Source: Microbotryum violaceum (Eukaryota). Taken from it: 64,000 nucleotides of DNA. Below, in pieces: positions 1-64,000 of the stretch. The notes under the pieces are model-generated. The model searched no databases. It was given only the letters and a program-made list of their open reading frames with translations, and was not told where the DNA came from. The DNA lies in assembly GCA_001244265.2 (NCBI GenBank), contig CDLV01000004.1, positions 3,596,001 through 3,660,000 of the forward strand, read 5' to 3'. Numbering within the stretch: the stretch's first letter is position 1; each line of letters starts with the position of its first letter. Made by a program: the position numbers and the translations under genes.

Positions 1-973
<973 letters not shown>

Positions 974-1236
974 TTTGGTGAGATGGCTGTGAGCGAGGCT
1001 GTGAGGTGTGTGGGTGGCGAGAAGCCAAAGATCCAAAGCGGGCGGCGATCGGAGCTGACTCCGAGCGCGCTTCGAGAAGACGGGTGGGCCGCCCCCCTGG
1101 GGGTGGCGCGCATGCGCTTAGAGTGGAGTAGGCGAGAGAAATGCCTGTTCGCTTCTGCACCTTATTCGTTTCGCTCGAACGGCAGTGCTCATTGCCTCTA
1201 CACTCGCGAAACTTTTCGACCCTATTATTACCGGCA

Positions 1237-2205
1237 ATGACGACTGCTTCGACCTCAACCAACTACCACGCCGAGCTCTTGTCTACAGAGTCGCCGGCGG
1301 CAACTATCGGTGGCGCCGAGGGCGTGCACGTGGCCCCGCTCTTGCCCCCGATGCAACTTTCCGGCGCCCTAGACACGACGGCGTGTACCACTTACGATGG
1401 CGTCTTGTTCGGCATCTCTGCCGAAATGATCAAGTGGGCGAAGGATCGCAAGGATCCTCCGATGTCGTGTCTGTCACGTCATCAACAAGTCAAGATGAGT
1501 CTGGATTATGATGTGGGTTTCAAGGCGCGGATGGAGGCGGGTCTGGTCTTCGACGGCTGCCTGCCGCGCACGCAGTGGCAAGACGCGCGCTATTCTTACG
1601 TGCTCCTGATAAAGGAAGCGGTCGACCTGATGACGGCCTCGATCATTGTCGGAGGCGCACAGTCGCCTTCGGAGATGTTTGACCGGTACTTCGAGTCGGT
1701 TGCGATGCGGACCTGTGACTTGAATTGGTCCATCATGAGGAAATACGACTTGACGGTTCGTTCTTTGTGGTGGTCGGGGTTCAAGGTCTCGAAGATAAAG
1801 GTTTTCGGACCCTTCGACCAGTCGATCATGGCTCAGGTCTCGGCTGCCCTCAACGTGCCCGCCATGAAGTGGGCTGAGCTCGCGGCCGAGCACCAGTCAT
1901 CGTGGGCCCGGGCGATGGAGCGCCCGGTAGACGATCTCATCGAGGCGCGTGGCCGCATTCAAGCCATGGAGGACGCAACGCTGGGGGGCGAAGATTGGAA
2001 GTCAATTCTTCCTCTCCTCAAACCTGTAGTGGTTGCGCCTGCAGCGGCAGTCGTAACTTCGGTGGTTCCGCTCAGCGCTGTGCCGCGGGCAGCAGCCTGC
2101 ACCAACTATAACGTGAGGGGCTGCGTCCAATCCTACGTTTGTGAACACGCGTATTCTTTCTGTAAAGGCCAGCATGAGGCTTATATCCACGTTGGGTCCG
2201 CATGA
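1237..2205 (+). CDS. Gag-like ORF of the DIRS/Ngaro-type element
   Basis: Open ORF ending in a Cys/His cluster (CTNYNVRGC...C.H....C.G.H) and lying directly upstream of the DIRS-type RT. Start could be 1141 or 1237. Confidence 0.6.
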   Translation: MTTASTSTNYHAELLSTESPAATIGGAEGVHVAPLLPPMQLSGALDTTACTTYDGVLFGISAEMIKWAKDRKDPPMSCLSRHQQVKMSLDYDVGFKARMEAGLVFDGCLPRTQWQDARYSYVLLIKEAVDLMTASIIVGGAQSPSEMFDRYFESVAMRTCDLNWSIMRKYDLTVRSLWWSGFKVSKIKVFGPFDQSIMAQVSAALNVPAMKWAELAAEHQSSWARAMERPVDDLIEARGRIQAMEDATLGGEDWKSILPLLKPVVVAPAAAVVTSVVPLSAVPRAAACTNYNVRGCVQSYVCEHAYSFCKGQHEAYIHVGSA

Positions 2206-2267
2206 CCGAGTTGGCGCGTCTGAATCACCAACCTTGCCCCACTCTCGTGTCGTGCCGTCGCTTCCGC

Positions 2268-2670
2268 CTCACGTCGGTGTACGTGTAGATGCCCGGCCCC
2301 GACGGGCTCTGTGGCCCTTTCCGAGGTCGTTACCTCTCAGGCATCGCGTCGCGCGCCTCCGTTCTCTAATTCAGGGGTCAAATCCCCCACTGATCGCGCT
2401 TTCTCACGTCCGCGTACGTGATGCCCGGTCCGTCGGACCGGATGGGCGTTGCCTCTTCCTGTGCAGCCGAGGGCTGACGTGCTGGATTCGAATCTCTGAT
2501 TCTTGCTCCCAGGTCGAATTTCTCACGTCCGCGTACGTGTAAATGCCCGGTCCCGACGGGCTCTGTGGCCCTTTCTGAGGTCATTACCTCTCATGCATTG
2601 CGTCGAGTGCCTCCTTTCTCTGGTTCAGGGGTCGAATCCCCCACCGTTCGCGCTTCCTCACGTCCGCACG
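2268..2670. repeat. Three diverged ~122-132 bp tandem units between gag and pol
   Basis: Units begin tgcccgg(c/t)cc at 2290, 2422 and 2544 and end ctcacgtccgcgtacgtg. Units 1 and 3 align throughout. Confidence 0.75.
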
Positions 2671-2718
2671 CCCTAAGCGCTGCTCCGGCGGACCCTCCGC
2701 GAACTGCCCATCCACGGG

Positions 2719-4316
2719 GTGGGCAGGGCTCCACTCGAACCTGTCGCGGCCGGCAGCAAAGGAGACGTCCCGTTTGTGTCTTCATTGCCCGTGCTGGGCT
2801 CGTCGCCAGCGCCCGAAACTTCCGCTCGCATGCGAATCATGGCTCGCGAAGTCGACTTGTTCTGTGATGCAATGTACAAGATTGTTACGCCGCTCAATGC
2901 TGGTGCGTTCAAAGCCAACATTAAGGCACTCGCAAAGGTTGTGCACGTCGCGCCGTACCTGGCCGATATACCGAAGCAGATCCGAAAGGGCTTTGATTTT
3001 GGCATCAAGGACCCTCCGTCAGAGTGTCACATCGCGAAGAACACACCGCTTACCGAGGAACAACAACTGGTCATGGACGGCGAGATGGAGCGCTTGCTCG
3101 ATCTTGGGTACATCGCGTGGCCGTACAACAAGGACGAGCTCGAGGCTGTGGTCGGTCCTTTCCGTACAAATCTGATCAGCTATGTGCCAAAGCCAGTAGC
3201 GCCCGGAATGCCGCCGAAGTGGAGACAGATCGAAAATCTGTCTTACCCCAAGGCAAAACTGATCGATCGAACCACACACCCTGTCGAAGCGAATCATCCG
3301 TTGACGAGCGAGCATGGACCGTCGCAACGGAGTGGTTCGTCTAGTCGTCCGAAACTCGTTTCCATTAACGACGACCTGAAGTCTGCGGATTTCCCTTGCC
3401 GTTGGACGACCTTGCCCATGTTGTACCGCAAGTTTTGTGAGCTTCCCTTGACAGCGGAAGTCTGCGGTTGGAATTTTGCTGATGCGTTCTACAAACTCCC
3501 TTTGCGATGGGACCAGTGATTGAGCATGTGCATCTTGTGGCGCGGCTCATCTTTGTATGACAAGTCCCATGCTTCGGTGGCAGGACCACTCCCGGTGTCT
3601 TTGGGAATGTCGCGGACCTGACCCAAGACTTGGTCGAATGGAAGTTCTCCGGCATGTCAATCTTCAAGATGGTTGACAATGTTTGCGCGGTCCGAACGTC
3701 GGATGCCATATTGCAAGAAGCCGTTCTTTGGTTCGTACAATCCCTCGGCTGGCGCCCGGCGGAGCAGAAAGGCTTCACGTGGATGTGTCAGTTTGTCCAT
3801 GTCGGGATCGACTGGGATTTGGATCTAATGACTGCAACGGTCACCGATCAGAAGCGGATGCGCTACATTGACAAGATCAACACCTTGGTGAAAGGTAGCC
3901 ACACCAATCAGAAGGAACGCTCGGCGGTCGAGTCGGTCACTGGGTCGTTGGGATATGTCGCCTACATCCTCCCTGCATTACGGACCCATCTCAACTGTCT
4001 ATACAGGCAGTGTATTGTGTACGGGGACCGGAAGGCGGTTTCGCGAACGCGTCGCCTGGACCGTCGCACGTATGATCAACTCGAGTACTGGAGAAGGTTC
4101 CTCTCGTCGGAAGGCCCATTCTCCACGTCGTTCGAGGCCCTCCCGATCCCATCGAAGCTTGCGTTAGCGTCGGATGCCTGTATGCACGGACTAGGCATCG
4201 TCATCAACGGATACTCCGCGTACTTCGCTCTCCCAGAGGGGTGGACGGATCTGCCACCGCCTCAACACTCGGTCTCTATTATGAACGCGGAGGCGTGGGC
4301 GGTCAAGGCCACGTTG
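2719..4316 (+). pseudogene. RT-RNase H (pol) of the DIRS/Ngaro-type element, disrupted
   Basis: ORFs 2719-3519 and 3630-~4316 are joined through two TGA stops and a frameshift. RT and RNase H motifs as listed for the parent element. Confidence 0.75.
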
Positions 4317-5959
4317 GGTTGGGCCGATCAGGGACTCAAGCAAGGGAGCGAGGCGCTGGTTGTGGGCTTGCGAGATGATGCGCTCGTCCGCATTGATGAG
4401 CGATATGGGGCGTTTGTTCGAAAGCTGATCCCTCTCGCCGCGTTTGTGGATGAGATGGATGTGGGTGGTGTTGCGGGGAAGAGGTCCAGGCTGACTGGCC
4501 TCGGTGGGGATCGAGTTGATGACGTCTCGAAGAATCGGGCCAGTGGCTGGCCACGTAGCGCGATAGAACTCAACCGGGAGGCTGTCAGGCTCTGGCAAAG
4601 AGTTCGACTTACACGCCTCTTGAGCCTTTGTCATCTCCTCCAACGGGTACACTTCCTCAAGCTTGAATGAGTCCGCAGGGAAGAGGCGAGTTGGAGCGAG
4701 GCCGTCGGTGATCACCTTCAGGGCCGCGTCATCGATGGGGCGGTCCTCATAGACCCGCTCAAAGTAGTCGCTGGCCGCTCCAAGCATCGAATCAGGGTCG
4801 GAATGAACAACATCATTGACCGTGAGCGAAGGGATCAGGTCGGATGCTCGCACTTTGCGCAGGCGGATGAAGATGGAAGAGGGACCCGCCAGAGATGGGT
4901 CGAGGCGGGACCGCAGGGCCGCGCCGTAGCGCGAGTGGTCAGCCCTCTCTTGCTCCGACCCGCCACGACGGAACCGAGCGAAAGTCCGGGCCAGAGCCTG
5001 CAGCTTGGGCAGCAGGCGGTGTTTGGTGGACGTCCAAGCTGCTGGTGGATCGTTGGGCGTCTGGAGGAGGGCTTTGCTGTAAAGGGTGCGGACAATGGAG
5101 GTGAGGTACTCGCAGGTCGCGTCACCCTCGATCACGTGCAAACCCAGCTTGAATTTGCCCGGACCGATGTCGATTGCGCCCGGCACTTGGAACCGTGCCA
5201 CAACCATTGAGTGCGTCGATTTGAGGACAGGAGCCCAAATTTTGTGATCATGGAAGAGGTCGACCCAATCAGGCGAGACATAGATGCGGTCAAGGCGACG
5301 GCACGTGCCGGGCGCTGAGCGATTCGTCGTGGCTCGTCCTTTGGGATGATGGAGCCGATAGACGTCGAAAAGATTGTTGGCCGTGGCAAGGTCGCGCATC
5401 TCCTGACCCCCATAATTCGTTCCGTGTTGGTTCTCCGAATCGAGGGGCTGGGACTCAACACAATTCCAGTCCCCCCGACTAGGAGCGCAGGCGGCGAGGG
5501 TTCGTCACGTACAACTTGTCGGAGGGCGGTGCTGAGGTGTGAGAGGAAGCGTTTTTTGTCTGGCTTGTCGGAGGAAGGCGCGTATATTGATACAACCCGG
5601 ACTTTTGAATCACCCACACAAAAGGTGGCGTCGGTGACTCGGTCCGGGAAAGAGAAAGAGGCACGAAGAGTGTTTGGAGGCGACTCGGGATCAAAAGTAA
5701 TGACCACGGAGTCGCTCTTCCAAAGTATGGCAGTGTTGTTGAAAGGAGTGAAAAGAGCGGAGAGCTTTAAGTCTTGGCACTCCTGAGTCCACTGGGCCAC
5801 CATTTCGGGGGAAGGTCGGCCAGTTTCGCTCAGGAGAAAGACGTCGGCGTTATGGGAGCGGAGATTGGAGAAAAGAGAGGCACGCTTACGGTCTTCATTG
5901 ATTGACTGCACGTTGGCAGCAACAACAGACACGTTTGGAATTTTAGTTGTGCTCATCAT
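4308..5959 (-). pseudogene. LINE ORF2 (AP endonuclease plus N-terminal RT), frameshifted near 5470 and cut at ~4308
   Basis: Starts MMSTTKIPNVSVVAANVQSINE at 5959, overlapping the ORF1 stop, and continues in ORF 4191-5399. Confidence 0.85.
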
Positions 5960-7620
5960 CTTGGTCCATAGCGTCTTCCACGTCCTTAGGAGGTGCTTCT
6001 TGGTCTTCGGCTTCTTCGTCGGCCTCGTCGTCGGTGTCGGCGTCATCGGGTCGGGCTTTGGGCGCGGCTGAGGGCAACGGCGTGGGCAAAGACGGCTCGG
6101 GGATCGGCTCGGAGGCTTCGAGGGCAGGCGCAGTGGGAGGGGCTTCACAAGTGGCTGGCTTGGAGAGGGCGGCAATTGACTTGGATTGAGTTATGATCGA
6201 CTTTGGCATGGCCGGAGGAGGGCTTGGGGATGGAGAGGTGGTCTCTGAGCTGGGGGACTCGGAGGAGTTTTCAACGAGGGAGTAGGCAATTCCCTGATTG
6301 GAGGCAGGCTGGGGGCAGGAGGAGTGGCAGTTTTGCAAGGGAAATTGAAGGAGAACTCGGGCGGGCATTCTTCGACAGAGAATCGGGCTGAGCTCTATTG
6401 GACAGATCTTCAGTCTGGGCAGCCAGATCCTGTTCCACTCGACGTTTTTTGGTCGTGCGGTCGTGGGCGGAGGCCGGGGGATCGACTTGGACACGGCGGC
6501 GGGGGCGGCGGTGGTAGCGGTGGAGGCTTGCGGGGCACGTGACGTGGGGTGGGGGCTCGACGCATGACGGGCCGGGCAGTGCTGGGTGGCGTGCGAGGTG
6601 CTCGCGCAGGACTTGCACGCCGGGGCGACGGGGCAATCCTTACGGACGTGAGCCGCGGAACGGCAGAAGACGCAGTGGCGCATGCCACCGGTGATCCTCA
6701 GTGGGATTCGCCCAGTGACACCGTCACGAGCAATAGAAAGTGAGGCAGGGGGCAAAACATCTACATCCTTAAGGGCAAGGATAAAGTTGTACACCCCAAA
6801 TATGTGTTTTGTCTTTCCAATGTATTGGATGCGACGACGGAGGACCGTGCCATAGGCAGCAATCTGCTCATCGAATAGGCAGAGTGTAAGGCGCCGCTCC
6901 GCTTACGCCTCACGACGACCTCGAGCCGACCTCTGCGGCCTCACGCTTGCCCTCGCGCGCGGCGCCGCCGCGTCTCTTGACCTTAGTCCTTTTAGTAGTC
7001 TTTCTTCGCCTGCGAAGTACACCGTTTGATCCTTTCAGTTTGGACTCGGAACCAGTGAGGCTCGAGAGCAATCTCGTGCCTTTCACAGAGGCCCTCGGGT
7101 CGGAGAAAAAGCCCATAAGGGTGCATTGTACAACACCTCCTCTAGTAGAGCTGTACAGCTTCTCGACTTTGCACCGAGTCTTGCCAACAATGAGGCCGTT
7201 GGCCACCAGGGTGTTGAGATCGGCGGCCTTGGGAAAGCGGAGGCCGCGCTGACCCTTGATGACGCATGGCATTGCGCCGGTAAGGCCAGGGTAGTATTTG
7301 TCAAGCGCAAGGAGGACTTGCTCGACCGAGGTTGAGGGTGGGGTGTTGATGATGACACAATTCTCGATGCTGTGCATCAGTGGATGGGCGGCGACGGCAG
7401 TCGAGGCGTTGGCGGTGGCGTTTCCGTGCTTCGCAGCGGAGCGGGCGCCGACCGCGGCGGAGTATGATTTGGTGGTGGTGGCGGGGGCTTGGCCGGGAGG
7501 ATCGGGAGGGTCAGGGCGAAGAGGTGGTATAGCAGCATGGCTGGCGTTGTTGGTGTTGTTGTTGTTGTCCATCCAATAGGAGTTTCCTTTTTCAAGTCGG
7601 CCAAATCGGCATGGGCGCAT
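5943..7620 (-). pseudogene. LINE ORF1 (zinc-knuckle nucleic-acid-binding protein), interrupted by a solo LTR and frameshifts
   Basis: ORFs 6910-7620 and 5943-6794 join once 6885-7085 is removed (with a frameshift). Two CCHC knuckles and an acidic tail. Confidence 0.8.
6885..7085 (+). mobile_element. Solo LTR (201 bp) with 5-bp TSD CAGAG
   Basis: TGTAAGGC...CCTTTCA is flanked by CAGAG at 6880-6884 and 7086-7090. Nearly identical to the LTR at 43745-43944. Confidence 0.95.
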
Positions 7621-7721
7621 GGTCGCGGATCGACACTTTTTTTTTACTAGTTAGGGTAATAGGGTAATGAGCTAAACGTCACTAAAAGTGCGCTTTTGGC
7701 ACTAAATCGCATAACGCGCGA

Positions 7722-10700
7722 GTGGCAAAGTTGCTGATGAAAGTCTACGTGGCATTCCCATCCGATCTCATGGCGATTTTGGTCGCTTCAAGAAAACATC
7801 AACCTGACTCCCCTCAACGTGAAGTCTTGGACAAGTACATCTTCGCATCTCCTCTTGTCCCATATCGAACTCTCGCCGACCTTCGATCTTTCGTTAGAGC
7901 TCGCCCTCAATCGGTCTGGTTTCTCCCGCTCTGCTTTCGCGATCATTGGGCAATGGCACGTGTTGATGTTGGGCAAAGGACATGGATGCTCTTCAACTCG
8001 CTCTCGCATATTCGGATCGACGAGATTACTCGCAACTCGGCACTGGCCTTGTTTGACTACCTCGAGCTGCATATGCTCAACACTGAACCGAAGCAAGGCC
8101 GCATGGCTCAACAGGCTGACGGCTCCTCCTGCGGACCAGCGGCTATCAATGTCGTCGAAACCGAGCTTCTTTTGGTTCCACCTTTTTCGGCCCGTCGCGC
8201 TCATATCGCTCGCATTCGCCAGTTTCACCGACTAGCAACATTCGCAACCAACTCTCAACATCTCACTCATGACTTGCCCGCGCCCATTGCCGGCATAGAC
8301 AGGAACGAGTTGGATGTCGAGGAGATGGCCGAGATCGAGAATGACGAGCAGACATGGTCCGGGATATGCTTCCGCTCAGATTCCGAGACGGACGACGATT
8401 GCACCACGGACGACGAATGCACCACGGACGATGATTGCACCACGGACGACGGAACTCCGAAGTCGGGGAATCAATCACAGCACGACGAGCCAGACTAGCC
8501 AAGGAGCATCTTAAAGACATCGAATACTCGAAGGCTCGCCCCGCAGCATTTGCTGAGTTTAGGGCGAAGGTCAAGCAGCTCTGCCCAGGATCGGACGGGA
8601 AGATCAAGAATTCCAGGACGGTGCAGTGCGGTCGCTGTCGTACGTATCACAAGATGAAGACACGGCACGGCGTCACTCGCTTCATGAAGCATCTCAACAA
8701 AAAGCCTCCGTGCACGAACATGCGCAAGATCGACCACTACTTTGCTGTTTGATCGCCCGCCGAAACGGCTGTCCAGTCGCAAGGCAAAAGCCTTGCCGAT
8801 CCTCCCGCATGTCCCGGCCTAACAGGCAAGCGTGTAGAGGTGTACCTCTCAAAGAGCTCTGCTCGAGGCGGAGGCGCACCCTCTCGGCTAAAACTCATCA
8901 AGAGAAGGTTCCCAAGAATTGGCAAACGTGTATTGACTCGTTCTGAACGCCGTGAGATCAACAATCTGGAAGCGAACGAGTGGATGTGGGTGAACGATCA
9001 TTCAGCACCCCGAGTGAACAGTTTCGACTGTACCAGGATCGGAATGGAGTCGCAATGTGGAACGAAATTGGAGCCTTGCGCCAAATGCAAGGCACTGCTT
9101 CGCACGAAAGCCTTCTCACAGGCGTTACATCGTCCTCGGGCCGTCGGACCCACAATCAAGTTCACGAATAAACGATTGGCTTCCGTCGAGGCTTTGATGT
9201 CAAAGGTTTTCAAGGAACACCAAGGCCTGGAGGAACTCTTGGGGACCAAAGATGGCAAGGTCTATCTTCGTTTCGCTCAAGGTTTAGTTTCCAGCGAGCT
9301 GGCTGGAGCCAACATTCTGAAAGGTATGGCAAAAGTCGCCGTGATCAAGCATAGGCAGGACGCACAAGGCAAGGACATGAGAGGCTATGTGCGAGACGAA
9401 GCTTTGCTTGACTTTGAACACGCGCTGGCTCTGGCATCTCCCACGGCGTTGCGCGTGGTGCAAAAAACTGTTGGCGGGGTCTCAATGCGCACACTTCAGC
9501 AAGTTTCAGACCTGATCTATCCGTCATTCTTTCAAGCTACTGACGGTTCTAAACCTCTCAGACAACATCGAGCAACATTCGAAAAGCCCAGGTTTGGCTT
9601 AGATGAGCCTCACATGCAGCGCATTATCCAAAAGATCCTTTCGGATGGGAAGACCTTTAACCTCCACGTTGACGACACGAAACTGCGACAAGTAATCAGG
9701 ACAACACGGGTTTATTCGAAGGACAAGGAAGCGGAAGCTCGCCTGCGCGGGCAGAAAATCTTCCGTCACGAGCTCGTTGGCATGGTTGGCCCGCCAATCG
9801 TGTATGAAACCACGCAGGAGCTCGAGGGTATCTTTCGGGGCCCGAATCCTCCGATCGCTGGCACCAAGGTCGCGACTATGTCTGCGCGGCGCTTTGATTG
9901 GTTGCTCATTCGCTGGCGTTTCTGTGAATAGGTTCGAGTGTACATGCTTGCACCAAACGACGTCTCTTGCCCAGCCCAATAATTTGCCGCATTCGTGATT
10001 GGTGACTCGCCGAGTTCATCCGAGGCTTCGGATGAACTGGAATCTGTTATTCAATTCCTCGTCAACGCGGGGTCGGCCATCTTCTTGCCTCCATCTCGGC
10101 GGATGGAGCGGCAAGCGAAGGCGTCTTGCAGCGCGTCATGGCAGAGCGACTTGGCGGCGATGAGGGGTATACCGGTGAGGGCCAGCGTCGGCGAGAGCTC
10201 GCACATGTCATTCCACCTCCAGGTCCCGACAAAGTCTTCCCAGCCATTCGACTGGCATCCGTTCAAGTGGGCGACACGCCTACGTGCTTCAATCGGGACG
10301 AAAAGCACCTGAGCAAAAATCTCCGCAGCGCGTGCGATTCAGGCGCCAGGGCAATATACGGCGGCACCGGATGTATCGGATATCGTGACCTGTTGACGCT
10401 GCTCAACGTCGAAGAGTCGGCGAGGACCTTGTATCTACGTGATGTAATTGGACGTGATCGTCAAGATGACAATGCGACGCATCGAGCGTTCTCCGAAGCT
10501 ACTCTCGCGCTTGCTTGCCGACTTTACGAGGACGGCAAATTCGATGCCGATGCCATCGTCTTCCTCTTTCTCTGCGGCGAGCTTCACGACGCGATACATA
10601 ACAGGTCCTTGCAGCCGATTGAACGTATTAAGATGCTATTGACGGTTCGTTATACATTTGAGGGATGGTTGACCTTCGTCCGCAATCGTCCCGGGTACAA

Positions 10701-13038
10701 CGCGCAGTCCTTTATTGCCAAGGAAAACCTGGACGGTGTGCGAAAGGTCGTCGATGCAAACATCGCCCTTATTCGGAGCTACCGCGACTTTTGGCCGGAA
10801 GAAGCGTTCATACCATGGTGACATGGTACGGAGATGGTCGAGCATTTTTTTGGCGGTTTGCGCAAAGTTGTGCAAGACTTGATGCTTTATAATTCCTGCA
10901 GGTAAGTCATCCTTCTTTCATGGCTTCACGTGAGCTACTGCTTGTAAAGCTTATATTTGGGTTTTAAATCGGCAAGCAAAGTTACTGCGCTTCTAGGACT
11001 GATGCGAAAGCTCAAGACAGAGACCGCAGGCTCGCGTCAAGGCTACCATCACATGTATGACAGGCTCGACGATCTCGACCTCGTCGCAATGCGGACTTAT
11101 CCAAGCGATGAAGAGATTCGGTCCACAAGCTTGGTTGCTGCAGGACTTGCAAAAGAGCTTCTTCTTGGTCTTCGAATGTGGGATACCATACAATATCAGA
11201 AGTCCAACCAGCTAGAGGAAGATATACCGGTCAATGGTGGGTGTCGCCCAAGCTTGTGGCTTCGTTTTGAGCAAAGCTGATTGATGTCGCCCCTTCCAGC
11301 TAGTGAACCTTGGCATTTCGAGCCCGAGGACGCTGAGCCGCTGTCGTACCTCGCTGACCTAGATCGGACCCTCAATGGGATCCGCACCAAAATGTGCCAA
11401 AGTCTCGTCGTGCTGGACCCGAAAGAGCGGAAGTCAGTTGAAAATGCTGTTCGCTCTTTAGCTGCTCTTGGCCTTGACAATGATGCTGCACTGTAAGTTG
11501 AGTGCCTTGAGACCTGTACCAGTCTCCCCTGAGCTGATAACTCATCTCGTCCAATTCTAGGCTTGCCGTTCAGCAGGCCTATGACGAGGCCGATGCTCAA
11601 GCAGAGGAACGCTTCCTGCTCGACACCATTGTGACAGCAAATGAAAGCTTGCCGGGTGATGTAGGTTCATTTAAGCAGCAGTTGTTCTCGTGTAGCAACA
11701 CTAAACGGAACCAGCATTCTTTCACAGGCTCAAATTATTCGGCTCCCAGCCCTTCTGCGTCACGACTCTCGTCAGCTTGTGCTTGATCTGAAAAGCGTAA
11801 TCCAGCACCGTCGGGCCCATCAATGTGCCCACCTCAGAGCTGTCCTACTCAAGGGAAGGCACGGCGCCACCACCTCGACTGCCCAAGATTCCGATCCCAC
11901 ATCAAAAGCAAATTGTCCGAGCACGGTGAAGTGCACTCCAGTGTCCTCCGAGGCTTAGTGCAATCAATGGGTGCAGCCCGTCTCGAAGCCCTGTCAGGAG
12001 TCGCGAGGTCCATTCGCTGGACAGGACAAGGGACCTTCAGTCGCTTTTCGACCGCAAACGAGACGGACAATATAGAATACATCGAAGACGGACGTAAAGA
12101 AGTGAGCTTCAATTGTGTGCTCTGCACATATGGCCCGGAGAGTGCTCATCAATAATGTTCATTCTTGCCCAGGTACGGATGCGATTGCGAGCAAGGCAAT
12201 ACACGGTATTCGCCAAGATCCCAATGTTTGGGTCGATCGACCGAAACATTGGGATCTCGGCTGAAAATCGGCTCTCTTGTCTACTTTGGATTGAAACGAG
12301 GCATCACACCTGTCAGTTGTGACGCCAGCAACATAGGAGAACAACTGTCGATTGGACTTGGTTCGTACATCTCACTGTAGCTAGCTTACTACTTCGCAGA
12401 GTGAATGACATCGATCTTGCCTTTCGGAGTACGTTACATGTATGCCAAGGCCACGTCAAATCATTGTGATAGAGCGGAGACCGACTCCCTAGCATTACTC
12501 TCGAATGTCGTCCTCCAAGAATTGCGAGTTGTCAGCAAGGGCCGTTATTCAACGCGATTGACGGCATGACTCGGTTCTTTGGACTCGATGCTCGACAAAT
12601 CATTCAATCCTTGGAATCATCCTCGACGCCCGCGCTCACTCTCGCACCACTGGATTCAGTTGCATACCTCGGGGAGCGTGTCTTGAGTAATCAAATGAAG
12701 GGCGTGAAAGATGTAGGGTCAAAAAGGAAGGCAGCAGGTGCAGGTGAGGAGCCCTCGGCAAAGCAGAACCGAACCGGCTGACACGCGCGCGGGCTCGCGC
12801 GGGCTCGGTCGGTTCGGCTCAGGCGAAAAACGTCCAGACGGCGTTTTCGCGATTTTTGGAGATGTTTTTGAGCATTTGAAGCAATTTTAGAGCTATTTTT
12901 TGAGGCGCGTAGATGGACTGGACATTTTGGGCACCTTTTTGGCCGAAAAATCCAAAAATTGGTGGACAAATAAGGTCCAAAATCCCGGATTTTGGCGGAT
13001 TTTACCTACGCGCCTCAGGCTGGGCTTTCGGGGGTCCT
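7722..13038 (+). mobile_element. Ulp1-protease / P-element-like DDE transposon, copy A (left end lost, right TIR intact, ORF decayed)
   Basis: Ulp1/C48 motifs (DHWAM, FNSL, QQADGSSCG), a CxxC..H..C finger, then LHVDDTK, SADGA (frameshifted), RDEKHL, DRQDD and PW*HGTEMVEHFFG. Introns at 9499-9561, 9869-9931 and from 10902. Ends ...CAGGCTGGGCTTTCGGGGGTCCT at 13038. Confidence 0.75.
8390..8450 (+). repeat. 18-bp coding tandem repeat (DDDCTT x3) in the acidic linker after the protease domain
   Basis: ggacgacgattgcaccac / ggacgacgaatgcaccac / ggacgatgattgcaccac. Confidence 0.85.
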
Positions 13039-13201
13039 GGCGAAGTCGAGGCGGCTCAGCCTGGGCAGAGCTGCTCACTAGGACCCCGACCGCATTGGCT
13101 CTTGGCTTCATGCTTGCCTCCGCCAGGCTCTTGAAGTCTCCGGTAGCAAGCCATTCGCTCACAAGGCGGCTCAACCGCAGCCCCAACTGCAACCGCAGGC
13201 G

Positions 13202-14092
13202 ATGAACGCGAGAGGAATTCCCAAAGCCCATTTCATTGTACGTGCCCGCCCCCCCCCCCCACCACCCTCCTCGACCGTCGCCCCAAGATCCTTGTCGAGT
13301 GTTCCGAAGCTCATCGCGCGCTCGCCTCGCCTTGCAGGAAGACGTCGACGCCTTTATCGTCGGAACAGATCCTGATCAGTCTTTGCAACAACTTCAACAA
13401 ACACTTGCGTGAGTCTCGAGTCCTTCCAAAACACTTTGAATCCTCGCGACCGCACCCCTCCCGTTCCAGGTTGCTGACACAAGGCGGTCGAGGCGACGAC
13501 GACGATTGCGTGCAGTAAATATCGATTCATGGAGAACAACAAGCGGCAAAGGAGACAAGGCTTGGAGGAGAAGGTCCCCGAGCTGCAACGCACACTCGCC
13601 ATGATCGAGACCTTGCAGCGCAAGAAGGTGAGACGGCGCACACCCGCGCTGCGAGTGGCAGAGCGACGCGGTCAGCTGATCTTGTGCATTCCCGCTTGGT
13701 CCGTGGGCCGGCATAGGACGCGGAGCAATCATTCGACACAACGTTCGAACTCAGCGACACGCTGTACGCCACCGGCTGCATTGAGCATGTGGATGAGGTG
13801 TACGTCTGGCTTGGAGTGAGTCAAGTCCAGTCTGTTCGGGCTAGAGGTGTTTGTGCCCATGGCAAGAGGAACTGACGTCGGTATCGACACTGCTACTTAG
13901 GCCAACATGATGCTGTCTTATCCACTCTCGGCGGCGCTGTCTCTTTTGTCGGAAAAGCTCATCACCGCGCAAGCATCGCTGCGAAACGTTAGGGAGGATC
14001 TGGATTGGTTGCGCGAACAAATCACGATCACAGAAGTCAATGTGGCACGTGTTTACAATTGGGACGTCAAACGGAGGAGGGAAATTCGGTGA
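13202..14092 (+). CDS. PAC10: Prefoldin subunit 3 (VBP1/Pac10/Gim2 family), 5 exons: 13202-13237, 13338-13408, 13516-13627, 13717-13815, 13901-14092
   Basis: Spliced protein has NARGIPKAHF, KYRFME, FELSDTLYA, VYVWLGANMMLSY and REQITITEVNVARVYNWDV. All introns are GT-AG and keep the frame. Confidence 0.92.
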
Positions 14093-14181
14093 AACATCAT
14101 GAAAAGTCATGGTACCTATATGCGATAAGCCCAATTTTCGATTCAAGCTATTTAGTTCGCTCAGCAGTAAAGGTGCATCGT

Positions 14182-15665
14182 TTATGTACAAAACAGCGAA
14201 AAGATAGAACAAAAAACCGCATAGATACCGAGCACAATGGGGATTGTCGCAGATAAGGAAGAACATGAGCTGCTCTGAACAGCGGAAGTTGGGGTCGAGC
14301 TTGAGGGCTGCGTCACCCAGGTTGCTCTGGGCGAGCTTGCCGGCAGAGAAGCGAGAGATGGGTGGCTCGGCGCGACTGATACGGTGTAGGCTCTAGATAA
14401 AGAGATTACTTTGGTCGACGACGTTGTCGTGAAGCTGGATGCGACGATTGTCGTGACACTGAAGGTGACGATCGCCGTTGGGCTTGGGATTTTGCCGTCG
14501 AAGACTGTAGCGCCCGCGAGGTTCGTAGACGTCGGGCTCGGAATGTTGAGCAACGAGACGGACGTCCCATCCGGAGCGTCATCGGCCGTGCTCGAATTGG
14601 CCGGCGCGATCCTGATCAGATCGGTGTAACCAACAAGGGAGTCATCCCGGAGCGAAGTCACGGCGATCGAATCTGGGAGCGATTCAGTTACGGGTCAGAA
14701 AGAATTCACAGCGCGCGCAGGGCCCGAATTACGGACAATTTCCTACTTCGGACCATTCGCTCGGCACTTTGAACTCGACCCTTCCACATTCGACCCCACG
14801 CGTGACGACTCCCAGACCATAGCCTCCGTCACAATAACCCTCTTGAGATATGGAAGGGTAGCTCGCTACGATCGTGTATCTGCAACAGGCCGAGAGCGCG
14901 GGGAAGAGGATACAGGCGTACGGGCATGAGCGAACGCAAGTCGCCAAACGCGACGTTGGAGCCGAAGGTGTACGTACGTCGTGCCACCCTTGACCGGAAC
15001 CAACTCAATCGAAACGTTGCCCGGTGGAGGCCCTAGCCAGTTGACGGCGACCGTGGCACCTTTCCTCCATGTTACCAAGCACTGCGAAACACCGAACAAG
15101 TTCGCGTGACATGAAGAACCGGGGTTGCATGCCACTTCAGTCGACTTACCGTGTAAAACGAGCACGCGGGTTCGGTGATGCTGTATCATGTGTCAGGAGG
15201 TGCGATGAGCCACACATGCGCAGTCAGCATAATTCTCTGCCATTGCATCATGATCCATGTGCCTCAACGTCCAAGCGGCCCCGGAACAAAGACACGTCGT
15301 CTCTACGCCACGCTGACGTCGCGCGTTGCGGCTTGCCGATCGGACCCCGCTTCAGCATGGGCGCATCAACGCGGTGCGTCCGGAACACTTGAACGCGTCG
15401 ATGCGATGCACGTTCTGAAGGGTCCGGACATACTTACTAAAGTATTTTGCCTGTTTCCAACGAAGTTCAAAGTTGGGTCAAGGCGACAATGGATCAGCTG
15501 GGATTGCCTGCGCGGTCGCGTCACACCACACGACGAAGTGCTCGCTCACGAACCCGTAGGATCGTCGGCATCGGAGTCGGACGCCCAAACGGTGCCGACG
15601 AGCGCGAGCAACGCTAGGGCAGCCCACCACAATGAAGTGACAATGGCCTTTCCAGAGCGCAGCAT
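14182..15665 (-). CDS. Secreted Ser/Thr-rich, probably GPI- or membrane-anchored cell-surface protein, multi-exon
   Basis: Signal-peptide-like start MLRSGKAIVTSLWWAALALLALVGTVWAS at 15665. Micro-exons splice in frame (GKILYITEPACSFYT-CLVTWRKG...VNW). Cys-containing domain, then a Ser/Thr stalk and a hydrophobic C-terminus (IPIVLGIYAVFCSIFSLFCT). Confidence 0.75.
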
Positions 15666-17964
15666 CGTCCTACCCGCAGGTTTCTCGAGTGTAATCCGAC
15701 ACGGAAGAGGTGGAGATACGCGAATCGGAAGCAGTCAAACGGGAAGACGATCAGTCGAAGGCGACGCGGGCGGCGAGCAGTAAACAACGGAAATGAAAAC
15801 GGTGTCGGGGGCCGGCTAATGCGCTCAAGGAATATAGCCGTGTTCACTGAGTGCCAGTCCGCTCATTCGGGTGCTAGTTAAAAGCAGGTCGATGGATACT
15901 TTACGTGAGCGAGTTCGAGAAACGGAGCAGCGCTGGCCGCACACTAGCCGACCAACGGGAGCTCGCGCCTCCGCAGGCGTTCCCACCTATGCGGGTCAAA
16001 TTAAGCCTACCAATAAAACTAGGTCGCGCGCAACGCGTTAAGGCAGCTTTTTTGAAATTTGGCCCAGGAAAACGTTGGTACAGGCATGGTATACCATCCC
16101 CCCCTCTCACGGCCCGCGCCCGGAGGGCAGAATAGCGGCTAAGTAGTGCACTTGCTAACTCGCCTACGCTAATCGGCCCTTTGCCTCAACACATGGCACT
16201 GGCACCCTCACCTTCAAGCTTCAACCCTCCCCCACCGCCTTGCACTCATTGGCATCGCTTCAAGCATGGGCTCCCTGCGACACACATCGCCACTACCACA
16301 AGCAAATCCAGCGTCCCTAGTAGAGAAAGACAAGGATAAAGACACCAAGACCAAGCGTAAGAAATTCACGAGGCGGAGGAAGAAGAAGGCGGCTGACGCG
16401 ATCATCGAGAGCGGGGCGACCACGGGGCCAGAGGATGGGGCGAAGAAGAAAAAGAAAAAGAACAAGATGCCATGAGGTCATGGCCCGTACGAGAACGAAA
16501 AAAGGAGCCAGTCTTGGCCCCGAAGAGCGAGGCGTCTGTAAAATACTCCGGCTATGCTGCTCGCATTATGGTATAGCAATCAAAGATGATATGATAATAA
16601 AAGTCTAAGGTATGACTAATAGCTTTTAAGACGCCAAGGCGAGAGACACGAGAGACTGCAGTGGGGGTAGAATCGAGAAGCGAGACCGAGTTCGAGAACG
16701 AAACGCTGAGGTTGGAGGCTGGAGACGATGCCAAACAAGACTCGAAACACGCAAAAAGTGAGAGACAAGAAAAATGTGTATTGAATCCTGGAAGTTCTCC
16801 TGAAAACAAAAAGAAAACTCCCCTCAAAAGTCCCGGCAGTTCAAACCGCTGCTTTCTGTTCATTCCCCTTCACCGCTTCCTCCGCATATTGGGCTCGGTC
16901 TTCCTTCCAAATGCTGCCTTACCAATCCCACCAATGCTCGTCAATTTTCCGAGTCTTTGCGGCGCAAAAGTGAAGGCCCCCTCGAAATCACATCTTCTTC
17001 CTCTCCCTCCCGTAAGCCGGCTTTAGCCTCCCTCCTCTCGTGGCCGCCGAGAATGACTTGTCGTCGAGACACCTGAGTCCAGAACTTACTGCCGCTACGA
17101 CTTCTATTAGCCTTGAGAAATTGAAATAGCGGATGCGACCGGATCCCGAGTACCACAGTATTTACGGCAACCCAACGAGGCCGCGTCCGACACGTCGACC
17201 GACTCGGAGCCCCTTCCATCGGAGCCATCGATCCCGAGCCTTGGTTACTACCTGTGGCAGTGCACCCAAGGCACGGGCGAACAACCGATGGAGGGGTGCG
17301 TGGCGCTTGGGCTTTGGTGTACCAACGACGCTGAGCAAACGACAGCGGACGGCCTGCCGGATTTGACTTCGTTTGCCCGCAGCCTGTAATACCCCAGGCC
17401 CTTCACAACTAGGTTACACGGTCCAAACGACTGACGATTTCAATAGATGCATATTGAAATCAGAAGGGTAGTTAAATAGCGTAAGGCAACCGAGCCTTAC
17501 ACAGCCCTGGTGACACAATTGATGAGACGGACGACAACACAAACAAAGCAGTTGACTTTGACATGAGTGATCATTCGAGCGACGATTTGAGTCATTACTC
17601 TATCGACGCCACAGACAATGGTGCATTTGTGCTTGAGGAGTGGGAGTTCAATGCGGAAGATGATGGCAGGGATGACGAAACTTGGGAAATTTTTAATGGC
17701 TGTCTGGAATCGAAGGCTCTTGTTCCAAAAGCCTCAATCCAAACAGATGATTTGAGCGCTCGCGTGCTTTTGCCTTTTCATTGACTAGTGTCTCTTCATG
17801 TCATACAATATTGCCCTTCTTCCGGAAGTGCAGGGAATGCAAAGTAGCAGCCATACAACCAAGAGGCAACCAACGCTGACAGGGGTTGGCTACCACTTAA
17901 ATGCTGTTGTGGATTTGGACTTGGAGTACCAATGAATGAATGAAGATTCGCTGTAGCTACACGG

Positions 17965-19210
<1,246 letters not shown>

Positions 19211-22200
19211 GTCGTTGACGGGCCTAATGACTCGATGACCTGTCGACCATCAATCATGGGGAACGGCATAGTGCCATCAATGAGGTGTGTGGAATAGCAT
19301 GTTTTCTTGATGAGGCGAAGCTCCTGTACGACGACATTTGAGAGCAGAACCAACGAGGCGAGCGTGTCTTGGTTGCAGTGGTTTGTTGTCACTCTGCTGT
19401 AGATGTGTCGCACTGTAGGACACAATACTTGTGTCAAACGAGAACTTCCTCAACTGCCGCTCAAAACAACGCGCGTACGAATTCCGATAGACAGCGCTTC
19501 TTCTCCATAAACAGTTTGATCACAGCTGAGTGAATGCATGCCACACTTGAGGCCAAAGCAGATCAGAGATCCAATCTCCAGTGGTGTGGCAGCGGTTACA
19601 GCTCCGTCAAGCGATCCAAAATGAGGATAGCGTTGTGCTAGCGCTCCGTACTGCTTGTCTCTCTCAGGGAGCTTTTCCTAAAAGTATAGGACCGGCAAAA
19701 CATTAGATCCAGCTGCCTTCGTTCCTAAATTCAGCAACAACTCACTTGAATGCGGCCGTCCTCAATATAGGCGTTCTTCTGAATCTCGTTTGTTGTGAGC
19801 GCTCGGGCCACCTGGCCACCTCCAGTCCAGCGAAAGCTCCTTGCGGTGCCCGCAATGTCTTCGAAGCGAGATGGTCCCATGGACTGCACCAACCCTTTCA
19901 AGACGCGTGAATGTACTGCACTGCGTCCTTGCTCTGTATTGCTAATCTCTAAGCCTGCCTCTCCGCGACTTGTGTCGCTCAATTCCATTGGCCTCCCTTT
20001 GAGTAGAACAGCTCTGAGGTGGCTACACTCATGAGCAGCTCGATGGGCAATCAAGCTGGCCCAGTTCAGCGAGAAACTGGTATCGCGAGCATCAACAAGA
20101 GGCGGAAGTTTCAAGTGTGTAGGCTCTATAGTACCGAAGATGCATGAGTTCAGATCGAAATTACGCTAGTCAAGCTTGGTAGACGCACGATTGAACGTAA
20201 TGAGCTGTTTGCCTTCTCAATGGTCTCGAGTCGTAGCGTTCCTCAGCTTGTCTGTCAGCTTCATCGTAAGCGATTTGCACGTCGAGTCTGGCCAATGAGA
20301 AAGGAGAACAATATGAGGTCCGGATTAAAAGGTAGAAGAACGCTTCAGCGCACGTGGCACAGTGAAGTGTCCACTCACAAGGCTGCCTCAACGTCAAAAT
20401 CCAGAGCTGCAAGCGATCGAATTGCACGGTCGACAGCTTCCCGCTCGTTTGGGTCCAGTTTCACAACACCTTGGCACGTGCTACGCCGCATGCCATCAAG
20501 AGCAGAATCCAGCAATTCGGTGCGGAGCAGACCTTGATCTTCCTTGGTAGGATGATGGTCTTCAAGATCTACTTCAAGTGGGCATGGTATCCCGTGTCAG
20601 ATACGCATCACTTGTAGACCAAGTCGTTCGGAACTACCTTGAACTGTTGTGCCATGGGCGAGTACGTCCTCGACGAGTATGTCAGGTTGCGGACCTTGGT
20701 TGCGTCTGTTGGACGCGATGCGTTGCACAGGTTCCCACATGCGTAAACCTGAAAGCAGTTCACGCGCAGTATTTGCCGCTGCAAAACTGGTGAGAGAGAT
20801 GTCGCCATCACTGGAGTACGTTCGCATCGCAACAAGGTCAAGATCGTTGAGGTCGTTGTAGGTATGATGGTAGCCTTGACGTGATCCCGCCGCCTCGGTC
20901 TTAAACTTCCTCATGAGCTCCAAGAGTGCAGTGACTTTGCCAGTTGCCTGTCGGATTCTAGCCGGGTTAACTACTGTATAGATTAGATTGATTTATGAAG
21001 AACGCACCTGCAAGAACTCTAGAGCATCGAACTCCTTTACAATCTGGCATATACCCCGAAGAAGTGCTCCACCATTTCTGTGCCATGCCGCCAGGGAATG
21101 AACGATTCCTTCGGCCAAAAATCTCGGTAGTTGCGGACGAGAGCAATCATTGAGTCAACCATCTTCCTGACCCCATCAAGCGTTTCTTTGGCGAGGAACG
21201 AGTGAGAGCTAGATCCGGGGCGACTTCGGACAAAGTCATACCACGCCTCGAACGTATATCTGACAACGAGCAACATCCTGATACGTTCAAGGGGCTGAAG
21301 CGACCGGTTCTGGATGGCATCGTGTAACTCGCCACATAAGAACAGATATACGACCGCATCGGGGTCGAGTTTTTTGTCTTCAGCGAGTTCGGTTACGAGT
21401 TCGAGCGTCGCCTTGGAGAATGCCCGATGTGTTGCATTGTCGTCTTGACGATCACGCCCGACCACATCACGACGAGACAGAGTACGACGCGACTCCAGTC
21501 CGCCCAGGATGGTGAGCATATCCTGGTAGGCAATGCATCCGAGACCACCGAACAGCAATCTTGCTCCAGAGTCGATAGCGTTCCTCAGACATTTGGCCAG
21601 GTGTTTTTCGTCCCGACAGAAGACTATCGGCGTTCCCGCGACGTTGACGGTCGATATAGTGATCTCAGGAAACACTCCGTCCGGATCTGGGGAGGGGAGG
21701 GTGTATGATGACGCGTTCCTTGATCCGGTTTGAGCAACAGCGCCACCCTGATCGCGCAGAAGGACGGCAACATTACGTTGCAGCACACCCTCGCTTGCCG
21801 CACCATCTGCGGAGATGGATACCAGAAGGTGTGCGACGCAACGTTTTATTAATTCTTGTATCACTGAATGTAACTGTTCGGTCGCGTCCTCCGCGTTCGT
21901 AGTTTCGCCGATCACAAAAGCGGCAAACACCTGTGCTGGGGAGCCAACATCGTTCGGTGCTATCATGTAAGCTCGGATCTGAATGAAGAGGCGACACAAG
22001 TTAAAGCCTCATGGAAATGAAGTACAAACTTAAAAGAATCATTGCCACTCACTTTGGTTCCAGCAACCGGGGGGTCAGGTCCGCCGAACATATCAGGGAG
22101 TTCACCCGGAGTTTCGTAGATGCGTGGCGGACCAATTGATCCGATCAGCTCGTGGCGGAATATGCCCTTCGTACGTAGTTCGCGCTCTAAACTGAGGTCT

Positions 22201-23951
22201 TCTGAGTAGTTTGGAGTGGTTCGCATCCTGGATCGACAATTCGTGTCGTCTACGTGCAAATTGAACGTTAGGCCGTCTGCTTCGAGTTTCGCGCAGACAC
22301 GATCCATGTTGGACTTGTCGAGGCTGAGGCGCATCCTGCCTGATGTCGCTCGGTCCATTCTGCAAGCACCTCGATCATTCAGTATGAGGTTGAGTTGAAG
22401 GAACGAAAGAATGACAGTACTCACTGCAGTTTTAGGCTTGTGGATGCGCCGATTGTAGCCTGCAGCACTCTCAGAGCCATCGGAGACGCCAGCGCCATGG
22501 CTTGCTCGAAGTCACGCAGCGCTTCGGACCGCACAAAGCCTCGCATCGATTTGCCCTTGACCATCCGATCGTGCTTGACCGTAGCCGCTTTCACCAATCC
22601 CTCCAAGATGTTCGCTCCGTCAAATTCTCCTGAGGCCACACCTTGCGCGAACCGTAGATACACGGTCCCTTGACCGTTGTCATCCAGGATCTCTTCTAGT
22701 CCATGATGTCGCCGGTAGATGGCCGAGAGAAGTGTATCGCCCGCGACATATTTCTTGTTGGTGTATTTGCGAGTTGCGCCAGCAGCATATTGACGTCGAA
22801 GAGCTGCTCGACAGGATGAATCCTTAGGGAGCCTCGCGCATTCTTCACACGGTAAGCTTGGTCCGTCCTTGTTGATCGAATCTCGAGCGCTATACTTGCG
22901 ACAATTAACACTGATGATGCGCGGTGCTCGATGATCGTTGCGCCACTTCCATTCATTCGCTTCCAATTTGTCCACCTTCCTCTCGAGCTCCGTCATTGGT
23001 CGTTTACCAATTTTGGGATAGAGGCGCAAACGAAGCGTCCGTCGAGGAAGGGCCCCGCCACCTTGCGCCGCAGTTGATGAAAGATAATGCATCGCCGTTT
23101 CAGACGTAAGGCCGGGGCACGGTCCTAGCGAGGGGCTGGTAGCAGTTGAGCCAGAGGCGATAGGTCTGAAGAAATTGCTGATGGGTTGGAGGTTGACACA
23201 CTTCTTATTGCCGAGATGTAATTGAAATCGTGCCTTGCACAGCAAGGCCGCCATTGGAACCAAGGCATAACAACGTCCACACCGCACGTACTTTGGATTG
23301 TTGACGTCGACATTCGATCCCGGGCAAAGATCTTCGACTTTTTCAGCAAACCTCCTGAAAAGAGGCGGATGGTCGCGAGCGCACGTCGTATGCTCCTCGG
23401 GGGTGAGCTCTCAAGCTTTCGTCGGCTTCGATACCTTGGTGAAGGTCGTTTGAAGTCGAGAAGTTGGCGGGTTTTTTGAGGATGATGCGATTCGTTGATT
23501 TGTTGGCTTGATTGTCGCTGCCTTGCCGGACTCTGCCGACGTGCTCTTGCTGCTCAGTGTTCCGGCAGCGGATCCCCTCCCATACTTTGCCTTTGATTTT
23601 GCGTCCGTGGCAGCGATGGATTCGATCTCTTTGGGATCCTCGACAGCACCAACCAGAGAGGATAAACGACAGAATTGACGGAGCCGTGACATGTGAGCGC
23701 GCGCTGCGTTGAATGACCCAATCCCGAGCACCTCCGTCTCCACTGCATTGATCGTAGCCGGGCCGCACGAGTAGCTGTCTTCCTGTTGTTCCGCCTTAGG
23801 AGTATGAGGGAACTCGTTTTTGATGTCCAGCTTCAGAAATTTGAATAGCGTAAGGACGGCCGTCCGAGTAGCCGCGGTGATCGGAGTGGCGGAGAGTGAG
23901 TTGATCACAGACCATGTCCGCTTGTGCATGTTGATGCGGGCCAGGACCCAA
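19211..23951 (-). mobile_element. Ulp1-protease / P-element-like transposon, copy B (diverged subfamily, both ends truncated)
   Basis: Colinear with copy A: WVLAR..INSL..QQEDSYSCG, VRCGRC, EANEWKWRNDH, VYLRFAQG, FNLHVDDT, ISADGA, RDEKHLAKCLRN, DRQDD, PWRHGTEMVEHFFG, STHLIDG. Same three intron positions. Confidence 0.75.
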
Positions 23952-25456
23952 TCCTTTGGAGCCACGAGTGATACGAGAGACTGGATGTTTTTCTCGATAT
24001 TTCCCGCTCTGGGTGCGCCTGCCACTCCTTGATGAGGCGCGCCGTTCCCAGATGGTCCGTCATGATAGTGATCGGTGTCCCGTCTGACGTCATGTACCGT
24101 GCAGCATTCACCGCCACAATGAACGCGGGAACTTCCGCTTGCTGAATTGTTGCACGATACGGGAGAAGTATCCTAAGGTCCACTGGGCCCACCACTGCTG
24201 CTGCCGTGGATGTCATACAGGTCCCCCAATTTATGACCGAGCCATCCGTTGCCCATACGCTCTGCCAAATATTCTGTGTCGGGTCGAGTCCCTGTGCTCT
24301 GATCTGTGCTTCCATGTTTGCCATGATGCCGTTCTCCTGTTAGCTACATCGAGCCTGCCGACTCTGACCGTCGTGCGTTCCCCGGCCGGAAGTCTCCAAG
24401 GACAGGAGCTCTTTCCTTGCTGTCCGTGTGATCAGCTCAAGTTGCGCTCGGATTTGAGGGCTTTCCCCATCGATCAGGTTCATCCTGCGGCCCAGGTCTG
24501 AGAGGGTTCGTGTGTTTGCGGTTTTGTACTGCGGAGTTGATGGCCCGACCTCGATGGCCTCTGGTATGCTTGTCTAGTAAGTGTGCCAAGTTGACGTCCC
24601 CGGACCGCAGACTGATGTCGTCGGTGTTCGCTATTTCTATTGGGTGACAGGCATCCAGAATTGCAAAGGTGTTTGCCCAGTTTGGCACAATTGTCCTTGT
24701 CAAGTACTCCTTTTTATATTTTTCTGCCCCCCAAAGTTTAAGCAGGCTTCTCCCCTTTGTTTTCTTTCTCGCGAGTTTCTTGGCCCGGTCGCCAGTAGTG
24801 GCATCGATTTCAGTCCTGATTCGCATTTGTTCGGCCCGCAGTGCAGGTCGCTGAGCGTGATTTGAGCCATCGCTCGCATCGTCGGCAAGTGGTGGTTGAG
24901 ATCCCGTTTTTGACTAGGTTAAATGGAACACTCTTTTCATGCCTCCCGATTCCTCGACATAGAGTGCCATTAATTATTCATTATAGGTTAACTTCTTTAT
25001 ACCTATGACCTTAATTCTTTAGTTGGTAATAAAAGGGAATGAGTACTCCTGTTACGATCATATTTGCATTAAGCCTCAGATGCTTGAAAGTCCCATGCCG
25101 AATTCTGCTATCGGCATACATAGGAGTTTAGCGCTTGCCGTAAGGGGTAGGTTTAAGTACTACTGGACTTGATTCGCGATCAAGTTGTCAAGTTTCTCTG
25201 CTTGTTCCATGCTGACTGGGCTCAGACTCAGCTTTCCCCGAATCTTGCTAATCACGGCTTGTTCTAGATATCGCAGCATCGCCGTCAGTGGCAAACGTTG
25301 TGTTGGCATTGATGGAATCCCCGAACAGCTGGTGATATTTTTGATACTTTCAAAGTGAGAGTTTTCATAGTCCAGTGAGGTTTGTAGAAATGTCAGCCCC
25401 TGAGCACCACGGACATCTCTGGGTCCGTGGGGTGTTCCGATTGTCATTTTTGGCAT
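23952..25456 (-). mobile_element. Non-LTR-type retroelement fragment: RT thumb/linker and RNase H
   Basis: RNase H motifs VWATDGS, IQQAEV and IMTDH in ORF 23905-24324. The upstream ORF 25160-25456 resembles an RT C-terminal region. Decayed. Confidence 0.6.
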
Positions 25457-25692
25457 GAGGACCCAGCCTTTGGACTTTCCTCTGCATTTGTTCCGTGGCT
25501 TCCTGGTCTACGAGGTTGGTTGGTGTTTCCCCTATGATGAATTAACGGCGCACGGACCCTCTCTCCCCCGTGGATGCTATAGCTGTGCTTCCCACACACG
25601 CGGGCTCACGGGCGGTACTCGCAACGCACGTTCCCTTTCGGGCCTTCACTGCGTTGTCGACGTTTCCTTACCAGCTTCTATGGCTGCGTTCA

Positions 25693-30677
<4,985 letters not shown>

Positions 30678-31940
30678 CTAGGTTCGGCGGCGCGCTCCGC
30701 GCGCCACATCACACGGTAACCCTTGATCCGCTGCAATGTGCTGTACTTGGTTGCAACAGCTGCGGTACTGCTGAGTAACGGAAGCGTAGTGGTTGAAGTC
30801 GGGAGAGAAGCGTGCGACGACGATCAGATATACAGAGCCTTCATTTCATCACTGAACTCCTTTTTTGTTCTCTGGGAGCCCAATGATGGGCTCAGACCGT
30901 CGTCGAGACCCGCGTCGAGTGTGGAGCAACGCCATCTCGGTGATGTTGAGACTCTGAAGATACTCGATCAAGAACAGTGATTCGTCTTCGTTTTCGAACG
31001 AATCCGCGCTGTATAACGTTTGAGCGTCACGCGGCAGCAGGTCGAGCCCCATGTCATTGATGTGATCCACCTGGGCGCCAGTTTTGCTCGCTCTCGGAAG
31101 TATTCGACTTTTTCGCCTATCGACATATTGTCCAGTTCGAGCGCGGGGACGAGATAGACGTGTCTGATCAACCCGGAGCTGTTCCTCGTGGTCGCCGGCA
31201 GAAGCTCACGTGGGAGCGCGATAGAGTCTTCTGTTCTGTTCGCCGAGCCGTCCCCAACTCCGAAGAAATCTGCAAAGCGCTGTGTCTTTGCCTGTTCCGT
31301 TTTGGTCATGCGGTCTGCAGCGGCCAGAAGCCAGAAGACGCATTGTTGGTCTGCGCTCGCACCGTGCCGTTGTTAGTATAGAGTCTAAAGGTCAGGCGAG
31401 GACTACTACTTACAGAGAGATCCCTGCAGAAGTCAGCATTCATGATGCAAGCGTCGACGATTTGTGTAGGCGATGACTTGGGAATAACGGGAAGGCATTG
31501 CTTCGAATCCCCTGTGATGTCACAGTCCAATCGGTCAGTGAGTCATGCTGTGCTGTGCTGTTGAAAGATTGGCACACACCTGCCAACACGACGGTCAGTC
31601 CACCAAGCCGAGCCACTGACGATCGAACATTTTGCAACACCCTGTCCACCAGCTGGAAACATCGACGGTGCTGCATCGGTGCCTCGTCCCAGAGCTCGGC
31701 GAGCTGTCCTTGTTTCGGAAGATTGCACGTAGAGTCGTCGAAGATGTCGATCGGGATCTTGAACCGTGAATGTGCCGTGCTGCCTTTTGGCAGTAGCAGG
31801 GCAGCAATACCCGATGATGCAACGGCAAGAGCGTATGTTCCCTCTGACCGAATCCGAGCAAGGACCGTTTCTTCCAAGAACGTTTTGCCTGTCCCTCCCG
31901 GAGCATCAACGAAATTGACGATCTGTGTAGACGATGACTT

Positions 31941-34900
31941 GGGAATAACGGGAAGGCGTTGTCTCGGATCCCCTATGATGTTACAGTCCAACCGGTCCGT
32001 TAAGCACGCTGCCCTGCGTTTTGCTTCTGAAAGATTGGCACACACCTGCCATCGCGACGGCCACTCCACCGAACCGAGCCATGGAATAACGGGAAGGCAT
32101 TGCTTCGGATTTCCTGTAATGTTACAGTCCAACCGGTCAGTTAGTCATGCTGCCCTGCGCTTTTCTTTTGAAAGATTGGCACATACCTGCCAACACGACG
32201 GTCACTCCACCGAACCGAGCCGTTGAAGATGACGGGAAGGCATCGCTTCGGATCCCCTGTGATGTTACAGTCCAACCGGTCAGTTAGTCATGCTGCCCTG
32301 CGCTTTGCTTTTGAAAGATTGGCACACACCTGCCATCGCGACGGCCACTCCACCGAACCGAGCCGTTGAGTGTGACGGGAAGGCATCGCTTCGGATCCCC
32401 TGTGATGTTACAGTCCAACCGGTCAGTTAGTCATGCTGCCCTGCGCTTTGCTTTTGAAAGATTGGCACATACCTGCCAACACGACGGTCACTCCACCGAA
32501 CCGAGCCGTTGAAGATGACGGGAAGGCATTGCTTCGGATCCCCTGCGATGTTACAGTCCAACCGGTCAGTTAATCATGCTGCCCTGCGCTTTGCTTTGAA
32601 AGATTGGCACATACCTGCCAACACGACGGTCACTCCACCGAAGCGAGCCATGGAATAACGGGAAGGCATTGCTTCGGATTTCCTGTAATGTTACAGTCCA
32701 ACCGGTCAGTTAGTCATGCTGCCCTGCGCTTTGCTTTTGAAAGATTGGCACACACCTGCCATCGCGACGGCCACTCCACCGAACCGAGCCGTTGAGTGTG
32801 ACGGGAAGGCATCGCTTCGGATCCCCTGTGATGTTACAGTCCAACCGGTCAGTTAGTCATGCTGCCCTGCGCTTTGCTTTTGAAAGATTGGCACATACCT
32901 GCCAACACGACGGTCACTCCACCGAACCGAGCCGTTGAAGATGACGGGAAGGCATTGCTTCGGATTTCCTGTAATGTTACAGTCCAACCGGTCAGTTAGT
33001 CATGCTGCCCTGCGCTTTGCTTTTGAAAGATTGGCACATACCTGCCAACACGACGGTCACTCCACCGAACCGAGCCGTTGAAGATGACGGGAAGGCATTG
33101 CTTCGGATTTCCTGTAATGTTACAGTCCAACCGGTCAGTTAGTCATGCTGCCCTGCGCTTTGCTTTTGAAAGATTGGCACACACCTGCCATCGCGACGGC
33201 CACTCCACCGAACCGAGCCGTTGAGGGTGACGGGAAGGCATCGCTTCGGATCCCCTGTGATGTTACAGTCCAACCGGTCAGTTAATCATGCTGCCCTGCC
33301 CTTTGCTTTTGAAAGATTGGCACATACCTGCCATCGCGACGGCCACTCCACCGAACCGAGCCATGGAATAACGGGAAGGCATTGCTTCGGATTTCCTGTA
33401 ATGTTACAGTCCAACCGGTCAGTTAGTCATGCTGCCCTGCGCTTTGCTTTTGAAAGATTGGCACATACCTGCCAACACGACGGTCACTCCACCGAACCGA
33501 GCCGTTGAAGATGACGGGAAGGCATTGCTTCGGATCCCCTGCGATGTTACAGTCCAACCGGTCAGTTAAGCACGCTGCCCTGCGTTTTGCTTCTGAAAGA
33601 TTGGCACACACCTGCCATCGCGACGGCCACTCCACCGAACCGAGCCGTTGAGGGTGACGGGAAGGCATCGCTTCGGATCCCCTGTGATGTTACAGTCCAA
33701 CCGGTCAGTTAAGCATGCTGCCCTGCGTTTTGCTTCTGAAAGATTGGCACACACCTGCCAACGCGATGGTCACCCCACCAAACCGAGCCATGGAATAACG
33801 GGATGGCATTGCTTCGGATCCCCTGTGATGTTACAGTCGATGTTACAGTCCAACCAGTCAGTCAGTCATGCTGCCCTGCGCCTTGCTTTTGAAAGATTGG
33901 CACATACCTGCCAACACGACGGTCACTCCACCGAACCGAGCCGTTGAAGATGACGGGAAGGCATTGCTTCGGATCCCCTGCGATGTTACAGTCCAACCGG
34001 TCAGTTAATCATGCTGCCCTGCGCTTTGCTTTGAAAGATTGGCACATACCTGCCAACACGACGGTCACTCCACCGAAGCGAGCCATGGAATAACGGGAAG
34101 GCATTGCTTCGGATTTCCTGTAATGTTACAGTCCAACCGGTCAGTTAGTCATGCTGCCCTGCGCTTTGCTTTTGAAAGATTGGCACACACCTGCCATCGC
34201 GACGGCCACTCCACCGAACCGAGCCGTTGAGTGTGACGGGAAGGCATCGCTTCGGATCCCCTGTGATGTTACAGTCCAACCGGTCAGTTAGTCATGCTGC
34301 CCTGCGCTTTGCTTTTGAAAGATTGGCACATACCTGCCAACACGACGGTCACTCCACCGAACCGAGCCGTTGAAGATGACGGGAAGGCATTGCTTCGGAT
34401 TTCCTCTAATGTTACAGTCCAACCGGTCAGTTAGTCATGCTGCCCTGCGCTTTGCTTTTGAAAGATTGGCACATACCTGCCAACACGACGGTCACTCCAC
34501 CGAACCGAGCCGTTGAAGATGACGGGAAGGCATTGCTTCGGATTTCCTGTGATGTTACAGTCCAACCGGTCAGTTAAGCATGCTGCCCTGCGTTTTGCTT
34601 CTGAAAGATTGGCACACACCTGCCAACGCGATGGTCACCCCACCAAACCGAGCCATGGAATAACGGGATGGCATTGCTTCGGATCCCCTGTGATGTTACA
34701 GTCGATGTTACAGTCCAACCAGTCAGTCAGTCATGCTGCCCTGCGCCTTGCTTTTGAAATATTGGCACATACCTGCCAACACGACGGTCACTACACCGAA
34801 CCGAGCCGTGGAATAACGGAAAGACATTGCTTCGGATCCCCTGTGCTGTTACAGTCGAACCGGTCATTAGTCATGCTGCCCTGCGTTTTGCTTTTGAAAG

Positions 34901-34945
34901 TTTCGCACACACCTGCCAACGTGATGGTCACCCCACCGAACCGAG
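31941..34945. repeat. Tandem satellite, ~21 units of mostly 140-143 bp, derived from a Helitron helicase exon-intron-exon junction
   Basis: GGGAAGGC recurs at 31950, 32091, 32234, 32377, 32520, 32660 and onward. On the minus strand each unit reads ARFGGVTVVLAG, a 73-nt GT..AG intron, then DPKQCLPVI. Confidence 0.95.
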
Positions 34946-35929
34946 ACATTGAGGACCTGCCACGGGATGGTGAGCCGCAAGTCACGCGACCAGAGCCTGT
35001 TTTCTGGCATGATTCGTTACAACTATCAGTATTCTCGCTGTTGTCCATCTGTAGCAATGGCAGTGAAGACTCACATTTAGTGTCCCAATGACCCGGCGGA
35101 TCTTCAACCGTACAAAGTCAATCCTTCCGCTGTTTCACTGACGTTCAATGTCTGTTTTTGGTGTCAGTTTTTCCGTCATATCTAAGACTGCACAGCCATG
35201 TCAAGGGAGGACTCACGTATGCAATGTCACCAGCTGACGGTGAAGAAACAACTCGGGGGTTGACACTCGAAGAGAATGTGTTGAAGGGAATTTCTGCTTG
35301 GTAGTAACCCATTAGCTTCTGAACAATTCCACACCAAGAGCACAGTTCATGAAGTTACTCACTCGAATTCGTAGCTATGCTGCATGTGGCAGCCATTTCT
35401 TGATCCCGTATTCGTTGCAGAGCTTCCACGACGACCGCTTCAGTCGGATGTCGCGAGCTCGAGGTGGCGATGGGATGAGGTGCGATGGGCAAGGTGTGAA
35501 GAGCAGGAGGGAGAAAGATGGAGAAGTCTGCGCCTCAGTTCAAACCGGAGTCATAGAATGTCGCGGACGGCCGTAGAACGTCGTGGAGTGAAGCCCGAAG
35601 CAGAAGGTCATGTGCCAGGCTGCTCTGATGGGAAATGGAACCTCGACAAACGTTGGAACCTCGGCGAACGTGGATGGAACGGTCTGTCGCCATGTGGTCT
35701 GTCTCCCGTTCTCTGACGTTCTTTGACGTCGACGTGGTGGACACGCGAAACAGTCTGCTTCGGAACAGAGAGAGTCACGTGCTGTTGAATGGAACCTCGG
35801 CGAAGGTAGACGAAACGGTCTCGCCGATGCTGAAACAGCGCTAGCTAACTGGGACGCGCTGGACCGAGAGCTGCCTATGACGTCACGCCACGTGGTTTGT
35901 CTCGTTCTAGAATGTTCTTTGTCTCGACG

Positions 35930-36112
35930 GCCTATTTTATTATATAGTTTTAAGCATTTTTATTTTATAAGTTTTAAGGAATAAGTTTTAAGGATAGTAG
36001 GATTAGAGTATAGTAGGATAAGTTTTAAGGATAGTTTTAAGGATTAGTAGATAGTTTTAAGGAAAGGATAGTAGATAGATGTAGATAGATAGATGTTGAT
36101 AGTTTTTAAGGA
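35930..36112. repeat. AT-rich low-complexity array of Helitron 5'-terminal motifs
   Basis: Repeated (ta)gttttaagga and tagatag motifs. The same motif ends the Helitron at 54042. Confidence 0.75.
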
Positions 36113-36113
36113 T

Positions 36114-38562
36114 AAGCTTCTTGGCTGGTCGAAGGAGGCGTTTCGTCTGAGTGCGCCGTCTCTTGCCTCCCCCGGCCCGTCGCGTCGTCTGTGCCACATC
36201 GTCATCAACATCCTAGGTTAGGCTCTCGCTTCAGTCAACTTCGACGAGATGTATCTAGACAATTTGGATATCGAGCTCCTTGACGATGATTTCGAGCGAA
36301 TGGCACCCCTCTTGGACGTGAGGGTGTCTGAGCTTCTTGCCTTCCGCTTCGACAACCCGGAGACCTAAGTACAGCTTTCGTGGTCGACAGACGAGCCTCT
36401 CGAGTTTGATACTCTTCCTAGGCCGTTCGATGCTTGGAGGTCCAAGTTCAAGGATCGTGGAGCAATTACTGCGGCACGTGAGCAAGGTTACCGGTCTATT
36501 GCTATCGCTGGGCACCGGCTGCCTTTCGGTGTCGAAAGGATCTGGCGGCATATAGATTACGCCGAGCGCATGCGTTCGATCGTTATCAGTAGCCAAAAGT
36601 AGATGGAAATATTATCTGGGTGTCGACATCGAAAGTCAGCCTCTCATCGTTAAGGCTCTGGAGGTGCTGCTGCCACTGCTCATTGAGGAGCACTATACCC
36701 CCTCAATGATCCTCGGGTGTAGCGCATTCTTGGACACGCGGCTCGATTTCGTTGGTAAGCAGCCAAGTTGTTCGTCTGTTCGATGGCGTGGTTGATTGGG
36801 ATTATTTTTCGTGCTTTTCCTATGGACAACGTGGCTTGGAGAAAGGTCTCGTCGGGAGCCGGAAGAGCGGAAGTCAGTTGAACACGCTGTTCGCTCTTTA
36901 GCTGCTCTTGGCCTTAACAATGATACTGCACCGTAAGTTGAGTGCAATGAGACCTGTACCAACCTCCTCCGAGCTGATGATACGTCTCTTCCAACTCTAG
37001 GCTTGCCGTTCAGCAGGCCTATGACGAGGCCGATGCTCAAGCAGAGGAATGCTTTCTACTCGACGCCATTGTGACAGCAAATGAAAACTTGCCAGGTCGT
37101 GTAGGTTCATTTAAGTAGCAACTGTCTTCTTGCAGAACCACTAAACAGAACCTGCACTCTTTCACAGGCTCAAATTCTTCGGCTCCTATCCCTTCTGCGT
37201 CACGACCCTCGTCAGCTTGCGCTTGATCTGAAAAGCTTGATCGAGCACCGTTGGGCCCATCAATGTGCCCACCTCAAGGCTGTCCTACTCAAGGGAAGGC
37301 ACGGCGCCCCCACCTCGACTGCCCAAGATTTCGATCCCACATCAAAAGCAAATTGTCCGAGCACGGTGAAGTGCACTCCAGTGTCCTCCGAGGCTTAGTG
37401 CAATCAATGGGTGCAGCCCATCTCGAAGCCATGTCAGGAGTCGCGAGGTTCATTCGTTGGACAGGACAAGGGACCTTCAGTCGCTTTTCGATCGCAAACG
37501 AGACAGACAACATAGGGTACATCGAAGACGGACGTAAAGAAGTGAGCTACAATCGTGTGCTGTGCACATATGGCCCAGAGCCCGAGTGCTCATCAATAAT
37601 GCTCATTCTTGCCCAGGTACGGATGCAATTGCGAGCAAGGCAATACACGGTATTCGCCAAGATCCCACCGTTTGGGTCGATTGACAGAAACGTCACTTCA
37701 GCCATGCCTTTGAAAATCGGCTCTCTTGTCTGCGTCGGATTGAAACAAGGCATCATACCTGTCAGTTGTGACGCCAGCAACATAGGAGAAGAACAATTGT
37801 CCATTGGACTTGGTTTGTGCATCTCACTGTAGCTAGCTTACTGCTTTGCAGAGTGACTGACATCGATTTTACCTCTCGTAGTACGTTACATGTATGCCAA
37901 GGCCACGTCAAATCATTGTGACAGAGCGGAGACCGACTCCCTCGCATTACTCTCGAATGTCGTCCTCCAAGAATGGCGAGTTGTGAGCAAGGGCCGTTGT
38001 TCAACGCATATGATTGACGGCACGACTCGCTTCTTTGGACTCGATGCTCGACAAATTATTCAATCCTTGGAATCATCCTCAACGCCCGCCCTCACTCTCG
38101 CACCCCAAGGATTCAGTCGCATACCTCGGGGAGCGTGTCTTCGACTTAAGCCAGCAGGCTGAGGCAAGGTTCTGTTTTCTTCGACACTGCAACGGATTAC
38201 GGAAACTTTTTTTCCCTTGAATAATCAAATGAAGGGTGTGAAAGATGTAGGGTCAAAAAGGAAGGCAGCAAGTGCAGGTGAGGAGCCCTCGGCCAAGCAG
38301 AACCGAACCGGCTGACACGCGCGCGTGCTCCGCCGATTCGGCCCGAGCGAAAAACGTCCGGACGGCGTTTTCGCGATATTTGGAGATGTTTCAGAGCATT
38401 TGAAGCAATTCTAGAACTATTTTTTGAGGCGCGTAGATGGACTGGACATTTTAGGGACTTTTTTGGGCGAAAATTCCAAAAAATGATGGACAAATGAGGT
38501 CCAAAATCGGCGATTTTGCCGGATTTTACCTACGCGCCTCAGGCTGGGCTTTCATGGGTCCT
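36114..38562 (+). mobile_element. Internally deleted derivative of the Ulp1/P-like transposon (copy C); left tip missing
   Basis: 36114-36710 matches 42276-42860 and ~36860-38562 matches ~11420-13038. Ends ...GGGCTTTCATGGGTCCT. Confidence 0.88.
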
Positions 38563-38826
38563 AGCGCGGAGGCAGGCGGAGACTGGCGGAGAGGCGGAGA
38601 GGCGCTAAAGCTCTCTAAGGAGCCCTATCAAAGGGCCCTTATACCCATAATAAAGAGCCCTGAAGCCAGTCGAAGCCCCTCGCCCCTCGCCTCGCCTTGC
38701 CGGCTGCGAAGCGTCCGAGCTCGGGCTTCAGAGCTTCAGACTCGGCTCCCCTCCTCCTCCGCTCTCCCTTCCTCCAGCCCATCCCACTCGGCCTTCCTTG
38801 ATTCATCCCCGTCCACTCGGTTCAAG

Positions 38827-41198
38827 ATGGGCAAAGTCTCCAAAGGCAAACAGACGAAAGCGTTCCTCAAAAAAGGGCTCTTGTCCGGCCAGATCAAGAA
38901 ACGGCACGAGGTCAAGGCGTTCAGACAAAAAGTGAAGGGGAGGCAGGTCAAGAGGAACAGGAGGGCTGACGAGGTAAAGCCAGCTGACGGGGACAACGAC
39001 GACGGAGAGGACAGTTTGGATGAAGAGGCGGGTAACCGAGCCAAGTATAGCGAGGATGAGGACGAGGATGAGATCGACGTCGAGGACGTCTTGGGCGCCG
39101 ATGGGTTACAGAACGATGATCAGGTCCGTCACAGCAGAATGCGATTCAGTGTCCTTGCCCAAACTGAAACCATTATTCCCCCCACAGAGCGGCCACGACG
39201 ACGACGACGACGATGATCTCGCCCTCGAGGACGACGACTTGTCCAATCTCGGCTCCGATTCCGACAACGAGACCGCTTCACGCTCGTGCAAACGATCCCA
39301 CGTCGCCGATCTCAAAGCTTTGGCCGAGAAGGACACCGACTTTTTCAAGTATTTGCAGGAGAACGATGCTGAATTGCTCCAGTTCAATGAGGACGAGGAT
39401 GAGCAGGACGACGATGACGAAGAGGAGCACGATGAGGACGACGACGACGAGGATGAGGAAGACACCAACAGGCGAGGCAAAAAAGTCGAAAAGGAGAAGC
39501 CAGCACCCGTCTTAACGCACGAAATTCTCAGGAAATGGCAGAAATCCATCCTGCGGGTTAGTCTTGTCAGCCCGAGGCGTCCGAACCCTGGACTGATCAC
39601 TTTTCTCCCTCGTCAGACCCGCTCGATCCGCTCGCTCAAGAAACTCTTGCTCGCCTTCCGATGCGCCGCCACTACCGGATCGCACCAGACCTCACTGCAA
39701 GGCGCACGCTGGGAGATCCAATCGCCCAAAGTGTTCCACAACCTCATCATCGCCTCGCTCAAATTCACCCCGGTGACTCTATCCTCTGCCGTGCCGTACA
39801 AGGAAAAGGACGGCAAATACAAGCTCGCGACCAATACGAAAGCCTATGCGTTGGCCCAACGACTGATCAAGTCCTACTTTGTTTCCTTGCAAGCCCTCTT
39901 GGGCAGCGTGTCGACTTCTTCGGGGATCCCTTTGGTCGCGGTGAACGAGTCGTCCAAGCTGGTGCCCTACATCGTAGGCAATCGTAAGATCGCTCGAGCA
40001 TGGGTCAAGCTCTTGCTCTCGTTGTACGAATACTCGACCGACGAAGTGCGCGTCGCAGCTTTCCTCGGCCTTCGTAAACTTGCCATCGCTTCCGACCACA
40101 GTCTGCGTGAATCCGTTCTCAAAGGCGTGTACGCGACCTTTTTGAGCTCGTCAAAGACGACAAACGTGCATTCGTTGCCGAGTCTGAACCTGATGAAGAA
40201 CGCGGCGAGTCAGTTGTTCTTGATCGAGGGGAAACAGGAGCAGGAGTTGGTGTACCAGTTGACGTTTGGGTACGTGAGGATGTTAGCCATGTTGTTGAGG
40301 AAGGCCGTCAAGGAGGGGTCCAAGGTGGGCCGAATACTCTCGCCATTCTCGGAAAAAAGCTGTGCTAATCTGACGCGTTTCGATCCAGGACTCGTTCAAA
40401 TCGGTCTACAACTGGCAGTTCGTACACGCCTTTGACTTTTGGTCGATCGTGCTCAGTTCAGCGTGCGACCTCGAACGCACGCGATCCCAAACCCACGACT
40501 CGCCCTTACGCCAACTGTTGTACCCGTTGATCCAAGTCGGTCAAGGCGCGATCCGCCTCGTGCCTACCTCGCGTTACTTTCCCCTACGCTTCCACCTCAT
40601 CCGATCCCTCCTGCGCATCGTCCAAAAAACGGGAGTCTACATCCCGCTCGCGACGAGCCTCTTCGAAGTCCTCGATTCCCCCGAGTTGGGAGGGACGTCC
40701 CCAACAGGTCTTGCGGCGAGGGCGTTGAAGCGATCTACTTTGAAACCGTTGGATTTCGAGTTGTACCTCAAGGCGCCTTCGAAATACCCCAAGACGAGGG
40801 TGTACGCCGATGGGTTGGCGGATGAGGTCGTACATCTCTTAGGAGAGTACCTCACCGCGTGGTCGACCTCGATCGCGTTCCCCGAATGGAGTCTACCTTG
40901 CATCGTCACGCTCAAGAGGCACGCTAAAAAGACGCGGCAAGCCAAATTAGGGGCGTTCATCAAGGTCTTGGTCAACAAGACGGAGATGAATGCCAAGTGG
41001 ATCGAAGGGGAGAGAGAAAAGATCGAGTTTGCGCCGATGCAGAGGGACAAGGTGGAGAGATTCTTGTTGGGGTTCGAGAAGGAGAAGACGCCTTTAGGGG
41101 GTTGGATGAGGTTGCAGAGGAAGGTGAGGGAGAGGACGAGGGAGATGGTGGACCAAGCGGCGCGGGCCGAGGGGATTGAGGTGGAGGAGGGTGAGTAG
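38827..41198 (+). CDS. NOC2: Nucleolar complex protein 2 (Noc2), 4 exons: 38827-39123, 39188-39556, 39617-40324, 40389-41198 (~727 aa)
   Basis: FFKYLQENDAELLQF, LNLMKN, VYNWQFVH, LLYPLIQV, RYFPLRFH and SIAFPE. Phase-0 GT-AG introns give an uninterrupted frame. Confidence 0.93.
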
Positions 41199-41586
41199 AT
41201 TCCTTGTGGCGGCCTCTCTTTAGGGTATCTGTAATTGTCAACCTTGTTTTTGATTGCATCATCGATCACTATCCTGACTCGCGGAGAGCATGGACCGTCT
41301 CGCCTGGTCCAAGTTTTCAAGTCGTCGAGACACGGCTCGGGCCGAAAAACATGCTGCGGAGGCTAGGACGTGATTCGAGGCTTGGGTTGTAAATTGCCGA
41401 ATGGTGTCGAGACGGTGTGCCACGTCGGTCGGTCGACGGGAAGCCGAATTGGGACGTGGCCGGGCCCGAATTGAGGGCATTCCGTGGTAGTACATGTTGA
41501 AGATGGTTCCTTGTCGATCGCCGCTCGGCGGTTGTGGTAGTCCATTTCGGATGCCCGACACCTACACGCCACCACCACTCGTTCGC

Positions 41587-41874
41587 TCAGCGCAACGCCT
41601 GGCCGATGCTCTCGACCCTCCTCTCTAGCTGCTCGATCGCCTGCCCGAGCTCCTGCACCTGCTCCGAATCCAACTTGTGCAAGACACGCTGACTGTCGAG
41701 CAGGAACGAATTCGCTACGCTGACGGCGAGGGCGGAGGGGTCTTGGGACGGAGGCGAACTGTCCGCGGTGTCGGTGTCGGTATCGAGAGAGGGGAGTAGG
41801 CTCGTCTTGGACGACAGGTGGTGCAGATCTGAGAGGAGGGAAGGGAGCGTAAAAGGGGTGGTGGAGGTGGTCAT
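41587..41874 (-). CDS. Small hypothetical protein (95 aa) with a C-terminal coiled coil
   Basis: ATG at 41874 follows a pyrimidine-rich leader. Helical heptad-like tail (LDSEQVQELGQAIEQLERRVESIGQAL). No family recognised. Confidence 0.6.
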   Translation of the reverse strand: MTTSTTPFTLPSLLSDLHHLSSKTSLLPSLDTDTDTADSSPPSQDPSALAVSVANSFLLDSQRVLHKLDSEQVQELGQAIEQLERRVESIGQALR

Positions 41875-42040
41875 GCTTGCGTGGGATTGCGTGTGCTGGC
41901 GTGGCAATTCGGTAGGAGAGAGTGAGGGGAGAGTGAGGGCGTGTCGAGGGGAGAGCATGAACAGGGAGGAAGAGAATAGAGGGAAGAGAACAGAGACGAA
42001 GAGAACAGGGAGGAAGAGCGCGGGGAGAGCGCTCGCACAT

Positions 42041-43283
42041 AGGGCCCCCGAAAGCCCGGCCTGGACAAATCATGGTGCGCCGGTGTGGGTGGGGTCCTAG
42101 GCCCGTAGGTTTCAGTGGACAAATCGGGACCCATTTCGGCCACTTCGGCTTGGAAAGTCAAAGTTCGCCGACCCTCAAGAGCCGCGGGAGCGCGCGCGAA
42201 ACATTCTGGGCTGTACCGAATGCACAACAACGGCTCTAATGGATGGATATTTTGCCCTTACAGTTTTGCACTTCTAAGCTTTTGGCTGGTTAGACGAAGC
42301 GTTTGAGTGCGCGCGTCTCTTGCCTTCCCCGCCGCGTCACGTCGACGTCGTCTGTGCCATCATCGCTGCCATCATCGCCAACTTGAATATCCTACATTCT
42401 CGGCACGGCTTGCTTCGACGAAACGTAGAGACCCGGATATCGATCTGTTTGACGATGATCTTGGGCGAATGGCACCCCTCTTGGACGTGACGGTGTCTGA
42501 GCTTTTCACCTCCAGCTTTGACAAACCAGACACCCGGATACAGCTTTCATGGTCGACAGACGAGCCTCTCGAGTTTGAATCCTTTGCTAGGCCGCTCGAT
42601 GCTTTGATGGACAAGTTGAAGATCGTGGAGCAATCCTTGAAGCACGTAGGCAAGGCCACCAGTCTATCACTATCGGCTGCCTTTCGATTTCGAATCTGGC
42701 GGCATATAGATCACGCTGAGCGCATGCGTTCGGTTGTTCTCAGTAGCCAAGAGTTGGGGGGGTTATCCGCGTGTCGGCATCGAAGTCCAACGTCCCATCG
42801 TTAGAGCTCTGGAGGTGATGCCGTCACTGCTCGTTGAGGAGCAATTACCCCCTCAATGAAACCTGGGGGTTCGTAGATCTCACTGTAGCTAGCTTACTGC
42901 TTCGCAGAGTGACTACAAGCAATCTTATCTCTCGTGGTACGTTACATGCATACCATGGCCACGTTAAATCATAATCAAAGAGGCAGGCAGTAAGTGCAGG
43001 TGAGGAGCCCTCGGCGAAGCCGAATCGAAACGGCTGACGCGCGCGCGGGCTCCGCCGATTCGGCCCGAGCGAAAAACGTCCGGACGGCGTTTTCGCGGAT
43101 TTTGGAGATGTTTTAGAGCATTTGAAGCAATCCTAGAACTATTTTTTGAGGCGCGTAGATGGACTGGACTTTTTTGGGACTTCTTTGGGCGAAAATTCCA
43201 AAAAATGATGGACAAATGAGGTCCAAATCGGCGACTTTGGCGGATTTTACCTACGCGCCTCAGGCTGGGCTTTCATGGGTCCT
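42041..43283 (+). mobile_element. Complete non-autonomous derivative (1243 bp) of the Ulp1/P-like transposon with TIRs and 8-bp TSD (copy D)
   Basis: Left end AGGGCCCCCGAAAGCCCGGCCTG and right end CAGGCTGGGCTTTCATGGGTCCT match 19/23 as inverted repeats. Flanks are TCGCACAT (42033-42040) and TCGCATAT (43284-43291). Confidence 0.9.
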
Positions 43284-43316
43284 TCGCATATCGTCGTCAT
43301 TTTGGCCGAGCGCGCG

Positions 43317-43665
43317 AGGACCCCCGAAAGCCCAGCCTGAGGCGCATAGGTAAAATCCGCCAAAATCCCGGATTTTGGACCTCATTTGTCCACCAACTTT
43401 TGGATTTTTCGGCCAAAAAGGTCCCCAAAATGTCCAGTTCATCTACGCTCGTCCAAAGATAGCTCTAGAATTGCTTCAAATGCTCTAAAACATCTTCAAA
43501 AACCGCGAAAACGCCGTCCGGACGTTTTTCGCTCGGGCCGAATCGGCGGAGCCCGCGCGCGCGTCAGCCGTTTCGGTTCTGCTTCGCCGAGGGCTCTTCA
43601 CCTGCACTTACTGCCTACCTCTTTGACTATGATTTAACGTGGCCATGGTATATTAACGCACCGCG
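43317..43665 (-). mobile_element. Right end of another non-autonomous copy (copy E), tail-to-tail with copy D
   Basis: Starts AGGACCCCCGAAAGCCCAGCCTG. Reverse complement of ~42935-43283, including the same internal deletion junction. Confidence 0.88.
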
Positions 43666-43744
43666 GGGCGGCGACCAGTCCCTGAACTTCCAGTGATCCA
43701 GTGCCGTCTATAAAGTCACACTAACAACCATGGCCCGAGATAGG

Positions 43745-45395
43745 TGTAAGGCGCCGCTCCGCTTACGCCTCACGACGACCTCGAGCCGACCTCTGCGGCC
43801 TCACGCTTGCCCTCGCGCGCGGCGCCGCCGCGTCTCTTGACCTCAGTCCTTTTAGTAGTCTTTCTTCGCCTGCGAATACACCGCTTGATCCTTTCTGTTC
43901 GGACTCGGAACCAGTGAGGCTCGAGAGCGATCTCGTGCCTTTCACTTTTTTTTTTTGAAACTGACAACTCGGCTGTACGACTCCGTCACCACCCGACGTT
44001 AAAGCCCAACCTTCGCAACCGCCCCGGCAACGCATGGTGCAGACCCGCTCAGCCGCTGCGAAGGAAAAAAAAAAAAACGAACCAGAACCCGGAACCACCA
44101 GAACCCAGAACCCAGAACCACCAGAACCAGAACCCCGCCCGGCCCCTGCCCCCGCCCAGCCCCGCTCCGCCCAGCCCCGCAACACGGCCTCGAGCACCGT
44201 GCCCGCCACAGAACCCCGAATCGAACCGGAACAGAACAGGAGAATGTCGTTCGACTCCCGCGATACACCCCTGCACATGGAGACCCCGGCACGAAGAGTC
44301 AAGCTCGATATGCCGTTGTTGAAGGCGGGTTCCAAGTCGAGGGACGTGGCGCGCTGGCTGGCAGGGTGCGAAGATGCGGTCGAATCGGCCGAATGGAACT
44401 ACGGCAAGATTGCGACCGTACACCTCATTCGTGAGGCCGGCAGCCGGATGGAGGGGGAAGGAGGGGACTGGTACATTGATTCTCGCGACAAGTTGAGGCG
44501 CTCAAAACGTGGGACGACTTTGCAGCGAAAGTGAAGGCGCGATTCGTCAGCGAGAAGACCGGCTTGGCGGCGGAGCACGCCTTTTTCAACGCGCAACAGA
44601 GCGGGACGTTCAACGAATTCATTGCACTATTGACGCAAGAGCGCAGCCAAGCTGGATTGGCCTCCGACGGCACCCAAGTCATCCCCGATGAACTGTTCAA
44701 GCGCCAACTGCTCCACCGATGCGACGAGCTCCTGTATCTCCGCGCGACCGCCTCCCCCTCGTTTGCGCTTGACAAGTTTTCCGTCAATGCACTTGTGGCA
44801 TATCTCCAGACGATGTGGGACGCTATCACCTTGGAGCGAGCAACAACAGGCATGCGGAGGCTCAACTTACGTCACGAACGCGGTGAACCAACTCAGGCTG
44901 TGGGGCCTCGCACACCAAGGTTGGAAGGTGCAGCAAAGGAGAAGGCAATGTTCGAAGGCCGCTGTTTCGTTTGCGACACGGTAGGCCACATCTCTTCAAA
45001 CTGCCCTTCCAAGCCCAACACTGCATCCCCTCGTCGCGATCCCCCGGGATCTACCCCGGGCCTCGAATGGTAGCCGCAATCCGAGCGTACGAGGACATCG
45101 GTAATTCAACCGCCTTTGTAGGCATCTCAAGCGATTCAGAAGACGACGACGAACGATTGTTTGCGTCAGAACCCGGATAAGGGAATTGATTCAAGGAGGG
45201 GTGAGTGTAAGGCGCCGCTCCGTTTAGGGCCTCACGACAACCTCAGCGGCCGAAGCCTTACTTGCGCGCGGCGCCACGGGCGCCTCTTGACCTTAGTCCT
45301 TTTAGTAGTCTTTCTTCGCCTGCGATTTACACCGTTTGATCCTTTCTGTTCGGACTCGGAATCAGTGAGGCTCGAGAGCGATCTCGTGCCTTTCA
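43745..45395 (+). mobile_element. Gag-only LTR retroelement (LTRs 43745-43944 and 45206-45395), no pol
   Basis: TG...CA LTRs of the same family as the solo LTR at 6885. PPT AAGGAGGGGTGAG at 45193-45205. The interior is gag only. Flanks ATAGG and TGAGC do not match. Confidence 0.88.
44034..45073 (+). pseudogene. Retrotransposon Gag with CCHC zinc knuckle, one frameshift near 44500
   Basis: ORFs 44034-44534 and 44531-45073; knuckle GRCFVCDTVGHISSNC. Confidence 0.8.
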
Positions 45396-48377
45396 TGAGC
45401 TTCAGCTCAACATCACCATTCAGTGTGACACAGACGCGACACATACTTTGTAAAAAATGTCTAGTCCGTTGGCATACTTGTTCCAAGGCTCGGTAATCTC
45501 AAATATCCGAAGATTTTGAGGAGCTCCCAGTCGTACCTTGCTTGAGAGATATCTATCTGTATAGCGCTCGTTCGCTGGGTGTATGGACATACAATACAGC
45601 GATTCGAGTACCCTGACGTTCCGCTGGCCAGTCATGGCGAAGCTTGCGATCGGTTTGCAGCCGGCTTTGCATATGCTGTATTGCCGGCGTATTGTTTTGC
45701 AGCAAGTTCCGTGGCGACCACTTGACGGGCTCCAAACGCAGAGTCCCGCGCTCGACTTGATAGGGCTCGATCAAAAAGCGCATTTGCGCTGTTGGCGACT
45801 AAACAACAGGCACGATGCCGAATGTTTCGGTGGATGGGGTGTAAAGCAGCGGGTTGACTATATCTGACACGGTGGTTGAGTGCCGTGGGAAAAATGCCGA
45901 GGTTTTGCGCCTCAGACGATGTAATTCCACAGTGAGCCAGAGGTCGTAGTGCCCCACGAATGGTTTTCCGGTACGATTGAACGTCCCAACCTGCGAATAC
46001 AAGGGAGAATGGGTGAGAATGGTTGCCGCTTCTTCAAATTGCGATGGTGGAGTTGGACTGACCGTGAGATTGTGCACTAGCACATAGTCAGCTGTGCATG
46101 CATTGACATGGCACGGAGAAACACCAGACTTTGGAAACCGTTGGTGAAGGTTCCGATGGATGCCTCCTTCGAGACTGTTGGTGTCGCGCTGGCAGGAATA
46201 TAAACGGACACCGTCATCCGCCTTTCCATCTGGCCCTCCGCAAGGCCCAAGGTCGGTGTACAGCTCGATACCAACTGGATCCGATACTTGGCCTTTCCGA
46301 ATCGCCTCAAGACATCTCTTCGCTGCCTCGTGCGCCGCTTTGTTGAAAAGAGGTTGCTTCGACTTCGCATCGACCGAGCTTCTCAAAGACCTCCCGGACC
46401 AAAGGCTCGAGAATGCCTGGCGGAGGGATCCATCGACGAACGCGTCTCCAAAGCTTCTTATTCCATACCGGCGAACGGACCGCTTCTTCCCACATCATTC
46501 CGAGTTTTGCTAGGCAAGCCTCCATCAGGAGTCGATCATCCGCATTCGGGATGAAAACCGCATCGGAGAACGCGCGAGCAAAGGCTTTGGCAGCGCCATG
46601 TTTTTTGGACACATAGATCCGGTCAAAGAAATGCCAGAGATCGATTAGAATTTGCACAGCGGTATCGTCTGAGGAAGGGACTAGTGAAAGGGGGTAGTTT
46701 GAGATACATACATCAGCTCCAGCCCCGGCGCCAGGACTGGCGCAAGTCCGTAGTAACTGACCTTTGCTTGTTGCAGCCTTGCCTCAGATAGCTTTGCCAG
46801 CTGCTTCATTTTGTCATCCGTGTTATTGGCGCTTCGTTTCCGAATGAAGCGTGAAAGTAGTTGCATCTTAGGATATGGCACATTGCAGCATGAAGCTAAG
46901 GGGATGGCCGCGTGCCGCGCGCCTGATTGCGCCAACCTCAGTGCGCCAACTCAGTGCGCCAACGCGCGCGGTGCGCTAACTCAAGTGCGCTAACTCGGGC
47001 GCTCGACTACGGGCCGCCGTTTGGGCAACAAATGGATTTGCGCGCCCGGGGCTACTTGCGCGTTACAATTCGTTTGTACGCGCGCCGAAAATCGTGCAAT
47101 TGCGCGCCAAAGGGCCTTCATACGCGCGTCATTCACTCTTGGACGCACTTTTGGTCTCTAACGCGCTCGGGAACCTGCGGAGTTGCGCGCTTTCCAGGAA
47201 AAACATCTGTTCCTGGCCCCTATTGGCGGTCGCGCGCTTTTCACTCACTGTTAGACTCGCTCGCCCCGCCGTATCCGCGCACGGATGGGGCATTACACAC
47301 GCTACAGCGCGCTCATGCGCGCGCGACCTACTCAATCTACGCGCTTTTTGGGATTTTTCCAAAAATAAAAAATAAATCCAAAAAATGATTTTGATTTTTT
47401 CAATTTTCATAGCTAAATTCCGAACCCCGCACTCCCCGCTCTTTACGATTTGCGCGCCTCGGAAGCTGCTTACACGCGCTCCCAAAACAGTTCTCACGCT
47501 CGCAGAATCGCAGATGCGCGCGACCGGAAACGCTCACACGCTCGCGGCTTTTTCTACTTGCGCGGGAACCAACACCACTCGGAGGAGGTTTGCCTTTTTA
47601 CTCCGCGGTATGGAACTCATTTTCATGGCAGGAGGACGTTTGCTCCAAATGCTAAGCTTTATGTAGCTGCAACATTGCTATGGTGTATTGGGTTGGTGGT
47701 GTGGCTGTTGAAAGCGTTCAAGCTTTCGAGGCTCAGGGCTGGGCACTCCGAGAGTCGGGCTCCATTGAGTTCCAGAGAACTAGTAGGGCTCGTTCCAGAT
47801 AATTATTTGTCGGGGTGGGCCGACAAATCCTGCGCCGGTGCTCCCAGCCAAGAGTCTTGGTATGCAGCAGCAGAATCGTGTATCGAACATCGGCACTGGA
47901 AGAATCTCTGCATCTGCTCCAGCCTGCATTAGGAGGGCTAAAAGAGCTCCCAGCTTGCAACGTCGTGAACCCTTGGCGGCCAACTCCCTCTCCCAAGTCG
48001 GAATGATGCCATCTACTTTTCTCATGATAGCAGTTGAAGGCTGTTGAGTGAAATAGAGTCGTTATGAAAGCGGGGAATAACTGGACAAGGTTGACGTGGG
48101 GGCGGTGTGTGTGTGGAAGGCGGCCGCGCGAGTCCGCGCGAGTGTCGCGCGTGAGCTCGCGTGTGTCGCGCATGAACGAGGCTAGACGAGTCGCGGGCGC
48201 GCAGAAGCGTTCGGCGGGGCGCGCATATCCATATTTCCGGGCGCGCGGAGGCCCCGGGCGCGCAAATCCATTTGTCGCCCAAACGGCGGCCCATACTCGA
48301 CTGCGCCAACTCACGTGCGCTAACTCAATTGCGCCAACTCAATTTGGCGCGCGCGAGTTAGCGCAAGCGCACCCCCC
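45396..48377 (-). mobile_element. MULE-like (NOF/Foldback-type) DNA transposon remnant: transposase C-terminal half plus a repeat-rich terminus
   Basis: IDLWHFFDRI (DxxH), RRWIPPP, GQVSDP and YSCQRDTNSLEGGIH (candidate catalytic Glu). The terminus starts GGGGGG at 48377 with tandem TGCGC(C/T)AACTCA repeats at 46928-46996 and 48302-48365. Superfamily assignment is from memory of the motifs. Confidence 0.55.
47008..48295. mobile_element. Non-autonomous TIR element (1288 bp) nested in the MULE-like terminus
   Basis: 42-bp inverted repeat with one mismatch (47011-47052 vs 48251-48292), extendable to TAC/ATA. CTCGAC sits on both sides (47002-47007, 48296-48301). Confidence 0.85.
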
Positions 48378-48585
48378 AGCACCGGTACGGTCCTAGTCCT
48401 GCCGAGTCCTGCTTAGTCCCGATAGCGCGAGTGGCGCACGGTGGCGCAAGGCCCAGCTGGAGCAGTCGCGCGGGCTTCGCAGCCAGTCGCAGCCTGTCAC
48501 AGCCGTAGCACCAGGTCCAGCTGAGCTTCGGCGCTCGGGCTTGGGTCCCTACCCGCCCGTACCCTTCACTTTTCACGTCGGCACA

Positions 48586-49865
48586 ATGTCGACAACGCAA
48601 CCTGCAACCAAGAAACACAGAAAGGCCAAGTCTCAAACTACTCCGCAGGCAACGGGGGAGCCGTCGCAGCCCATCGCATCGACCTCCACTTCCGCCTCCG
48701 CCCCTGTCGACGATCCCCGATTCGCAGGCCTGTGCCCCGCTGAAGACGACGACGAAGACAGAGACCCCAGCAATAACCTCACACCCCGTTCCCCCTCCCC
48801 CAACTCTTTCCCGAAACAAGCCCTCCTCCCCTCGCATCTCCTCCCTAAATCCGCCTCCGATTCGAATCGTCCCAGCCCAGGCTTGATCTACCTCTCGCGT
48901 ATACCCCCGGGCATGGGGCCCAGTAAAGTCAAGCACGTGTTGAGCAATTATGGGAACGTAGGCAGAACTTATTTGGTCAAGATTGGTCAGTTGTCGAGGA
49001 GGATTTTTTGACTCTCCAGCAAGTACGGGAGAGGGGCAAAGGAAGAAGATTCTGAATCGTCAATCAATCCGAATGCGAGCGTAGATTCTCAACAAGCCCA
49101 ACCTTCTTCATCAAAGAAACGCCAAAACAAACATGGTAACGGCCACAAGAAGCATCAATCGCATCGCTTCAAAGAAGGTTGGGTCGAGTTTGAGGACAAG
49201 CGGGTCGCTCGATCCGTCGCCGAGATGTTGAATGCCAATACCATAGGTGCGTAACAAGTCACGGCGAGTCGAGTGTGGTACGTGCTTTGTTTTGACAATG
49301 GAATATTCGACGACGACTGCAGGAGGCAAGAAGGGGACGCCCTGGCGCGACGATGTGTGGACGATGAAGTACCTCCCCAGGTACAGGTGGGACATGTTGT
49401 CCGAACAAGTCGGTGCGTGCGCTCTCTTAGCCTACAAATCAGAGCCCCTTGCTCACCTCGCCACTCTCGATTTACTTCTCTTCAGCCCTCGAACGAGCAA
49501 CTCAAACATCACTTCTGCGCTTCCACCTACAACACTCCAAGACGGAACAAGAAGCCTACCTCGGCGCGGTCGAGAAGGCGCGCGTGGGCCAAAAGATCAA
49601 GGAGAAACGACAGATGCAGGGGACATTAGAGGAGAAGGAGGGAGTCGCCGGAAAGAAAAGGAAAGGAGAGGGCGAGGGGGACGTTTCATCTGGATCTGGA
49701 CCTGCATCTACGGTGGGGGAAGGGGAGGAGGGACGCAAGCGGTTGTATCGACAACGCCAGCTCGTTGACATCGCGGACAAGGTCAAGGGTCACAGCAAGG
49801 GGGTTGGGCAAGGTGGCAAGGGGACCCAGGGTGACTTGGACGATGTGTTGAACAAGCTTTTCTGA
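48586..49865 (+). CDS. ESF2: Pre-rRNA-processing protein Esf2/ABT1 (RRM), 4 exons: 48586-48985, 49085-49246, 49323-49412, 49486-49865
   Basis: [64 protein letters not shown] introns. Confidence 0.92.
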
Positions 49866-50318
49866 GCCCCACGGTGGGAGGAGAGGTGTGTACGGCTCCT
49901 CGAGGGTCCCGAAGCCTTGGCCCAACTTTTCCTGATTCCCTTTCAAGAACCACCCCTTTTCTTCTGTCGTTTTTTGTCCTCTGCGGTGTCTGGAATGGTG
50001 AATTGGCAAATGCGCATTGGCTTCGATTCGTTTGCGGACGGGACGACGAGGGCTATCAAGATGAACCAAAAAGATGTCCAAGAATGTACCGAAGAAGAGA
50101 TGTGCCAGAAGTCGTCGGGTAACAGGAGCAAGGGCCGCGAGAGTTCGAACCTGAGGAAGAAGTTGAGAAAGCCTAGTCGAGCGCCATCCATCCATTCGCG
50201 GCTCAACTCCGAGAGCGACCCTCCTGTTGGGGTGACCTTGCTAAGGTGGGGTAGGTAGTCAAATTGGAGACGAAAATAAGAGGTGATTGATAGGTTCGAA
50301 AGGTATGGTACGGGACAC

Positions 50319-51111
50319 TTAGGATGTGGTCGGGCGAGCGAACGGCGCTTCCGCGGGGCGACGCGCGCGACACCGACAAGGAAGCGCTAAGGCGTATAAG
50401 GCGTGTTGGAAAGGGATGCGCGAGCAGTGATGTCTATAAGTGGCCATGGCAGCTGCACAGGAAACAAAGCCAGGCAGCGAGTAAGTACAAATCATTGTGG
50501 CTCCTCCCCTGATGCAGGAAATGCTGAAATTACGAACATACTTCGAGCTTGACTCGAGCGAAGGGTACGGATCCGTTGTTGACGGCATCAGTGGCGAGCT
50601 CGGCACCCAGTAGCTATTAGTGTTCGATTTGGAGGGATTCTGCTGGTTGTCCAACCCCTCGGTGTAGGATCGGAAGCCTGCAGGAGAGATAGGTCTTCAG
50701 TAGGTATAATAAGCTTTTGTTACCCGCGAAAGATATCTACTGACCTGGCATCGACATGTCCAGACCCGCAAGCGCACTGCTGACGCCGCTCGTCTGTGCC
50801 GACCTTCCGAGACGACGAAGCCATGGAACGCCAGGTCTTGCTTGGCGAGCTTGTTCATCAGGTACGACCCAAGCGTGCGTCTGGTTGATACGGTTATACG
50901 AGCACATGATCGATCCTACACTGGCCCGGATTGATTCGGAGAAAGGGTGGTTCTGAGGGCACATCGATGAATCAGAAAAGGACACCGGTCAGCTTTGACT
51001 ATTTGAAGCGCTCGAGAGACTTGCAGTGAAGCAGACTCACGTATACTTCGTGCATGACTCGATCATCGATCCCTGAAGCTCGTTAGAGTTGAAGGTTTCG
51101 TTTCGAAAGGT
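50319..51111 (-). pseudogene. GH3 beta-glucosidase internal fragment, frameshifted and truncated
   Basis: IDDRVMHEVY, PFSESIRASVGSIMCSYNRINQTHA, HGFVVS (nucleophile region damaged), SALAGLDMSMPG, AVNNGSVP. Cut at a G7 run at 51112. Confidence 0.8.
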
Positions 51112-51204
51112 GGGGGGGTCCCAGCCTCGAAAATGGTGCACGTCTCAGATTTTATTGGACGAAATGGCCGAAATACCCCGCACGTGGCTGTTTAAGTGCC
51201 ATAG

Positions 51205-51355
51205 GAGAGCCCGATTTCAGCGCCGATTGGTGCAAACAATGCTACCCCGGATAGGAGGACCCTGCCTAAGAGCGCAATAGGGGAGCCCGATTTCAGCGCC
51301 GATCGGTTAAAACAAGGCTCCCCCGGATAGGAGGACCCTGGCTAAGCGCGCCGAT
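51205..51355. repeat. Two diverged ~76-bp tandem units, probably subterminal repeats of an unidentified element starting at 51112
   Basis: gagcccgatttcagcgccgat...ccccggataggaggaccctg occurs twice. Confidence 0.7.
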
Positions 51356-51370
51356 CATCATTAATTTCAA

Positions 51371-54042
51371 CTAGGTTCGGCGGCGCGCCACCTCACATTG
51401 AAAATCAGCAGTTCTGTTACATTGTTGCAGATGGCTACGGTTCTACGCTGCTTTCATCTATGTTTTCGGGAGGTCTTGCAGGACTGGACAGAAGTTCCAA
51501 GCTTTGATCATCGGCAGCCCCACCTTGCCGTCGTTGCAACATGCCCTGAATACTGGAGTGTCCCGTCCTCCCCAGCGTTCAAAGTCCCAGTAGAAGGCGC
51601 TACACTTCCGACACAGAAGATCCTTTGCACCTAAGTCGTGTCGAGGGTAGGCTCCCGGCAGTGGACGCAGTGCAATCGGTGACTGTGCGGCGGGTGGATG
51701 TCGCCGTGCGCGAACTGAACGCGCTTCCGGAGGTTCCGGACTGTGAGGTCATCGCTGCGGGATAGAGTTGACAGCGGGCGTTGGCTGGGGTGGAGGCGAT
51801 TGATTGATAGAATCATTTTGCTGCCTTTCTCTGAGTCTCCGCAATTGTTGTGCCCTAGATCTTCTGGAAGTAGAATGATTCGTCGACGTTGATGCGGTAG
51901 AGGCAGGGTTCGGCGAAGAACTGTGTGGGACCGGACCGGAACGCTCTCGCTCGAGCCTTTCTCGTTGACGATGTCGTTGCTGGCCTTCAGACCTCCGAGG
52001 CGTCATGCAACTATCATTATTCTTGCTGTTGTCGATCTGTAGCGTCGCGGCAGTAGGTCGAGCACCATGTTGTTGATGTGATCCACGCCCAGTTTTGCTC
52101 GCTCTCGGAAGTATTCGACTTTTTCGCCTATCGACATATTGTCCAGTTCGAGCGCGGGACGGGATAAACGTGTCTGATCAACCCGGATCTGTTCCTCGTG
52201 GTCGCCGGCAGGAGAAGCTCACCTGGGAGCGCGATGAAGTCTTCTGGTTTGCTTGCCAAGCCGTCCCCAACTCCGAAGAAATCTGCAAAGCGCTGTGCCT
52301 TTGCCTGTTCCGTTTCGGTCATGCGGTCTGCAGCGGCCAGAAGCCAGAAGACGCATCGTTGGTCTGCGCTCGCACCGTGCCGTTGTTAGTATAGGGTCTA
52401 AAGGTCAGGCAAGGACTACTACTTACAGAGAGATCCCCGCAGAAGTCAGCATTCCATCAAGCAAGCGTCGACGATTTGTGCAGGCGATGACTTGGGAATA
52501 ACGGGAAGGGATATTGGGGAAACTTGTTCCTTGATGTTACAGTCCAACCGGTCAGTCAGTCATGCTGCCCTGCGCTTTGCTTTTGAAAGATTGGCACACA
52601 CCTGCCAACACGACGGTCACTCCAACGAACGGAGCCGTTGAGGATCTGCCACGGATGGTGAGCCGCAATTCACGGAACCTGTGTTTCTTTTTGCGTGATT
52701 CGTCCTTTAGAACTATCAGTATTCTTGCTGTTGTCCATCTGTAGCAATGTCAGTGAGGACTCACATTTAGTGTCCCATGAACCCGGATTCTCAACCGTAC
52801 GAAGTCAATCCCTCCGCTGTTTCACTGACGTTCAATGTCTGTTTTTCCTATCAGGTTTTCCGTCATATCTAAGACTGCACAGCCATGTCACATGCAGTGC
52901 CACCAGCTGACGGTGAAGAAACGACTCGAGGATTGACATTCAAAGAGGACAAGTTGAGGGGAATTGCTGCTTGGTAGTCTGAACAATTCCACACCAAGAG
53001 CACAGTTCATGAGGTTACTTACTCTATGCTGCATGCGGCAGCCATTTCAAAAATGACCCGTATTCGTTGCAGAGCTTCCACGACGACCGCTTCAGATGTC
53101 GCGAGCTCGAGGTGGGGTTCGGATGAGGTGCGATGGGTCAGGGGTGAAGAGCAGGAGGGAGAAAGATGGGGAAGCCTGCGCCTCAGTTTAAACCGGGCTC
53201 ATAGAATGTCGCAGAAGGCCGCGGAACGTCGTGGAGTGAAGGCCCGTGACACGCTGGCGGGGCCCCTAACAGCGGCATTGGCGCACTGGCCGACGCTACC
53301 CGAGGTCTGGAACTGCTTCAAAGCGTGGAGGAACGAATCTCAAGCTTGGAGGTGAAGAACTGCGGGCCCGTTGCACTTGCCGTGCGACATTTGAGGCTGC
53401 CTGCTGCCGGTGCAGGTTGAATTGACGAACCAGTTTGCGCGACGTCGTCTTGATCGGTTTCGCGCTGCTGCTTCTCGCGAAGGCGTCGTTGCCGCTGAGC
53501 TTCGGCGATTGTTCGAGGTTGCTGGCGGCGATGTCTGTGCGATTGTAGCGGGAGGCGGGAGGAGGAGGATTGTGCGGAGGAGGAGGAACGCGAGCAGCTG
53601 CCGACGTCTCTGCTGCCCCGCTGCTCTCCGTGAAGATTGTTGTACAGCAGACCGGACGTGAAAGCTTGCAGATGACTCTTCGGCAGTGGCAGAACTGGAT
53701 GGTTGAAGGGACTACACTACGATGTGGCAAGCACGCAAAACCGGTCGTCTGGGAAGCAGAGAGGCATGTGCCAGGCTGCTTTGTTGGAAAATGGAACCTC
53801 GGCAAACGTGGGCGAAACGGCCCGTGGCTGGCGGACCCATTCTGAAACAGCGCTAGCTAGTTGGGACGCGGTGGACCGAGAGCCGTTGCAGTATACCGAA
53901 ATCGTTATGACGTCACGCCACGTGGTTCCCATTCTTTGACGTTCTTTGACGTTCTTTGTCTCCCGTTCTCTGACGTTCTTTGAAGTTCTTTAGCCACACA
54001 GTCCTTTTTAGTAGTTTAGTAGACAGTTTTAAGGATTAAGGA
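51371..54042 (-). mobile_element. Non-autonomous Helitron, same family as 30678-36112
   Basis: 5' end A|TC at 54042 and 3' end CTAG|T at 51371 with a collapsed hairpin. Shares helicase remnants (52040-52640) and the non-coding body with the other copies. Confidence 0.88.
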
Positions 54043-54070
54043 TGGTGAGTGGCCACGAGCCCAGTTGCTA

Positions 54071-55507
54071 CAGTCAAACCTGAGAAAATTTACATTTTCG
54101 GTGGACGGATTTTCCCATAAGCTTGGAGAGTTCAGCTTCAGATCAGTACATTATGACCTGAAACTCCGTTTTTAAGCTTCCTACATCAAATCAAGAATTT
54201 TCATGCATCGTTTGAGTCGATACATTGACTTTTGAGGGCGAGGAAATTCAGAAGGCCCGACCTGAATTGCAGCCAATAGAGGGCCTCTACCGAGGCATGA
54301 TGACATCTAGCAAGTTATGAAAACCCCAAGCAAAAATATCTTGACCTACTAAAGTCCCAACTTCGTGACTTTTTTGTGGACGCTTCAAAAACGAGAATTT
54401 TTGAAAAAGTGCGTCGGTCTGCCTCGATCGCGATCGAGCCTAGCCCAAATAGGAAGGCGCGCGGGTTTTTATAAAGTCTAAATTACAGAAATTGGAGCGC
54501 TCGAACGGTGGTTTGGGGTTTTTGAGGAGCCCTACTACTGACGCTGGAAATACGAAGTCATTGTTGTCTGAATCCTCGCGGCATCCTGGTCGGCAACAAG
54601 AGTCCTGCGAATCCTCCTAGCCTCGTCCTCAAAAGAAATCAAATCCGTTGGACCTGAGAGTACCCATTCATAGCAAACCTAAGGAAAACATCAAGCGCTG
54701 AGATTGCCTCCTCCAACGCCGTTCGCTCCGCCTGTCGGAGCTTTATCTCCGCTTCCTCCTCGCCTCCTTCTCCCTCGCAATTCTCCAACTTTGCGGCAAT
54801 GACCAGGTCCACAATCTCCTGATTGGTCATTTCAGCCCCACCAGCAAGGTTCTCCTCCTCCACATCGACGAAAAGGTGGATACTCATCTTCTCGTTGCTC
54901 GTAACTATCCCCCTTTCGACCAGCTCATTGTTCACCGTCTTTAGAGCGTTCATCGCGTTGATGATGCCGCGATCACCACCGAGAGGCCCGCGACCGTTCC
55001 GAAGAGGTGTATGGTCGGTCGATCCTTTGTTCTTGCGATCAGACAAGATTTGGGCGTGGCGTTAACAGTTGAATTCCGGGAAGGGAATGAGACCATGATG
55101 ATATGAAGAGGAATTTCTGATGAGGGCGTCTCGAATTGTGAAGATGTTCATTTCGGCGTCGTGGTTCGTTGTCGGCGGAAGAGGAGAGAGAAGCACGTCG
55201 CGACTAATAGCCTGTCAACGAGTCAACCGCCGCCTTTGCTCTACTGTGCTCGTTTCTCGGCTGTTTCGGGGCATTTCGGACTGTTCCAGCAAGCGGCTCG
55301 TCAACAAGAACGCCGAAGGAGAGGCCAATTCCTGATCTATCGCTCATTTCCGGCTCTCTCTTATCTTATAATTTGACCTGTAAACCCATAAATTATAAGG
55401 TATAAGATTGGACAGGTTCTGTCAGCCAAAAAAGTCGGGAGATTGAAAAGTCCATAAATTTTGCCAGGTATAAGATTGGGCGATATAAATTTTCTCAGGT
55501 TTGACTG
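54071..55507 (-). mobile_element. pogo/Tigger-type (Tc1/mariner) element, internally deleted
   Basis: Perfect 22-bp TIR CAGTCAAACCTGAGAAAATTTA with TA on both sides (54069-54070, 55508-55509). Residual transposase tail FVDVEEE...MTNQEIVDLV. Confidence 0.9.
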
Positions 55508-56352
55508 TACCTGCCGAGTCGGCCCACTCAGCGCACAGCTTGGGTGTCATCAGCCTTCCCGAGTCCCCGCGCCAGAGCGCACCACTAGCGCAGACAAGCG
55601 CAAGCTAGCGCGCTCAGGCTGGCCTCCGCTGGCAAGTTGCCACCGCCCGGCCCTCTCCTTTCCGTCTCTCTGTACTGCCTTGTTCTAACTTGGACCAAGT
55701 TTCCTCGCATCTCTAGGACAGGCTATCACAATCACACAATTGCCGTCATGTCACTGCCTTCTGATCTTGTACACCTCCGCACCATCGACGTCAGCCCACA
55801 ACTCTCAAATATTGACAACGTGATAAGCCTCGCGTCCACCACTAGCGACAGCCGTTCCTCTCGCCGCACCGATTAAGCACAGTATATCTACTCCGGTCCG
55901 CTCGTACGCAACTGTCCAGTGTCAGTGCTCGACGATGTGGCTGTCAAATGCAGTCCTGGGCAGCTCGTGTGCAGCAGCATCAACTTCAGCATGGATCTCC
56001 TGAAGGAGCTTTTTCGCCGGGCTCACCATGTGGAAGGATACTCCAGGAGGAATCCGCTTGCGAAAAAGCTATCCCTACAAGCGCTCCTTTGGTCGTGCGA
56101 TCCCCACTGTAATGCTTGTTCAAATGGGTATGTTTTCAGAAGGCTACAAGCGGCGAGTCCCTGACTCGGCCACGTCGTCATTACTTCTCCGACCACAGAG
56201 CATACGCATCAAAACCTGTTGACGTGCTTCGAGCCTGACTGAACGAGGAAGTCCAGAAGAATCGCGAGACCGTCTCAGCGACTGACTCTAAAGTAACGCT
56301 GCACAGACGTTCATCGCTGCCTCCCGAACCCGCACAAGAAGATCCCGGTAAA

Positions 56353-56590
56353 GTGACATCGCATTTTGCGCCAGCATCCGATCAGTTCAAGACCGAGAAC
56401 CGTTATGAATGGAATGATTACTTCACCGACGCTCGTTCCCGTCTCTTCTGCTGCCTGGTGTGTTCCGAGAGAGTCTTCGGGCATAACGTACGATCGGTGC
56501 CTGAAGATGACATCAGACGTGAGGAATCAGGGATTTGGAGGGGATTAACCAACTCTACACTACGGACGGACCTCCGACCCACGATTTTTG
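56353..56590 (+). pseudogene. Possible N-terminal fragment of a Helitron2/Helentron-type Rep-helicase
   Basis: HFAP...EW...CLVCSE resembles, from memory, the N-terminal Cys region of fungal Helitron proteins. Short and unsupported by other motifs. Confidence 0.3.
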
Positions 56591-58039
56591 GGCCCGTACC
56601 CATGTCGGGGGGTGGGGTGGGTATGAGGCGCCGTTGCTAATGAGCGCCGCAGAAAAAAGAAAAAAGAAATGCGCGCCGCGCGAGAAAAAAAAAAAGGTCC
56701 TCGACTCGGACGTTGCCCCTCGGGAGCGGTCGGGAGGAGCAGTCGGGAGCAGTCGGGAGCTCTGAAGCTCTGAGTCGCCGAGTGGCTGAGAGGTGGAGTC
56801 GGCAAGTGATAGCATCTGTTGCTCAATCACCTGCCTTGGCTGTCGCTTCGGACCAAAGTTCGGTGGCGGAGGTAACGTTTTCTCCTCTGATCCCTCTTCG
56901 GATCCGAACTTAGAATCATCTCCTGGATCCTCTGCTTCCCCGCAAGGATGTCCTGAACTTGACGCCTCTCCATACTTGATTCCGAAAGTCCCGACGATGG
57001 TGAATCATCCTCGCTCGCTTTGTCGTCGTCGTCGTCCCGGCAGATCAACACTTGCGCTCTTTCCCCAGTCTTCCTCTTCTTCTGATTGCCTCCCACTTAC
57101 GAATCTTTGCACACCCTTGCCCTTCCTGCTCTCCTCCTTGCTAATGGGCATCACTTGCATCGCTTCGGCGGGGGAGGGGGAAGGGGCGCGCGAAGCGGAT
57201 TTCTTGAGCCCGAGCTGAGCGCCACTCAGCCGGCCACGCGCCGAGCGTGGCGCTGGTGTAAAGAGCCTACCTCCATTGCGATCATCCGCATGTACCGGAG
57301 ATGATCGCGACGTCCTTGCGTCGCTCGAGGTTGATCGGCTAAAAGCCGGGTCGGGCAATGGCGCGGCGGGAGCTGGATGACGGGTGGTCGAGGCGCGACT
57401 CGACGACTGCAAAAGAGTTGAGCTCGATCCCGAGGGATAGACGAGGGACGACTTGAGGATGTGAAAAGAGTCGAGCCGGATTCGAAGGGATTTGGCCAGT
57501 CGTTAACGTAAGCCCGAGGCACATTGTCCCGGATCTAGTCTACGAAAGCGAGAGCCGAGAGATCAGCAATGGGACACGGAACAAGGGACGGCAAACGGCA
57601 AACGTGAATCGACGAGACTCACCTGTTTCCTCTAGACCCAGGTTGTGAGAGTTGATCAGCTCCAGATATGCTGCTGGACCTCGTTTCTCAGCCGCGACCC
57701 TAGCATCCGTCTGCCCGAAAGCCATCGCGCGTTGTTCAATTGAGCGTAGATCGGCTCGGCGAGCTTCGATTTTGGCAGCCATGGCAGCGAATTGTTTTTC
57801 ATTTTCTGGAGCGTTACCACCATGTTCATCATAACGAGCTGTTGAGCTGGAGTGAGTGGAGCTTGAGGTTGAAGTTTCTAAGACCAGTGGGAACCCGTTA
57901 AATCAACGGGAGGATCAAATTCAAAAGAAAAGCAGGATAATTGAACAGTCTACATGATCTCAGCGCAGAGGTTAAGAAACACCCTACGAAGTACAGCACA
58001 GAAACAAATCCATTCATCCTACATTCATCGCCAAAACAG

Positions 58040-59870
58040 CCTGCATGTCGCTTGTTGCCGGATTTGGCTTCAAACACTTGTGCAATGAGATCCGGACGGG
58101 TGCATGCTTTGTCATTCAGCCCCAGTGCAGCCTTGAATTCCGGTGCTTCGGGGTCGTACGTCATCGTGATGAACAGCGGAGGCTTTCCATGTTTGACAAC
58201 GCACGCCATCGCATCCTGGTATCGCTGCGTGATGTTGCACGGTCTATTCTCGAACGTCGAGCCCAAAGTCATCAAACGTCCAATTGGGTTTGGGGTCAAG
58301 CCGTTGATGCCTTGGGTCGTGGTGAGGCGTAGGTTCTCTTGATGCAACCGGATGTGTTGAGTCAATCGGTCTCAACTTGGGAGTATATCCGTAAATCACA
58401 AACTCCAGGAAGGGACGCTGGGTGCAATGCGGGATTGAGAAGTACTCGTCGCGTTTGGCAATTAGTGCGCAAAGAATTGTGATCGCGAGACTCACCACCT
58501 CGACCCCTTTACTTGACCTTTGTCCTAGGTGTTCAAAAGTTCAATGTCAGTCTGTGCTTGCGCCTTGAACAGAATGGAGCATCCGAGAAAGAGCCGAAGA
58601 CGGGTACGTTCACCATCACCATTCTTTTCGTCCCCCGCCGTCTTCATCCTCATCGTCACAGTCTTCGTCCTCCTCTTCGCCTTCGTCAGCAAGACCGAGA
58701 CCGACAAGTACCTCGCGCGATTGGACGGACACCTTTGCCAATCTGCTCTCGGTTTCTGGCGATTGGCAGCCCAGCTTAGCAAAACCCGCAAAGAGGAATA
58801 TTGGGGTGGAAGCCATCTTCCCCTGCAGGGAATAGGAGTGGGTAACGGAGAGGCATCGCGGACGGATGGAGCGAGCTAACGATTTGGTACTTGGGCCGAC
58901 CATCGGGACATCGATCACCGTTCACTTGGAGAATAAGGTCTTGAGGTCCACAATCTCCCGTGTTGGTGTCGGAATCGCAGAGAAGCATCGCCATTTCCGT
59001 GCTCGACGTAGGAAGGTTGTGGGTGCGTCGGTCTCGGCCAGGTGGTAGGCAGAGGCGCAGGGCCGGCTCTTTGGCCGTGTCCCAACCTGCGCGGGCTTTG
59101 GCCGATGCGAACTCCCTCACAAAGTGATTCTTGGTACGCAACATGGACTCGAGCTTGGTCAAAGTGGATCTTTGTATGCGACTGTCTGCGCCGTCGGGTC
59201 CCAGTCGAGTGTCAGTGGCTTCGGCCAGGTCGATGAGCCATATTTGGGCAAAGGCTGGGCGTTGATTCACGGCAGGGATCAGGGCGCCAAGTCGATGATA
59301 GCGGCGACCGAACACGCGAAACATGGGGAGTCCTAGAGTGCCCAGCCGTGTCTGGTCGAAGTGAAAGACGGCGCGTTGTTGTGCGACCGGGCGTTTTCGC
59401 GGAATGCTTGAGCTCCTGTGTAGGTGGGTTGCACAGTTCAGCAAGCGGGTCTACTGTAGACGGATGTTGTTGGACGGAGCAACTGACCGCTATCCTTCAA
59501 GTAGATTTCGATACTTGGGATCGGGCTGGGAGGGGGAGGTAGCTGCACCTTACCCTGCGAGCAGCACGTGCTGAAGTGTCCGGTCGACTTCGACCTTTAG
59601 CACTCCCAGTGTCGAGTCTTGAAGTGGATACACACGGCCATCTGGGGCCGAGGTAGTCGCGGATGGGAACGTGGCGCTTGAGTGGTTTGAGCGCGGTTCG
59701 AGGCCTGTGCACTTGCTCTGCGCAGGAAGAGGTGGTGGTGGGGCGAGCTCAGCGTCGGTTCGGCCATCGGGCCCTCGCGCTGACCACGCTGTCCGTTCTA
59801 CAAAGCTGTACGGCTGACGCTTATACGGGTCGCAATACCAAGATCGGTTGGTTATTGTCATTACGCGCGG
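58040..59870 (-). mobile_element. Helitron Rep-helicase N-terminal fragment, decayed
   Basis: FRVFGRRYHRLGALIP, PAFAQIW, LRYPLLFPAGEDGFH, QRYQDAMA...GKPPLFITMT, RPDLIAQVF. Confidence 0.88.
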
Positions 59871-60305
59871 GGAGCTGATTCTGTTGATCGGAGCGGGACG
59901 AAAAGAGGAGAGGAGATGAGCGGGGCGCCCAGCGGGTTCATGGTCTCCCCATGTTCCCGCGGTACGCGAAAATTAGAGAGAGTAGCGCGGGAGTATTCAC
60001 AGGTCACAGCGCCTGGGACCTCATGTTGTTGTTGAGCCCCTAAAACCGGTATCGGGATGCCAGAAATATGTCACGTGATCGACGGGGCATCGCGCAGCTT
60101 ATTAGTGACGCTCTAAGGAACGTCAGGTCGGGCGCAAGTCGCCGGGGTCGGGCGCGAGTCCGGGCTGGGGTCGGGCGCAAGTCGGGTGATGGGGTCGGGC
60201 TGGGGTCGGCGGTGGGTCGGGTTCGTTCGGATAGCCCGACATGCAGGTCGATACGAAGTCGGCGCGCAGTCGGGTCTAAGTCAAGTCTCTATAAACTGCG
60301 CCTAG

Positions 60306-60518
<213 letters not shown>

Positions 60519-60599
60519 TAGTCGCTACAATGACTATGACTTCTGATCCACCATAGGCTCACCTGGACACTCGTGTTAGTCGCTGAGGGGAGACTAAGA

Positions 60600-61833
60600 G
60601 TGTCCAGGCGCGCGCTCCCTTCTCATAAGGCCCAGGCGCACGGGCCTTACATCTTGGAGTCCGAGTTCTGCACCGCAAGCTTGGCGTGGACCGGCCGCAA
60701 CAGTTGTTCCTCGGAGGCGATCTCGGGTACGTGGGCTCGGATCCGGAGTAGGCGCGCGCGCTCCTCCACCGCCCGCTTGAGTTCCTCGGACGTCCTTGTC
60801 CATTCTGCCGTTTCCGCCTCCCCCCATTCCGGTATCGCCTCCAGATCCTGCACCCTCCCACCAAATACTCCATCCGTTCCGTCCGCTCCCGATGCAGCCT
60901 CCTCGCCATCTCCCCACCCCTATCCCTGCACGCCTTCAGAATGACCTCGAGCTCCCCCACCGGTTCCTCCCCGCTTGCCCTTTCCAACCATCCTTCCATC
61001 ATCCGCTGGAACTCCACCGTCTTAAAGGTTGTGGTGTTGATTCGATGTAGTTGGTTTGATGTGGTAGGTAGGCTGAGCTGTGGGAGGGTCGCATCAGGAT
61101 CGTCTGAGAGAGCCAGCACAATCAAGACCGGTCGGTGATCGGAAAGCTCCTTGGGATAGTCGTAGATCGTCGAGGCCTGATCGAGTCTTTTTTGGTGTGT
61201 CCGTTGCAGGAGAAAGTAGTCAAGCCGGGAGAAGGAGTTGGGTCGCTTGCGATTGGGATTAGGTCGAGTGAAGGATGGGGTGATGGGGTGTTTGTAGCGG
61301 ATGCAGTCCGTGTAGGCCGAGTCGAGCTTGCCGATCAGGATTGGCCAGTGGTGGCCGCGCCGACTTTGGTTCCGCCGATCGACTTCTGGGCGCGGGCAGT
61401 CGTTGAGATCACCGCCGAGGAGTCGGAGGTGGGATTTCTGTGTTTTGTGAAATAAGAGTTTGTCAAAGAATTTCGCTCGTTGCTTTGGGTCAACGGGCGC
61501 GTAAACGTTGTTGATTTCTAGAATTTTGATGTCGCCCCGCAGACGAAAGGACATGACGAGGAGCCGGCCGTCGAGTGCCGAGTGGGTGCGCAAGAGCTCG
61601 GCGTCGATCAGGGGGGAGTCAGCCGGAATTAGAGTCAGACAATGTTGGTTGATGAAGAGCTTGCCCTCGTACTCATCCTTGATGAGTTGCCAGAGGTGCG
61701 GTCTGATGAAGTGCTCTTGTATGAGAATGGCTGATGCTTTGAAAAGGGATAGGTAGTTGTAAGTGTCACATCGTTTCTTCGGGACCCCCATGCCCCTCCT
61801 CACGTTCCCGGTGATGATGGTGTGCTTAATCAT
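60600..61833 (-). pseudogene. LINE ORF2, AP-endonuclease domain only
   Basis: Complete APE motif set, a frameshift near 60855, and no RT motifs follow. Confidence 0.85.
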
Positions 61834-63883
61834 TAATGGGTAGTTGAGGTCAAAGCGCTCTTGGCGGTGGTGACGTCCTCAAAGAGGGGGAGGGCGGGCA
61901 GGACATTGTCCTTGGGCTCGTGGTCGGACCATCTTTTCTCCTCGGCTACCCCCTTTGCTTTCCCTCGGTCCACTTTTGTCACGCCAACCGGCATCGCCGC
62001 CGCCGCTGACATCGACCTCGTCACCCTCCGCCCCTCTGTTCCATCCTTGACAACGACGCAGCTCTTCCCTTTGATGATCACTCGCTTGGCGTCGGTCGGT
62101 TCGTCACTCGGGTCACTGAGGTCCGCCGCAGTCTGCGACCTCTTCATTACCGGCTTCTTGAACTTCGCAGCGGTCCCCCTGATATTAATGGAACGTATCT
62201 CACCGTCCTCATCCCACGTGGCAAAGTTGTGACGCACCAAAGGGGTTTCAGCGTCAAGCCTCCTCTCGATGCTTTGGTCCCGCTCGAGTCGTGCCTGCTC
62301 AACCCAGTTAGCTCTGATCCTGTCCCACTCCTCCCCCTCGCGAAGCGACTTGGCAAGAGTTTCGGGTGACAAAGTTGGGGTTGGTTCGTGGGGTGTCAAT
62401 TTGCGGGAAGCGGTGGCGGCGGTTGCTGTTGCGTCGCTGTCGTCGTCATTGTCCAGCCTGTTCGTCTCCCCTAAGTCCGTCGGTTCCGCGTTCTCCGCTT
62501 TCGTCGCTCCCCCTGCCTCGTCCACATCGTCCACCTCCGTCGCCACCTCCTCTTCCTCCATCTCCGTCGCCACCTCCTCTTCCTCCATCTCCGTCGCCAC
62601 CTTGCCTTCTGTTTCGCCCCTTCCATCCGCCATCACCTCATCCTCATCAATCACCTCTCTATCGGATCCTCTGCGGTCCTCTAAAACCGACTCGTCCTCG
62701 CTCTCAAGTTTGATGACCTCCGTTTTCGCGGTCGCCTCTGCTTCCATCTCCGAGTCCTCCGAGTCCTCGTCATCCGCCTTATCACCAGCGTCCTCCTCCC
62801 CGATTCCTCCGGCCCCTGTCCGCTCTGGCCAGTTATCGCTTCCTCCTGTCCCTCTTCAACCTCGAGCCCGGCGAAGCGATTCTGTGATGCGATCCTGTTA
62901 ACAACCGGCACAGGAATGGGGACCTCGGCATCCACAATGTTGGTGTCGTTGGTGATGGTGCTCTTGTTGGCGTTGGCGTTGGCGTTGTGAGCCTCCTTTC
63001 GCTTCCTCTCCGGACCCAGTCCGCAGGTTCCCACGTGACCCACGAAGTGGCACCTACCGCAAGCCGCCTCCTTCTCATAGTCATGGCAAAGGGCGGTGAC
63101 CGGGATGCCTTGAGTGGGAAGGCCGATTCTCGAAGGTAGGATCTCTTTCAAGTTCGTGTTAGGGCGTTTGAACAGGGAGTCGTCATCGAACTGTAGGAAA
63201 GCTGAGTAGTCTCCGGCAACGTGGGCAAAGGCCAAGGCGTTGTCCACGCTGATAATGCGCAGAACCTGCACAAGTTGGCACAAATGTCCCTTGCCTGACA
63301 AGTCCTGCACTAGTGATTGTAACGATTTGATGATGGCGTCCATGGAAAGCACTCCTTGAACACCAACGTTGATTCGAAGCTCAACCATGTTATGGTGGAA
63401 CCTGTGAGATTTTGCGAAGCGGGCCTTCGCCGATCGCCAAGTGAGAGCAGGGGGCGTCGTAAGCGCAGCGTCACGTGCCTCGCCGGTGACGAACCCAACC
63501 GTAACGCGATGGTGAGCCGCCCCATTACGCAGGATTGATGAATGTTGTACGCCTAGGATCTGTGGTCGATAGGCCGCAAGGTGGTCCGGCAGAGGAACTC
63601 CAGGCTCAAAGCAGATAGGAGAGATCGGCGATAACAGCCTCGTGACGCAGGCCACGAGATCGGTCTTGTCGGCATGAGACGCTCGCGAGGCGCTCTGGTG
63701 AGACAGAGTCACTTCAAGGGCGTAATCAAAGATGTTCTCGACAGACCGGTTCGCGTTCAAGGCCGAGAATTTCAGCGATGTGGCGGTGGCGACGGGGTAG
63801 AGTTCGGCGAAGTAGATGGCCTGGACCCAACGATCCATGCGGTTTCCGGGTACAGCACCCATGGCTTGTAGGAGGCTGCCCAA
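61833..63883 (-). pseudogene. LINE ORF1 (Gag-like), frameshifted near 62780
   Basis: ORFs 62681-63883 and 61833-62747; zinc knuckle; 27-bp repeat encoding VATEMEEEE; stop overlaps the ORF2 start. Confidence 0.75.
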
Positions 63884-64000
63884 AGCCTTGGCACGCTGTT
63901 GTTGTTGTTGCTGTTGTTCAGGTGACTGAGTCGCCTGACTCGCAGCGGCGGCATAGTTGGGTGCGGCGGTGGCGGGGCCCGTGACTTGCGTCTTCTTCGA

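What the first reader, a model, noticed from the sequence alone, without database searches (positions are those of the whole stretch)
42033..43291. Non-autonomous copy defines the family's ends: 23-bp TIR and 8-bp TSD
Seen: left end AGGGCCCCCGAAAGCCCGGCCTG matches the right ends at 13038, 38562, 43283 and 43317 (19-21 of 23 bases). All four right ends stop at CCT with different flanks. Copy D is bracketed by TCGCACAT and TCGCATAT. TGGACAAAT recurs subterminally at both ends (about 42062, 42116, 12963, 43208). Inference: this is cut-and-paste mobility with an 8-bp staggered cut, trans-mobilised deletion derivatives, and candidate transposase-binding sites.
Basis: partly seen in the sequence, partly recalled or inferred. 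Interest (0 to 1): 0.75.

Follow-up and report, generated by a model that had tools for sequence, protein, structure and literature searches.

The report
Deleted P-like transposon copy in Microbotryum
This is a 1.2-kb gutted copy of a cut-and-paste DNA transposon in an anther-smut fungus; it keeps both inverted ends and an 8-base target duplication, and the family's enzyme folds like the fruit-fly P element transposase, a group thought rare in fungi.

Summary
Window 42041-43283 is a 1,243-bp element. Its left 23 bases match the reverse complement of four right ends at 19-21 of 23. It is flanked by TCGCACAT/TCGCATAT (7 of 8), and 8 bp is the only length that fits. The four right ends all stop at CCT, and the next base differs in all four.

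This is the only copy in the window with a left end, so the 23-bp TIR and 8-bp TSD rest on one element. No genome census or empty-site search was possible.

Copy D is an internal-deletion derivative. It keeps the 5' leader, about 145 N-terminal codons, two short 3' pieces and the 3' end of a roughly 1,400-1,800-aa gene.

That protein is 84% identical to Microbotryum gene models. It carries an Ulp1 protease domain and a core with no Pfam hit of its own. The predicted fold of the core matches the Drosophila P element transposase (Foldseek E 2e-13; next is Hermes at 7e-5).

P-family elements make 8-bp TSDs, have subterminal binding sites at unequal spacing, and produce deleted non-autonomous copies.

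TGGACAAAT recurs above chance but in direct orientation, not inverted. Mobilisation of the deleted form is inferred. Ordinary TE biology with a modest twist.

The parts
42033..42040 (.). left copy of the target-site duplication, TCGCACAT
   Evidence: 7/8 match to 43284-43291; 8 bp is the only length that fits
42041..42063 (+). left 23-bp terminal inverted repeat; the only left terminus in the window
42062..42071 (+). subterminal motif TGGACAAATC, copy 1; overlaps the last 2 bases of the TIR
42116..42125 (+). subterminal motif TGGACAAATC, copy 2; 76 bp from the left end
42041..43283 (+). copy D: complete 1,243-bp non-autonomous, internally deleted element
42277..42859 (+). 5' part shared with copy C (36112-36709, about 80% identity). 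Holds the remains of the N-terminal codons: 42460-42750 matches P0005 residues 172-273.
42868..42972 (+). 105-bp remnant of the 3' coding region (matches A 12360-12464 and C 37812-37916, 85-86% identity)
42975..43283 (+). right terminal region: last codons plus about 257 bp non-coding. 94% identical to C, 90% to E, 85% to A.
43209..43217 (+). subterminal motif TGGACAAAT at the right end, 67-75 bp from the terminus, same orientation as at the left end
43261..43283 (-). right 23-bp terminal inverted repeat (19/23 to the left TIR)
43284..43291 (.). right copy of the target-site duplication, TCGCATAT
43317..43665 (-). copy E: 349-bp right-end fragment, tail to tail with D, 33 bp away
36112..38562 (+). 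copy C: deletion derivative. It lacks the left about 236 bp (an AT-rich tandem repeat lies there instead). Right end at 38562.
7746..13038 (+). copy A: decayed long copy. It carries the Ulp1 domain and the transposase core in broken frames. The 5' part is missing. Right end at 13038.
19470..23998 (-). copy F: a second, related subfamily (96-100% aa identity to P0005 over most of its length), without either end

Best explanation
Window 42041-43283 is a 1,243-bp internally deleted, non-autonomous copy of a Microbotryum DNA transposon. The full-length form would be about 6 kb by my estimate. It encodes one large protein with an Ulp1-type protease domain followed by a P-element/THAP9-like DDE transposase core: an RNase H fold with a large inserted domain.

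Proposed mechanism. The transposase recognises the 23-bp imperfect inverted ends (AGG...CCT) and probably subterminal sites such as TGGACAAAT(C). It pairs the two ends, excises the element, and joins it to target DNA at positions 8 bp apart. Repair then leaves the 8-bp duplication TCGCAYAT. D keeps the ends but not the enzyme, so any movement after the deletions needed transposase from another copy.

What is shown and what is inferred:
- Shown: the ends, the flanking duplication, the deletion structure and the fold class of the protein.
- Inferred: the catalytic mechanism, the binding role of the motif, and mobilisation in trans.
For: Ends and TSD:
- TIR match is 19-21/23 and absent from shuffles.
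- The four right ends stop at the same base, with four different next bases.
- The 7/8 duplication fits only at 8 bp, against a background of 4.7e-4.

Deletion structure:
- D 260-819 matches C 36144-36709, D 828-932 matches A and C, and D 935-1243 matches the right ends.
- D and C carry the N-terminal codons of the gene: tblastn with P0005 residues 145-277.
- The gene ends 257 bp before the right terminus in A.

Protein:
- ORF 8753-9928 is 84% identical to a Microbotryum silenes-dioicae model of 1,375 aa.
- There are 517 representative relatives at E<=1e-3.
- 9 of 28 distant relatives also carry Peptidase_C48 upstream of the core, and 2 of 28 hit PF12017.
- 6 of 25 members hit PF12017 weakly and 3 of 25 hit PF21787 weakly.
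- The AlphaFold model has pLDDT 74.8, with the core blocks mostly above 85.
- Foldseek's best hits are the P element transposase 6pe2_A/6p5a_A at E 2.3e-13, target TM 0.67-0.69. Next come Hermes at 6.6e-5 and RAG1 at 1.4e-4.
- Atlas look-alikes are TNP-like/THAP9 clusters and Basidiomycota hypothetical proteins.
- Near-invariant acidic residues are D139, D261 and E504, plus a D326-x2-H329 motif.

P elements have 8-bp TSDs, TIRs, internal binding sites at unequal distances from the two ends, and internally deleted non-autonomous copies (passages of PMC7776569).
Against: - Only 1 copy in the window has both ends, so 8 bp is n=1 and imperfect (7/8), and D's own TIR has 4 mismatches.
- The window's own subfamily has no Pfam hit to any P-transposase family: 0 of 7 Microbotryum proteins, and P0002 has none even at E<=1.
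- A sequence profile of 25 relatives found no transposase among PDB sequences; the 5 hits had E 1.9-8 and all were unrelated.
- No THAP domain was detected in any protein scanned.
- I saw no residue-level superposition on the P transposase, so the catalytic triad is assigned from conservation and secondary-structure position only.
- The motif sites are direct, not inverted, and a cruder test gave only p of about 0.03-0.07.
- No intact transposase gene lies in the window.
Confidence: 0.8

Rival explanations
1. D inserted as a full-length or longer element and lost its interior in place. Under this reading the deleted form itself never moved, and there was no trans-mobilisation. Ends, TSD and superfamily stay as in the best explanation.
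For: - D does not share a deletion junction with C. The segment C 36710-37811, which would hold C's own junction, is absent from D.
- One D junction shows a short repeat (TCAAA) of the kind left by simple deletion (by eye).
- The region is TE-rich and decayed.
Against: - Internally deleted copies that keep both ends are the usual mobilised form in P elements.
- C is a second, different deletion derivative of the same family at another locus.
- Neither point is decisive.
Confidence: 0.3
2. The element is a hAT-family transposon, the other common source of 8-bp TSDs.
For: - The TSD is 8 bp.
- Hermes appears among the fold matches at E 6.6e-5.
Against: - P element transposase scores eight orders of magnitude better: target TM 0.67-0.69 against 0.25 for Hermes.
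- No hAT dimerisation or BED family was hit in any of the proteins scanned.
- Atlas neighbours are TNP-like/THAP9, not hAT.
Confidence: 0.03
3. The element belongs to Zisupton/KDZ. From recall, that fungal and fish group has 8-bp TSDs and is sometimes associated with Ulp1.
For: - Ulp1 domain at 7686-8498.
- 8-bp TSD.
- The link between Zisupton and Ulp1/8 bp is recalled, not taken from a call.
Against: - No KDZ or CxC Pfam family was hit in 0 of 7, 0 of 28 and 0 of 25 proteins.
- The fold match is to P transposase.
Confidence: 0.02
4. The flank match is chance and the left 'TIR' is not a real terminus. D would then be a rearranged fragment rather than a discrete inserted element.
For: - There is only one left end, the TSD is imperfect, and D's first 236 bp match nothing else in the window.
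Against: - A 19-21/23 inverted match sits exactly where the 7/8 duplication abuts on both sides.
- The background for the flank match alone is 4.7e-4.
- The TIR match is absent from 100 shuffles.
- D's left part continues into the true N-terminal coding region of the gene.
Confidence: 0.07

Closest known systems
Drosophila P element and its internally deleted non-autonomous copies (P / THAP9 superfamily)
   Same: - The transposase core fold is the best PDB match.
- 8-bp TSD, terminal inverted repeats, and subterminal candidate binding sites at unequal distances from the two ends (22 and 76 bp from the left end, 67 bp from the right).
- Deleted copies keep both ends.
   Different: - The TIR is 23 bp and imperfect, against 31 bp and perfect.
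- No THAP domain was detected.
- The protein is about twice as long and carries an N-terminal Ulp1 protease domain.
- The window's own subfamily has no Pfam match.
- The motif copies are direct, not inverted.
- GTP dependence and the 17-nt staggered cut are untested.
Fungal P-superfamily entries in RepBase. They are listed as 'only Pucciniales & Allomyces', 17 entries, with 11 single occurrences found in a 2017 survey (table passage of PMC5751038).
   Same: Same superfamily by fold. Pucciniales and Microbotryum are both in Pucciniomycotina (Pucciniomycotina placement of M. lychnidis-dioicae: passage of PMC12210899).
   Different: I could not see those RepBase sequences. Whether they are the same Ulp1-fused lineage is therefore unknown. 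The survey used the Pfam P models, which miss this family.
hAT elements (Ac/Ds, Hermes)
   Same: 8-bp TSD and deletion derivatives.
   Different: The fold match is far weaker, and no hAT families were hit.
Ulp1-carrying transposons of other superfamilies, e.g. Ginger2 (search listing of PMC2836005)
   Same: An Ulp1 protease domain is encoded by the element.
   Different: The transposase class is different. Here the protease lies in the same reading frame and gene model as a P-like core.

Membership tests
P / THAP9 transposon superfamily | RNase H-fold transposase core with a large domain inserted before the helix that carries the catalytic E, most similar to P element transposase | tested here: met
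   Model pLDDT 74.8. Foldseek 6pe2_A/6p5a_A E 2.3e-13, target TM 0.67-0.69; next best Hermes 6.6e-5. Atlas neighbours are TNP-like/THAP9.
P / THAP9 transposon superfamily | Sequence-profile match to the Pfam P transposase families (PF12017, PF21787-9) | tested here: inconclusive
   0 of 7 Microbotryum proteins. 2 of 28 distant relatives hit PF12017 at 1.4e-5 and 1.1e-4. 6 of 25 hit PF12017 and 3 of 25 hit PF21787, all weakly, and P0002 itself hit none. A profile search against PDB sequences found no transposase.
P / THAP9 transposon superfamily | Conserved acidic D, D, E residues | tested here: inconclusive
   D138/D139, D261 and E504 are at least 90% conserved or invariant. They lie on strand 133-141, after strand 255-260 and in helix 504-516 of the model. 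No residue-level superposition on D230/D303/E531 was seen; those P element residue numbers are recalled.
P / THAP9 transposon superfamily | 8-bp target-site duplication | tested here: met
   1 of 1 complete copy, 7/8 identical, and 8 bp is the only length that fits. The family feature is taken from passages of PMC7776569.
P / THAP9 transposon superfamily | Terminal inverted repeats | tested here: met
   23 bp, 19-21/23.
P / THAP9 transposon superfamily | N-terminal THAP zinc-finger DNA-binding domain | tested here: not met
   No THAP family hit (7 proteins, E<=0.05; 28 proteins, E<=0.001) or 71 (25 proteins, E<=1). Cys/His-rich stretches are visible by eye in P0001 but are unclassified.
P / THAP9 transposon superfamily | GTP cofactor and a 17-nt staggered donor cut | not testable with these tools
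   Biochemical features.
hAT superfamily | hAT dimerisation domain / Hermes-like fold | tested here: not met
   No hAT Pfam family. Hermes E 6.6e-5, target TM 0.25.
Zisupton / KDZ | KDZ transposase domain | tested here: not met
   No KDZ or CxC family hit.
Non-autonomous deletion derivative | Both termini kept and the transposase gene lost, with homology to both ends of the long form | tested here: met
Non-autonomous deletion derivative | Moved after the deletion (same junctions at several loci) | not testable with these tools
   No eukaryote genome collection is available. Only one copy with these junctions lies in the window.

The most novel reading that the evidence does not exclude
The element stands for a large, largely unrecognised basidiomycete lineage of P/THAP9-like transposons.
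- The transposase is fused to an Ulp1 protease, and no THAP domain is detectable.
- There are 517 clusters at 50% identity, with E<=1e-3.
- The Pfam models used in fungal surveys miss this lineage, so the P superfamily would not be the rare, perhaps horizontally acquired, guest in fungi that the 2017 survey reported.
- Copy D would give the lineage its first defined ends: a 23-bp TIR, an 8-bp TSD, and direct subterminal sites at unequal spacing.
Probability: 0.4. Interest if true: 0.5.

Novelty: new member of a known kind. Interest (0 to 1): 0.35.

Why it matters
It gives exact boundaries and a superfamily assignment to a TIR transposon family in Microbotryum. In the passages I read, that genus's TE papers treat TIR elements only as a bulk category.

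It also shows that Pfam-based surveys can miss P-like transposases in fungi, so their rarity there may be partly a detection artefact.

Defined ends allow copy census, dating, and insertion-polymorphism work on the TE-rich non-recombining mating-type chromosomes of anther-smut fungi. The biology itself is standard cut-and-paste transposition.

Tried and rejected
- **Pfam on the window's own ORFs.** Only a borderline Ulp1 hit (7686-8498, E 4e-4) and nothing for the core.
- **P0005 against PDB sequences.** Only an Ulp1-like protease, E 3e-4.
- **Profile A1 against PDB sequences.** No transposase.
- **A second complete copy in the window.** There is none:
  - A's 5' part is absent from 5000-8000, even at word size 7 and with tblastx.
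  - C's left end is replaced by an AT-rich repeat.
  - E is a 349-bp fragment.
  - F lacks both ends. Its downstream sequence reads by eye like retrotransposon pol; this is untested.
- **The apparent extra TIR start near 13080** (AGGACCCCG). It did not pass the 7-mismatch scan.
- **Names and taxa of distant relatives.**
  - The listing of cluster members could not be run.
  - A profile word search returned only Microbotryum names plus two unnamed proteins.
- **Literature.**
  - The Microbotryum TE papers give no family-level description in the passages found.
  - Additional file 6 of PMC4469406 is a figure without text.
  - 12 of that paper's 24 supplementary files were searched for Wicker superfamily codes, with no hit; the other 12 were not searched.
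  - Searches for Ulp1 with P-like transposases in fungi found no description.
  - RepBase itself was not visible.
- **First structure job.** It was too large and was rerun on a 90-sequence alignment.

Full report
**What the window is**

The DNA is eukaryotic, about 54% G+C and rich in repeats:
- LTR-retrotransposon RT and protease on the minus strand at 25853-28212.
- A LINE-like endonuclease at 60559-61878.
- A 143-bp satellite at about 31946-34866.
- One clear host gene, Noc2, at 38978-41198.

ORF 8753-9928 is 84% identical over 91% of its length to a 1,375-aa gene model of Microbotryum silenes-dioicae (P0001). Its other named relatives are all Microbotryum proteins. The window therefore comes from an anther-smut fungus of that genus.

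**Checking the observation**

The 23-base left end lies at 42041-42063. Its match to the reverse complement of the right ends is:
- 21/23 at 13038.
- 19/23 at 38562.
- 19/23 at 43283.
- 21/23 at 43317, where the end lies in inverted orientation.

Similarity stops after base 23. Shuffled sequence gives no such match (0.00 expected). A looser scan, with three variants and up to 7 mismatches, finds only these five termini plus two unrelated 7-mismatch sites.

The four right ends align up to CCT, and the next base is G, A, T and C respectively. That fixes the right boundary to the base.

D is flanked by TCGCACAT and TCGCATAT:
- Among duplication lengths 2-12, only 8 fits (7/8).
- Shifting the boundaries by up to 3 bases gives nothing new.
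- A 7/8-or-better match has a background frequency of 4.7e-4.

TGGACAAAT occurs 7 times against 0.49 expected:
- Two copies are in D's left end, as the 10-mer TGGACAAATC at offsets 22 and 76.
- One is in the right end of each of A, C, D and E, which is one homologous site.
- One is inside copy F.

A test for a 9-mer present at both ends with at least 3 non-overlapping copies is reached by 23 of 20,000 Markov resamples and 2 of 579 real control windows. A cruder version that counted overlapping low-complexity words gave 3.4% and 42 of 604. All sites have the same orientation as the gene, so they are not inverted between the two ends.

The main limit is that the window has exactly one left terminus. 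The TIR pairing and the TSD therefore rest on one element.

**Anatomy of the family in the window**

- **Copy A (7746-13038, +)** is the long form.
  - It carries a borderline Ulp1 domain (7686-8498) and the large core in several broken frames.
  - It has an in-frame stop inside the conserved W*HGTEMVEHFFG motif.
  - Its gene ends at 12781, 257 bp before the terminus.
  - Its 5' part is missing.
- **Copy C (about 36112-38562, +)** joins the N-terminal codons to the last third of the gene. It has lost the left terminal 236 bp, where an AT-rich tandem repeat now lies.
- **Copy D** keeps several pieces.
  - It keeps the left 236 bp, which are unique in the window.
  - It keeps the 5' leader and about 145 N-terminal codons. 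D 260-819 matches C at 80% identity, and tblastn matches P0005 residues 172-273.
  - It keeps a 105-bp piece of the 3' coding region and the last 309 bp.
- **Copy E (43317-43665, -)** is a right-end fragment lying tail to tail with D, 33 bp away.
- **Copy F (19470-23998, -)** is a second subfamily, 96-100% identical in protein to P0005 over most of its length, with neither end.

D is thus a true internal-deletion derivative with both ends. C is another deletion derivative with one end.

**What the protein is**

Neither the window's ORFs nor the seven Microbotryum relatives hit any transposase family in Pfam. Four of the seven hit Peptidase_C48.

An exhaustive search with P0002 (862 aa, covering the core) found 517 representative relatives at E<=1e-3. 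The conserved part is residues 1-530.

Pfam scans of those relatives gave:
- Of 28 long distant relatives, 9 carry Peptidase_C48 upstream of the core and 2 hit the P-transposase HTH family PF12017.
- Of 25 scanned at E<=1, 6 hit PF12017 and 3 hit PF21787, all weakly.

Alignments show near-invariant D138/D139, D261, D326-x2-H329-x2-K332-x2-R335-N336, a DRQDDNA block, and E504 in STExxEHxFG.

An AlphaFold model from a 90-sequence alignment has mean pLDDT 74.8, with the core blocks mostly above 85. Its best PDB matches are:
- The two Drosophila P element transposase structures, at E 2.3e-13 and target-normalised TM 0.67-0.69.
- Hermes next, at 6.6e-5 (TM 0.25).
- RAG1 at 1.4e-4.

The ESM Atlas independently lists TNP-like/THAP9 clusters and unnamed Basidiomycota clusters as nearest neighbours.

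Against this, a sequence profile found no transposase among PDB sequences, and no THAP domain was detected anywhere.

**How it most likely works**

Passages of the P element review PMC7776569 describe these P-family features:
- TIRs.
- Internal transposase-binding sites at different distances from the two ends.
- Internally deleted non-autonomous copies.
- Integration at positions 8 bp apart, giving 8-bp TSDs.

D matches this pattern point for point at the DNA level.

Two of the four TIR mismatches in D are CpG transitions. A and E keep CCCCCG where C and D have CCCATG. Together with the single transition in the TSD, this fits an old insertion decaying by the CpG/TCG-biased mutation reported for Microbotryum TEs (passages of PMC4469406 and PMC10502011).

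Three things are not shown:
- That D moved after its deletions.
- That TGGACAAAT is bound by the protein.
- That any copy is active today.

**Comparison with what is known, and novelty**

By fold, TSD and end architecture the family works like a P element. As for membership, the fold, TSD and TIR criteria are met, the Pfam sequence criteria are inconclusive, and the THAP criterion is not met.

A 2017 survey lists P elements in fungi as RepBase entries 'only Pucciniales & Allomyces'. It found 11 single occurrences using the Pfam P models (table passage of PMC5751038).

Microbotryum lychnidis-dioicae is listed among the non-Pucciniales Pucciniomycotina genomes (passage of PMC12210899). This family may therefore belong with the RepBase entries from rusts, which I could not see.

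I file it as a new member of a known kind. The conserved Ulp1 fusion, and the fact that Pfam misses the family, are the only unusual points. My searches found no paper describing them.

**What stayed unchecked**

- Cluster names and taxa of distant relatives could not be looked up.

Noticed in passing
window 31946-34866 (related unit at 52533-52695): About 21 head-to-tail copies of a 143-bp satellite, with flanking repeats shared among 29192-30653, 35017-35928 and 52041-53883.
   Followed up: no
window 19470-23998 (-): A second subfamily of the same Ulp1/P-like gene, 96-100% identical in protein to the M. silenes-dioicae model P0005 over most of its length. The last 67 residues of that gene model map onto unrelated downstream sequence that reads by eye like retrotransposon pol, so the model is probably chimeric.
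   Followed up: partly
window 47003-47052 and 48251-48300: 50-nt inverted repeat (94%) with 1,198 bp between the arms. Outside both arms lie arrays of a GCGC(T/C)AACTCA-like motif. This is possibly another TIR element whose true ends lie further out.
   Followed up: partly
window 6884-7086, 43744-43945, 45203-45395: A roughly 200-bp repeat (85-97% identity). Two copies flank a gag/zinc-knuckle ORF (44480-45073) right next to copy E, and a third lies just upstream of copy A. This is likely an LTR of a retrotransposon that truncated these copies.
   Followed up: no
window 28811-29184 and 29597-29970: 374-nt inverted repeat, 99% complementary, with 412 nt between the arms.
   Followed up: no
window 43284-43316: D and E lie tail to tail only 33 bp apart. 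The four right-end flanks (GGCGAAGT, AGCGCGGA, TCGCATAT, CGCGCGCT) are GC-rich with a GCG/CGC core. With n=4 this is too few to call a target preference.
   Followed up: partly
window 10819-10821: The in-frame stop in copy A is TGA where the relatives have Arg (W-R-HGTEMVEHFFG). By eye this is a CGA-to-TGA change, the CpG-type transition reported for Microbotryum TEs.
   Followed up: partly
window 4191-7650 (-): Four long overlapping or adjacent minus-strand ORFs (246-437 aa) with no Pfam hit. Their nature is unknown.
   Followed up: no
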